Notes: generated from the letters alone by a model not told the origin. A DNA stretch of 64,000 nucleotides from an uncultured delta proteobacterium (GCA_963808625.1 CAWEHK010000025.1:64001-128000); one strand, 5' to 3'; shown: positions 1 through 64,000, numbered from the stretch's first letter. Translations and numbers: made by a program.

Positions 1-1
1 C

Positions 2-1966
2 GGCGAGCTGACTTCCGGTCTTCATCGGCAGGCCGTGCGCCTCTTCCTGGCAGGGAAGCTCGCAGGGGCCCTGGAGCTTCTTGAAAAGCGGGCACCCGAG
101 CGCTCCCGCGAAGGAAGCAGCCAGGATGGAGGTGGCCGGAGCGCAGCCGCAGAAAAGGAAAGCTCCGCGCATACCAGCCTCGACTACCAGCTCGAAGCGC
201 AGCTCCTGACGCTCGCCCTGCAGTTCGACAACGCCGAAACCGCCTTTAAGGCAGCGCTCACGGCGGCGCCCGAGGACTTTGACGCCAATCTCGCCTATGC
301 CTGTTTTTTGAGAAGTGTAAAACGCGCCGACGAGGCGAAGGCCCGTGCCCTGCGATGCCTCGAGCTGGCGAAGATGAGCGGAAGCGAGTCCCGGAAAGCG
401 GAAGCCTGGCTTCACCTGGCGAGGACCCATCTCGAGCAGAAGCGCAAGAAGGAGGCGGGGCCGGCTGCCGCAGAAGCCCTCAAAATCCGCCGGGAGCTTG
501 CCGCGAAGGACCCGGCTGCGCACCTTCCCGAGTTGGCAGGGGCCTTGAACACCGTGGCAATGCTCCAGCGGGAACAGAACAGCATCGGAGAAGCCGCTGC
601 CGCTCACACCGAGGCCCTCGGGATCTACCGCAGCCTCGCAGACCGCAATCCGGAAGCCTACTCGCCTTCTGTCGCCATGACTTTGAGCAGTCTCGCCGCC
701 GTTCAACAACGACAGGGCCGCGGTGACGATGCCCGGAAGTCCCTGGAAGAAGCGGTGAAAATCTACCGGGCCCTGGCGGCTCAAAATCCGGTAAGATACC
801 ACCCGTATGTGGCCTTGACCCTGGAAAACTCGATCCTCTTGTACGGGGAGCAGAATCGTTCCCAGGATGCCCGAAAGGCCTACGAGGAGTTGGTGAAAAC
901 CTACCGCAGCCTGGCTGCCCGTGATCCGGCGGCCTATCTGCCGGACATGGCCTTTTCTCTAAACCGGCTTGGCGCGCTCCATCGGGAGAACCGTCGCGAC
1001 CGGGACGCGCGCAAAGCCTACGAAGACGAAGTGAAGGCATACCGCGACCTGGCGGCCCGCGATCCGGCGACGTATCTGCCTTACGTCGCGCTCTCTCAGG
1101 TCCATCTCGCCACCTACCACGAGGAACAGAAGCGCTTGAAGGATGCCACGGCGGTTTATCAGGACGCCCTCAAGACCTATCGCTTGCTTTCCGCTTCCAG
1201 GCCAGACATGTATTCTCCCTACGTGGCTCTGACCCTGACCACCCTGGGCGATCTTTACCGGGGGCAGAACCAGGCGAAAAACGCCAGGAAGGCTTACGAG
1301 GAGGCGGTTAAAACCTGGCGTCTCATGAGCTCGCGTAACCAGCAGGCCAATTTCAGGCCCGACCTCGCCGAGGCCCTGAGCAGACTCGGGAGCTTCTTCA
1401 GGGACGAGCATCTTACGGAGGAAGCGACGAGGCACTACCAAGAAGCGTTGAGCCTCTACCGGGAGCTGGCCCCAGCCACCCCGGAAGTCTATCTGCCCAA
1501 TGTGGTGATGGCGCTTAACAACCTGGGGATCGTGTGTCAAACCCGGGGACCCTTCGAACAGGCCTCCCGGGCTTGCGAGGAGGCGCTCAGGATCGGCCGC
1601 GAGGGGGCGACCCGGGACCCGGCTTCCTACCAACCCTATGTCGTCATGACGCTCAACAACCTGGGAGCCCTGCACCGGGACCAGGGCCTATGGGAGGAAG
1701 CGGGCAAAGCTTATGAGGAGGCGCTCAAGATCGGCCGCGAGCTCGCCGCCCGGAATCCTGACCTGTATTGGCCCTACGTCGCCGGCACGCTCAACAACCT
1801 CGGCATCCTCTATCGGGATCGGGAGCGCGTGGATGATGCCGGGAAAGCCTTCGAGGAAGCCCTCGTCATCTATCGCAAGCTGTCGGAGCAAGCGCCCGAA
1901 CGCTTCGCCGCGGACATCGAGAGAATCCAGTCGTTCCTCAGCGGCCTTTCACCAAGCAGTCGGTGA
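2..1966 (+). CDS. Tetratricopeptide-repeat protein (5' end outside window)
   Basis: Many ~47-aa helical repeats of type P..Y.P.VA..LNNLG.L........EA...Y.EAL...R.LA; the frame is open back to the window start. Confidence 0.85.
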   Translation, partial: GELTSGLHRQAVRLFLAGKLAGALELLEKRAPERSREGSSQDGGGRSAAAEKESSAHTSLDYQLEAQLLTLALQFDNAETAFKAALTAAPEDFDANLAYACFLRSVKRADEAKARALRCLELAKMSGSESRKAEAWLHLARTHLEQKRKKEAGPAAAEALKIRRELAAKDPAAHLPELAGALNTVAMLQREQNSIGEAAAAHTEALGIYRSLADRNPEAYSPSVAMTLSSLAAVQQRQGRGDDARKSLEEAVKIYRALAAQNPVRYHPYVALTLENSILLYGEQNRSQDARKAYEELVKTYRSLAARDPAAYLPDMAFSLNRLGALHRENRRDRDARKAYEDEVKAYRDLAARDPATYLPYVALSQVHLATYHEEQKRLKDATAVYQDALKTYRLLSASRPDMYSPYVALTLTTLGDLYRGQNQAKNARKAYEEAVKTWRLMSSRNQQANFRPDLAEALSRLGSFFRDEHLTEEATRHYQEALSLYRELAPATPEVYLPNVVMALNNLGIVCQTRGPFEQASRACEEALRIGREGATRDPASYQPYVVMTLNNLGALHRDQGLWEEAGKAYEEALKIGRELAARNPDLYWPYVAGTLNNLGILYRDRERVDDAGKAFEEALVIYRKLSEQAPERFAADIERIQSFLSGLSPSSR

Positions 1967-2173
1967 GTTGATAGGCGGGTGGGAAAAAACTATGGGCTTA
2001 GGTGATCATCCTAAGCCCACTTTCATTTTCCACGCTGTTTCCTCACCGAATAACAGAATTGGCACCTCTTCGCACTCTCTGCCGCCCTCTCCTCCGCCAC
2101 CCATGACCAACTCTGACCACGCCTCCGGCTTCTTCGCAAGCAGGAGGAGTTGCGCGCGTCAAGCAACGTTCCT

Positions 2174-2731
2174 TTAATACAGCAGGTACCCGAGCGCGAC
2201 ACTGTGAAATTCGGGAGACTCCGTGGTTACGCTACGATACAGTCTGACCACGACCCAGTAAGCATTGCCCTCAAAATTCACGTCCGCCGGCAGAAGCTTC
2301 CACTCCTCTTTGACGTTTGCGTTGGTCGAGCTGGTCAGCGTTGCCACAAGATAGGTCGCGCCATTGCTTCGCTGCTTTCGGTAGAGCTTCGCCTCGACGA
2401 GGGAATTACCGCCGGTGTCTTTGTTGGTGAGATAGAGGGCGTTCCAGTCCGGATTGCCACTGTCCTCAGGATTTACAAAGTGACAGTAGAAGTAGAGGCT
2501 TCCTGTGGCGGTGCCCTGAAACGTGATTTTCCCGGTAGCGGTCGAGGCAGTGTACCGATTGGCGGCGGTATCATCGTCGGGCACACAAGTGACGGCAGCG
2601 CGCGACTGCTCGGATGTTGTTGCAAACGCTCCCCCCACAAGTGAGAAAATGACCATTAAGCCCAGCAACCCGGCCAGGAAGAGGCGACCAAAACTCGACG
2701 GGACCAGGTGGTTCGTTATTCTTGCCTTCAT
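2174..2731 (-). CDS. Secreted hypothetical protein (beta-rich)
   Basis: 185 aa; hydrophobic N-terminal segment ending AFA; GGAGG-type RBS upstream. Confidence 0.65.
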   Translation of the reverse strand: MKARITNHLVPSSFGRLFLAGLLGLMVIFSLVGGAFATTSEQSRAAVTCVPDDDTAANRYTASTATGKITFQGTATGSLYFYCHFVNPEDSGNPDWNALYLTNKDTGGNSLVEAKLYRKQRSNGATYLVATLTSSTNANVKEEWKLLPADVNFEGNAYWVVVRLYRSVTTESPEFHSVALGYLLY

Positions 2732-3154
2732 TTCTATCCCTCCCTCTAATCAACGATTTCCCGCTTCGATCTCATCCATGAGCCTCAGGCAATCTTCCTT
2801 GCTTGGTACACTCATAGGGCATCACCCCCCTTCCCCCGGAGCGGCTTCCCCTCAATTCTTAGGATCTTTGGCGAGAACCCCTGCTGGACCTCAGTCGGTT
2901 GAGCGAGTAGGCATGGCTTGAGGTTGCTTTTAGAAACCTCCAAATGAAACGGCGACTGTAGAACGCTCTTTAGAGAAAACGGATTGAGAAGGAATTTGCC
3001 TTTCGTCTAAACATACAAAAATGCAGAGTGTCTGTCAAGAAATAGTGCACTCAAGACACAAGAAACCATACGGCTTGCAGATCCATGCTGCGGATGATAT
3101 ATCCTTTGCGCGAAAAATGGATTGCGAGAATTTCCCGTTAAATGAGAGACAGAC

Positions 3155-4591
3155 ATGAGACTTGAACCGGTTATCGGGCTGGAAATACATGCCCAGCTTT
3201 CCACCGAGAGCAAAATTTTCTGCGGCTGTTCCACGAAATTCGGGGCCGGCCCCAATACCCATACCTGTCCCGTGTGCCTGGGCATGCCCGGAGTGCTTCC
3301 CGTTCTCAATCGGGAAGTGGTCGAATTTGCCATGAAAATGGCCCTGGCCACGCACTGCACCATCGCCCCTTACAGTCAGTTCGCCAGGAAGAATTACTTC
3401 TACCCCGACCTTCCCAAAGGCTACCAGATTTCACAATATGAATTTCCGCTGGCTCGGAACGGCTGGGTCGAAGTAGCAACGGAAGAGAAGACACGACGCA
3501 TCCGGATCCACCGTATTCACATGGAGGAGGATGCCGGAAAGCTCATTCACGATGAATTTCAACCCGTAAGCTACGTTGACTTCAACCGGACCGGAGTGCC
3601 GCTCCTCGAGATTGTCAGTGAGCCGGACATCGAGACGCCCGAAGAGGCTGCCGCCTACTTGCGGACCCTGCGGGAGGTCCTGCGCTATCTGGAAATCTGT
3701 GATGGCAATATGGAAGAGGGGAGTATGCGCTGCGATGCGAATATTTCCCTGCGCCCGGCGGGGACCGATGGTCTCGGGGTGAAGACGGAACTCAAGAACA
3801 TGAACTCCTTCCGGAACGTTCAGAGAGCGCTCGAATTCGAGGTTCGCCGGCAAACGGCGCTGCTCGAAAGAGGTGAGCCGGTCATCCAGGAAACCCGGCT
3901 CTGGGACGCCGGCCGCAACGTCACGGTGAGCATGCGCGGCAAAGAAGAGGCCCACGATTACCGCTATTTTCCCGACCCGGACCTGGTGCCCATCGTCGTC
4001 CAGGACGACTGGATCGAAGCGGTCCGAGCAGCCCTCCCCGAACTCCCCGACGTGAAGCGGGAACGCTTCATCCGCGACCACGGCCTGCCGCCCTACGATG
4101 CTCAGGTGCTGACATCGTCCAAGGCCCTCGCCAACTACTTCGAAGAGGCCGTTGGCATTTTCCCCCAGCCGAAAATTGTCAGTAACTGGATCATGTCGGA
4201 ACTCATGCGGGAACTCAAACGCAACGATTGCGAACTGGAAGCCTGCCCGGTGGCGCCCGACAATCTGGCGGAACTGCTCCAACTGATCGATAAGGGGACG
4301 GTAAGCGGCAAAATCGCAAAAGCCGTCTTCGAGCAAATGGTCACAACGGGGAAGCGCGCCAGGGTCATTGTCGAGGAAAAGGGGCTGGTGCAAGTCAAGG
4401 ATGAAGGCGCCATTGAAGCGGTCGTGGACGAAATCCTCGCCGAGAACCCCACGGAAGTTGAGCAGTTCAGAGCCGGCAAAGAGAAATTGCTTGGCTTTTT
4501 TGTCGGGCAGATAATGAGAAAGACGAAAGGAAAAGCCAACCCGCAACTGGTGAATGAAATTCTGGGAAAGAAACTGAGAAGTGAGGAGTGA
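3155..4591 (+). CDS. gatB: Asp-tRNA(Asn)/Glu-tRNA(Gln) amidotransferase subunit B
   Basis: [58 protein letters not shown]. Confidence 0.98.
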
Positions 4592-4630
4592 TGAGTGATG
4601 AGGGATGAGTGCTGAGGTGCTGGGGTGCTG
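4577..4630 (+). repeat. Degenerate heptamer array (GTGATGA-like)
   Basis: gtgagga gtgatga gtgatga gggatga gtgctga overlapping the gatB stop. Confidence 0.75.
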
Positions 4631-4714
4631 AAGCTGGTGGCGTGTCGAGTGTTGATGCCATTTTCGTGCGTCTTCGTGTTCCTTCGTGGATAAAGCGAAA
4701 AGGGAAACAGATCC

Positions 4715-5764
4715 ATGTCGGAAAAATGGTTGCCGCCCATCTACTGGGACGGTGATGCCGTGGCCATCCTCGATCAGAGAGTGCTTCCTCATCGAGAAGA
4801 GATCATCCGGTGCACCACTCCTAAGCAGGTCATCACTGCGATTACGACCATGGCCATTCGCGGAGCACCGGCCGTGGGGGTTGCCGGAGCCATGGCTTTG
4901 GCCCTGGGCGCGCGCAACTGGGATACTCTCGAGCTGAAGACCTTCCGTCGGAAGTTTTCCGCTCTCTGCGATAAGGTGAAGGTTGCTCGCCCGACAGGCA
5001 ACAATTTGAGCTGGGCGGTTGAGAGGATCTATGCGGTCCTGGTGGAAAATCCGGAAGCGACCGTCACGGAGCTGCAGGCCAAAATCCGCGAGACGGCGGA
5101 CCGCATCCTGAAAAACGATATCGCTGACAATCAAGCGATCGGCTTCCATGGTCGGCAGGTCATACCGCCGGGCGCGCACATCCTGACTTACTGCAACGCC
5201 GGCGCTCTCGCAACGGCCGATTATGGGACCGCCCTGGGGGTCATCCGCTCAGCGTATGCCGCAGATCCCTCGATCCACGTCTATTCGTGTGAGACCAGAC
5301 CGTTCCTGCAGGGCAGCCGCCTGACCGCATACGAATTGATCCGCGCCGGCATCCCCGTCACGCTGATCACGGACAATTCGGTCGGCAGTTTGATGCAGCA
5401 CAAGAAAGTGGACGTGGTCGTCGTCGGAGCCGACCGCATTGCCGCCAACGGCGACACGGCGAACAAGATCGGGACCTACATGGTGGCCGTGCTGGCGCAC
5501 CGCCATGACGTCCCTTTCTACATTGCCGCGCCGCGGTCCACCATTGATCCCACCATCGCCGATGGGCAGGCGATCCCGATCGAGCAGCGGGACCCCCGTG
5601 AAGTCACTCATTTCCACGGGCGACCGGTCGCACCCAATGGCGTTCAGGCTTTAAACCCCGCCTTCGACGTTACTCCCCATAGCCTCATCACGGGAATCAT
5701 CACCGAGAAGGGAATCCTCAAGAAGCCGTACGGCAGGGCCATTCGCAAGGCACTGGAAGGGTGA
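4715..5764 (+). CDS. mtnA: S-methyl-5-thioribose-1-phosphate isomerase
   Basis: LDQRVLP, IRGAPAVG, RPT, CNAGALAT, ETRPFLQGSRLT, VGADRIAANGDTANKIGTY, NPAFDVTP. Confidence 0.96.
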   Translation: MSEKWLPPIYWDGDAVAILDQRVLPHREEIIRCTTPKQVITAITTMAIRGAPAVGVAGAMALALGARNWDTLELKTFRRKFSALCDKVKVARPTGNNLSWAVERIYAVLVENPEATVTELQAKIRETADRILKNDIADNQAIGFHGRQVIPPGAHILTYCNAGALATADYGTALGVIRSAYAADPSIHVYSCETRPFLQGSRLTAYELIRAGIPVTLITDNSVGSLMQHKKVDVVVVGADRIAANGDTANKIGTYMVAVLAHRHDVPFYIAAPRSTIDPTIADGQAIPIEQRDPREVTHFHGRPVAPNGVQALNPAFDVTPHSLITGIITEKGILKKPYGRAIRKALEG

Positions 5765-5765
5765 C

Positions 5766-5880
5766 GGGATTTCGGATGTCGGATTGCGGATTGCGGATGT
5801 CGGATTGTCGGATTGGCGGATGTCGGATGTGAGATGAGGGATGCGAGATTGAGGATGGCGGATGGCTGAATAGTGAATTC
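5766..5880 (+). repeat. Heptamer array (GGATTGC/GGATGTC)
   Basis: About 14 degenerate 7-nt units between the convergent mtnA and radA. Confidence 0.85.
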
Positions 5881-5971
5881 CATTCGTGTGTCTTCGTCTT
5901 CCTTCGTGTGACTTCGTGGACGCTTTTGGAGGATGGCCGGGGACCGAGTGCCGGGAGCACTGATCTGAAGA

Positions 5972-7355
5972 TCAGCTTCCGGCAGCCGTTCCAGGTTTCT
6001 TGAACAGGAGCTCCAGCACTTCTTGCAGCGACCGCACTCCGAGACAGTCTCCACCCAGTTCGGGCGACAGCCTGTCGGCGTTGTTCTTCGGCATGAGGTA
6101 TTGGGAAAAACCCATCTTGTTCGCCTCTGCAGCCCTGACCGCGGAATGTCCCACGCCGCGAACTTCCCCGGCAAGTCCCACTTCGCCCCAGATGACCAGC
6201 TCCGGTGGCACGGGGCGATCCAGGTAGGTACTCATGAGGGCTGTCGTCATGGCCAGATCGACGGCCGGTTCCAGCAGGCGGACCCCCCCGGCCACATTCA
6301 CGAAGACGTCGTGTTGCGCAAAACTGAAACCCAGCTTCTTCTCCAATACGGCCAACAGGATCGACAAGCGATTGCCGTCTACCCCCATGCTCGTGCGACG
6401 CGGCTGCAGCCAACCGGTGCCGCTCACCAGCGCCTGCAACTCGACCAGCAGAGGCCGCGTGCCCTCAACCGAACAGACCACCACCGAGCCGGACACGCCC
6501 TGGGGGCGTTCCGCCAGCAGCAGTTGCGAGGGATTCGGGACTTCTTCAAGCCCCGTCTCCTTCATCTCGAAAACACCCACCTCGTTGGTTGAGCCATAAC
6601 GATTTTTCACCGCGCGCAGGAGGCGAAACGTATGCGTCCGGTCTCCTTCGAGGTACAGCACCGTGTCCACGAGGTGTTCAAGAGCGCGCGGGCCGGCAAT
6701 CGAGCCTTCCTTGGTGACATGCCCGATGAGAAAGATCCCGATATTTCTCTCCTTGGCTTCCCGCATCAACCGCGAGGCGCATTCCCGGACCTGGGTGATG
6801 GACCCGGGAGCCACATCCAGGGCCCCGCTGTGGATGGTTTGGATGGAGTCGACCGCCAGAATCAGGGGAGGATTCGTCTCGATGGCTTCGAGAAGCAGCT
6901 TCGAGTGAGTTCTCGGAAAGCACAAAAAGGCTCGGGGCAATCGATTTTCAGCCGGGATGCCCGCAGCTTGAGCTGCTGGGGGCTCTCCTCTCCCGACACA
7001 TAGAGCACCCGTCATCCCCTGGGCCAGCTGCGCCATGGCCTGCAGGAGCAGGGTAGATTTGCCTATACCCGGGTCCCCCGCCAACAAGACGATGGACCCC
7101 GGCATGAGCCCTCCCCCGAGCACCCGGTCCCATTCCCCGATACCGCTCTGGAGGCGGTCTTCGGATTCAAAGTGAATATCCGCAAGGGCCAGAGGTTCGC
7201 TCCGCGCTGGGGAGTACGTTCCTCGAGGCGATTTTCGGATCGCAAGTTCTTCCACGAGGCCTTGCCAAGCTTTGGCAGTCCGGGCAGCGACCCAGCCATT
7301 TGGGGCTGACATAGCCACATTGCTGACACCGAAAGATGGTTTTCTTATTCGACAT
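5972..7355 (-). CDS. radA: DNA repair protein RadA/Sms (indels near the 5' end, likely sequencing errors)
   Basis: Zn finger CQQCGYVSPKWLGRCPDC in a shifted frame from ATG 7355; Walker A GDPGIGKST; KNRYG motif; Lon-like C-terminus. Confidence 0.95.
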
Positions 7356-7382
7356 GAGCCTCCTCGTCCCGCCCCTTCCCCT

Positions 7383-7515
7383 AATCCGAAATCCGAAATC
7401 CCACATCCGAGATGCCACATCCCACATCCCACATCCGAAATCCGAAATCCGACATCCGACATCCGAAATCCGAATCCGCCATCCGCAATCCGCCATCCGC
7501 AATCCGAAATCCGAA
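7383..7515 (+). repeat. Heptamer array (ATCCGAA/ATCCGCA/ATCCCAC)
   Basis: About 18 degenerate 7-nt units; reverse complement of the 5766-5880 array type. Confidence 0.85.
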
Positions 7516-7529
7516 GACCTGATGTATGA

Positions 7530-7560
7530 TTGACAAAATCAGGTCGATTGTTTATATGCT
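7530..7560 (+). promoter_or_regulatory. Possible sigma70 promoter for trxA
   Basis: TTGACA at 7530 and a TATATG/TATGCT -10-like hexamer 17-19 nt downstream. Confidence 0.4.
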
Positions 7561-7640
7561 GAGTGCGGCTTTTGAAGCAAACGGCAAATTCTCTGAATAA
7601 TCAAAAATCACGCTCTATCGCGAAGAGAGGAGCTGTTCTG

Positions 7641-7973
7641 ATGGCGGGGAAGAACATCATTGAAGTTAGCGACAGCACTTTTGAGCAGGAAGTTCTGCAG
7701 TCGGAAGTACCCGTTCTGGTTGATTTTTGGGCGCCCTGGTGCGGACCCTGCAGAGCCATCGCTCCTGTCATTGATGAGCTGTCCGGAGATTACTCGGGTA
7801 AGCTGAAAATTGCCAAGTGCAACGTGGATGACAATCCCAAGACGCCTGCCCGGTACGGCATTCGCGCGATCCCGACCCTGATCCTTTTCAAGGACGGGAG
7901 TGTAAGCGAGCAAATCACCGGCGCCGTAGCCAAGTCCCAGATCACTGCTGCCGTTGATAAAGCCGTCGGTTAA
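7641..7973 (+). CDS. trxA: Thioredoxin
   Basis: DFWAPWCGPC active site, IPTL; AGGAG RBS before ATG 7641. Confidence 0.97.
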   Translation: MAGKNIIEVSDSTFEQEVLQSEVPVLVDFWAPWCGPCRAIAPVIDELSGDYSGKLKIAKCNVDDNPKTPARYGIRAIPTLILFKDGSVSEQITGAVAKSQITAAVDKAVG

Positions 7974-8118
7974 GCGCCGCCACAACCTGAGACATGGACT
8001 ACGGGCCTGCTCAAGGGAGTTGTCCAAAAATCAACGACTTTCTTTCACCACGAAGACCAGAAAAAGAACCAGGGGCTACGACGTGATTTTCTCGTAACGA
8101 CAGGAATCACCATGCGTT

Positions 8119-8886
8119 TTGCTTGTAGACCACGGTCGAACTTTTTTCCGGCCTTTTGCGTTTCTGTTCCTGCCGCTCCTCATGCTGGGAATCAGCGGCT
8201 GTGATTCATACTTGGTAAAATTCTATTTCGGAGACACCTTCAGCAAGGGTTCTTCCTCGACCCTTGAGAAGAGCGCCGAGCAGCTCGTCATCGAAGGCAC
8301 CCAGAAGATGCAGAAAAAAGACTATGAGGATGCGATCAAAGCCTTCCAGCAGTTGAAGGAACGTTATCCGTACAGCAAATATGCGATTCTGGCCGAGCTC
8401 AAGCTTGGCGACGCCCACTTTTACAATAAGGATTATGCGGACGCGGCGATGGCCTACGAGGAATTTGCGCGACTCCATCCCCGCAACGAGGTGGTCCCCT
8501 ATGTGCTCTATCAGATTGGGATGTGCCATTTCCTGTCCTTTACCACCATCGACCGGGACCAGGAAGAAACACGGTTGGCAATGGAAGCTTTTCGCGCCTG
8601 ATTCAGGCATTTCCGCAGTCTGAATATTCCCTCAGGGCGAAAAAACAGCTCTTTGAATGTCAAAAACGCATCGTTGCTCATGAGTTTCGATGTCGGGCGA
8701 CTTATTACATCATGGGGGAGTTTTACGCGGCGAAAGAGCGGCTGGAGTTGGTCAACCGCAATTATCCTCAAGCGGTGAGAGACCTTGGCTATGAGGAGGA
8801 AATTGACAAGATGCTGGCGGCATGCGGGCAGCGCGTTGCCGAAGGGCAGCAAGAAGCCCAGCATCTGGAGTCGCATGGGATTCTAA
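8119..8886 (+). CDS. bamD: Outer membrane assembly lipoprotein BamD (frameshifted)
   Basis: Lipobox ISGC; YPYSKYAILAELKLGDAHF; DRDQ motif; continues FPQSEYS..A in another frame. Confidence 0.88.
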
Positions 8887-8970
8887 GAGAACGTTTCGCA
8901 AGCACCGTGAAATCTCACCTGACAGGTCGTGGGCGCTTTCATCCCGAGCATAAATAATGACTTAAATGTG

Positions 8971-8998
8971 TTGACAAACAAAAAAACTTCTTTACAGT
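8971..8998 (+). promoter_or_regulatory. Possible sigma70 promoter for rho
   Basis: TTGACA-16 nt-TACAGT about 300 nt upstream of rho. Confidence 0.45.
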
Positions 8999-9293
8999 TA
9001 GTTGTGCCTCTTTGGTGCATGCGAACCCTCCTCCGGGAGTAACCTCGACAAGATACCAGGAAGAACCTCTGGCAGACAAAAATTATTGAGATTAGCATCC
9101 AATTCCCCGGAAATGCCGCTTCCTCAAAATCATCTTGCCAGTGTGAGACGCATCATGACCAGAGAACAGGTTCTGACGATTGACAATTTACCATTCATGG
9201 AGTGGACAGATATGCCTCAAGCTACGCAAAACACCCAGGACAGCTCAGAAACAAGCCAAAGACCTGGAAGGCGCGGAGCAACCCCGCAACGAA

Positions 9294-10541
9294 ATGAACC
9301 TGGTGGAGTTGAAAAGCAAGAACATCAGGGAACTGATGACCATCGCCAAGGCCCTCAATATTGAAGGGGCCAGTGCGATGCGCAAACAGGAACTGATCTT
9401 CTCGCTGCTCCAGGCTCAGGCGGAGATGAGCGGCCTGATTTATGGGGAAGGGGTCCTGGAGATCCTGCCCGACGGGTTCGGCTTTCTCCGGAGCCAAAAC
9501 TACAACTATCTCCCCGGTCCGGATGACATTTACGTATCGCCCTCACAGATCCGGCGCTTCAGCCTGCGCACCGGGGACAGCATCTCCGGGCAGATTCGTC
9601 CCCCCAAAGACAATGAGCGTTACTTTGCGCTCCTGAAGGTGGAAGCGGTCAACTATGAAGATCCTGACGTGGCGCGGGATAAAATACTGTTCGACAACCT
9701 TACCCCCCTCTATCCGGATCGACGCGTCAAGCTGGAAAGCGTCGCCGACAATCTTTCCACCCGGGTAATGGACCTCTTGACTCCCATCGGTTTCGGCCAG
9801 CGCGGTCTGATCGTCGCCCAGCCACGCACCGGCAAGACCATGCTGCTGCAAAATATTGCCAACGCCATCTCGGTCAACCACAAAGAAGCTTACCTCATCG
9901 TCCTCCTGATCGATGAACGACCCGAGGAAGTCACCGACATGCAGCGCAATGTGCGCGCCGAAGTGGTCAGCTCCACCTTTGACGAACCCCCGCAGCGTCA
10001 CGTGCAGGTGGCGGAAATGGTGAGCGAAAAAGCCAAACGGCTGGTGGAGCACAAGCGCGATGTGATCATCCTCCTCGACAGCATCACGCGCCTCGCCCGC
10101 GCTTACAACTCGGTGGTGCCTCCCAGCGGGAAGATCCTCTCCGGAGGTTTGGACTCCAACGCCCTGCATCGCCCGAAACGGTTCTTCGGCGCGGCGCGCA
10201 ACGTGGAACAGGGCGGCAGTCTGACCATTATCGCCACGGCCTTGATCGACACGGGCAGCCGCATGGACGAGGTGATCTTCGAGGAATTCAAGGGCACCGG
10301 CAATATGGAAATCGTGCTCGACCGCAAGCTTGCCGACCGCCGCATCTTCCCGGCTATTGATATCAACAAGTCCGGCACGCGTAAAGAGGAGCTGTTGATT
10401 CCGACCGATGATCTCAACCGTATTTGGATTCTTAGAAAACTGCTTTCGCCTTTGAACCCGATCGATGCCATGGAATTTCTGCTCGACAAGATGCAGGGAA
10501 CGAAAGGCAATGCCGACTTTCTCGCCTCCATGAACCGTTAG
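9294..10541 (+). CDS. rho: Transcription termination factor Rho
   Basis: [60 protein letters not shown]. Confidence 0.98.
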
Positions 10542-10570
10542 GAGCCGTGCACCAATAAACCATCATCTTT

Positions 10571-10641
10571 CACCACGGAACACACGGAAGACACGGAAAA
10601 ACCGGGAGCGTTTTGTCCGTGTCTTCCGTGTTTTCCGTGGT
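10571..10641. repeat. Inverted pair of 9-nt-period triplets (CACGGAA...TTCCGTG)
   Basis: caccacggaacacacggaagacacggaa ... tccgtgtcttccgtgttttccgtgg; relatives at 12229-12300 and 31214-31295. Confidence 0.75.
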
Positions 10642-10800
10642 TTGAAAAAGGAGGCTCAAAACGAGACCAGGTCATTTTTGGATGGCCCTCTCCACAAAAA
10701 ATTACACTCTTCGTGTGACAAAAACATTGAGTAAGGCGCCAAGAAGTGTATAATTAGCAGCTTTTAAATGGCTCAGGAAGAACGAGGAGGAACAGGACCA

Positions 10801-11016
10801 ATGAAAGAAAATATCCATCCCGCCTATCAGCAGACCGTTATTCGGTGTGCCTGTGGCAACGAGATTCCCACCGGATCGACGAAGAAAGAGATCCGGGTTG
10901 AAATCTGTTCCAAGTGCCACCCCTTTTACACGGGCAAACAGAAATTGGTGGATTCCGCTGGTCGCATTGAAAGATTTCGCAGGAAATACGAAAAATACCA
11001 GACCAAAGAGGCCTAG
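10801..11016 (+). CDS. rpmE: 50S ribosomal protein L31 (Zn-binding type)
   Basis: [34 protein letters not shown]. Confidence 0.97.
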
Positions 11017-11102
11017 CGTCCGGATTCCGGACCATCCCCCTTTTCGAGAATTCACAATTTTATCTGCAGCCCTGTATATATTGAGGGCGGGTCAGTACGA
11101 TT

Positions 11103-12183
11103 ATGTTCAATCGCCTGAAGAGTGTCGAAGAACGATATCTCCAGCTTGAGGAAGCGCTCAGCAACGCTGAAATCCTGTCCGATCAAAAGGAGTATCAGAA
11201 GACTACCAGGGAGCATGCTGAAATCGCTCCGGTGGTCGAGGCGTACCGGCAGTACCTGAGGCTCAGCAAGCAAATCCAGGAAAGCCAGGAACTCTCTGAG
11301 GCCGAGGATGATCCCGAAATGCGGGAGCTGTTCAGGCACGAGGTGACCCAGCTGCGGAAGGAACTCGGATGCGACCGAGACGGACGCTCAAGCTCATGCT
11401 GGCACCCAAGGACCCCAAGGACGACAAGAACGTCATCCTTGAAATCCGCGCCGGCACGGGTGGCGAGGAAGCCGCCCTCTTTGTCGCCGACCTCTTCCGG
11501 ATGTATTCCCGCTATGCCGAACTGCGCCGCTGGAAAGTCGAAATCCTGGATGCCCATCCGACCGGCATCGGCGGGCTCAAGGAAATCATCGCCGAAATCA
11601 ACGGCAAGGGGGCCTTCAGCCGGCTTGAAATACGAACGAGGGGTGCACCGGGTGCAGCGCGTGCCGGTGACGGAGAGCCAGGGAAGAATCCATACCTCGG
11701 CGGTGACCGTAGCGGTCCTTCCGGAAGCCGAAGAAGTCGGACGTTTACATCGATCCCAACGAGCTGCGCGTGGACGTGTTTCGTTCCTCCGGACCGGGCG
11801 GGCAAAGCGTAAACACCACTGATTCCGCCGTGCGCATCACCCACGTCCCCACCGGGTTGGTGGTGATCTGCCAGGACGAAAAATCACAGCACAAGAACAA
11901 GGCCAAAGCCCTGAAGGTGCTCCGCGCGCGTTTGCTTGATCAGATGCAAAGCGAGCAGGAGGCAAAGATCGCTCAGGATCGAAAGAGTCAGGTCGGCACC
12001 GGAGACCGGAGCGAGCGCATCCGAACGTACAATTTTCCCCAGAACCGGGTTTCGGACCACCGTATCAACCTCACCCTTTATAAACTGGATACCATTCTTG
12101 ACGGCGGCACCCTCGATGATATCATCGACCCCCTAAACACGCATTTTCAGGCAGAAGCCCTGAAGGGGCTGGGGTTGGGGTAA
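11103..12183 (+). CDS. prfA: Peptide chain release factor 1 (several indels)
   Basis: [34 protein letters not shown] (PVT), [22 protein letters not shown] spread over three frames. Confidence 0.96.
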
Positions 12184-12399
12184 GGATTTGTCCAAGAATA
12201 ACTTGCTCTCTTTCAGAACCTCTTTCAAACACACGAAATACACGGAATACACGGAAAAATTATTCCTGGTTTTCCGTGTGTTTCGTGTGTTTCGTGGTGA
12301 AAGAAGATGATTTATTTTGGACGGCTTCATGTTGCTCGCTGCTGCGCTGCCGACCTTCAAACAGCTCCTGGTAAGCAGCGCGTATCACGGAATTGAGGG

Positions 12400-13269
12400 A
12401 TGGAAGAGAGATGGACCGTGCTCAAGGTGCTCCAGTGGACGACGGAGTACTTCACCCTTAAGGGCATCGACCAGGCCCGCGCCAGCGCGGAAGTGCTGCT
12501 CGCTCATGTGCTGGGAGTGGAGCGCATCCAGCTCTACCTCAATTTCGATCGCCCCCTCGCCGCCGACGAACTGGCATCCTATCGGGCCTTGATTCGCCGC
12601 CGAGCGGCACGCGAACCGACGCAATACATCATCGGAAAACAGGAATTCTGGTCTCTCGAATTTGAAGTCACCCCGGCTGTTTTGATTCCACGCCCGGAAA
12701 CGGAACTGCTCGTCGAAAAGGCGCTCGCCCTCACCAGGGACACCTCGAAACGAGTGCTTGATCTGGGCACGGGCTCCGGGGCCATCGCCATTGCCCTCGC
12801 CCACGAATGCCCGAACCTTCGCGTCGTGGCCACAGACAGCTCTTGCGCCGCCCTTCTCGTGGCCAGGCGCAACGCCGCGCGCCATCATGTCGAAGAACCG
12901 CATCGCCCTGGTCGCCACCGATCTCTTTCACGGGTTTTCCGCTTCCACGCCCCGCTTTCGATGTCATTATCAGCAACCCTCCCTACATTGGTGAAAAAGA
13001 AATTCCTCAACTCGCTCCGGAAATAATAAAATACGAACCAAACACCGCCCTTCTGGCAGGCCCCCAGGGGCTGGCCGTCATTCGGCGAATTATTGGCGAG
13101 GCGCCGGCTTACCTGGCGAGGAGGCGGATCGTTGTTCCTGGAGATTGGGGCCGGGCAGGCAGAAATTCTGCGTACCGAACTGAGCGCGGGACCTTTTGCC
13201 GATCATTACGAATTCATTCGAGACTATTCGGGCATCCTGCGCATTTTGTGGTTGAGGGTTGAGGGTTGA
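12400..13269 (+). CDS. prmC: Release factor glutamine methyltransferase (indels)
   Basis: REPTQYI.G, LIPRPETELLV, LDLGTGSGAIA, ISNPPYI, C-terminal RDYSG..R; follows prfA. Confidence 0.94.
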
Positions 13270-13565
13270 TGGTTGTTGGTTGATGGTTGATGGTTGATGG
13301 TTGATGGTGGAGGGTTGATAGTTGAGGGGTGATGGTTGAGGGGTGAGGGTTGGTGGTTCAGGGTGAGGGCTTCTTTATTGGTTGTCGTGAAGAATGTTTC
13401 TTCAAGGTCATTGCAACCTTGGGCAGCGACTCACATCATTCGGAGCAAAAGAACCTTTCATGAAGATTCATACGGAGGCACATCCATCACCCACCCCCCT
13501 CCATCAACCATCAACCATCAACTCATCAACCATCAACCATCAACCATCAACCATCAACCATCTAC
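13250..13565. repeat. Inverted heptamer arrays (GATGGTT)n ... (AACCATC)n around a ~125 nt spacer
   Basis: G-rich array 13250-13368 and complementary C-rich array 13492-13565. Confidence 0.88.
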
Positions 13566-13580
13566 CCAAAAAGGTGAACA

Positions 13581-14833
<1,253 letters not shown>

Positions 14834-14902
14834 TGGTCCGGGTCGAGCCAACGTCGAGCCGCAGGCTCAGCTCCAAGCCCAGTGGAACCCGTTGGCGGTA
14901 TT

Positions 14903-14982
14903 GGTGGGCACGATAAAGCTGTGCCCACCCTACGATGTTTGAATCCGAGGCAGTAGGGTGGGCACGTCTTCTTGTGCCCACC
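14903..14982. repeat. GTAG-type REP doublet (GTAGGGTGGGCA...TGCCCACC)
   Basis: Two inverted palindromic units; a second doublet lies at 28902-28974. Confidence 0.8.
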
Positions 14983-15066
14983 GGAACTGCGCCGGCACTC
15001 AGCCACTCGTCACTAACCACTAGCCACTAACACTGTCCACTGATAACCGATAACTGAACTCGACCG

Positions 15067-17593
15067 ATGAACACTCAGTTCTTCACTTCCCTGGTCACGT
15101 CCTTTCTCGTGGCTGGTCGTCGCCTTCCTGACCGGGATTGCCGCGGAACATTGCTGCTCCTGGGCGGTTCCGGTGGTCTGGGCAGCGGCAGCGCCCTCTT
15201 CCTGCTGGTCTTGCTCCTGTTCGGACTGGTTTCGCAGGAGTCTCCCTGGCGCTCTCCCATCGTCCCGCTGGTGCTGTTTTGCGTCCTTGGTTTTTGGGCA
15301 GGGCGGCTGGCGAGACCCGAGCTGCCCGCACCGCCTAGCCTTGAACCCTTTTTCGACGCTCCCCAGACGCTTTTTCTCGGGGAAGTGAGCGTCACCCCTG
15401 GATTTTTACCCGGACAAGACGCGGCTCACGGTGCAACTGCATGCGGCGGTGGTTGAAGGCCGGGCGCTGCCGGCCCAAGGAGGCGTTCTCCTCACCCTCG
15501 GCAAGACTCGCAGCATGCCCGCCGAATGGTTTCCCGGCGACCAGCTCGCCCTGCGGTTGAGCCTCAAGCGCCTGCACAATTTCCATAATCCGGGCGGTTA
15601 CGATTACGTCCGCAGCCAGGCAGAGCGGGGAATTTACGCTCGAGCCTATGTTGCCGACGACCGCTTCATGGTGAAATGGACGGCGGCCTCCAACTCTTCT
15701 CCCATGTCCCTTCTGCAGGGGGCACGGAGCGGCCTGGAACGCTTCCGGCAGCGGGCGCTGCTCTGGATCCAGGGCAATCTTCCACCTGACGCGGCGGCAT
15801 TTTACGCCGGACTGCTTCTCGGTTACCAAAATCTCCTTTCCGACTCCTGGCGGGAGCACCTTAACCGGGCAGGAGTCACCCACCTCCTTTCCATTTCCGG
15901 TCTGCACATGGGACTGGTCGCGCTGCTGGTGTTCTGGATCGTGAAACGGCTTTTGCGGATCCTTTGCCCCCCCGTGCTGCGCCGCCTCGATGATCAGCGC
16001 ATCGCCGTGTGGCCGGCGCTTTTGGCTGCTGCAACCTATGCTCTCATCGCCGGCTTTTCGGTCCCTCCGATCTGGCGTTCCATGATCATGCTCACCATTT
16101 GCTTCGGTGCGGCCTATTGGTATATCGCCCCCGATCCCTTCTCGGTCCTTGCAGCGTCGGCCCTGGTCATCCTTCTTGTCGATCCGAACAGCCTCTGGCA
16201 GATTTCGTTTCAGTTGACCTTCGTCTGTATGTTCGCCATCTTCAGTCTCTACCCGAAATTCGAACGGTTTCACCTCACCTCCGTCCACCCGGCATTCACC
16301 CGGAACAAATTCCCGGGAAGAGTGATCGCCCCCTTTGAAGAAGCCTTCTGGCTGTCGGTCGCGGTAAACATCATGGTGCTTCCCCTCACGGCCTATTATT
16401 TCCAGGGGATCTCGCTCGCGGGCTTCCTTGCCAACATCGTGCTCGTGCCGCTCACCGGTTTTCTGGTGCTGCCGCCCGGATTGGCCAGCTCTGGGAATTT
16501 TTGCGTTCAACGAAAAGCTGGCCCTGCCGATTCTGAAGCTTGGCGGCTTTTTTCTTGAGGTTTTTATGGAACTGCTCCAATGGTTCAGCCACCTGTCATG
16601 GAGCTATTTCTGGGTGGGAAGCGTTTCCGCCCTCTTCCTGGTGATGTTCTATGCCGGGCTGGCGCTGCTGCTCTGCCCCTGGCGCCGGCAAAGCAAGGCC
16701 ATCGGCATCACGGTGCTGGTTTTCCTCGGCTCGACCATAACCGTCATGCAGCATGCGCTTCCCCGACCCGGACGAACTCGGGAAGCTGCAGGTCACGGTG
16801 CTTGATGTGGGTCAGGGGAGCTCGACCCTGGTCCAATTTCCGGGAGGGACGACCATGCTGGTCGATGGGGGAGGCTTTTACAACGAAGCGTTTGATCTCG
16901 GACGCGCCGTCCTGGCGCCGTTTCTCTGGCACTGCGGGGATTCACAAGCTCGATTACGTGGTGCTGTCACACGACCACCCCGATCATCGGAATGGTCTGC
17001 GCTTTGTGCTCTCTCACTTTGACGTCGGCTGCCTGTGGGAAAGCGGGCTGACGGAGGGCCCGCAAGGCTTCGAGCGAACTTGCCGCGATTGCCGGCAAGC
17101 GCAGATTCCCGTCAAGCAACTGGGGGAGATTTTCGGCCGGCACATCATCGACGGTTGCGAGGTCAGCGTCATCCACCCGGCCCCATCTTATCTTCAGACG
17201 AAATGGGACGGACGGAACTTGAACAACGCGTCGCTGGTGCTCCAAATCAAGTTTGGCCGAACCACGCTTATCCTCCCGGGAGATATCGATGAATCGGTAG
17301 AACCTGAGCTTTTTCAAGGTCAGACACCGCCTGAGCAATTGCTCCTGGTTTCCCCCCATCACGGCAGCGGCCACTCGAATCCCCCCTTTCTTTTTGACAC
17401 CCTTCAGCCGCAGACGGTTATTTTTTCGTGCGGCTATGATAATCTCTTCGGGTTCCCCTCGGCGGCAGTGCTGGCAGAATGCACAAAACGCCACATCCCG
17501 GTCTTCCGCACCGACCTTCAGGGGGCCATCCGGGCAACTTCCGATGGTTCAAGGTGGCAGGTGCAACCCCTTCGGGGATTCTATTCCCGTTAA
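15067..17593 (+). CDS. comEC: DNA internalization competence protein ComEC/Rec2 (indels)
   Basis: NPGGYDY, GVTHLLSISGLHMG, SFQLTF, then a metallo-beta-lactamase domain LDVGQG, SHDHPDH, PHHGS, RTDLQGAI. Confidence 0.93.
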
Positions 17594-17755
17594 GGAAAAA
17601 AATTGCGTTTCTTCATCTTTATGGATGCCCGCCAGAAGCATGCGGGGATGGCGATCTGTGACTCTCAGGGCGCTTTGGGTGTTTGAGGCTGCGGAAAACT
17701 TCAGGCGATGAGCCTTATTGGCAACGAGATCTCCTGAGACCTCAACCATCAACTA

Positions 17756-18724
17756 TCAACCATCAACTCTACGCCCTTCCCTGCCGGCAACGAGGTCACT
17801 CACCACTCCCTTTACCGTCTTGAAATCATGTTGGAACCAGCTTTTGAGGAAGGTATTGTCGGCCACCAGTTCCGGCGGGTCGCCGGGGCGAATGGGTTTT
17901 TCCACCACGTTGACTTTCGCGCCGACCGCTTCTTCGACGGTCGTGACCAGTTCCCGCACCGAAACCCCCTGCCCTCGGCCCACATTGGAAATGAGGCGCT
18001 CCTCGGAGGCAATGACATCGAGCGCCCGGATGTGCGCCAGCGCCAGGTCCATGACGTAGACGTAATCCCGGATCGCGGTCCCATCGGGAGTCGGATGGTC
18101 GGTCCCGTAAAGGGTGAACGTGCCCCCGGTCTCGACCGCGCGAATCAGGTTGGGCAGGACGTGAGTCTCCGGTTCATGCTTCTCATAAATCTCGCCTTCG
18201 GGATCGTTCCCGACCACATTGAAGTACCGCAGGGCGGCGAAGTGCAGGCCGATGACCGGGGCAACCGCAGCGACCACCTGCTCACACTGCCATTTGGAAA
18301 GACCGTAGGGATTGGTCGGCTCATGCGGGTGGTCCTCGCGAATGGTCGGCGTCTGCGCATTGCCGTAGGTCGCACAGGAACTGGAAAAAACCAGGCGCCT
18401 CGTCCCTGCCCTCTTCATGGCCTTGAGCAAAGCAACCGTCCCCCCGACATTATTGTCAAAGTATTCTTCGGGGAGCCTGGTGGATTCCTCGACATAGGCC
18501 TTGGCCGCGAAATGAATCACCGCATCCACCTTGAATCCGTTGAGGGCCTGGAAGAGCGCCTCCTCATTCCGGATGTCCCCGTAGGCGAAGGGTCCGAATT
18601 TCACCCACTCCGCCCAGCCGTTGGACAGATTGTCAAAAGCGATCGGGGTATGCCCCACTTTCTTGAGCAACTTGGCCGTATGCGAGCCAATGTAGCCAGC
18701 ACCACCCGTAACCAGGATATTCAC
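17756..18724 (-). CDS. galE: UDP-glucose 4-epimerase
   Basis: ILVTGGAGYIGSH, FSSSCATYG, PYGLSK, LRYFN, PDGTAIRDYVYV; GTG start with GGAGG RBS. Confidence 0.95.
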   Translation of the reverse strand: MNILVTGGAGYIGSHTAKLLKKVGHTPIAFDNLSNGWAEWVKFGPFAYGDIRNEEALFQALNGFKVDAVIHFAAKAYVEESTRLPEEYFDNNVGGTVALLKAMKRAGTRRLVFSSSCATYGNAQTPTIREDHPHEPTNPYGLSKWQCEQVVAAVAPVIGLHFAALRYFNVVGNDPEGEIYEKHEPETHVLPNLIRAVETGGTFTLYGTDHPTPDGTAIRDYVYVMDLALAHIRALDVIASEERLISNVGRGQGVSVRELVTTVEEAVGAKVNVVEKPIRPGDPPELVADNTFLKSWFQHDFKTVKGVVSDLVAGREGRRVDG

Positions 18725-18757
18725 CGTTCCCTCCTCCGCTTTGCAGGCCCTAAAATC

Positions 18758-18830
18758 CACCGCAGAGGCGCAGAGAACGCAGAGAAAATCCCTTATTTTG
18801 AATCTCTGCGTCCTCTGCGTCTCTGCGGTG
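18758..18830. repeat. Inverted pair of 9-nt-period triplets (CGCAGAG...CTCTGCG)
   Basis: caccgcagaggcgcagagaacgcagag ... ctctgcgtcctctgcgtctctgcggtg; relatives at 27449-27591 and 54988-55365. Confidence 0.8.
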
Positions 18831-19034
18831 AAAAAGAAGAATTTCAACCTTCGCCAAGCACAAATTCATTCCACGTCTCTCATAGCATATTTTCCATGGC
18901 CTTTGCACACTGATCGGAACCCGCCCCGTTACATCTGCGACATCTCTGCCAACGGAGGGCGGGTTTTCCAACCCGCCAGGTGCTCAATCTCCAAATCCCG
19001 CTTTGCCCATCCCCCATCCTATGATCGTTACGCA

Positions 19035-19122
19035 TCCCTCATCACTCGTTACTCGTCACTCATCACTCGTTACTCATCACTCGTCACTCATCACTCATCA
19101 CTCATCACTCATCACTCACTCC
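19035..19122 (+). repeat. Heptamer array (TCACTCA/TTACTCG)
   Basis: About 12 degenerate 7-nt units. Confidence 0.85.
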
Positions 19123-19194
19123 AAATCCCGCTTTTCCTTTCCCCCTTCTTACGATACTATTCCCCCGCCCCCTACAACCGGAGAACAAACAACC

Positions 19195-20102
19195 ATGCAC
19201 GACCACGAGACCGACCCAGCGACCCATTTTGTAAGCATCCATACCCTTTCCAACCGTTTTGAAGCCGACGTCCTGCTGGACGCTCTGAAGAAAGAAGGGG
19301 TCCCGGCGTTTCTCCGGACCTTCGAAGAAACCGCCTATGACGGGCTCTTCGTCTGCCAGCGCGGATGGGGATGGATTATGGTCCCTGAAGACGTTTCTTC
19401 GCGGGCCCGCGAGATCATCAAACCGCTGCTCGAAGACATTCAATCCCGGACCATCTACGTCGATCCCGCGGAAGTCGATCCCCTGCTCTGGGAGAGGCTC
19501 CGGGAGGCCGATCCCCGGGTCATCTGCAGGAACGCCCAGGTCACATACGATGCGGATCTTGCCGGCTATGTCGTCCCCTTTCTCGGGACCGAATTCCTGT
19601 GCTCGCCCGAGCGCCGGACCATCGAACCGCTCCTCGCCGGGGAGCCTTTCACCACTCCCGATTTTCAGTTTTACCTGGTCCTCCTTCATCATCTCCTGGA
19701 AGCCCAACCCCGCGAGCTTTCCGGCAACTGGATCAGCGAAAAGGAGATTCCGGGTGGCGAGCTCTTTTTTCGCGGCCTCCACGGGCTTCCGCTCGAACCG
19801 CTCACGCAGATCTTTGGCCGCGAGCCCGAACTCTTCCGGAGCGTCGCGGAAAAGCTGGCCGGCATTCCGGCCGCCGATGGGAGACCTGGCATTTCAGTTT
19901 TCCCTCTTTCCCCGGATTCCCTTGCGCCTCGTGCTGTGGGAAGGAGACGACGAGTTCGAGCCGGAAATGCTCATCCGCTTTGACCGAAACCATTACTTCG
20001 CAGCTCGAAAACCTGGATGTGATTTATGCCCTGACCAATGTTTTTTCGAGGACCCTCCAGGCCTGTGCAAAATCATTTTGCGGGAACCTGCCAGAAGGTT
20101 GA
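19195..20102 (+). CDS. DUF2007-like N-terminal domain fused to a DUF3786-like domain (one indel)
   Basis: NRFEADVLLDALKKEGVPA..R...AYDGLF..QRGWG, then WISEKEIPGGELFFRG.H and FPRIPLRLVLWEGDDEF. Confidence 0.7.
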
Positions 20103-20180
20103 AAAACCCTCGCCGCACTCATTCATGTCCGTCGGGGCTACCCGAAAATCGCTGGTCCGCTGGCTCGCCGTCCGCTGTTG

Positions 20181-20330
20181 CTGGTTCCCAAGCTCCAGCT
20201 TGGGAACCAGGGCCGGGGAAGCTCCAGCTTCCATTCGTTGACCGCGGATCCATCCACACGCTCGTCGCTTATTCGCTCGTTCCCAAGCTCCAGCTTGGGA
20301 ACGAGCGTGCGAGAAGCTCCAGCTTCCACT
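20181..20330. repeat. REP palindromes GTTCCCAAGC-TCCA-GCTTGGGAAC upstream of RAYT
   Basis: Copies at 20181-20210 and 20274-20307, each followed by GAAGCTCCAGCTTC. Confidence 0.9.
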
Positions 20331-20348
20331 AAACTACAGGAGTGACCC

Positions 20349-20882
20349 ATGCCTCGCAGCCGTTACCGCATACTCCACAGCCAATATCCACACTTCATGA
20401 CTGCAACCATCAACAACTGGCTGCCTCTCTTCACCTACCCCGAAGCGGTGACCATCGTTCTCGATTCCTGGCGGTTTCTACAGCAGAGCAGCCTCTTTGA
20501 GATCTTTGGTTATGTCATTCTCGAAAATCACCTGCATCTGGTTGCCCGTTCCCAAGACCTGAGCCGCGATATACAGCGGTTCAAATCCTACACCGCCAAG
20601 GCAATCGTGAGTTATCTACAGGCCCAAAACGCAACGCCATGGTTGCACCTGCTGGAATGGTTTAAACGCCCGCATAAAGGGCAATCCACCTATCAGGTTT
20701 GGGAGGAGGGCAGCCATCCGCAGATTATCGAAAGCGAAGCCGTGTTGAGGCAGAAGCTGGAGTATATTCATCAGAACCCAGTCAAGCGCGGTTATGTCGA
20801 TCTGGCTGAACACTGGCGTTATTCCAGCGCCCGGAATTATGCGGGGAAAGAGGGTTTGATAGAGGTTTGTAAGACATGGTAA
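20349..20882 (+). mobile_element. REP-associated tyrosine transposase (RAYT, Y1/HUH family)
   Basis: HUH motif YVILENHLHLV, QRFKSYTA, catalytic YIHQNPVKRG, WRYSS; REP palindromes on both sides. Confidence 0.92.
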
Positions 20883-21012
20883 AAGAGAACAGGAAGCTGG
20901 CGCTTCCACACCGGGTTCCCAAGCAGGAGCTTGGGAACCAGCAAAGACATAGTAAAAGAGAACAGGAAGCTGGAGCTTCACCGGGTTCCCAAGCAGGAGC
21001 TTGGGAACCAGC
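20871..21012 (+). repeat. Tandem ~70-bp duplication carrying REP palindromes downstream of RAYT
   Basis: aagacat.gtaaaagagaacaggaagctgg.gcttc..ccgggttcccaagcaggagcttgggaaccagc occurs twice. Confidence 0.9.
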
Positions 21013-21093
21013 AAAAGTCAGCAAAAGTTTGCCAAGGGTTGGTAATCAACGACACGCCCGACGTCCACCACCATTTCGCAGCCTTCGACACGA

Positions 21094-21321
21094 TCAGGTT
21101 CGCGCTTCACGGCCTTCACGAATAATCTGGACCACTTCCTCTGTCGAGATATTCAGGCAGATGCCCTCACCATCCAAAGGGGAATCGCGGCGAACCTCAG
21201 GGGTGATCAGGAAAACCTGGCCGTCCTTGCGCACTATCCTGACTTCCCCCTCTGTTGCCGCCTGTTCCAGCAAACTCGCAAGGTTCTGCCGTGCCTTTGA
21301 AAAGTTGTAAAGAACAGCCAT
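21094..21321 (-). CDS. Phd/YefM-family antitoxin
   Basis: YNFSKARQNLASLLEQA..EGEVRIVRKDGQVF. Confidence 0.8.
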   Translation of the reverse strand: MAVLYNFSKARQNLASLLEQAATEGEVRIVRKDGQVFLITPEVRRDSPLDGEGICLNISTEEVVQIIREGREART

Positions 21322-21587
21322 CAGCACACCTCCTTCACCTGGATGCCCATACTCTTCGCAGAGGCAACCAGATTTCGATCGAGCGAAACCAAAACGGCCC
21401 TGTATTTTTGAGCGCACCTGATGATGTAGGCATCGTATGCATAGATGTTCAGCTCATGAGCGATTTTCAACGACTGCTCCAGTTCGACATCGAGAAATCT
21501 TATGGGTATTTTTCCGTACACCTGCAAAGCCTTTAAGGCCTCGTCAGGGGTTATTCTCTTCCGCTTCAGCATGGCCGAGAAGGCATT
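21321..21587 (-). pseudogene. PIN-domain (VapC) toxin lacking its N-terminus
   Basis: NAFSAMLKR...IYAYDAYIIRCA....LVSLDRNL; the 5' part is replaced by a REP-like 34-mer (21588-21621, also at 18942-18975). Confidence 0.7.
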
Positions 21588-21827
21588 ATCTCTGCCAACG
21601 GAGGGCGGGTTTTCCAACCCGTTATGAGCTCTTTCCTCGTCATCTCGACCGAAGGGAGAGATCGTTAAATGAACAGCCACAGATGAAGAACTCTCGCTTC
21701 GCTCGAAATGATAGCGTTGCCAAATTATTTAGGAATCGATCTACTAGTGTTCATCCGGAAACTGCGCATGTTTGAGTTCGGACTGAAGGGGAGGGGTTTT
21801 CCCCATATGCATCAAGCTAACTTTACG

Positions 21828-21925
21828 GCCCTGAAGGGGCTCGATAAATTAGCCCAGGGTCAGCGCTAGCGCCACCCTGGGGAGCCAGGTACAACACGAC
21901 TGTCTACCCTGAAGGGGTTGCATAA
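21828..21925 (+). repeat. CCCTGAAAGGG / GCCCAGGGT..CGCCACCCTGGG repeat unit
   Basis: Near-identical inverted copy at ~32530-32632; direct copies at 32077-32250. Confidence 0.8.
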
Positions 21926-22357
21926 AACATAGCGGTACAACGATTTATTTAACCCTATGGACACTATCTAGACAAAGCGCTTAGTTTAGGATTTAATGCA
22001 TCGCCGACAACAATTCCGGTACTCAACGGCTCTTGAAGGAAATCATCTCTCCCAGCCGTCGCCTTAAAGTCATGCTTTATTGCCGTTCCGGGACCTTCAT
22101 AATGATGCTCAAATGCTCCAACAGCGCCAGGGAAGCTTTATCATGGGCATTCGAATTCAGTCCCCCAGCCTCACCGTCGTGGTTGACGATTCGCAAAGCC
22201 ATGGAAGACTCCAAAAGGCCGCCCCCTGGCCGCACCGTCACGGTTCACGATCAAATGAATCAATGGAAAGCAATCGGTCCGGAGCTTGTCCTGCTCCCTG
22301 GTTGTTCAGCGGCATAATAAGGAAATCCAATACGAGGAAGGGAAAGGAGCTTGACCA

Positions 22358-24979
22358 ATGAGCCCAACGGATGATCTGAAATGGCTTCGTGGAGGACGTC
22401 GTTTGATCCGGATGCTGGCTTCCGCCGGCTTGTTCTTCCTCCTGCTTCTAGCGGCGGGGTCGGGACCTCGGGCCGAAGGAACGGGCGCCGATGCCTTCCT
22501 TCGGTTTACGGCCGGCGGTCATGTTCTGGGCTTCGGGAAAAGCGCCCTGTACGTTGCCTCAGCCAACCACATGGTAAAGGTCGATTTGGCTGGAGGACGC
22601 GCGGTGGCGCCAGCCATGGAAGAAGGCGCGGTGTCAGGGGCGGGAGGCGCTTCCGGCAAGGCGCCGCCCCTCAGCCGGGTTGCCTACTCGGAGGTATGGG
22701 ATGGGGTAACGGTGATTTATGAAAAGCAGGACGACGCCATCTTGGAGAGCTCCTATGAGATAAAGGCGGGCGCAGGGAGAAAGGCTCTCGAACAAATCCG
22801 CCTGCACTACAACCGGCCGGTGCGTCTTGATGAGCAAGGCGATCTGATCATCCCCTGCAAAACCGGAGCGATGCGCGAACGCGCGCCAGTAGCGTGGCAG
22901 GAGACCGGCAGCGGGAGAAAGTACGTGACCGCGGCGTATCGCCTCATGAGCGAGCATGAGGTCGGGTTCGAGGTGGGTGACTACGAGGGTGGGCTTCCCC
23001 TCATGATCGACCCGACCATGACCTGGAACACCTTTCTCGGCGGCAATGATACGGATCAAGGCTATGGCATCGCTGTGGATGGAACTGGCAATGTCTACGT
23101 AGTAGGGGACAGTAATGACACCTGGGGCTCGCCTGTGCGCGCTTTTCAGGGTAACGGTGACGCCTTTGTGACGAAGCTTGACAGCAGTGGCAATCTTCTC
23201 TGGAGCACCTTCCTGGGCGGCGACGACTTCGATGAAGGCTTCGGCATTGCCGTGGATGGCAACCTGACCGCGAATGTTTACGTGACAGGATATAGTTGGG
23301 CCGGTTGGGGCGAGCCCGTGCAGGGATTTTCTGATTACAGCAACGCCTTTGCGGCGAGGCTCGCGAGCAATGGTGCGGTTGTCTGGAATACCTTTCTGGG
23401 CGGCGGCGAAGCAACAACCTATGGCCAAGCCATTGCTGTGGACAGTAATGCGACTGCGAATGTCTACGTGACCGGCTGGAGCGATGCCTCATGGGGTCCT
23501 TCGCCAGTCAGGCCTTACACAGGTTTGGATGATGCCTTTGCGGCCAGGCTCGGAAGTACTGGTGGGCTTGTCTGGAACACTTTTCTGGGGGGCAGCGGAC
23601 AGGATGCCGGCTATGGCATTGCTGTGGATCAAAATGGCAACGTCTACGTAGCAGGGGACAGCAATACCACGTGGAGCGAGGTACCGGTTCGACCATTTTC
23701 CGCCGGCGCGGACGCCTTTGCGGCGAAGCTTGACAGCAGCGGCAGTCTTACCTGGTATACCTTCCTGGGCGGGAGTGGCGAGGATCACGGAACCGTCATT
23801 GCGGTGGATGGCAATGCGACGGCAAACGCCTACGTGGCCGGATTCAGCTATGCTTCCTGGGGCTCGCCCGTCAATGCCTACTCGGGGGATGTAGATGCTT
23901 TTGCGGCCAGGCTTTCGAGCAATGGCGGGCTCCTTTGGAACAGCTTCCTGGGGAGCGAGAGCTATGATGACGGCCTTGGCATTGCCGTGGATAGAGACGG
24001 AAGTGTGCTTGTGACGGGTACCAGTACCGCCTCGTGGGGCTCGCCCCTGAGGGCGTTCTCGAATGCCGACAATCCCTCCGCCCACGATGCTTTTGTGGCA
24101 AAACTGAGTAGCAGTGGTTGGCTGACCTGGAATACCTTCCTCGGCGGCGAGCTGGCAACTACGTATGGCACGGCTGTAACCGTGGACACGATTACAAATG
24201 TCTACGTGACAGGTTATAGTGATTACACTTGGGGCTCGCCGGTGAGGGCACATTACCCATACGACCCGAACTCCAGCACCCTTGATGACGCCTTCGTCGC
24301 CAAGCTCCCGTCCACACCAACCCTGGTCGAGGTGGTTTCATTTCGTGCCAAAGCCGGAAGGGATTACATCGAGCTCACCTGGGAAACGGCTTCCGAGGTC
24401 CGGAACGTCGGCTTTTTCCTGTGGCGAAAAGGGAGCGGGGAGCGCTCCTCCGCCCGCATCAGCGGGTTCATTCCGTCCGAGAGCTTGTTTACCCTGGGCG
24501 CGAAGTATACCTATAAGGACATCGATGTGTTGCCGGGTGTCACCTACCGATACCGCCTGGAGGATGTCGATATCCACGACGGGAGAAGCTTTCACGGCCC
24601 GGTGGCGGCAACCATCGGCGATATCGTCACGGTCGCCCCGAAGCAGGGGAAAAAGGTCCCGGTTCGACCACGTCCTCGTTTCAGGTGGACCAGCGAGTAC
24701 TTCGACCGGTTCCGGCTGGAGTTCTCGGCAAGCCCCGGTTTTGAGTCAAAACAGGTGGTCGCCATCCCTCTGCCGAAAACTGGAGTAGCTGCCGCAAAGA
24801 CCCCGTGGCTCACGGCCCAGTCCTACACGCCTTTGGCTCGGGAATGGAAAGCGATCAACCGGCTTGGCTCCGGTGGCGGGCGCGTGTATTGGCGCGTAGA
24901 GGGGAAGAACAAACTGGGCGCCACGTTCCGCTCCAAAGCGAGTCATTTTTCCCTGGACCTCGGGCCTGCGTCCCAATGA
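22358..24979 (+). CDS. Secreted SBBP seven-bladed beta-propeller protein with a C-terminal FN3-like (PT..VxSF..WET.SE) domain
   Basis: Signal peptide; seven W(N/S/Y)(T/S)FLG..GIAVD..NVYV.G...DAF.AKL repeats; then PTLVEVVSFRA..LTWETASEVRNVGF..TYRYRLEDVD. Confidence 0.88.
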   Translation: MSPTDDLKWLRGGRRLIRMLASAGLFFLLLLAAGSGPRAEGTGADAFLRFTAGGHVLGFGKSALYVASANHMVKVDLAGGRAVAPAMEEGAVSGAGGASGKAPPLSRVAYSEVWDGVTVIYEKQDDAILESSYEIKAGAGRKALEQIRLHYNRPVRLDEQGDLIIPCKTGAMRERAPVAWQETGSGRKYVTAAYRLMSEHEVGFEVGDYEGGLPLMIDPTMTWNTFLGGNDTDQGYGIAVDGTGNVYVVGDSNDTWGSPVRAFQGNGDAFVTKLDSSGNLLWSTFLGGDDFDEGFGIAVDGNLTANVYVTGYSWAGWGEPVQGFSDYSNAFAARLASNGAVVWNTFLGGGEATTYGQAIAVDSNATANVYVTGWSDASWGPSPVRPYTGLDDAFAARLGSTGGLVWNTFLGGSGQDAGYGIAVDQNGNVYVAGDSNTTWSEVPVRPFSAGADAFAAKLDSSGSLTWYTFLGGSGEDHGTVIAVDGNATANAYVAGFSYASWGSPVNAYSGDVDAFAARLSSNGGLLWNSFLGSESYDDGLGIAVDRDGSVLVTGTSTASWGSPLRAFSNADNPSAHDAFVAKLSSSGWLTWNTFLGGELATTYGTAVTVDTITNVYVTGYSDYTWGSPVRAHYPYDPNSSTLDDAFVAKLPSTPTLVEVVSFRAKAGRDYIELTWETASEVRNVGFFLWRKGSGERSSARISGFIPSESLFTLGAKYTYKDIDVLPGVTYRYRLEDVDIHDGRSFHGPVAATIGDIVTVAPKQGKKVPVRPRPRFRWTSEYFDRFRLEFSASPGFESKQVVAIPLPKTGVAAAKTPWLTAQSYTPLAREWKAINRLGSGGGRVYWRVEGKNKLGATFRSKASHFSLDLGPASQ

Positions 24980-25434
24980 GAATCCAGCCGTGGTGATATG
25001 GTTGCCGGTGCCGGCGGCAATGAGGACTCACGCTTCCTCGGGCAAACCCCGGTTCCTGCTGGATATTTGCAGCATCCCTGGTGATCCGGCCTTGACGATG
25101 AAATAGAGGGGCGGAAATCAGATTTTCCTATTGCTTTCAGGCGCATAATATTGTTATACGTAATCGTTGTTATGTAAATGAATCGGGGGTCGTCACAAAC
25201 CAACCTCTTGCGCTAACGAAGAATTGTAAACACATAAATTCAATCACTTATGACAGCGTCCCGGGGTGACGACCCTTGCGTTTGCGTCACATTGTTCGAG
25301 AACTGCTGCCGACGGTGCCGTAGCAAGGTCGGGGTTTATTTTCATCCCTCAGGGTGAACCGTGCTCCCCGTTCATGCCTGTTAAGCCTGGCACAGCGCCG
25401 CATAGAAGCGTGTCCAGGTTCCGTGCTTAGATGC

Positions 25435-25598
25435 GTAGGTTGGGTTTCGTTCCGTTGCGAAACACGCAGATAGTTTTGAATGTCCCGGGGAACGAAACCC
25501 AACAAGGGCCGACCAACTGAAGCGGAATGTTGGGTTTCCTTCCTGATCAGTCACGGCATTGTGAACCGCAATCATGGTGAGGAACGAAACCCAACCTG
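25435..25598. repeat. GTAG-type REP doublet (GTAGGTTGGGTTTC...GAAACCCAAC)
   Basis: Two palindromic units with long loops in inverted arrangement upstream of the RiPP cassette. Confidence 0.7.
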
Positions 25599-25655
25599 CG
25601 AGGCTGTTGAACGTGGTATTGTCTTTCCCCCTGAGATGAGTTTTGAGAGGCAGCA

Positions 25656-25943
25656 ATGAGCTTGGCGGCACAACCTATCCCCAATCCGGCAGTGCTTTTT
25701 CGAGAGGTACCCATGGATGAGTGGGCCGTCCTGTTCAATCCGGAGAACTTCTGTGCGATGTCCCTCAATGCCACCGGCGTGGTCGTGTGGAAATTGATCG
25801 ACGGGCGGCGCACGATCGCGGAGATCGTCGCGGGGGTGAAAGCCCATTTCAAGGACGTGCCGGACACGGTAACCGACGATATCGCCGCCCTGCTGAAAGT
25901 ACTGAGTGGCGACGGTTACGTGGGGTATGAGGTAACCGCATGA
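25656..25943 (+). CDS. PqqD-family RiPP recognition element (ScmD-like) 1
   Basis: 95 aa; NPAVLFRE..DEWAVLFNPE....LNATGVVVWKLIDG..TIAEI. Confidence 0.9.
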   Translation: MSLAAQPIPNPAVLFREVPMDEWAVLFNPENFCAMSLNATGVVVWKLIDGRRTIAEIVAGVKAHFKDVPDTVTDDIAALLKVLSGDGYVGYEVTA

Positions 25944-26227
25944 AGACAAGACAGTATGTGGCCAATCCGGTCGTCTCCTGCCGTGAGGAGGAAGGGGGCG
26001 CTGTGCTCTTCAATCCCGATACCGACGATATGGTCATCATCAACCCCACCGGCCGGGTGATCTGGGACTTTCTCGCGACCCCTCGCAATACGGTGCAGGT
26101 AGCGGCTCACGTCGTAGAAAAGTTCCAGGGGGTTTCCCCCGAGCAGGCGGCGACCGATGCCGAAGCTTTCCTTCAGTCCCTGCTGCCGGACTTTATTCTG
26201 GAAGCGGAGGGGACTGATGAAGCCTGA
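25940..26227 (+). CDS. PqqD-family RiPP recognition element 2
   Basis: 95 aa; ANPVVSCREEEGGAVLFNPDT....INPTGRVIWDFL; ATGA overlap with the first RRE gene. Confidence 0.88.
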   Translation: MKTRQYVANPVVSCREEEGGAVLFNPDTDDMVIINPTGRVIWDFLATPRNTVQVAAHVVEKFQGVSPEQAATDAEAFLQSLLPDFILEAEGTDEA

Positions 26228-27359
26228 GTCGATGGCGGCCATGGACCTGACCGTCCCACCCAAGGGTGTGCCCCCGGCCCCGAGAACGGTCGACCTGTCT
26301 CTTACGGGTCGCTGCAACTTGCAATGCCGCTATTGTTTTTTCGCGGACTCGATGGCTGCGCTCACCGATCTCCCAACGGTGTCATGGCTCTCTTTCTTTG
26401 AGGAGCTTGGTGAGCTGGCGGTGCTGCGGGTGACCCTCTCCGGCGGGGAGGTCTTCACTCGCCCCGACTTGTTTCAATTGCTTGACGGCATCATCGCCGC
26501 CAGGATGCGCTATAGCCTGCTCTCCAACGGCACCCTCATCACCGAGCAGGTGATCCGCCGTTTTGAGGAAGGCAAGCGCCGTTTGCGCCTGGATTCCATC
26601 CAAATCTCCATCGATGGTTCCTGTGCCGAGGTCCACAACCGCAGTCGTCCGCCGGACAGCTTCGACCGCGCCCTGAATGGGCTCAAGCTGCTCAAGGCGA
26701 ACGGCTTTCCGGTGACGGTCCGGGTTACGGTGAACCGGCATAACCTCGACGACCTGGAAAACATTGCCCGTTTGCTGCTGGAAGATATTGGCCTGAGCGG
26801 GTTCGGTACCAATGAAGTTGAATTCATGGGCGCCGCCCGCTGCCACGGCCAGGAAGTGGTGCTGACGCCGGGAGAGCGCCGGCAGGCCATGGCTGCCCTG
26901 GTCGCCCTGAACGAGAAATATGAGGGCCGCATCAGCGCCAATGCCGGGCCCCTCGCCGCGGCAAAGTCATTCTCGGACATCGAAGCCAGGCTGGCCCAGG
27001 GGGAGACGCACATGCCGGGTCGGGGGACCCTCTGCTCATGCGGCGGGGTCTTCAGCAAGATGGCAGTCCTCCACGACGGCGCGATGGTCCCCTGCGACAT
27101 GCTCCCCACTCTGGTCATGGGCAGGGCGGGCAAAGATCCCTTGCGCGATGCCTGGCTCCATCACCCGGCCATCAACGCCGTGCGAGCCCGGCGGGAGGTC
27201 CCCCTCAGCTCGCTCGCCACCTGCCGGGGCTGCCCTTACACCGGGTTCTGTGCGGGTGGGTGTCCGGCGTCGGTGATGGCCAAATATAGTCGTCTCGATG
27301 CCCGCGACCCCCTTTGCTGCTACCGGATCTACCGGGGAGAAGAGAGGGTTGATGGTTGA
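26217..27359 (+). CDS. Radical SAM/SPASM peptide maturase (ScmE-like)
   Basis: CNLQCRYC, SGGE, ISIDGS; SPASM cysteines CSCGG..PC and CRGCPYTGFCAGGCPA..C. Confidence 0.93.
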   Translation: MKPESMAAMDLTVPPKGVPPAPRTVDLSLTGRCNLQCRYCFFADSMAALTDLPTVSWLSFFEELGELAVLRVTLSGGEVFTRPDLFQLLDGIIAARMRYSLLSNGTLITEQVIRRFEEGKRRLRLDSIQISIDGSCAEVHNRSRPPDSFDRALNGLKLLKANGFPVTVRVTVNRHNLDDLENIARLLLEDIGLSGFGTNEVEFMGAARCHGQEVVLTPGERRQAMAALVALNEKYEGRISANAGPLAAAKSFSDIEARLAQGETHMPGRGTLCSCGGVFSKMAVLHDGAMVPCDMLPTLVMGRAGKDPLRDAWLHHPAINAVRARREVPLSSLATCRGCPYTGFCAGGCPASVMAKYSRLDARDPLCCYRIYRGEERVDG

Positions 27360-27402
27360 TAGTTGATGGTTGATAGTTGAGGGTTGAGGGTTGATGGTTG
27401 AT
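27345..27402 (+). repeat. Heptamer array (GATGGTT/GAGGGTT)
   Basis: About 8 units overlapping the stop of the first rSAM gene. Confidence 0.8.
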
Positions 27403-27678
27403 ATGCTCGTTTGGGTTGATAACCTTGATTTTGGCGGACTTGGGAATTAACCGCAGAGCACGCTGAGATCGCAGAGAAAGCCAATGATTCTTTCTGTGGC
27501 CTCTGTACTACTAAGGTTCAAATTGTTTAAATCTTATCAAGATTTTTGCTTAACTTTTTGTTTTCTCCGCGTTCTCTGCGTTCTCTGCGGTGGAAGAATA
27601 AATATTTGAACCTTTACGAGTATGGTTGATGGATCTACCAGGGAGAAGAGCTTGAGTTCCATGAGCTTGTGTGATTTT

Positions 27679-28830
27679 ATGGAACCGGATAACGGCCAGA
27701 GCGGACCGCTGCCCCAGGATCTGCCCGAGGGCGTGCCGCCGCTTCGAGCCTTTTACCTTTATCTCTCCACCAGCTGCAACCTGCGCTGTCGCCACTGCTG
27801 GATCACCCCGAGCTTTGTCGACGGCATTCCGGCTGGCCGAGGACGTAATTCCGGTGGAAGCGCTCCGGGATGCCGTGATCGAGGCCAAACCGCTGGGCCT
27901 CTGCCACGCCAAGCTGACTGGCGGGGAACCCCTCCTGCACCCGCGCTTTGTCGGAATCGTGGACATGCTGACGGCCGAGGGGTTGCAGATGAATATGGAA
28001 ACCAACGGCACGCTGATGACTGCCGAGCTTGGCCGCCATCTCAAGGAGAAGACCAACGTCAGCTTCATCTCGATCAGCCTGGATGGGGCCGACGCCAAAA
28101 CTCACGACCGGTTTCGCGGCGTGGTCGGGGCTTACGATGCGGCGTTGAGAGGATTGGCGCACCTGACGGATGCTGGATACAGCAACGTTCAGGTGATCAT
28201 GAGCGTCCATCGCGGCAACCTGGACCAGATCGATGGCCTGGTGCGGCTGGTGGCGGACCGCGGTGCGGGATCGGTCAAGTTCAACCCGGTTAGCTTTGCC
28301 GGGCGGGGAACCACCATGCATGAGCGGGGGGAGACCCTGGACTACGAGGAGCGGATGGCCCTGGCCGCGGCCGTTCGAGAGGAGTTGCCAGAGACGTTTC
28401 TCCATCCCCCTCATCTGCTTTCATCCACCGGCCCAGAAATCCATGCGGCACCTGTGGGATACCTCGCCGACAGCCCACCGATTGCGGGGTCCGCCACATT
28501 CTGGGCATCCTGGGGACGGGGGACATTGCCTTGTGCGGGATCGGCCGGACCGTCCCCGAGCTGGTCTACGGGCAACTGGGGAAAAACAGCATCCGGGAGA
28601 TCTGGTTGACACATCCCACGATCCTCGAGCTCCGCCGGCTTCTGGACGACTTCAGGAATTTTCCCGGCATATGCGGCCGGTGCATCCATGCCAAAACCTG
28701 CCGCACGGGCTGTGTCGCGATGAACTATGTCGACGCTCGGCAACTCGTCTGGCCGGACCCGCTGTGCCAGGAGTCAGAACGACGAGGGCTGTTTCCGGCC
28801 AGCCGGAAAAGGAAATCCGGCGGCCCTTGA
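27679..28830 (+). CDS. Radical SAM/SPASM peptide maturase (ScmF-like; indels)
   Basis: YLYLSTSCNLRCRHCWITP, LTGGEPLLHP, METNGTL, ISLDGA; C-terminal LGILGTGDIALCGIG and CGRCIHAKTCRTGCVA..LC. Confidence 0.9.
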
Positions 28831-28868
28831 GCAGCGAACACCTCAAGGAAAGCACATCATAGCAATCG

Positions 28869-29007
28869 AGTACACGTGGGCCGAAATAAGTAGCCAGTTC
28901 CGGTGGGCACGGTGAAGCTGTGCCCACCCTACAGTGTTCCCGGACCCGTAGGGTGGGCAGGTTTTTTGCCCACCGCAAACATGCACGAACTTATACCCAT
29001 GTGTACT
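28869..29007. mobile_element. MITE-like shell with AGTACAC(G/A)TGGG ends enclosing a GTAG REP doublet
   Basis: Left agtacacgtggg..ataagt, right acttat.cccatgtgtact; REP pair 28902-28974 inside. Confidence 0.6.
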
Positions 29008-29256
29008 AGAGAGATGAGTGTTCATGAGGGCCTGGCATTATTTATGCATCTCAACAGTCGAAAGTTGCGTTTGTTCTATCATTCTGGATGCCCGCCAGAA
29101 GCACGCGGGCATGACGATAGTTGGCCTGTTGCCGCACCGTCATTCCCGCAGGCTTTTGGCGGGAATCCAGAAACTGAGACAAATCTAGGATTTCACCCTT
29201 AACGAGTATAGAATGATCATTTTCATGTATAATGAACCTTTGCAGGGAGAAGCGAC

Positions 29257-29496
29257 GTGTTGAAAAATGGAAAGGACGATCTGACGGACCGGCGGCCAAC
29301 ATACGAACCACCACAGGCCTTACGCATGGATGATATCCATGCAGGGGCAGGTGGGCAGGATTGTACCTCTGGCGCTAGCGCTGGAGGTGCTAACTGCGCT
29401 ACGGGCGGCGCCGCTATCGGTGGACAGTGTATTAGTCCAGGGACTTCTGCTGCTACTGGTCAATGTAAATTTGGTGATGGAGCCTCTACATTTTAG
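29257..29496 (+). CDS. Candidate RiPP precursor peptide (YxxP leader, Cys/Gly-rich repeat core)
   Basis: 79 aa; GGAG RBS plus GTG; leader RPTYEPPQAL; Cys at 36/47/58/70 in CTSG, CATG, CISPG, CKFG; lies inside the rSAM-RRE operon. Confidence 0.85.
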   Translation: MLKNGKDDLTDRRPTYEPPQALRMDDIHAGAGGQDCTSGASAGGANCATGGAAIGGQCISPGTSAATGQCKFGDGASTF

Positions 29497-29519
29497 GGCG
29501 CAAGACTTACGGAGCTTTT

Positions 29520-30480
29520 GTGCCATGGGTGGAGGAACTCGATGAAAGCAGGGACCGGCGGATGGGGTTCGATTCGTCTCAAAAGAACTTTGGGGTCTTC
29601 TCCTGCGGGGGGGTTACTCTGATTCTAACACCATCCTCCACATATAGCCTTCCCCTTGCTGACGGGACCTGCTGGCTGGTTCGGGCCGGCGTCCCGGAGG
29701 CTGAGCACGTGGTGGCCCGTCTTGGAGCGGCTATGGAACTGCCGCCGGGCGGCGGCTCCGGCCGGGAACTGGTGGTTGGGTTCCACGGCCACCAGGCTTC
29801 CTCACCTGCTGCCCTGCGTGCAGCCCAGGGACCATCAGTGTGTCTGGTGAGCCCTCCCTGCAACGGGGAGAGGTTCGCCTTTCAGGCTATGCAGATATCC
29901 ATGACCATCGTCAGGGATGCGCAGGTCCGTGGGGGATTGCTCATTCACGGCGCGCTGGCCGCGTGGCAGGGGTCCGCTGAAAAGGCCGGCGGAATGGTTT
30001 CGGGTGCCATCATGGCGGGGCCGGGTAGCGTCGGGAAGACTACGGCCAGCAGTCGCCTGTCCGGCCCCTGGCGGTCCCTCAGCGATGACATGACCCTGGT
30101 GGTTCGTGACCCTCAAGGCCATTACTGGGCGCATCCCTGGCCCACCTGGGGGCGGTTTTTGGAAAATGCGGCCGGCGTTTCCTGGCCGGTGCCGCAGGGC
30201 CGTGCCCCTGCGGGCCGTTTTTTTCCTTTCCCAATCGCCCAACGACTCGGTAACCCCACTCAACACCGCCCAAACAATCGCCCTGCTGATCGAATCCGTG
30301 CAGCAGGCCTCCTCGCCCATGGTCTGCGCGTTGCCGGAGACCGAGGCTGCGGCTGTCTATGAGGAACAACTGGCGGCGGCCAGCGAGCTCGCCCGGACCA
30401 TCCCTGCCTACCGGCTCAGCATAAGCCTGGACGGCGCCTTCTGGAAGGAAATGGAAAGCGTGCTCGCGGCGGCCCCAGCC
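29520..30480 (+). CDS. ScmC-like HPr-kinase-fold P-loop protein (one indel near 30200; exact start uncertain)
   Basis: GGLLIHGALA, AGPGSVGKTTAS, LSDDMTLVV, YWAHPWPTW, VPLRAVFFLSQ, LSISLDGAFW. Confidence 0.82.
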
Positions 30481-31175
30481 CGCCCGGTTGCATCTCGCCG
30501 AGCGTCACCCCCTTCGCCTCGGGTGCGACTGCCCGGAAGGTCCCCCGCTGCCGGTCGTCTACACCGGTCCCAGCATGAACCCCACCCTGCAGGGAGCCGG
30601 ACCTGCTGGAGGTGGTCCCTTACGACGGAAGAGCGGTGTGCAAGGGGGACGTCATCTATTTCCACCCGCCGGGTGGGGGGCTCGCGGTCGTCCACCGGGT
30701 CGCGCGGGTCTTGCGGGAAGGCGTCCGCACCCGGGGAGACAACAACCCGATGGAAGACCCTTATTCTGTGCCTCATTCGGCCATTATCGGGCAGGTCGTA
30801 GCCGCGCAGCGGGATGGGCGTCGCCGCCGCGTCGCTGGCGGCTGGCAAGGCCGGATGCAATACCACCTGGCGAGGCTTGAAGGCACCGCGCTGCGCCTGG
30901 GCCAGAGACTCTTGAGCCGGCTGTACCAGGGGCTGGCAAGGTCCGGTCTCTTTCGCCAGGTCCTCCCCCCGAGGCTCACCCCCCGCCTGGTCGGGTTCGA
31001 AACGAGACGCGGCAGGCAGCTCAAGGTGATGATGGGAAGCCGTGCGGTAGCCCACTACCACCCGCTCGGGAGAGTGTGGCAGGTTCGTCGGCCCTTTCGC
31101 CTGTTTGTGGATGAGGCCGTTCTGCCCCGGCCCGAGAGCGAATTCCCTCAATCAGCCCCAGCGCTGGTGAAATAA
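30481..31175 (+). CDS. S24/S26 signal-peptidase-like domain, probably fused in frame to the ScmC-like protein (indels)
   Basis: VYTGPSMNPTL (Ser), GDVIYF, VVHRV (His), TRGDNN..D; no stop seen after the ScmC C-terminus before the frameshift. Confidence 0.78.
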
Positions 31176-31471
31176 CTGCAAGCAGATACCAGAACGCCCT
31201 CCATCTTTTTTATCCACGAATTCACACGAAGATTTGTGAAGACACACGAAGAACTCACTTCGTGGTCTTCGTGATCTTCGTGCTCTTCGTGGTGAAAGAT
31301 AAGGTGGTCTTTTGATTCATGCGCAGGGCCGGGTCCGCCAAGAACGCTGACCACGGTGATGGAGACTGGGTTGGGCATTGTACTGAAGCAGCCCAGTGGA
31401 TCGGTAACGCGGACCGTGCAGGCCCCAAGCGGCGAAATGGAGAAGCGGTAGTGTGGTCGTCATGATCAAGT

Positions 31472-31573
31472 CTAGATGAAGACGTATTGCCCCTGCGTTG
31501 CTATAATGTCCACGGCATCGGGCAGTCCCTCGGCAAAGTCACAGTAAGTGTTGGTATCAAGGACCAGCTTCAC
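31472..31573 (-). pseudogene. Truncated PIN-domain toxin (N-terminal 33 aa only)
   Basis: VKLVLDTNTYCDFAEG... begins overlapping the antitoxin stop (GTGA) and ends at a premature TAG. Confidence 0.65.
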
Positions 31574-31809
31574 TCCCAGTCCCCTTCGTGGATCTCATTG
31601 AAGACCCGTAGTGAAGCTCGCAGCTCATCCGCTTCCTCGCGAGTCATCCAACCCGCCAGCTCACGAACCAGCTTTTCGCGATTTTTCAGCAAGCCAAGCT
31701 TTTCATCAATAGCCTCAAGGATAAAAGCCGTCTTGGATTTTCCGGCTCTTCCTGCAACTTTTCGAATTATCGCCTCTTTCTCAGAAGGAATCCTCAGACT
31801 CACGGGCAT
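31570..31809 (-). CDS. Ribbon-helix-helix (CopG/DUF1778-like) antitoxin
   Basis: VSLRIPSEKEAIIRKVAGRAGKSKTAFILEAIDE; LAGWMTREEADE; GGAGG RBS. Confidence 0.72.
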   Translation of the reverse strand: MPVSLRIPSEKEAIIRKVAGRAGKSKTAFILEAIDEKLGLLKNREKLVRELAGWMTREEADELRASLRVFNEIHEGDWE

Positions 31810-32076
31810 GGTTGATCACCTCCATGTATCGCCTTCGTGCGTTTTGTATCTCAAATGGAGGGTGCTGTCAATTTTCTTCATCCACGAAGACACACCAACA
31901 CGAAGACACACGAGCCTCTTGCAAAACTCAATAAGACCGTCACCCCGCTAGAAATGGCGGATACATCGGAAGTCACTGACCTACACTCTAGCGCGCATCC
32001 TCTCTACTCGGCGGTCAAAGCTATACCAGTTAAGGATGAGATAATACGTTTTGATATGCTGGCTGAATGATGAATG

Positions 32077-32632
32077 CCCTGAAAGGGCTTCATAAGATAG
32101 CCCAGGGTCAGCGACAGCGCCACCCTGGGTGGGGACACCCGATCCCATTTTGCCTTACCCTGAAAGGGCTTCAAAATACCCAGGGTCAGCGACAGCGCCA
32201 CCCTGGGTGGGGACACCCGATCCCATTTTGCCTTACCCTGAAAGGGTTAGAGCGTGTCTGAAAATTCCCCCTAAAGCTGGTTCCCAAGCTCTGGCTTGGG
32301 AACCCACCTCCTTGGAAGCTCCAGCTTCGTCGGACTTGTGGATACCATCTCATACTCAAGACGCACGGGAAGCTGGAGCTTCCGTACCTGCGTTCCCAAG
32401 CTGGAGCTTGGGAACGAGCGAACGAGCTCCCCGACTCTTTTAAAGGTGGGTCGGAGGGATTCTTCCTTCAAGTTTTGCGCAAAATTTGAATTTTCAGACA
32501 GCCTCTTAGATAAATCGGTGTGTCGGTGTCTTCTATGTAACCCCTTCAGGGTAGATATTGGTGGTTGTGCTTGGCCCCCAGGGTGGCGCTGGCGCGCTGA
32601 CCCTGGGCTAATTTATCAAGCCCTTTCAGGGC
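32077..32632. repeat. Composite REPIN-like element (tandem plus inverted CCCTGAAAGGG/CCCAGGG units) interrupted by a MITE
   Basis: Two direct ~80-bp units at 32077-32246 and an inverted unit at 32530-32632. Confidence 0.8.
32250..32505. mobile_element. 256-bp MITE, 18-bp TIRs GAG(CG/GC)TGTCTGAAAATTC, TTA duplication, carrying two TTCCCAAG REPs
   Basis: TIRs at 32250-32267 and 32488-32505; TTA at 32247-32249 and 32506-32508. Confidence 0.8.
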
Positions 32633-32716
32633 AGAAAAGTGGCCCGCTGCAAAGTTTGCCAAATAGCAAAGACCCCCCGGCAAAACCGGAGGTCTTTGAC
32701 TGGGTTAAGCGCTTCA

Positions 32717-32848
32717 GATGACCCCTTATTTCATATGCAGGGGGTGATCGATGACCCCTTATTTCATATGCAGGCGGGGGTTGATGACCGCCTGCTTCAT
32801 CTGCAGGGCGGGGTCGATGACCGCTTACTTCATCTGCAGGGCCGGATC
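32717..32848 (-). repeat. Four tandem 33-bp repeats derived from the 3' end of the giant C25 gene
   Basis: Units start at 32717, 32750, 32783 and 32816; each encodes a DPALQMK-like peptide on the minus strand. Confidence 0.88.
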
Positions 32849-35800
32849 ACCGAGAATGTTGTAAAGGTCGATCTCGAACCGCGGCTGCCCATGCGAGCTA
32901 TAATAGGTCACCGCCGAAATCACGGCGTCGCCGAGGACCCTGGTGCCGTCCTCGAAGAGGGCCTTGAACAGTCCTTCATCAAGAAGGTGGGCATAGACGT
33001 TGTAGGATAGCCCGGTGGGCACCCACCCGGCAATGATCCCGCCACCCTGCCGCAGCACCAGGGTTTCAGCGAGGGTATCGTAGTTCGGCATCCCAAAATT
33101 GCCCATCGAACAGGACATCGCCGCCAACACGGGAAGGCGTTCGGCGTTGTTGAGACCGGCCACATCACCGGTTAGCAGAATGGCCTCCACCGTCAGCCGA
33201 TCGGTGCCCGCATGGCCGATGTAGTTCATCAGCAGGGCGCCGCTGTTGATGCGCCGCAAGCAGCTTGGTGCGCGCCGCGCTGCCGCCGTCCGCCGTGCTC
33301 ACGTAAATCTTGTTCTGCGCATTCTTGTAGGCAGAGGGAAGGGTATTGAAGAGCCCATCGCTGTCTGCCTGGAAAGTCCCGCCATCATCCGGGTTGTCGG
33401 CCACCATCAGCACCTGCTGCGTCCAGGCGCCGCCACTCGAACCTTCATACGCCTTGATCTTCCCGATCATGGTCCCCAATTCCGCCGCCGTCAGCACCGG
33501 CAGCCTCCCAATCGCCATCTCCGGCACCCCGTCGTTGCCCACGAGGTCGACAAAGCGACCGTCACCGACGAAGAGACCATCAGGCGTCCCCACCATGAGC
33601 GGGGGCACGAGACAGTCACCATAACCGCGGATGTTCCGATAATCATAGGTCCCCTCTCCGACCAGCACCACATAACGGGGCGCCGGCTTCTGCCAGCTGT
33701 TATAGGTGTATGCCAGGAAGGTCTTGATCGCTTCCGGTGAGTAACACTCCGTAGTTGAACTCGTCCACGACATCCTGGAAGTCCACCACCATGCTTTTCA
33801 GCCCGTGCACGCTGCGGTAGTCCGCCAGTTCCTGGGCGGCCGCCTTCAGCAGCGCCGGGGCGATGATCAGGTAGTCAGCCCGGTTCGTCGTCTTCTTCAA
33901 GGTCGACACCTGGTCGGCAGCTACGGAAACCGGCTGCTTCACCGCCCCTCCCGTCAGGACGAGATAAGGCGTCGTCGGGGTGGCCGGGACGAAGCTCGCC
34001 CGGTAGCGCCCGGCAGCCGGCTGATCCACCGTAAGCGCCGTCACCTGGCGCGGCTTCCTGGGATCAGTCAGGTCGAACACACTGATTCCCGCGTCGCTGA
34101 ACCCGTCCACGCTCACCACCGCATTGCCGTCTCCCCGGGCGATCAGTTGCCCGTTCACCGCTTGATAGGTGCGCGCATAGGTGACGTCGAAGGAGTCTAC
34201 ATAGAACAGACTATAGGACACGCCGGGGTCGAGAACGGCCGTGACCTGCACCGTGTTGTTGCCATCCTGGAGCAGCGAGGCGTCGAAGGTCACCTGAAAT
34301 CCGTGGGCAGTCATTCCCAGCCAGGTGCTCTCGCCAACGCTTTGGCCGTTGAGCGTCACCCGGGCGTGGTGCTGCGTCGCCGTGTCGCCCACCAGTTGCA
34401 CCTTGAGGGTTCCCTGACCGCTCCCGGCGGCCCCCGGCAGATTGATGGTGAAAGCCTTGCTCCCGTAAGTTGGATTGCCGCCAACCACAAAGTCCCAGAC
34501 CCAGAAATCGGCCGCCGGATCGGTAAAGCTTGCCGTCGCGCCGATTTGTCCTGCTCGAAATGCAGGGTTTCCTGGAACGTCTTGCCGGTCACCGCCTTCG
34601 GTCCCTTGCCTTTGAGAGTGGCCATGCCCGTGCCGGTCCCGATTTCAAGCCAGTAAACATTATCTCTCGTGTAAAGGCTGTCGATTCCCTCCGCATAGAA
34701 GGTCATGCCCGCGTTTCCGCCGGCCACGCTGTAAGCCACCGGCAGACCCCGTTGGTGAGCGCAAACCGGTTTCCTTTCAGATACAGGGCCACCGTTGCCG
34801 GCGACATCCCAAAGGCCGATCCGATCGTTGCTTTATCCAGATAGTAGAGCCCGTTCTCCCGCACGGTAATCCTGGCCCTGCCCGTAGGCGCCGCGGCGGC
34901 GGTCAAGGTCGGACTGTCTGCTGACAAAGGCTGGCCGGTGGCGGTTAGCTCTTGGCTCTTGGCTCTTAGCTCTTGGGCTAAGACGCCCTGGCGGTTGGCC
35001 GCGGCCTGCTCGGCCTTCATCGCTTCGAGACGCGCCTTCCTGGCAGCCGTCATGCCGTAGGGTTTCCGGCTGTAGCCGGACACCAGGGTTTCGTTGTCCA
35101 ACTCGGCGCGAGCCTGCTTCGACAAGCCGCGGGCGGCAGGACTCGGGGCCTCGGAAACCACGCTCACCGTCCAGGGCCCGTAGACGTTCTCCTGACCCTT
35201 CGTCACCACCTCGACGAGGCGATACCGGTAGGTCTCGCCCGGTGTCGCCGAGCCGTCAACATACTGGTAGACACCGCCCTCGGGCGAAGTCAGCAGACCC
35301 GGCAGGAGATGATCGTTCAGCCGCAGGTAGTCCCCGCTCGCCGCCTCGAAACGCTCCAGGTAGAAGCCCACCGTACCCACCTCACCCGACGTCTGCCACG
35401 AGACGATGACTTGACCGCCCTGCTCATGGACATGGAAGGAAGAGATGAGCGCATAGGTCGGGGTGGGCGACTTATAGCCGAAGTCATTGCCGGTCGAGTT
35501 GAGCGTTGTTGATCGTCACCGGCTGCATCCATCCCGTGGCGCTGGACTGGGTGGTCTGGGTCAGGCCGGCCGCCGTGGTGCCCGCAGTCTGCACCGCGAT
35601 GAGATACTTGCCATTGGGCAGGTCCGTGAAGCTATAGGTGCCGTCCGAGGCGCTGAGCGTGTAGCCGATCTGAGGATCGCTCGCATCCAGCTTTCCGTCA
35701 CCGTTCAGGTCGCGGTACAGCAGCACCGCAGCCTGTTGCACCCCGGCCTCTCCCGAATTCCACGCTCCGCTGCCGTTGGTGTCGATGAAGACCTTACCGC

Positions 35801-38800
35801 TGGCAAGATAGCCTGTTCCTGCCTTGTAGCCAAAGTCCGCCGTGTAGTTGGTAACGCCGGCCCCCGAGGCGGTCAACGTGACCGCATAGGGATTGGCCTG
35901 GCTGTAGTTATCGCTCCCGGGACTTGTTCCCGTGGTCTTGTTAAACCCGCTCAGGACACTGGTTGCCACCACCTGGACCTGGTACTTGGCCGGAGGCAGG
36001 CCGCTGAAGACATACTCCCCATTGGCATTGGTCGTGGTGGTCCGGACCAGGTTGTCGATCCCCGCATGGATGGCGGTATCATTGTTGTCCAGGTTGAGCC
36101 AGAGCTGCACCGTTACTCCCTGGATGCCCGGTTCCCCGGCGTCACGGAAGCCATTGCCATTGAGGTCATGCCATACCAGGTTACCGATGGCGCCCATGTT
36201 TGCCGCCCGATAGCCGAAATCGGCATCGTTGTAGACGGGCGACCCGCTGTTCAGGGTAATCGACCCGGTCGGGTTGGCGCCCGATGTCAGGGTCAGGCCG
36301 CTCACCGCGCCGTTCAGGTCACTCACCTGCACGGTATAGGTGCCGAAAGGGACCCCATAGAAATGATAGGTGCCGTTGTCATCGGTAGTCGTGGTGCCGA
36401 CAACGACGCCGCTGTTGTTCAACAGATTGAGCGTCACCCCGCCGATGCCTTCACCCGCATTGAAGGTGTCACTGGCATTGCTATCCAGGAACACCTTGTC
36501 GCCGATGGTGCCGACGGAAGCGGTCGTATCGTCCTTGAAGCCGAAGTCAAGGGTCAGGTTAGCAGTGTTGGCCGGGATGCTCACCGTCTGGTTCACCGAC
36601 CCGGTGGTCGGGGTCGGATTGTAGCCGGTGGGTGGCGTTACCGTCACGGTGTAGGTCCCCGGATCATAACCGGTGAAGCGATACGTCCCGTCCGCAGCCG
36701 TGGTCGTGGTGGCGATGGTCGTACCGCCGTTCTTCAGCGTCACCGTCACCCCGCCAATCCCCACTTCACCCGGGTCCTGGATGCCATTGTTGTTGGCATC
36801 GGAGAACACGGTGTCGCCCAGGGTTATCTTACCGGTGGCGCTGCCGTAACCGAAGTCGGCGTTCTCGTAAATCTGGCCTTCGCCCAGGTTGATGACGCCG
36901 GTCGGGTTAGTGCCCCCGGTCAGCGCCAGGCCGGTCAGCACGCCGCTGGTATCGGTAACTCTTACCTTATAGCCGCCCGCAACCAGGCCCTGGAATTCGT
37001 AGAACCCGGCGGCGTCGGTGGTGGTGGTGGTCGCGTTGTTGTCGTCGCCTGTTCCGAAGACCCCATCCGCCCCGGCATACACGAGCCTCAGGGTGACCCT
37101 GGAAATCCCGGCCTCACCCGCATTCTGCACGCCATCGCCATTCGCATCCAGCCACACCCGGTCGCCGATGCTCCCGGTCGCCCCTTCGCGCACATAGCCG
37201 AAGTTGACATTGGTGACGCTGGTCGTCCCGACGACCGACACCGGATACTGATCCAGACCGCTGGTCAACTGGTAGCCGTTCAGGACCCCGCCCTGATCGG
37301 TCACCTTGACCGTATAGCTCCCGGCCGGCACATCAAAGAAGCTGTAGGTGCCGTCGGCAGCCGTCGTGGTGGTGGCGATCACTTTGCCGGTGCTGTCCAC
37401 GAGGGCCAGGGTCACCCCGGCCAGGCCGTTTTCACCGGCGTTGATGGCCGCATTCTTGTTGAGGTCGTTCCACACCGTTCCGGAAATATCCGCCAGTCCC
37501 GTATTCTGGAAGCCAAAGTCGGCGGTCAGGTAACGTGGGCTGGCTCGTGGTCACGAAACCATAGTCGTCAGTGGTCACCGAGCCGCTGCCGTTGACATCG
37601 AGCTGCCCCGCGATAACTTTCATGCCGTTCCACCAGCCGTTGTCGGAGGCATCTGCCGCACCGCTGCCGTTGAGGTCAAGCTTGCCGCTGATACACGGCG
37701 ACCCCGTTGGCCATGCCGGTGTCGCTGCTGTTGATCGTGCCGTCCCCATTCATATCGAGCAGGCCGCCAATGACCCGCACGCTGACGGCGCCCGTGCTGA
37801 GCGTGACGTCGATTTCCGTGCTGTTCGCCGTGGCCGGTTCCTGGTCTTTCGTCATGCGGGTGTAGCCGCTGAGAGCGGTCTGGGTGTCGGTCAATGCTGA
37901 CGAAATAGGTCCCGGCGGCTAAGTCGTTGAAGTAGTAATGGCCGCTGCCGTCGGTCGTGCATGGTCGATGGAAATGTAGGTGCCCGCGATTGAAGATGCC
38001 GTCGCCGTTGTGTCCCGGTAGAGCGTGACCGTGACGCCGGCGATGCCCGGCTCACCCAGCATCCTGGAAGGCCATCGCCGTCGTGGTCGCTGAACACCGT
38101 GTCGCCTATCGGCCCCAGGCCCGCGTAGCCGAAATGTTCACCCGTAAGGCTGGCGCTGGCGATGGTCTCGCCGCGATAGCCCGCCTGGGCATCAGCCGTA
38201 GTGCCCTGGTAGTTGATGAGCTGCCCGGCGTTGTCGGCGATTTCCATGACGTACTTGCCATTGGGCAGGCCGTTGAAGGAGAAGTTGCCATTGCTGTCCG
38301 TGTAGTCGGTGGCGATCACCGGATCCACCAGGATCGTCCCGTTATCGCCGGCTGCCGACGCCGCCGCTGCGGTTCATATCGAGCATGCCGTCGAATGACG
38401 GGAAGCCCATGTAGGCGCCGTCGTCGCCGGTATCAATACCATTGTTGCCGTTGAGATCCAGTTTCCCGCCGATCACCTTGATGCCCTGGGCCACCGTGCC
38501 ATCGTCGGCGGCGGTGACATTCCCATCGCCATTGAGGTCAAGGAGGCCGTTGATCACGTGGGCGGTGACATTCCCGTCGCCGTTGAGGTCCTGGTAGAGG
38601 TTCACCGAGACCCCGGCAATGCCCGTCTCACCGGGACTTACCAGCCCGTCGCGGTTGGCGTCGTACCAGACTTTATCGGTAATGGAATAGAGACTGGTAT
38701 TGCGATAGCCAAAGTCGGCGTCGAGATACACCTGGCCGGCGGCCACCGTGATCGGGGCGGTCGGATCGGTGTTCGACTGGGCCCCGGTGATGAGCGTATA

Positions 38801-41800
38801 GCCCGCCGGCGGCGTCGTGACGTCGACAATATACGTACCGGGATCGACATTGGTGAAGTAGTAGGTGCCGTCGGCCGCCGTGGTCGTCGTGGCAACCGTC
38901 ACATCATCGCCGGTGCCGAACTGCCCGTCCGCACCGGCGCTCTTCAGGGCCAGGGGCACGCCGCTGATCCCGGCTCCCCGCCATCCTGGATGCCGTTGCC
39001 ATTGGCGTCGCTCCACACGAAGTTCCCGATGATGGCCTTGGTGGTGCTGGCGTTGGTGTAGCCGAAATCCACATCCAGTTTGTTCTGTCCGGCGGTGAGG
39101 GTAAACATTGCCGTCCGGGTTGGTCGTCCCGGGCGATTCCGTGAGCGCCCCCAGGATCGGGTATTTGCTCTCATCCACCTCGACTTTGTAGCTCACCCCG
39201 CCGGGCACGTCGGTGAACAGGTAGTTGCCGTTCATATCGGTCGTCGGTGCTGGCGACAAACGTGCCGTCGTCGCCTTCTTGAGCGTCCACCGTCACGTTG
39301 GCCAGGCCCGGCTCACCCACATCCTGCACGCCGTCACCGTCCACATCCAGCCACACGGTGTCGCCGATGGCCCCGGGCGGGCTCTGGATCTCGAAGTCAC
39401 GCCCGGTGACGGTCTGGCCCACCGCCAGGTTACGCTGATGTTGTTGGGGTTGCCCCCGTCGCGCGTCCGCCAGGCTGGTGTAGCCGGACGGGTTCATCTT
39501 CGTCACCTGGTAGATCCGGGAGCCAGGTTGCTGAAGGTGTACAGGCCGCTGCCGTTGGTGGTCGTGGTGAACACCTGGTCGTCGGCGGTGCCCAGGATGC
39601 CGTCCGCACCCGCATAGGTCAGGAACACGGTGACGTTGGCCACGGCCGTCTCCGGCGGGACTTCGCAATGCCGTCCCCGTCGGCGTTCCTCACCACCGTA
39701 CCGCTGATGGTGCCGAGACTCTTGTGGTAGCCGAAGTTCTCGTCGATCACGTTGGCGCCGGTCGACCGTGACATCGGACTGGTTGTCGTTGGTCGGCGCG
39801 TCGGTGTCATAGGTCTGCACGTAGGCCGTCGAGGGAAGCGTGCTGGTGTCCACCTTGACCACGTATTCGCCGTTGGGCACGCCCGCTGAAGGTGTAGTTG
39901 CCGCCGGCGTTGGTGGTCGTGGTCGCGAACACCGTGTCACCGGCATCGTAGACGTTATTGTTGTTGGTGTCGTTGTAAAGCGTCACGGTGACGCCGGCAA
40001 TCCCCGGTTCTCCGCCGTCCTTGTCACCGCCGTTGTCGTTGGTCATCCCAGACCGTGCCGCTGACGTTATAGCTGGTCGAGTTCCGGTAGCCAAAATCGG
40101 CATAGCCGATGGTTGCGCCGCCGGTCAGGGTGGTGGCGGTCTGGTTGTCGCAGCCGCCTATGGACCCGCACGGCAGCCCGTTCGGCGAGCCGGAAGTGCT
40201 TTCGCCCGTTGCCGTGAAACCGGTCGGCAGGGTGGTGGTATCCACCTTCACCACGTATTTCTGATTCGAAGTGGTATTCGGCAGGCCGAGGAACTGGTAG
40301 AGGCCGGTGGCGTCGGTGGCCTGGGCCGTGATGAAGGTTTGGTCGCCCGTGGTCGTGACGTTGCCGTCGGCATCCAGGTAGAGTTTCACCGTCACGCCCG
40401 CCAATCCCGGCTCTCACCGGTGGTCTGGTTGCCGTCGCCGTTGGCGTCGTTCCACACCCGGTCGCCGATCTTGCCGGTGTTGTCCACGCCGAAGTCGAAC
40501 ACCGCTTGCCAATCCTCGCCGGGATAGGCATGGAAGGTGATAGCTGGTGGGCGTGGTGGCGTCCGGATAGCCCATCGCCGTCGTCTGCGCGGTGTTGTAG
40601 GTGAGGGTGTAGTTGCCCTCGGGCACCACGAAGGAGAAATGCCCGGTCGGCGTCGGTGGTGGTGGTCTCCGTTAATCGGGTTGCCGAACATGTCGGTGCC
40701 GGTGAGCGTCACCGTCACCTGGGTCAGGCCGTTCTCGCCCGGCTCGCTGCTGTCAAAGAGGCCGTTGCGATCGGCATCCCAGAAGACATTGCCCTCCACC
40801 TTCGCGCCCTGGAAGTAGCCGAAGTCGGCGGTCCTGATAGCTCTCGCCGGCGGCCAGGTTCTTGTACACCACGTTATTGGTGGTGGGCACGATGTTGCGC
40901 ACGCCGTTGGTGGTGATGCTGTCCTCGTAGACATCCACCAGGTAAGGTCCCGGGCGGCAGATTGGCGAACTGGTAGGCGCCGCTGGCGTTGGTAGGGCTT
41001 AAAGCCGACCTGGTAGTCGCCGTTGGCCGGATCAAGAATGCCGTTGCCGTTGGCGTCGAAGTAGAGCAGGTCACGACGGCATTGGCGATGGCCCTGCGTC
41101 GCGTTCTCATCCTGCAACCCGTTGGCGTTGTCGTCCCACCACACGTAATTGCCGATGCTGCCGGCCCAGTTGTAGCCGAAGTCGGCGGTCAGGTAGACCG
41201 TCGATTGCTGGCCAGCGTCGAGGGTGACGTCGTGCATGCCGTTGGGCGGCGGCGTTGTGATGGGCGAGCCGCCTGGCACCGCTCGAGGCTCGCCGGGAAG
41301 TCCGCGGTAGGTCGAAGTCACGTCCACCAGGTAGTTGCACCGCGCGCGGTAATCACCGGCGGTCAGGCCGGTGAAAAGGTAGTTGCCGGTGGCGTCGGTC
41401 GTGACGGTCGAGGAGCAGGTCGCCGACATCGATCGCCCGTCGTTGTTCATGTCGGCATAGAGCCGCACGTCCGACGTTCGGCATCGCGGTTTCACCCGCA
41501 TCCGACCACGCCATTGCCGTTGGCATCGAGCCAGACGGTGTCGCCGATACTGCCCTGGTGCCCGGGGCGGCCGCAGGCCGAAGTCGGCGTCGCTGTACTG
41601 CTCGGTCGGCGCCCAAGCTTGGTGTGGTCTGCAGCAGGGGCGTGCTCGCCACATAGCCCTGGCCGGGATGAGAGTAGCGGACGTTATACGGCGGTGCCCG
41701 CGGTCAGGCCATAGAAGCGATAAAGGCCGGTGGCATCGGTGGTGGTCCACTGCTCGCCTTCGCCGCTGTCCCAAACACCGTTGTCGTTGCCGTCGGTCCA

Positions 41801-44800
41801 ATCGAGGAACGCCATCGTTCGGCGTCAAGCTAGACCGTGACATTCGCGATGCCCGGTTCGCCCGTGTCCGTGTCGGGCCCACTCCGTCGCCGTCGAGGTC
41901 GGCCCACACGAGGTCGCCGATGCTGGGGCCGATGGCGGTGGTGGCGTCGTCGCTGGCATCCAGTCCCGCGCCTTCGTCGGTCAGGGTGGCAGTGTTGTTG
42001 ACCTGGGTCACCCGGCGTATTGTTGACGGTGACCTGATAGGTCAAGGGCGGGCTGGCGCGCAGCCCTTCCGACGTGCCGGCGTTGAAGGTCACGCCGCTG
42101 GACGAGGTGGGCTTGCCCCGGAAGGTGACCGACGAGGGCGAGCCGCCCGGCGTGACGCTGCACACGTACTTGAAGGTGACCGGAACATCGGCCGCGAGAT
42201 CGACCGGGCCGGTCGGAGCCGCGCTGCCGCAGCTCACGGTGGCCGCACCGGGGTTGATGGTCAGGCTGCCCGGGCTGACCCCGGTGACGGCCGCCTTGGC
42301 CGAGACCATCATGGTCACTTCCACCTCGCTGGCGGTCGTGCCGGAGTGCAGGCGGTCGTTGATGTGCAGCTCGGTGCGCGTCTCGGTGGACGTGGTGGGT
42401 GTCAGGGTCCAGTTGACGATCAGCTTGGGCCGGTTGGCGGCAGTGGTGGATTCGCGGGACGAGTAAACGACGTCATTGTCGAGAATTGCCGCCCGTACCG
42501 GTGGTGATCAGCACCAGCCCCTTGTTGATCTTGGTTCCGGCGACCCAGGCTTCCACCAGGGTCTTCAGCGCGGCGTTGCTGAGGGTCTTCAAGCCGGTGG
42601 AAGACGGGTCGATGGTCCCCAGGGCCGTGCCGTTGTAGTCGCTGGTGGAAAACGTCGCCGCTGGCCCAGGTGGCTGCCGTTCGTCCTTGTCCCAGGTCGC
42701 ACCGGTTTCGGTCCAGCCGCCGGTCGTCATCTCGTAGACGGAGTCGGTGTGGCCGGTCCTGCGCGCGTCAGGACATTCATCTGCAGGGTCACGCTGTTGA
42801 TCGTGGCGCCCGAGGGGATGCTGCTGAGGTCGAAACGCAACAAGGCGTTCGGTCGTTCGTTGGTCTTGCTCGCGTGGTGACAAGGTCGTCAGAGGTGCCG
42901 TTATTTTTGGCCTGCTCCGGGTCTTTCCGTTGATCTAGGTATCGGCCACCGCCGGGGCATCAGCGTCACCCGAGCAGGCGCTGCTGGACTCGTAGAGATA
43001 GTTGATGACGAGCGCCGGCTTGGTGGTGCCGGAGCGGCTGACACCAGGTCGCGTCCGCGTTCTCACTGGTGCCGGTCGCCAGGAGGACCATGCCGTTGTT
43101 GGGGCCGGTCTGCCAGCTCTTGACCAGGTCCGTCACAGCGAAGGTGGCGGTGGTTTCGGTCTGGGGCACCACAAAGGAGCCGTAAGACAGTGGCGCCGTA
43201 GTCGCTGGCGCCGAACCCGCCGCTCGTCGCCCAGTCGCCCGCAGCAGCCCCATTGGGATCGTTCCAGGTGGCCGTCGTCTCCGCGAAGGCGGTCAGCAGA
43301 TTACGCACCTGGACCGTTTGCTGCTTCTTGTTATTGGCGTAGTTCGCCGACATCGTGATCTGGAGCGTGGCCGACTGGATCGAGGCGCCGGCCGGCAGAG
43401 TGCTCAGGCTGAAGTGCAGGAGCGCATGCTTCTTCTTGTTGGTCTCGTTACTGGTCTTGAAAGTGGTGGTCGTGCCACTGGCATCGCCGGCGGTATCTTT
43501 CGAGTTCTCGTTGATAAACGTGTCCGCGTCGGGGTTCAACGGTCAGCGTCGCCGGGCAGAAGACCTTGCCGGAGGGCGGGGTGATGCCGGGCTGGGCGGC
43601 GCTGTTGCCGCCGAGGGACCAGACGATGGAGTCCAGGCTGCCATCGTCGGATCGATCGATCAAGGAACTCGCCGCCCGCATTCGCGCTGTCGGTCACATA
43701 CGTGGTGCCCGCCGGGATCGGGTCGGTCACCTTGGCGTTGGTCAGCAGCTCAGGCCCCGGGTACTTCGGCAGGATGGTGTAGGTGAGGGTCTGTCCGGCG
43801 CGTGGCCGTGGCGAGATTCACCGTCTTGTCGATCAGGGGCTCGAAGGGGAAGTCGGCCGTCAGGTAGGCGGTGCCGGCGGGCAGAGCGATCGCATACTGG
43901 GTCGACGCTGGTCGACAAACCGGCCGGGATGTCCGATCGGAGGTGTCCACCACGACGATGTAGTCGTCGGCATCAGGCCGTCGAACAGGTATTTGCCCGT
44001 GGCGTCGGTAACTGTGGTCACCGCCGTGGCCGCCTCATTGCCATCGATGATGCCGTTGCCGTCCAGGTCTTGATACAGGGTGACGGTCACGTTCGCCAGC
44101 GGGGTGTCGCCGGTGGTGAAATTGCCATCACCGTCGCGGTCGATGAAGACCTGATCGCCGATGGAGCTGGGGACGAGCCGGTCGTAGCCGAAGTCCTGCG
44201 TGGAAGTGCCGGAGAGGTTCAGACACCGGGCGCGGGTCTACCCCGTCCGCGCCGGAGACCGCAGAATAGGTGTCAGAGCCGAAATGGCCGGCGAGATCCG
44301 GGTCGGTCTGCACGATGTCCACCAGGTAGCTCAGGCCGCTGGCCAGGCCGGTGAACTCGTAGATAGCCGTTGGCATTGGTCACGGTCGGTGGCAATCAGC
44401 AGATCACCGGTATCGATCTGAGCCATTGCCATTGGTGTCTTCGTAGAGGTTGACCGTGACATCATCGATCTCGGTGTCGGCCGTAGTGTAGTCGTTATCG
44501 GGCGCGGCCGAGTCTTCGTAGACGGTGCCGTTGATGGCCGCCGTGCCGGCGGGCCTGTAGCCGAAGTCGATCGTCGAGGTCGCGCCGTTTTCCGGCAGGA
44601 CCACCAGGGCCCGGCCATCCAGCGAGCCTTGCGGATCACCGGTCAGGACATAGCCGGCCGGGACGCCGCTGTCGATGGCCACCCAGTAGGTTGCGGCGGC
44701 AAGCCCGGTGAACGAGTAGAGGCCGCTGCTATTGGTCGTGGTCGGTCTGCACGCCAACGTCGTCATCGCCGGTGGGCTCGAAAATCCCGTCGCCGTCATC

Positions 44801-47081
44801 TTTGTACAGTTTAACGGTAACGACCGGAGATCCCTTCCTCGCCGCTGTCCTGCACGCCGTCGCCGTTCCAGTCCCGCCAGACGAAGTCGCCGATGGTGCC
44901 GGCGCCCAACGCTAACACAGGCCGCCGAAGCCGGTGGTGATGGGCACACCGTTCTGGGTCACCGAATAGGTGTTGCAGTAGTACGCCGGGGCTGGCGTTC
45001 GCAGGGACATTGGCCCGGAAGGTGATGGTGAGCTGGTTGTTGGCCGCGATCGCGGCCGGGATGGTGAACAGGGGCTGGTTGAGGCTGTTGGGGCTGGCGG
45101 TGCTGACCGTCGGGGTGATCGCCGCACCGTTGACCTTGGCCACGGGCGTGTAAGTCGCATCATAGGTGAACCCGGTGGGCAGGAATTCCTTCACCGTCAC
45201 CGGGCTGCCGGTGGGGCCGCCGCCGATGTTCCTTGACCAGGACGTCATAGATCACCGTGCCGCCGGGCGTCACGGTGGTGGATCGCGCGGTCTTCGTGGG
45301 CACCAGGAAGGGATAAGGCCCCGAGACGGTGGTGTCACATGCGGATTGCGGAGGCATCTGGTCCGAGTAGACCGTCATGCAGTTGTCGACATACCCGGTG
45401 GCGCTGGCCTTGACGGTGACGATGGCCTCGAATTTCTCGCCCGGCAGCAGCGTGCCGACGTTCCACACCAGCGGGTTGGGGCCGGTGCTCTGGGCCGGGA
45501 ACAGCACTGATGAAGGTCACGCCGCTGGGCAGGGTGTCCTTCACCACCACGTTTGTCAGGGAAAAGGCCTGGAGGTTGTAGACCTTTACCGGGTACTGGT
45601 AGGTATCGCCGGACTTGATGAGCTCCTTGTCGGCGGGCTTGCCCGGCAGCACACAGAGATTCATCTCGATTTCAGTGGGTTCGTAGTAGCGCCACAGGTG
45701 GTCTTTGCCGTTGTCGGTGCCGCCGGCGTCCCCGCCAAAGGTGTCGCCGTGCAGGTAGGGGCAGCCGTCGGGGTCGGTGATGTTGGCCGTGCTGCTGGTC
45801 ACCCTGATCTTGACCCAGGCATACTCGGGCCGGTAGGCGGTGAGCTGGCCGACGGCCCAGCGGATGGCATTGGTGCTGGTGGTCGGTCTGCGACAGCGGA
45901 TTGCTGGGGCTGACGGCATAGCGCCGATGCTGCCGGCATCCTTGCTGGCATAGCCGAGCACGGTCGGAGATCAGGCCGGGCTGGTCGTAGGAGACGCGGC
46001 TGCCGGGATACTTGATGCGTTTCCAGGGGCCGATCTGGTCGGTGCTCATGGCCGCCTGCATGTGCGGCGGGTCCGGGGGCTACCGCTGCGCCACTTTAGT
46101 CCCAGTCGAAGTTCCATGCGTAGCCGCTCTGCGGGCCGGCGACGCCGCTGGCGAAACCCCAGGGGGCGTTGCCGCGGCCGTCGGCGTAGTCGACGATGGC
46201 GTTGGCCGCCACGCCGCGCGGCAGCACTGTAAGTCGTGCCCTTGGCGCCCCAGCCATAGAGCTGCTCGGCATCCCACTTGTTGCAGGGCACGACCACGTC
46301 GCCCGAGTTGTTGGTGATGGTCCGGCCGTTCGGCACGATGCCTTTGAGCGCCGCGATGGCGAGGCTGCCGCAGTGGTTGGCGGTGAATCGGCATCGTTCC
46401 AGTCGCTTGCCGCTCCGCCGTTGGCCTTGGTGAAGCGCTGCCAGGAACCGTAGGCCGTGTCGGGGTCGGTGGAGTAGAAGATGCCGGTGTCGCCGTAGAC
46501 GCCGGCGATAGTGCCGAGATGCAGGCCGCTGCGGGGTTACCGCCGTCGAGGAAAGCGCCGCTGGCGGTGCTGTCTGAACAGCGTGCTGAAGCCCACGAGC
46601 TGGCGGTGGCCTTGGCGCCGATGGGGCCGGCGCCGACCGCGATGGGCGACTGGCCCTTCATGGCCGCCTTGTCGTAACCGCCGGCGCCGTTGGGAATGAC
46701 GTAGCCGACATCAACCACCTCCACGCCCTCGGGGACGTAGAAGTCGATGTGGCCGCCGACGCCGGTGGTGGTGCCGTCGCGCGGAATCACCTTGATAATG
46801 ATGCCGAGCTCATCGCCCACCTGGAGCACCGGCTGGCCGGGCGCCCAGCTCCGGCAGGCCAGGCAGACCAATAGCAGCACAGGAGGCGGGTAGGGCGTGG
46901 TGACCTCGAGGCGGGCATCGATACAGGCCTGGGTCTCGGGGTCGAAGAACATGTAAACCATGCGGGTCTGCAGGTTGTGCGCCCAGATGGCGGTGACGCT
47001 TACCAGGGTAAGGACGAATCCCAACGTGACGATCCACCCAAGCTTTTGCCGCTTCGTTCTCGTGCCGCTCTGTGTCTTCAT
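32825..47081 (-). CDS. Giant secreted adhesin-peptidase (~4700 aa if indels are repaired): DUF11, SdrD B-like repeats, DNRLRE-like domains, FN3-like domain, C-terminal C25 gingipain-like peptidase
   Basis: Signal peptide from ATG 47081; [13 protein letters not shown] (DUF11); many IGD.VW.D.NGDG.Q..GE.GI..VTV...TTT...G.Y.F..L...DFGY repeats; ALL.F.LS..P.GA.I.SATL; C25 motifs [38 protein letters not shown]; same domain content continues across the frameshifts. Confidence 0.82.
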
Positions 47082-48047
47082 TGACTGTCTCCTAAGATCT
47101 CGTCTTTTATATGAAACTCAAAAACCTAAATCGTTTACGCTGGAATTGTTCCCCGAAAACTTCCATTTCCTCAATTCACAAAAAACGCGTGTCGCCGGAG
47201 ATGAATTTCAAGTTAACGAGTTTTCCAATAATCTACCGGCTTATTGCAGCCCAGAGAATCTATATGCATCGCACTGCAACAGATCAACCCGAAAAAATAC
47301 TGCATTTGCACCAATGAGCACCGCGACATCCCCGCACGGGTGCAGACAAGTGAAAAGCAATTGCATAACTGGCTTGATGGACCATCTCCTCATCCAACGA
47401 ACTCATTTCCTGCGGCAGTCGTGCGCCGTCAGAAACTTCAAGAGAATCTCAAACAGTCCTGAAGTTGACGCAAGTGGTTATTCTTCCAACCCATCATGTT
47501 TGATCGTCTCGCAAAAAGGCCCACAAGGTGTTTCTTCGTCATTCCGGCGAATGCCGGAATCCAGTGCTTTCAATCAGTCGGAAAATGCCTGACCCCGGTT
47601 TTCACCGAGGTGACCACTTTTTGCTGCCTTGTTGTATCTATGCAAATCAAATGCCGACTTGGTCACTATTTAATAGGGAATATCGGATAATCAGCGTTCA
47701 AATCACAATGATTCGCCTATGCCTGAAGCAAGTGTTTCCGGTAAGAGCGGATGTGATGATAAAAAGGTCCTTTGCATCTCTACTTTTGGTAGAGTCTCTG
47801 ATCCCCCGCCAAGCCCGTCCGAACCTTTCAATTCCATAATCCGCCCGCGTTCCTGCGCCTCCCCTCGCCACCCAGGCTCATGTCCGGCGACTCTACTATT
47901 GGTAGAGTCCATGATGACCCGCTCCCGCGAAAGGGACATTTCCCGGCAGTATCCAAAGAGCGTCACCGACCGGAGCGGACCCGACCCTTCCGCACAGGAA
48001 CATGCACTCAGGGGGACCGGCACTCCACTTGGCATTTGCTGGGCCAT

Positions 48048-48798
48048 TTATCTCACCTCTTCCGCACAGGAACATGCACTCAGCGGGACCCGGACCGTGA
48101 TGTGGACCCCGCTTCCAGGCTTTGCTCCGGCCTTGAGGGAGCCGCGAACCAGGCTTATCCGTTCCCGCACGGCGCCAAATCCTAAACCCCTTTTGTCTCC
48201 TGTCTCTCCCTGGTCGCACCCGATTCTGTCATCTCGGACAGAGAGGTGGAGAGCGCCTCCCTTCACTCCGAGAAACACGACTACCTTGCCGGCCGAGGCG
48301 TCCTGGCCTACGTTTTTCAGCGCTTCCTGCACGATCCGAAAGATGCAGATGGCTGGTTCGATTGGTAAATCGGACAGGAACTGCCCGCGACCGAAATCTT
48401 ACCTCGATCCCTTCCTCCTGCTGGAAGGCAAGACACTCCGAACGGATCGCCTCAACCAGCCCAAGGTCCTCCAGGATGGCCGGGTAGAGTTTTTTGCAAA
48501 AACGGTGCGCATGCTCCGCCAGCTTGACGGAACAGTTCTTGATCTCACTGATACGCGTCAAAAGCGGAGTCGCCGACTTTTGGGCTTCCTCTTCGAGCAT
48601 TCCCGCCTGGATCGCCAGGGCGGCCAGTTGCTGCGTAAGTTGATCTCCCACTTCCCGCCGCAAGCGCCGTCGTTCCTCTTCCTCGTTCATGATCAACTGG
48701 TGAAAAAGCACGCGGTAATACTCGCGGTCCTCGAACCGATTTTCCTCGGACTCGGGGGCAGCGTTCGCATTCGTCGCATTATTAAGGGAAGGTCTCAT
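48048..48798 (-). CDS. NarX/UhpB-type (HisKA_3) histidine kinase-like protein, frameshifted and possibly degenerate
   Basis: EEEERRRLRREVGDQLTQQL, LYPAILEDLGLVEAI, QEALKNV, GLGFGAVRERI..VRG, G.GVHITVRVP; the expected phospho-His appears substituted. Confidence 0.62.
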
Positions 48799-48869
48799 GA
48801 TCCTATCCGCAATCGGTGTTCACGTCTACTTGCGGCAAACATTCTCGGTGCTTTCCTGTCCGGCCCTTA

Positions 48870-49023
48870 GTACACCCCCGCATAAATAGGTGTCCGAATT
48901 CGAGAGGTCATTCCCGCGTGTTTCTGGCGGGAATCCAGGGTGGGCAAATTCTCTGGATTCCCGCTAAAAGCATGCGGGAATGACGCCCTGGGGTAATGGA
49001 CACTCTATTCTGCGGTGCTGTAC
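48870..49023. mobile_element. ~154-bp MITE with GTAC ends carrying a GTCATTCCCGC..GGGAATCC REP doublet
   Basis: Ends gtacacccccgca..gtgtcc / ggacac..tgcggtgctgtac; CTTAG on both flanks; second copy at 55130-55284. Confidence 0.75.
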
Positions 49024-49539
49024 TTAGAACAGGAGGACATCGACTCAAAAAAATCCTGTTAGCCTTTGTATCGCAAATAGTTTTCCGGTGGGAATTCGAA
49101 AGAATACTGCAGCGAGCCGCAAAAAATACTGCGAGGGAAATGAGGAAAACGACGCGGCGCGAGGGGGATAAAGGCTAAGAGGAAGAGGGGCTTTGCTGTC
49201 AACCCCGGCCGCTCGTGACTTGTCCGATTTGACAAGACTTCCCGGCGGGTGGGAAGCCCAGCCGCTATTGCATTGCTCCGGTGAGACCCCTTCATTGGCC
49301 GGAAAAAACTTCCCCGGAAATGCTGGAATCAAGCGTCTCCAACACTTGCCGTAGCGTGGGGAGCCGGGAAGGAGATCACAACGGCGTTATTGGGGTGCGA
49401 AGTGTCTCTCCGCTCTTCGCTCCGCGAGATGGATGCAGGCGAGCGGCTGCGAAGTCTCTCAGAAAGGACCGAAACCATCCGGGACGAAAGGATCCGCTCC
49501 CTCTCTTGATGTTCGGCGGGTTTGCATTCTCGGGGCTGT

Positions 49540-49983
49540 CTACTTGAGAATTGCTTTCAAAAGCGGGTGTGGTTTTGAAGCATAGGGGTCGACTACCGTG
49601 ACGCCTCGCCAGGTGAAGCCGTCTTGGAAGTCCTCGCTCAACAATAACCGGGAATGGTTTTCAGCAGAGACCGAAACGATCAGCGCGTCCCAAATCTGCA
49701 ACCCGTGATCGTTGGACAGGTCCATTGCCGACTTAAGCGCCTCCCAGGTGGTATCCACCACATCGAAACAGTCTGTCCAGCTGAGGATGGCTTCACGGGC
49801 AGAGGCAGGGGTTCGACCGGCTTTGCCGGTCAGCACCCGGTAAAGCTCTCCAAGCACTTGAGTCGAAATAATCACCGACTCCTCAGGCAGGCGACTGATC
49901 AGCAACACCGACACGTCTCGTTTCACCGGATCTCCCACGCCCTCAGCATAAGCAAGAATATTGGTGTCAAGAGCAACCCTCAT
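49540..49983 (-). CDS. PIN-domain toxin (VapC family)
   Basis: MRVALDTNILAYAE, STQVLGE, IWDALI, LLSEDFQDG. Confidence 0.9.
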   Translation of the reverse strand: MRVALDTNILAYAEGVGDPVKRDVSVLLISRLPEESVIISTQVLGELYRVLTGKAGRTPASAREAILSWTDCFDVVDTTWEALKSAMDLSNDHGLQIWDALIVSVSAENHSRLLLSEDFQDGFTWRGVTVVDPYASKPHPLLKAILK

Positions 49984-49988
49984 CCGAA

Positions 49989-50225
49989 TCAGTCCTCGTA
50001 TAATTCGTCTCGGGTCCACTTGCTGGTCCCGGTGACTTTCTGGTTCTGCAATCGAGCTATGAGCGTCTCTCTGGCTGATGGGCGCTCAGCATCCCTGGCC
50101 AGGGCGGGACCTATGGTTGCCACGGGTTTTCCACGAGAAAGCACGAGATATACTTCGCCCTGCCTGGCCTCCCTCAACAGGGCGGAGAAGTTTCGGTTGG
50201 CCTCTGCTGCGGTTACCGTTTTCAT
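49989..50225 (-). CDS. Phd/YefM-family antitoxin
   Basis: MKTVTAAEANRNFSALLREARQGEVYLVLSRGKPVA; KWTRDELYE; GGAGG RBS. Confidence 0.88.
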   Translation of the reverse strand: MKTVTAAEANRNFSALLREARQGEVYLVLSRGKPVATIGPALARDAERPSARETLIARLQNQKVTGTSKWTRDELYED

Positions 50226-50339
50226 GGTTGCCTCCATTATGTAGTGTTGAAAACTACAATAGAAATCAATGAGCGATTTTGTCAACGGTTCTCTTGAAGA
50301 TCTTCCAGAGCGCTTCCCGCACACGAGTGATGCGGTGGA

Positions 50340-50800
50340 AGCCGGACGGATAGATGATATGGTGCAGGTCGGGTCCAAATCATCCCTTCGCTCCGGCAGA
50401 TAGATGCAGGAGAGCGCCTGAGACGTTTCGCAAAATGACCCGAATCCATCGGGGCCGACGAAAACGCGTCGTTTCGAAAGCTCGGGGTGGACCAGCGGCA
50501 GGTGCTCGTAGCTCCCCAGAAAGTAAGCGGCTTCATCCGGCCACATGCGCATGGTGGGATAGCCCGGGCGACCGATGAAGATGCCGCCGGTCTCTTCCAC
50601 GGGCAGGATGTCGTCGGTCAAGAGCGGACAACCCACTTGCATCATCGCCGCAGCGAGGGAGCTCTTGCCGCCGTAGTTGCTCGACAGGAACGCCGCCGCT
50701 CTTCCATTGGCCACCACGGCCGCGGCATGCAACGCTCGAATCCCTTGCCGCTCGAGCCAGTACGAAAGCACGTCTCCCAGTTTTCGAACCATAACGGATG
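50340..50800 (-). pseudogene. Fragment of an HPr-kinase-like protein of the kind found in RRE/lasso-peptide clusters
   Basis: LERQGIRALHAAAV, GGKSSLAAA, LLTDDILPV, PGYPTMRMWPD; both ends appear missing. Confidence 0.65.
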
Positions 50801-51199
50801 GCGGATCTGTTTGACAAGTGAAGATCAAGTCGGCAGGTGCTTCGCTTTGAGGACCGTTCTTTGCGTTCGGTGAGCTTGAAAGAAACCGAGAAACAAATTG
50901 GAATTCAGTTAACAGCGTCACCCCGAAAACGCCGTGAGTGCTCGAGTCGCCGCCTTGTTTCAGGTTCATATTGAAATGATTCGTTCTAGATTTTTCACAT
51001 GGTGGCTGATTTCTCATCCTTCGGCTGAATTTGCATTGAAAGTCTCACACGGCTCTCACGCGGCAGAATTTCGCTCGGGCTCTTTGCCATCCGGACGTTC
51101 TCCAGCCTGCCCCGTGGACCCGGGACTTGCCTGCAACATGATCCCCTCTTCCACCATGTCTTTCAGAATTTGATCAACCGTTTGTCGCAAGGACAGACG

Positions 51200-51933
51200 T
51201 CACTGCAACGCTTTTTCAACCAGGGCTTCAAAGTCAGCAGCAGTCTGACAGTTCTTCATTTGCCGCCGCAAAAGGCGCAATACTTCATGACTCCGAATCT
51301 GATGGAGTTTTCCGATGAGGCTTTGAGATGGAACACCGAAATGCATTTCGATAAGATCGAGGATGACTTCACAAGCCTCTTGGAGCCTGCCTTGCATCAA
51401 GCCTTCCAAAAGCCCTTCTTTCCCTCTTCTTTCCCTTCATGAAACCATTGTTCTGCAAGAGTTGACATGATTGCGCCTCCTTCAGGCATATTCGAGAGGG
51501 CTCTCTCAAAATCCTGACTGGTCAACTTATCGGTACCCTGAACAAGGTACCGGGGCCCAGGCCCCGGTTCCCTGAAAGAACCAGTGGCAGAATGACGGGA
51601 AGTCTCGTTAGACTGGCGAAGGTGCAGTTCCCAGATCCGAATCATGTACTTGAGAAGCTGAAAAGCGGTGAACCGGTCCGAAAAACTCTTGTGCTCGAAT
51701 AGAACATAGATGTAGGCCCGGCTATCGGCCAACTTCACCTCATAGAGCAGGTCGGAAAAGGATTCTCTGAGCTCCTCGTCAATGAAGGAATCCTTCCTGA
51801 TCTCCATAGTCCCGAGATCAAGAGTCTGAAGGACTTCCGACGGCAAGTGATTGGCGAGGAAGTCCACCGCCGTGTTCTTACGGGAGAAAACTTCTTTAAA
51901 GAACCTGTCATGAGGATTGGCTACTTTGTGCAC
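51200..51933 (-). pseudogene. Rpn-family recombination-promoting nuclease/putative transposase with an internal deletion
   Basis: NPHDRFFKEVF, DSFID..L....SDLLY, YVLFEHKS; central part missing; C-terminal MSTLAEQW..EG..EG. Confidence 0.8.
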
Positions 51934-52229
51934 GGTTGAGACCCCATGGTGTTTGAGTGTTCTATTGCTCCCCCAATCCATCAGTTGCCTGCCTTGCCCA
52001 TTTGACAAGATATTCGAATACGATATTAGCGCAACTACTCTGAAAAAGCTATGCTTCTTGGGTTTCTCCCAAGCGCATGTGATGAAGTCGGGATGGGTTG
52101 AGATGACAGATGATGCGATCCCGCATGCAGGGAAGATGCTGGAAGCCGGAAGGGTAGATAACGCGTCGGCCGCGCACTTCCTTCCAGATTCTGCGAGTCA
52201 GGCTCGAATTCTCATTGTCACGGGACGGC

Positions 52230-52469
52230 TGCCGCAAATTGCGAACGTCAATGCCAAAAATCTCTTCCGAATTCCAGTGGAGACTGAGAAGCCAAAAGTT
52301 TTCCCGAAGGAGAAGGTGGCTTGCAGGCCCTTCTCGAAGAAAGAGAGGAGCGATGAAGTTTTGGGATGCTTCCGCGATCGTCTACCGTGACGCCTCGCCA
52401 GGTAAAGCCGTCTTGGAGGTCCGCGCTCAGCAATAGCCGGGAATGGCTTTCAGCAGAGACCGAAAAGAT
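52230..52469. pseudogene. Scrambled toxin-antitoxin relics
   Basis: Plus strand: antitoxin tail LLEEREER and PIN start MKFWDASAIV; minus strand 52382-52469: copy of PIN segment 49593-49680. Confidence 0.6.
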
Positions 52470-52716
52470 GTCACCAAGAGCATAGGCCAATATTTTCTGC
52501 TGGTTTTTCTGAGATTTGAAAAAGGAGTTTTGCGGAGTATGATAAATAGGTGAATGTATACCGGTGGCACAAGTCATCGGCAATGGAACAGATAGCAACC
52601 GAGAGTTTTTGAGAATCAATTTCCGCATCAGGCGAGCAGGCAGTACCGGGCGCCAAGAAGGCGACTGCCCGAAGAATCAGGGCACGGCGAAATCGATTAA
52701 CAGAAAGGAGACGGAT

Positions 52717-52965
52717 ATGCCCGAAGATCAACTTCTTCATCGTATTACCGTCAATCGAGAGATTTTCGGAGGAAAACCGATCATCCGAGGGATGAGGATC
52801 TCGGTGGAACTTATCCTTAGTCTGCTTGCTCAGGGCGAAAGCGTTGAGGGTCTTCTTGAGGATTACCCGCAACTTGATCAGGAGGACATTCGAGCTTGTC
52901 TGGCCTATGCACGTGCGGTGATTGCCCATGATACGCTTGATGAGGTGCAGATTCAAAGCAGGTAG
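52717..52965 (+). CDS. DUF433-family antitoxin
   Basis: RITVNREIFGGKPIIRGMRISV..IL..LAQG......YPQL..EDIRACLAYA. Confidence 0.92.
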   Translation: MPEDQLLHRITVNREIFGGKPIIRGMRISVELILSLLAQGESVEGLLEDYPQLDQEDIRACLAYARAVIAHDTLDEVQIQSR

Positions 52966-52973
52966 CAAAGGAT

Positions 52974-53330
52974 ATGAGATTCCTCGTTGACCGCTGTGCC
53001 GGCTGCAAGCTGGCAAGATGGCTCATAAGTCATGGCCACGACGTTATCGAATCAAGCGCCATGGGACCGGATCCGGGCGATCTCCAGGTACTGGAGTGGG
53101 CATTTAGTCAGGAACGCATCCTGATCACTATTGATACGGATTTTGGTAAACTGGTATATGCCGGCGGTGTGAATCACTGCGGTATGGTTCGGCTCCCTGA
53201 TGTTCCGGCGGAAAAACGCATTCAGTTGATGGAACTGGTCCTCAACCGTTATCAAGAAGCCCTTGAAACGGGTGCGATCATTACTGTTCGCGGCGAGAGG
53301 ATCCGGGTGTCAAGACCGAAATTCAATTGA
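52974..53330 (+). CDS. DUF5615 PIN-like toxin
   Basis: MRFLVD, GHDV, D..VLEWA..QERILITIDTDFG; paired with DUF433. Confidence 0.9.
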   Translation: MRFLVDRCAGCKLARWLISHGHDVIESSAMGPDPGDLQVLEWAFSQERILITIDTDFGKLVYAGGVNHCGMVRLPDVPAEKRIQLMELVLNRYQEALETGAIITVRGERIRVSRPKFN

Positions 53331-53403
53331 CCTCATTTCCTTCTCATTTCTTCCTTAGCGGTTGCTGGCAAGGCCATCGGATGGGAAGGACCCGCCCGAA
53401 CTC

Positions 53404-54927
53404 TCACTCATCTTCTCCAACCACGGTGAAATCGAAGCTTTCGCGGGACAGAAGGAGGCCCGTCACCTGGTCATACAGGCCGAGGCGCTGCGTGTAAACA
53501 CCGGGCGGCATGTCGGCCTTGACCTGGTATTTGTAGTTTTTGACGGTCCTCTCGTCTTCCTTAAGGAAAAGTTTCCAGGTCTGCCGGTCCTTCAGCTCGC
53601 CCTGGGCATCCTGCACTTCGCGCTGGAGCCTGACCGGGAATTTCTCGTCCGTGGTGTTGAGCATCGTCGCGGTGTAATGGAGCTCCTTACCGGGCAATAA
53701 AATGGGGTTGTTGGCCTTGAGCTTCAGGGGAAAGCGCTCGGCCCATTCGATCAGCAACAGGCAGGCCGGCTTGAGGTCTTCCCAGATGGGCAGAATTTCC
53801 GATTCCGGGGTGAGGAAAGTCCCGGTGCCCAGCTCGATCCCGAAGTCGGGAACGCCGAAGAGGCCGTAGTCCCAGTCAACGCTCGAGCCGGCAGCCGGGG
53901 GCGCCTGTGAAAACGAGTAGCCCTGGCCGCGCACGTTGAAAATGGCCTGCGACATCTGCCCGGCAAGCTCATTCAGGCTGGGTTGATCGACAGCCGGATC
54001 GCGAGAACCGGACCAGGGGTAGTAGATGATCTGGCCGTAGCTGTGAAAGGATACGCCGGCACTGAAGCGAGTGGCCATCCCGAGCTTCATGATCGCCTGC
54101 ACCTCGGGTTCGGAAGCCGCTTCCGGCCCACGGTAAATATCCGAGCAGGCCTGATCGCTCGTTCCCGGACCTCCCCACTTAAAGCTGAAGTTTCGATTCA
54201 GGTCGACCCCGTAGCAGCCGCCGGGATCGACGCGCCGGTTCTTGCGCCACAGGCGGTCCACAGCGACCGTGTACTGATGGCCGTCGGGGTTCGCCATGGG
54301 TACGATCCAGATTTCCGCTTTGTTCACCAGGGCCTTCACGCTTTCATCGGAATCATAGTTTTCAACCAGGAATTTCGCCAAAAGCATCGGGACCTCGACG
54401 CCGATCCACTCGCGGGCATGCAGGCCGCCCACAAAAAGAATATCGGGCTCGAGGGCCTGGTCGGTTTTCACCCCGTCGCTGATCTTGAGCGCCCAGATCG
54501 TGCGCCCTTCGTGGCTGCTGCCGAGGTTGTGGACCCTGGCAATTTTGGGATGTTTTGCGGCCAGTTGGTGCAGTTCCCGGTCAACTTCAGCGTAGGTATG
54601 GAACGCTCCCGCGTCGCTTTGAGCGGCGAGAAGCTGCCGCTGAGCACCCAGGTATTCGGCCGAGGTGCGATACAGGATATGGACCGTGTAGCCTTGGTCC
54701 CGAATGGCAGCCAGCTCGGCATCGGTAACATCGGCGATCAGATGGTTGGGCTGCACTTCCCATATAGCGCCGAAGTTCGAGAGGACCGCAACGTCTTCAG
54801 GGCCGTGAATGTCCACCCGGATAATGCGAAACTCATCCCCGGCGGCCACGGTCTGAGGCAGCGCCAGCCCAAGAGAGAGCAACAATGAAACACCACACAG
54901 CAAAACGTCTCGCAACAGTTTTTTCAT
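53404..54927 (-). CDS. Secreted M14 zinc carboxypeptidase (carboxypeptidase T-like) with prodomain and C-terminal Ig-like domain
   Basis: HAREW, NPDG, WRKNR, GVDLNRNF, SEPE, SFHSYGQ, IEL; signal peptide. Confidence 0.93.
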   Translation of the reverse strand: MKKLLRDVLLCGVSLLLSLGLALPQTVAAGDEFRIIRVDIHGPEDVAVLSNFGAIWEVQPNHLIADVTDAELAAIRDQGYTVHILYRTSAEYLGAQRQLLAAQSDAGAFHTYAEVDRELHQLAAKHPKIARVHNLGSSHEGRTIWALKISDGVKTDQALEPDILFVGGLHAREWIGVEVPMLLAKFLVENYDSDESVKALVNKAEIWIVPMANPDGHQYTVAVDRLWRKNRRVDPGGCYGVDLNRNFSFKWGGPGTSDQACSDIYRGPEAASEPEVQAIMKLGMATRFSAGVSFHSYGQIIYYPWSGSRDPAVDQPSLNELAGQMSQAIFNVRGQGYSFSQAPPAAGSSVDWDYGLFGVPDFGIELGTGTFLTPESEILPIWEDLKPACLLLIEWAERFPLKLKANNPILLPGKELHYTATMLNTTDEKFPVRLQREVQDAQGELKDRQTWKLFLKEDERTVKNYKYQVKADMPPGVYTQRLGLYDQVTGLLLSRESFDFTVVGEDE

Positions 54928-55129
54928 CTTAAGTTCCTCGAATTTCGGTGGTTACGTGCACCCTCATTTTGGCAGACTCGGGAATTAACCGCAGAGCACG
55001 CTGAGAGCGCAACGCAGCCGATTGCCGCAACCAAAAAAATTAACCGCAGAGAGCACAGCGCAGCCGATGGCCGGATCCCAAAAAATTAACCGCAGAGATC
55101 GCAGAGGTCGCAGAGAAAACAATGACTTC

Positions 55130-55284
55130 GTACGCCCCCGCACAAATGGGTGTCCGAATGCCACTCGTCATTCCCGCGTGTTTCTGGCGGGAATCCAGGC
55201 TGTGCAAATTCCCTGGATTCCCGCTAAGAGCATGCGGGAATGACGACCGGGTGGCAATGGGCACTTTATTCTGCTGTGCTGTAC
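55130..55284. mobile_element. Second copy of the GTAC-ended MITE, nested in a CGCAGAG-repeat element
   Basis: Similar to 48870-49023; its flanks resemble the element at 27425-27591. Confidence 0.72.
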
Positions 55285-55517
55285 TAAGGTTCAAATTATT
55301 TAAATCTAATCAAGGTTCTTGTCCAACTTTTTGTTTTCTCTGCGTTCTCTGCGTTCTCTGCGGTTAATTCTTTTGGTTACGGCTTGCACAAGACGGCTAT
55401 AGCACTTCGGTTATCGCACAAGACGGCAAAGACGAGACGCCGCATCAAACTGGAACCAAAAGCGGGCTCAAGAATCATCTCGAACCCGCTTGCCTCGCGC
55501 CGGTGCAGGGAAAGGAG

Positions 55518-55550
55518 GAATGACAGGCCCCTTGCGAGGGCCTGTCATTC
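55518..55550 (-). terminator. Hairpin terminator downstream of the riboswitch-controlled gene
   Basis: gaatgacaggccc-loop-gggcctgtcattc, 20 nt after the stop at 55570. Confidence 0.65.
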
Positions 55551-55569
55551 GCATCAGGGGGTCATTGAT

Positions 55570-58500
55570 TTAGGGGCAGACCAGCGTTTCGTCGCTGTCC
55601 TTCATGCCCCGGAAGCGCCATTCGTTGACAAAGCCGGTCAAGCCTTTGCCATCGCCCTCCAGCTTGCCGCAATCCGAAGGATCATCCATATCCCGATCGG
55701 AGCAGGAAAGATGGAAAGTGGAGACACCGGTGCCGTACGGAACGGTCGTCCCCGCCTTGAAGATCTGCCAGTAAACATCGTTGGGCGACCCGGCGAACCC
55801 GCTTATGGTGACGTTATCGCCTGGATCAATACCGTTCACCGTCGCCAGCTGGGTGCTCCCAATGGCGCCCTTCCAGGCCACGACGTCAACCGCCATGGTC
55901 CCCTCCCATTTCATCGTCAGCGCATCGATAGGCTTCGAGCAGGTCAGGGTGCCGCCGCCGCCCGGCGTTGTTCCCGGATTGAAGGCCACTTCGCAGCCCT
56001 CGGCGAAGGTCACCGTAATGCCGTAGTTACCCGGGGTGGTCTTGGCTTTCTTGGCGAACTCGAAGATCAGTTTTTGATGTTCATGAGCTTTGAGCTGTCG
56101 CTTCTTGATGTCGTTGATAAACGTGGTCACGGTTGCCTCGGTCGGGGGCAGTTCGGTCTTGAAGATCTCGTCGCCCTCCACCTTGATCTTCTTGAGGTTG
56201 CCGTGGCTGCTCGGCCATTTGATGTCAATGCTCTGGATGGTGATCGGGATTGAGCTGTCGTTGGTCAGGACCCACTCGATCTTATTGTCGCCGATCTTGA
56301 TTTTGTTGGCCCCAGCGGCCGTACAGGTTGACCCTGGCCCTGGGTTGACCTTGACTTTCGCACTCGACTGGGCCTGGCAAAGAGCGCCGTTCGCTCTCGT
56401 TCCGGTGGCATAAGCGGTGTTGGTAACCGTCTCGGAGATTTCAGCCAGCATGCTGTGCTGGACAGTCTCTCCCGCTCCCAGGACCGGGATGAAAGCGATC
56501 TCCCCAAGCCAATCGTCGGTAAATGGTGATATTGTCAATGGCCACCGTTGCCGTTATTGGTCAAGATGTATTGGAATTCGACCTCAGCCCCTTCCCGTTT
56601 GCCATTGAATTCCTCCAGCGTGAGACTGCCGTAGACATCCCCAGCCTGGAGCGGCTGCGAGCAGGAGGTGTGAATCTTGTTATTCTCCGATGCCCCACCC
56701 GGGTTGGTCAGGGTAAAATAGGAATCGGTGTTAAAGGTGCTGGCCGATACCGTGAATTCTCCACCCGGACTTACGACGGCAGGTGTAATGGTGTAGCCGG
56801 TGTTGGTCGTCGTCACCGTAACGGGCAGGAGGGGGTCGAGAGGAGGATTGGATGGCGTACAGATCGCCTTACCAAGGGCCTGGGTATTGCTGCTTGCCGC
56901 GCAGCCCCCGCCGGTGTACCTGAAAGTCAGGCTGGTGGGTTTGCCCACCGTTTGACAATTCGGGCGCGGGCCGAGTTCCGCCACGCAGGTATGATTCAAT
57001 GACGGATCATCCGGTGTGCACTTCAGCACCTGGTCGTTAGCTCCTGCCATGCCGTCAAACACCCACTTATTCACATAGCCGGTGAGGGCCTTCCCGTCAC
57101 CGGCAATCTTGCCGCAGTCCTCCGGGCCGTTCATGTCCACATCCGAACAGGACAGGTGAAAGGTTGACTTGCCCGTACCGTAAGGGGTTTCGGTGCCCGC
57201 GTAAAAGACCTGCCAGATCACATCGTTTCCCGAGCCGGCATAGCCCGTGACGATAACCTGGTCACCGGGCTTGATATTGTCCACGTCGGCCAGCAGGGTG
57301 CTGTTGATCGCACCTTTCCATGCCTTGATGTGGACCCTGGTGCCATCCCCAGGCTGCCAGATCATCGACAGGGAGTCGATGGGTTTGGCGTCACTGCACA
57401 CGAATGGCGCGGGTCCCTCGGCCATGGTAGCGCAGGTCTTATCCAATTTCATCCGACAGCCGCTGTCTCCCATGGTCGCTTTATGTTCCGGATGGAAAAA
57501 CAGGGTATTACGCCCATCGGCGCCCTCGATCCGCCAGGTGTACTCACCGGCTGGGATCCCAGAGACGACGACATCCGCATCGGGAGTCGAACCGTCATCG
57601 AGACCGACCTTGAAAACCTCCCACTCCTGGTTGCCCGAGGGGTTGTCGTTAATTGCGGTCCATAGGTCGCCGGGAGCGATGATCGTGTATTTAATAGGGG
57701 GCGGAATTACGAATTGCCAGTATGGACTGTCATCCAAAGGATCGCCGGGATTGACGCCCTGGTTAAGGGTCTGCGGTGAGGTCGGAAAGGGAGGTTGGGG
57801 AGGCGAGTTGGGATCGTTGGTATCATCAGCCCGATCCAGGTCGCCGTCCCAAAAGGTCAATCTCACCGAGGGCTCCATCAGGCGCACCGTCCATTCGAAG
57901 GTCCCGTCGTAGGTGGTCGGTGGAAAGAACTGAGGCCTCGGGTCATTCGGACCATAGGCGACGAAGCCGATGGAGCTTCCTTCCATGATGAAAGCGGAGC
58001 CCTGGAGCGCGACTTTCAAACCGTTCTGTTCATTGACAAGAGTCAGCGGTTGGACCCAGTCGAGCGCCAGGTTGTAGTAGTAAACGTTATCCTCCGCGTT
58101 ATAGGCGCCGGGATCCTGGGGTATCAGCGCCAGCCCGCTCGTGTCACAACTCGAGAAATTGCTGGGGCTGAGAACACACCAGGCGTCATCGGGCATCGTT
58201 CCGCCGTTCCATTGGTATAAACGGTCAGCAGCATTGGAGTTGAGCTTCAACAGCGGGTCGCGGTAAAGGTTGAAAATCACCTGGTCCCCGGTATTGGAGG
58301 TTGGCCAAGCCGCAGTGTTCCCAAAGTCCCACTTACCACTTAGGCTGCCGTCAAAAATCTGCAGCTTGAACGCCGTCAGGGAAGCAGGGACTGCCAATGA
58401 AACACTGAGGACGTTATTTGTGCCACCTACGTCACCGAGGCTGGCAGTACCGCGAACGACATTGAGGAAACGCCCGCTCGTGGGATCCAGGTCAGGCATA

Positions 58501-58667
58501 CCCGTAAGCGGTACGGTGGCACCCGCCGATAGATTAGCCGGCGGGGTGGTAAGGAGTACTGGTGGCTTCGCCGCAACAGGCTGCGCGGTGAGCAGACCGG
58601 ACATCACCGTCGCCAGCAACAGCACCGCGATGCAAAACAATCGAGTAATCAGTCTTCTTGTCTCCAT
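55570..58667 (-). CDS. Large secreted protein with repeated Cys-containing beta domains (indel near 56535)
   Basis: Signal peptide from ATG 58667 (AAGGAG RBS); domain KPID.L.M.W...STFHLSCSD.DM..P.DCGK..GDGK occurs twice; related KPTSLTFRYTG..IHTSCSQP domain. Confidence 0.8.
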
Positions 58668-58881
58668 GGATTTCTCCTTTTTAGATTTAGTTAAATGGTC
58701 CCTCACTTTTGCCCTCTTAATGTTGTGAATTATCGTGGTGTTGAAAGATTGTAGGGGTCAGTTCCTCTTTCTCAAGTTGAAAACAACTTCATTCAGGAAC
58801 CAAAACTTTGGGCGCCGCTGATCCTGTTTACTCATCACCCTGGCGGCCGAGGCAGCTTTAGAGGAGGTCCAGGCGCAAACA

Positions 58882-58920
58882 GAAAAAAAAGCCGGGCCAC
58901 CTCTTCCAGGCAACCCGGCT
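58882..58920 (-). terminator. Intrinsic terminator forming the riboswitch expression platform
   Basis: AGCCGGGUUGCC-UGGAAGA-GGUGGCCCGGCU followed by a U tract. Confidence 0.85.
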
Positions 58921-58985
58921 ATCCTATACCGATAGGACCCGTAGCTTTCCGTCCCCCCCTCACGAAGGGTTTGGCTTTTTCTAGT
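58906..58985 (-). ncRNA. Cyclic di-GMP-I (GEMM) riboswitch aptamer
   Basis: Minus strand reads GCCAAACCCUUC-GUGA-GGGGGGGACGGAAAGCUACGGGUCCUA...UAGGAUAGCCGGGUUGCC, matching the P2 GNRA hairpin, GACGGAAAGC junction and P3. Confidence 0.9.
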
Positions 58986-59113
58986 TTTTAAATTATGGAA
59001 TGTAGCCTAACAAATCCCATCGGCATTGTCAACAGATTTTTCGCGGGAAAAAAGACCGCTCGACCAAAAACAACCATCGCTTCAACAGCCGCCAATGACT
59101 TCGCGATGATCTC

Positions 59114-60831
59114 TCATTGCACCTTATATGCCATAACATTGTTGGTTTCGTTCTTTTCCGAAACCTTGCCGGCATAGTCGGCTTTGACAATGATGTATTT
59201 CCCGATCAGGGACGAGCTGTAGGTAAGCGTCATATCCAGGTACACATCCTGGCCGGCCGCCAGGCGGTGGTGACATTTTGGACCAGCAGGCGCGAACCCA
59301 AGTTTGACGCCGTCGGTCGAATAATAATAGCCTACAGCAAATGCGCCGGCAGCATTGTTGCCGATGTTGCTCACTTTCACCCTTCCGGTAACGGTCTTGC
59401 CGGCGTTGGAAGAGGTCAGGCTTTCCCACGAGGCGGTAAGATCGGCAGCGGGGGGAACAAGGGTCGGCTTCAGGGTGTAAGGTCCCAGACGCACCATTGT
59501 TGCCCTCGACGACAATGTAGTAGGTCCCCGGCGGGGCATTGGGATAGACCGCAACCGTATCGCCAAAGGCCACGCAGTCGTTGCGGTCGCAGGATTTCAG
59601 AATGAGCACATCGAGGTCCCGGCCGGTGATGTTGGTCAAGGTGGCGGTGAGGTCACCCTTGGTCGGTGGTGGTGATCGTGTGCACCTTGTGGGGACCGCT
59701 TAGGTTGCGGGTGGTGCAGGAATAGCTGCTCACGTCGGTGGGACTGCCGAGCGGTGGTGCCGTTGTAGCCTCTCCCCAGGGTAAGCTTGACCGGGGTGGT
59801 GCAAACCAGGTTGGGAAGCGGGGGGTCAACCGGACACGTGGTAAACTCCACAAAATTCGCAGCGTAGCCGACATTGGAGACGCCATAGCGAACCCTCATG
59901 TATCCCGACTCTCCCCACAAGGGTCCCCAACTGTTCTTGACAATCCAATAGCCGTTATCGGTGCCGTTGTCATCAAACCACCCGACCAGCGTTACCGAAT
60001 GATTGACATCGTCGGCGCAGGTATCGCCGAGGTTCATGATCCCGCTCCTGTAGGCCTGGAAATTGGGACCCGCGCAGATACCGACGGCAATCGGGCCGTA
60101 GACATACATGGCTTCTTTGATGTTGGCGGTTGGCGCCACGGCCTCGTAACTGGCGATGTAGGCCCAACGGTCGGCCTTGTAGGCGGTGAGCGTGGGGCAC
60201 GTTGCATGCCACATCGGCGCCCACATAGGGGATGACGGACTCGAGCACCGCACCGGCCTCCGTGTCACCCTTGGCGGAGTCAAACCTGTTTATGTGAAGG
60301 GCATGGAGAAACCATCCTCCGTTGCAGCCATAATAGTATTTGTTGCACGAAATGAGGTGCTGTTCCGAAAGGTCTTCCGTCTTTCCGCAGCGATTGCTGG
60401 CGATGATCTCCAGGGGCATGACGGTTGCAAAGGCCCAGCAGGAGTCGCATGCACCCTGATCTCTTACCGGGGTATTGCCACCCGGCTGCTCCCGCCAGTC
60501 GAAACCCGGGCTGATGGTAGGTCGTAAGGAAGGGGGGGACATCTACAAACTCGCCGGTCTCTCTCCAATCCGGCGGTACAATCAGGCCGGTGATCTCGGA
60601 GAGGCTTTGTTCCATGGCAGGATTGTAGCCTACCTCGAAGGTGGCCCCGAGGGCATCCAGTTCGCTTTGAAGTTCGAGCAGTGCTCCCTGCAGTTCCGGC
60701 CGTTCAGAGAGCAGCGGCTCCTCGTCGGTCGTCTGAGCCGGAAGCGGGGGGCAAAGAATGAGAAGCGTCAGGAACATGAGCAGACCCGAACTCCACGAAC
60801 GTCGTCCAAACCTTTGTTTTATTTTCGCCAT
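59114..60831 (-). CDS. Secreted papain-family (C1A) cysteine peptidase with PPC-like and CARDB-like C-terminal domains (indels)
   Basis: FDWR, PVRDQGACDSCWAF, DLSEQ, VNHSVTLVGW, YWIVKNSWG..WGESGY; VKVSNIG..AG..ETNN. Confidence 0.9.
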
Positions 60832-61999
60832 GAGAAATCCTCCTTTGTTTTTTTGAACAACCAATCGCCCGCATGAGAGAGCGGAATATCTGGTAACGCT
60901 CAACGCGCCACCGGGGCAGAATTCAGAAGCCGAACCTCTGATGCCCTTGTCTGAACGACTCAGACACTCTTGCATTCTAAAGCAACTCTATGGGAGTTTA
61001 AAAGGCACAAGTTTGAAAACAGCTTCACCGAAGAGAGAGATTTGCAAAAGCCGTTCCCGAAGCGGGGATTAATCTGTTTATATTATAAAAGCAAGTATAT
61101 AGAATTAAAAGCACAATCTTTATCTTGCTCAAATGTTCAACCGTGCTCAGGCCAACGATTCATACCAAAGCGATTGATGCTCATTTCATGTTGCCCTTCA
61201 CAAATAAGATTAGCTGTCTATCATGAAATGCAATAGTCATTCCTAAACGCATATTCTCTGTTTAGACAAGTAAGTGCCAGGCCAACGAAAGCAAGGTATA
61301 GATGCTCGAACGGACAATCTTATCTCGCCTTCCGGTATGCCGCCATGTCGGCAACCATTCATGCCAAAGCGATTAAGGCTCATTTGCATAATGCTCCTTC
61401 CGCGCTCCGGACTGCCTCCCCTGTCGGCGACGGCGCCCAGCAGCAGGGGCATGGCCCTGGAAGCCTCAGCCCCGCCCGGTTTTAGTGGTAAGTTTCTTGC
61501 ATAAACCCAAGTCGTGAAAGTTAACATCAAATGTCGATTAATAGGTAATCCGGAACAGAGGCCGGCAGGCTTCGAGAGACAGGTTTTTCCGGGGACCAGG
61601 AACTTGAAATGATTCGGATTTTCTCCGGAGACATCTTCAAGTAACAAGGCAAAGATTTTTTTCGGGGTTTTTGGACTCTCCTCTGGAGGTCTTTGCGGCG
61701 CGGGATAAAGGATGGACAAGAAACTCGCCGCCGGGTAGAAAACTGAGGTCGATTTGCACCCCAAAAAGATGAAAAATCTACCATTCCGTAGAGTTCTTTA
61801 AAGCGGTCGCAAACGATTGAATTTTGGGGATGCTGATGATATAGGTGCAGGAGGTCGGGAGTTCTCAAGGGCCCGCAAAGGGCCCTGCTGAGCGATGGTT
61901 GTTAATGATCGGCCTCTGTTTTTTCAAAAGATTCCATCATGATGCTGAGATTAGAGGAGTCGCCGGAATGATGCCGCAGAAGAAAAGATTTCCATTTAT

Positions 62000-62875
62000 T
62001 TGGCACTGGCAAATTTGGTGTTGATTTTTTTGCTGAGTGCTTTTTCGACATCAGCTTTCTCAGCGGACCTTCCTGAAATCAAGGAAAAGGGCGTTCTGCG
62101 ACACCTGGGTGTCCCCTATGCTAATTTTGTGACGGGGAGCGGGGATGGGCTCGATGTGGAGATGATCAAGCTTTTTGCTCAGCACCTCGGCGTCAAATAT
62201 GAGTTTGTCGATACCACCTGGGATAATTTTGTGGCGGATCTTAGCGGCAAGAAGGTCAAACCCACCGGGGACAATGTGGAAATCCTCGGCCCGGCGCCGG
62301 TCAGGGGGGATATTGCCGCCAATGGCATAACGGTGATTCCGTGGCGGGAGAAGGTGATCGATTTCTCCGTGCCCACCTTTCCCAATCAGGTGTGGCTGGT
62401 TGCCGCGGCCAATTCCCCGCTGAAACCCATCGAGCCCTCCGGTGATCCCGGAAAAGATGTCGCAGCCGTCAAGGCTCAGATCAAGGATGTCAGTGTCATG
62501 GGGGTAAATGACACCTGCCTGGACCCGCGCCTTTATGGTCTGGACAAATCCGGAGCAAAATGCAGCGACTTCGAAGGTTCGGTGAACGAGATCGTTCCCG
62601 CGATCATCAACGGTCGAGCCGATGCCACCCTGCAGGATGTTGCGGATGCCCTCATGTCCGTGGAAAAATGGCCCGGCAAGATTAAAGTGATCGGACCGGT
62701 TTCTCCCATGCAGGACCTGGCTTACGCGTTTTCACGGTCATCGCCGCAACTGCGGGAGGCCTTCAACAAGTTTTTTGAACAGTGCATGAAAGACGGCACC
62801 TACCTGCGCCTGGTGGAAAAGTATTATCCTGCGATTCCGAAATATTACCCCACATTCTTTGAACCGAAGAAATAG
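62000..62875 (+). CDS. Periplasmic substrate-binding domain protein (family 3, amino-acid-binding fold)
   Basis: Signal peptide; DLPEIKEKGVLR, GLDVEMIKLFA..LGVKYEFV, DGTYLRLVEKY. Confidence 0.85.
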   Translation: MALANLVLIFLLSAFSTSAFSADLPEIKEKGVLRHLGVPYANFVTGSGDGLDVEMIKLFAQHLGVKYEFVDTTWDNFVADLSGKKVKPTGDNVEILGPAPVRGDIAANGITVIPWREKVIDFSVPTFPNQVWLVAAANSPLKPIEPSGDPGKDVAAVKAQIKDVSVMGVNDTCLDPRLYGLDKSGAKCSDFEGSVNEIVPAIINGRADATLQDVADALMSVEKWPGKIKVIGPVSPMQDLAYAFSRSSPQLREAFNKFFEQCMKDGTYLRLVEKYYPAIPKYYPTFFEPKK

Positions 62876-63180
62876 CAGGAAGGATTAACCGCAGAACCGT
62901 CAATGAGTTAGACGATTATTGGTTACTAAGAAGTTGAAGGTTGCAGTGGAGACCTCGTCATCGGATAACCGGATAATCGGATTGAATCTCGAATCCCGCT
63001 ACACTGAATGTCCACTGAGCGATTATCCTACGTTGTAACCGTTTAATGCAATTGCGGCATAATGAACAACGAATCTCGATTGAACTGCTAACTTCCTTGT
63101 CTTAGGGCTCTCTTCCCCTTAAAATTCCCTCATTAGCGGTTCCGGACGCCTGGTTTCATTTGGGGGCGTGAGTCCAATCC

Positions 63181-64000
63181 GTGGCCTTAAGGAGTCGGGG
63201 ATATGGCCCAAGCAAATCGCACCACGACCAGACGACGCTCGATGCCTGCCTTGCTGGCGGCGATCCTGCTGACCGCGCTCGATTGCCTTTCTCATCGGCA
63301 AAATCTATGAGTCGGAGGTGGAGTTGCGGGAATTCGCCATGGCCAATTTGCGCCAGGACCTGGCAAACCGCGCCGCCGCATTCAGTTTCCTCTTTTGGAA
63401 CGGAAAAATGATCTCCAGGACCTCACCGAAAGTAAGGCACTCTCCGTTTTTTTCGAGAACAAGGCCCTCGGAATGAGCATGGAATACGGGCTGAAAGCCA
63501 GTCTCCTGGGTATCCACGACGTCTTTCTCCGGCTCCTTAGAGATCGAAAATTCGGGAACACGAAGGCCTACGACCGCATCCTTTTCCTCGATGATTCCGG
63601 CCAGGTGCTGGTCGATAGCTTGACGGGAATCCTCAATCCGGAAGCGGGAGCGAACTGGAACCGGTTTCTTGCTCCGGGGTCCCGGTGAATCGCAGATCAT
63701 CGTGGAATATGATGGAGACGCGCCGGAGGTGATCATTTCCGCGGCCTATTACTTCAAGACCGCGTACGTGGGGCAGATCCTCGCATGGGTCCCGATCCGG
63801 TCCATTTACGACAATCCGCTGATGCAGCACAAGGGTTCCACGACGCGTATCTACTATTTCACTTACAGCCAGGACGATTCCGTGGTTCCCTTTGCAGCGG
63901 AGGAGGCGGCTGGTTTTTTGTCCGCTGATGACATTGCCCGGGTCTCTTTTGACCAGGGCAATGATATCAAGCGGTTTACCATCGCGGGATACCGTGGAGA
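63181..64000 (+). CDS. N-terminal part of a membrane sensor protein (probable histidine kinase), frameshifted, runs off the window
   Basis: Hydrophobic segment, then a periplasmic Cache-like region FFENKALGMSMEYGLKASL..ILFLDDSG.VLVDS. Confidence 0.55.

Follow-up and report, generated by a model that had tools for sequence, protein, structure and literature searches.

We analysed a window of 64,000 nucleotides from an uncultured delta proteobacterium (GCA_963808625.1, CAWEHK010000025.1:64001-128000). At positions 25656-31175, seven genes lie co-oriented on the + strand: two PqqD-type adaptors, the radical SAM/SPASM enzymes ScmE and ScmF, a 79-aa peptide with four Cys, the kinase-like protein ScmC, and a soluble S26 peptidase. 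The initial annotation had listed the same run (RRE1, RRE2, two rSAM/SPASM enzymes, a Cys-rich ORF, a kinase-like protein, and an S26-like peptidase), and each element was found where it had been placed. It had also assigned the run to the SynChlorMet type, and the HMMs agreed: the ScmC, ScmD, ScmE, and ScmF models matched at scores short of their curated cut-offs, and the PqqD and SPASM models matched as well. The order D-E-F-A-C is that of SynChlorMet cassettes and involves the same five gene families (ScmD, TIGR04248; ScmE, TIGR04250; ScmF, TIGR04251; ScmA, TIGR04252; ScmC, TIGR04249), and the top NCBIfam match of each enzyme in this set was an Scm model. The locus thus holds everything that marks an Scm cassette in the broad sense, namely a PqqD protein with ScmD as its best match, paired ScmE and ScmF, ScmC downstream, and an ScmA-type peptide between scmF and scmC.

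The first PqqD-type recognition element (25656-25943) is an ScmD-like adaptor, with ScmD as its top NCBIfam match (72 bits), 54.2 bits against Pfam PqqD, and 42% identity to the ScmD of the canonical cassette G015; in the tree it forms a long branch that is sister to the canonical ScmD clade. The start of the second adaptor (25940-26227) overlaps the stop of the first by 4 nt. This diverged protein scored 46.6 bits against Pfam PqqD, 37.7 bits against ScmD, again the top NCBIfam match, and 36.3 bits against the lasso-type PqqD model NF033530. The two adaptors are 34% identical over 82 aa and are not sisters in the tree. Among the 80 related loci that we compared, defined as those holding ScmC relatives, just one had two ScmD-type genes, which were not in tandem there, and no close relative with the tandem arrangement was found. 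Two features of positions 25656-31175 are unusual: the second, anciently diverged PqqD, and the lack of an adjoining exporter or nucleotidyltransferase.

ScmE is encoded in an intact frame (26157-27359), with a likely start at ATG 26217 or 26232, and scored 388.3 bits against TIGR04250, a match that spans positions 1-350 of the 358 in the model. The protein contains a Radical_SAM (87 bits) and a SPASM (29.5 bits) domain, and both CxxxCxxC and the SPASM motif CX2CX5CX3C are legible. The protein shares 43.8% identity with the ScmE of G015, and its nearest solved relative is the thioether-forming SkfB (E 2.4e-12, 49.8 bits), followed by PqqE. Tandem Repeats Finder revealed repeats in the scmE-scmF spacer (27347-27589, assigned to neither strand), with a 7-nt unit repeated 8 times at 27347-27402 and a 9-nt unit repeated 3 times at 27563-27589. 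The second radical SAM/SPASM enzyme, ScmF (27622-28830), lies in three frame pieces (tblastn frames 1/2/1), for all of which TIGR04251 was the top match (31.9, 168.2, and 70.3 bits). Positions 16-43, 51-231, and 261-371 aligned with a profile of 53 ScmF sequences, and CnlrCrhC and the SPASM cysteines are retained in the window copy. Neither ScmE nor ScmF has a fused recognition domain.

The 79-aa ScmA-type precursor with four Cys (29257-29496) was assigned by its position, a leave-one-out profile, and alignment. It lies in the scmF-scmC gap, as do its counterparts in G015, in a second canonical cassette (G057), and in 39 of the 80 related loci. The start codon is GTG, preceded by a Shine-Dalgarno-like AGGGAG; the leader contains Y-E-P-P-Q-A, and the core consists of four C-x-x-G-x-x-A-like units. 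A profile that combined 31 peptides of other cassettes and excluded the window row gave it 28.0 bits (E 1.2e-5); when all 109,502 six-frame pieces of the genome were searched, nothing else fell below E 0.2. It shares the YxxP leader and CxxGxxA repeats with the peptides of other cassettes, and columns P19, C36, G39, C47, G50, C70, and G73 are invariant in the alignment. The anticipated recurrence of a similar small ORF in homologous cassettes was also observed, with an ScmA-like peptide in 52 of the 80 loci. The initial annotation took the cassette to have been described without a known precursor; this did not hold, since NCBIfam includes the precursor model TIGR04252 ('SCM_precur_ScmA'), which gives 75.3 bits on the peptide of G015. 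The same model did not match the window precursor even at E <= 10. Across 74 distinct ScmA-like peptides, the Cys-Cys gap was 8-10 residues in 260 of 420 cases, Gly stood at +3 from Cys in 76%, and the C-terminus fell 6-8 residues past the last Cys in 60 peptides. This spacing, the Gly at +3, and the short tail are consistent with a single modification unit for each Cys. Since each unit offers just one Cys, ScmE and ScmF cannot both use it, which leaves the role of one enzyme unexplained.

ScmC (29520 to about 30465), an HprK/PEPCK-like P-loop protein with two domains, is split into two frame pieces, and TIGR04249 was the only match on both (71.7 and 76.7 bits). A profile of 19 ScmC sequences gave 18.6, 106.5, and 89.0 bits over positions 9-55, 103-213, and 212-302, and the alignment showed the His, G-K-T Walker A, DD, and PTW positions of the family. 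At the family's end there is no stop, and the frame stays open to 30801, which conceals either another error, the fifth, or a genuine change. The ScmC profile matched HPr kinase/phosphorylase 1jb1 (E 4.8e-4). In a predicted model of the G057 homologue (pLDDT 87.1), residues 5-310 aligned with ATP-dependent PEPCK (Z 15.0, rmsd 4.1, 254 residues). ScmC is thus predicted to have a PEPCK-like fold with a Walker A motif, the modelled protein being a homologue roughly 30% identical to the product of the broken gene in the window.

The last gene (30488-31175, two frame pieces) encodes a soluble S26 peptidase of the archaeal/SipW signal-peptidase-like type, which resembles SEC11/SipW-type enzymes and is the predicted leader peptidase. 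Its larger piece scored 38.3 bits against TIGR02228; the serine box GPSMNPT is in frame 2, and HRV and RGDNN are in frame 3. Aligned with a profile made from 51 peptidases of such cassettes, it scored 195.4 bits at positions 23-209, a span that takes in the C-terminal extension peculiar to the family; identity to the G057 peptidase is 38.5%. The gene is no extra, since an S26 peptidase occurs in 58 of the 80 related loci and immediately follows ScmC in 51. One related locus (L125) carries an S26-ScmC fusion ORF, indicating a functional tie between the two proteins.

The proteins of the cassette are 38-47% identical to those of G015 and G057. Every gene aligned nearly end to end with profiles made from other cassettes, and the same gene order recurred across dozens of loci, including G015 and G057, so that the match is far beyond chance and synteny with homologous cassettes is kept. 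No protein exceeded its NCBIfam curated equivalog cut-off: ScmD reached 72 bits against 100, ScmE 388.3 against 400, the ScmF pieces 270 in sum against 400, and each ScmC piece fell below 125, a value attained only by summing the two. Three of these scores were lowered by the frame breaks. Compared with SynChlorMet, which it resembles in the leader and repeat architecture of the precursor, the window cassette differs in these lower scores, in the peptide missed by TIGR04252, and in the extra, diverged tandem PqqD. Judged by sequence, the cassette is a divergent member of a catalogued family, precursor model included. The chemical product of that family has apparently never been determined; a literature search for SynChlorMet and TIGR04248-51 found no paper, and its definition is purely in silico. 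ScmF was present in 53 of the 80 related loci, ScmE and ScmD in 51 each, an ABC exporter in 33, and NTP_transf_5 in 30. Such cassettes are not rare: 140 ScmC-relative stretches were confirmed by tblastn in a collection with one genome per species, and of 401 genomes drawn from the phylum, 17 exceeded the ScmC cut-off. The window contains neither NTP_transf_5 nor an MsbA-like/ABC exporter, and its contig holds no cassette-type ABC exporter; NTP_transf_5 was detected just once, on a different contig (C51) and within a sugar-nucleotide locus. Export and any further tailoring would therefore be encoded elsewhere.

The broken frames raise the question of whether this is a pseudogene cluster in decay, in which scmF, scmC, and the peptidase gene carry real frameshifts and no product is formed. 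The need for indel repair had been foreseen, and we located four breaks, at about 27816-27842 and 28390-28477 (ScmF), 30193-30198 (ScmC, in a GC hairpin before a T7 run), and 30590-30600 (peptidase). That these four, together with the absent ScmC stop, fall within 3.5 kb would suit decay, as would the missing exporter and nucleotidyltransferase beside the cassette and its occurrence in 0 of 7 same-genus genomes. However, the same assembly divides both rpoB and rpoC into five frame pieces, bamD, prfA, and murA of the window are likewise split, and indels occur throughout at a rate of about one per kb. Within their frames, the broken Scm genes are free of internal stops and deletions, have kept their catalytic motifs, and align end to end. 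Because rpoB and rpoC are in five pieces each, the frameshifts in the ScmF, ScmC, and peptidase genes are attributed to assembly error, and gene decay is very improbable. Still less credible is that the 79-aa ORF is a chance frame and that the true substrate is encoded elsewhere. The ORF matches no curated family, and its composition is of such low complexity that the default bias filter of HMMER discards it; against this stand its unique significant match genome-wide to an independent profile, its correct position, strand, and ribosome-binding site, and the invariant Pro of YxxP and the Cys/Gly columns common to 31 peptides. These findings point to a genuine and probably functional SynChlorMet (Scm)-type RiPP operon in a draft MAG with many single-base indel errors.

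We then compared the cassette with the linear polyphosphorylated peptide (LPP) clusters of Bacillota (Popov et al., Nat Commun 2026, PMC13381572), on the basis of the published description of the Lpp proteins rather than direct alignment. Common to both are a discrete PqqD-type adaptor, an HprK-like P-loop protein, a soluble archaeal-type SpI-like peptidase with Ser/His/Asp, and YxxP. In the LPP pathway, deletion of the SpI-like peptidase abolishes leader removal, deletion of the HprK-like kinase abolishes Ser3 polyphosphorylation, and cleavage requires the adaptor, the leader having YxxP (PMC13381572). The combination of adaptor, kinase-like protein, and S26 peptidase therefore matches an experimentally tested pathway. 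Other Scm loci also resemble LPP clusters in NTP_transf_5 and an MsbA-like exporter, whereas the window locus has neither. Two rSAM/SPASM maturases are present here, whereas LPP clusters lack such enzymes, the text of the paper containing none of the terms 'radical SAM', 'rSAM' and 'SPASM'; the LPP product stays linear, without another class-defining maturase (PMC13381572). LPP cores are not Cys repeats, and the LPP cleavage site, between T and A of F-E-T-A, is different. The LPP leader consensus YxxPxVLxHQxIxFETxxS was unmatched, the window leader T-Y-E-P-P-Q-A-L-R-M-D-D sharing only Y-x-x-P-x-[hydrophobic or Ala], and the context of the Ser3 phospho-site is not conserved in the window peptide.

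SkfB and CrpC (Methanococcus voltae) are SPASM radical SAM enzymes acting on leader-bearing, repeated-Cys substrates, as here. SkfB has its own N-terminal recognition domain. CrpC also has one (PMC13692751). ScmE and ScmF, in contrast, depend on separate PqqD proteins; moreover, they are always paired paralogues, and the repeat CxxGxxA is unlike CxxQ/D or Cx3D. The common ground with sactipeptides and ranthipeptides is thus the enzyme class and the Cys-repeat core alone, and the thioether bond here is putative. Paeninodin-type lasso tailoring is similar in its HprK-like kinase and NTP transferase families and in a [Y/W]xxP leader bound by a discrete PqqD adaptor (PMC13381572). It differs in that leader removal here is assigned to a predicted S26 serine peptidase, and Pfam/NCBIfam scans of the window ORFs found no lasso cyclase or B2 peptidase family.

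SPASM maturases on Cys-repeat cores mostly form sactionine or ranthionine links, and thioether formation by ScmE and ScmF is, from sequence comparison, the somewhat favoured chemistry. A functional operon with another radical SAM chemistry, whether epimerisation, cross-linking through C-C or C-O bonds, or a different conversion of Cys, is distinctly less likely; the Cys would then form disulfides, bind metal, or give rise to another group. In favour of this alternative, two different rSAM/SPASM enzymes serve a core with a single Cys per unit; the solved relatives of ScmE, at similarly low scores, include PqqE (C-C), SuiB (Lys-Trp), and YydG (epimerase), and past the Cys the core is best conserved at Gly +3 and Ala +6, which do not make a classic acceptor. 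Nevertheless, CrpC makes ranthionine links on its repeat-Cys substrate (PMC13692751), and ScmA-like peptides stop 6-8 residues past the last Cys, as expected of a short Cys-anchored ring. By analogy with the LPP kinase, ScmC probably phosphorylates Ser/Thr of the precursor. A different role, as a phosphorylase or as a scaffold or chaperone that binds ATP, in helping the rSAM enzymes or the peptidase to handle the precursor is unlikely. HPrK/P is bifunctional, the similarity of ScmC to HPr kinase is weak and confined to the P-loop region, its best fold match is PEPCK and no protein kinase, and the phosphorylated Ser3 context of LPP is absent. However, the (near-)invariant Walker A G-K-T, His, DD, and PTW of the family are present in the window copy, NTP_transf_5 recurs among the related loci, and the adaptor, HprK-like protein, SpI-like peptidase, NTP_transf_5, and ABC exporter form the set that phosphorylates in LPP (PMC13381572).

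Taken together, the genes suggest the following pathway. From the family and the solved precedents LppB and lasso B1, a discrete PqqD adaptor would bind the 79-aa ScmA-type peptide through Y-x-x-P. ScmE and ScmF would then place radical SAM modifications on the core, the likeliest being one Cys-derived thioether ring per C-x-x-G-x-x-A unit, four in this peptide. With its PEPCK/HprK fold, ScmC may phosphorylate Ser/Thr of the peptide as LppK does, and the Ser/His/Asp S26 peptidase would cut off the leader. The cut probably follows the small residues in the A-x-G motif that immediately precedes the first Cys, between A-G-G and Q-D-C in this peptide. This cleavage probably requires adaptor-assisted presentation, as with LppS. 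More speculatively, the diverged PqqD may serve the kinase/peptidase pair, and the ScmD-like PqqD the rSAM pair. The functional reading of the initial annotation, with a substrate, two recognition elements, two rSAM enzymes, a kinase-like protein, and a leader peptidase, stands as far as sequence reaches, although its view on the precursor was revised. The most likely product, its chemistry deduced throughout, would be a leader-trimmed, phosphorylated peptide cross-linked once per Cys repeat. We tentatively propose that Scm cassettes may specify an undescribed RiPP class, combining a ring per CxxGxxA repeat with LppK-type (poly)phosphorylation and leader trimming, in which the two PqqDs of this two-adaptor variant would divide the work between ScmE/ScmF and ScmC/S26.

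The initial annotation had described seven co-oriented genes as a SynChlorMet (Scm) RiPP cassette. Family searches recovered all seven on the + strand, at 25656-31175 of the window, and the cassette as observed there is real. Two PqqD-family proteins (25656-25943 and 25940-26227), of the same type as the ScmD adaptor, are followed by a radical SAM/SPASM gene whose best family was ScmE (26157-27359; TIGR04250, 388.3 bits against a cut-off of 400). A second radical SAM/SPASM gene (27622-28830) gave ScmF as best match on all three of its frame pieces (31.9 + 168.2 + 70.3 bits). Next come a 79-codon ORF with four cysteines (29257-29496), assigned to the ScmA type of precursor, and the gene of the P-loop protein ScmC in two pieces (29520 to about 30465), for which ScmC was the sole family match (71.7 + 76.7 bits). 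An S26-type peptidase gene, also in two pieces, closes the run (30488-31175). The ScmE, ScmF and ScmC models thus all match genes of the window, and the functional reading first given to the cassette appears essentially right. Promoter and terminator scans stayed at chance level. Repeats were seen inside the operon between scmE and scmF, as a 7-nt unit in eight copies (27347-27402) and a 9-nt unit in three (27563-27589), and GC-rich palindromic repeats lie between scmF and the precursor gene (28900-29200). Downstream of the operon, 78-nt and 33-nt tandem repeats occupy 32077-32246 and 32717-32800.

The initial annotation took the cassette to have no known precursor. This was wrong, as NCBIfam contains a precursor model, TIGR04252, 'SCM_precur_ScmA'. 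In G015, a complete related genome, the model gave 75.3 bits for the small ORF that separates scmF from scmC in the canonical cassette. The window peptide did not match this 49-position model even at E <= 10, and the peptide of a second intact cassette, in genome G057, barely did (12.6 bits), indicating that the curated model is narrow. We therefore relied on a profile of 31 of the ScmA-like peptides collected from related loci, with the window's row left out. It was searched, filters off, against the window's genome cut into all 109,502 six-frame pieces; under HMMER default filters such a profile misses the window's own peptide, which ranks first once they are switched off. The window ORF was the only significant match genome-wide (28.0 bits, E 1.2e-5; next E 0.21). 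The alignment of ScmA-type peptides shows no variation at the YxxP proline or at the Cys and Gly of three Cys-x-x-Gly pairs. Profile and alignment identify the small ORF as a precursor of the ScmA type.

We then searched for relatives of ScmC, taking one genome per species and eight ScmC sequences as seeds, and obtained 140 stretches confirmed by tblastn, ranging from Thermodesulfobacteriota to Methanocella. Architecture was counted in the best 80 of the 140 loci, many of which are cut by contig ends. The common order in these 80 was D-E-F-A-C with the S26 peptidase next; an NTP_transf_5 protein and an MsbA-like exporter often come after it. ScmF was present in 53 loci, ScmE in 51, ScmD in 51, ABC in 33 and NTP in 30. 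Since the S26 peptidase occurred in 58 of the 80 and adjoined ScmC in 51, it is a regular cassette member and not an addition. The expectation that homologous cassettes would carry a similar small ORF was borne out, with ScmA-like ORFs in 52 of the best 80 loci, directly upstream of scmC in 39. Of 61 related genomes, 2 had an ScmC score above the cut-off, as did 17 of 401 genomes of a phylum sample; the 7 genomes of the same genus had none. These results indicate a broad spread of the Scm cassette among anaerobic bacteria and archaea and a sporadic presence in the relatives of this organism.

The frame interruptions attributed to indels were confirmed in the ScmF, ScmC and peptidase genes. Using tblastn with intact-cassette proteins together with profile alignments, we located two breaks in ScmF (about 27816-27842 and about 28390-28477), one in ScmC (about 30193-30198) and one in the peptidase (about 30590-30600); ScmC also lacks a stop at the end position of its family. 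Such breaks could mark decayed genes or errors of the draft genome (54 contigs, 84.6% complete), in which the window is G000:C25:64001-128000. Within their frames, the three proteins matched family profiles (53 ScmF, 19 ScmC and 51 peptidase sequences) over almost their whole length. ScmF keeps all CxxxCxxC and SPASM cysteines, ScmC keeps the Walker A G-K-T, His, DD and PTW positions, and the peptidase keeps its GPSMNP, HRV and GDN motifs. The non-conserved second cysteine of 'CGVC' in ScmF was considered as a lesion and rejected, the family consensus having only one conserved cysteine there. Control genes elsewhere in the assembly were equally broken, with rpoB and rpoC in five frame pieces each (G000:C22:89339-97463), as were bamD, prfA and murA in the window (8119-8957, 11103-12183 and 13581-14804). 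The indel rate was about one per kilobase everywhere in the assembly, no lower than in the cassette. Because these genes are broken to the same degree, we conclude from the assembled sequence that the cassette breaks are assembly errors. With an assembly so full of frameshifts, 'pseudogene' calls in this genome need a read-level check. The same errors have probably split one or two giant surface proteins on the - strand of the window, where SdrD_B, DUF11 and CBM96 fragments follow one another over 37891-45961.

The enzymes were then compared with characterized proteins. ScmE and ScmF are paralogues with 25% identity; SPASM motifs are complete in both, and a fused recognition domain is present in neither. 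The solved relatives nearest to ScmE were the thioether-forming SkfB (E 2.4e-12) and PqqE. A Pfam search assigned no family to ScmC, and a profile of 19 ScmC sequences matched HPr kinase/phosphorylase 1jb1 in the P-loop region (E 4.8e-4). The AlphaFold model of the G057 homologue (pLDDT 87.1, pTM 0.85) resembled ATP-dependent PEP carboxykinase over residues 5-310 (Z 15.0, rmsd 4.1 over 254 residues; Foldseek E 1.4e-6), whose fold class also includes the HPrK/P kinase domain. The peptidase matched signal peptidase I of the archaeal/SipW/SEC11 type but has no membrane anchor. Its C-terminus is extended by about 100 conserved residues, which a 51-sequence profile shows to be a cassette-specific feature. 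A single 537-aa ORF joins the S26 peptidase, placed first, to ScmC in a metagenome relative whose ScmE is 46% identical (L125:2417-4030); this fusion supports functional coupling of both proteins.

To describe the core, we extracted 74 distinct small ORFs from the best 80 of the 140 ScmC-relative loci, selected for a [YFW]-x-x-P-x-hydrophobic leader and a tail rich in Cys, Gly, Ser, Thr or Ala. Gaps between cysteines were 8-10 residues in 260 of 420 cases. Glycine stood at +3 from Cys in 76%, positions +4 and +5 were mostly Ser, Thr or Gly, alanine was commonest at +6 (34%), and the peptide ended 6-8 residues past the last Cys in 60 of 74. From these statistics, the repeating unit is C-x-x-G-x-x-A plus a short spacer, with the last unit complete and nothing after it; the window core has four units of this type. 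Such a layout would be expected if each Cys were linked to another residue a few positions further along the chain. The family pattern leading up to the first Cys is A(-4)-x-G(-2)-x-C, which fits the preference of signal-peptidase-type enzymes for small residues at -3 and -1. This A-x-G motif suggests leader cleavage in the window peptide at A-G-G / Q-D-C. Five loci (L055, L104, L117, L119 and L121) encode much longer precursors, small ORFs of 119-150 aa with up to 19 Cys; their leader is the same YEKP, and adjacent CC pairs give the core another style.

The window copy has features of its own. Its Scm proteins are 38-47% identical to those of G015 and G057, and the curated equivalog cut-offs were each missed or met only through summed pieces, which marks it, on sequence similarity, as a divergent Scm member. 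The tandem PqqD genes are 34% identical to each other and were not sisters in a tree, the first grouping with canonical ScmD and the second falling outside; this placement is tentative because both lie on long branches. Two ScmD-type genes occurred in only 1 of the best 80 of 140 loci, there in two sub-clusters. A metagenome scan with ScmE gave five loci, none with a tandem PqqD pair; the best, 69% identical, lies on a 1,230-nt contig and is the closest relative fetched; its 680 nt of available sequence show one PqqD. Neither an exporter nor an NTP_transf_5 gene adjoins the window cassette. The sole NTP_transf_5 gene found in the genome (C51:146718-147878, L128:7719-8879; Pfam 196 bits) lies in a sugar-nucleotide locus with GDP-mannose dehydratase, epimerase and ABC-2 transporter genes, a setting that recalls the polysaccharide-locus association reported for linear polyphosphorylated peptide (LPP) clusters.

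The same genome has a second, simpler cassette of this kind (G000:C12:17963-20900; L022:5970-8900). Its parts are a 61-aa peptide that has two Cys and a leader of the YEKP type (L022:5970-6155), an S24/S26-like ORF (6089-6664), an HprK-like protein (6651-7583; 53 bits for ScmC and 37 bits for HprK_rel_A), a PqqD (7498-7875) and just one rSAM/SPASM gene (7872-8900). Both cassettes adjoin an SBBP/AgmC-like beta-propeller repeat protein and a peptidase C25/PorU-like gene (window 22358-24979, + strand, and 32825-34488, - strand; L022:1179-5963).

These comparisons place the system in a catalogued family, precursor included, as a divergent member. A literature search found, among the papers listed, none on the Scm cassette or its product; a 2011 paper is reportedly the likely source of the Scm models. 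Being divergent, in an error-rich draft assembly and without an exporter, the window copy adds little, and the intact G015 or G057 cassette is a better experimental start. For the LPP pathway, Popov et al. (Nat Commun 2026; PMC13381572) show by gene deletions and mass spectrometry that the HprK-like kinase LppK puts up to four phosphates on core Ser3 and that the peptidase LppS takes off the leader, a cleavage that requires the adaptor LppB; 'radical SAM', 'rSAM' and 'SPASM' are all absent from the text of the paper. The Scm cassette thus amounts to an LPP-type toolkit combined with two rSAM/SPASM enzymes and a core of Cys repeats. Half of its enzymes now have a tested counterpart, and the link yields concrete predictions for three Scm proteins, namely that the S26 peptidase would cleave the leader with the help of the adaptor and that ScmC would phosphorylate. 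This link does not extend to the two rSAM enzymes ScmE and ScmF, which would act on the CxxGxxA units, and the product may also carry phosphate.
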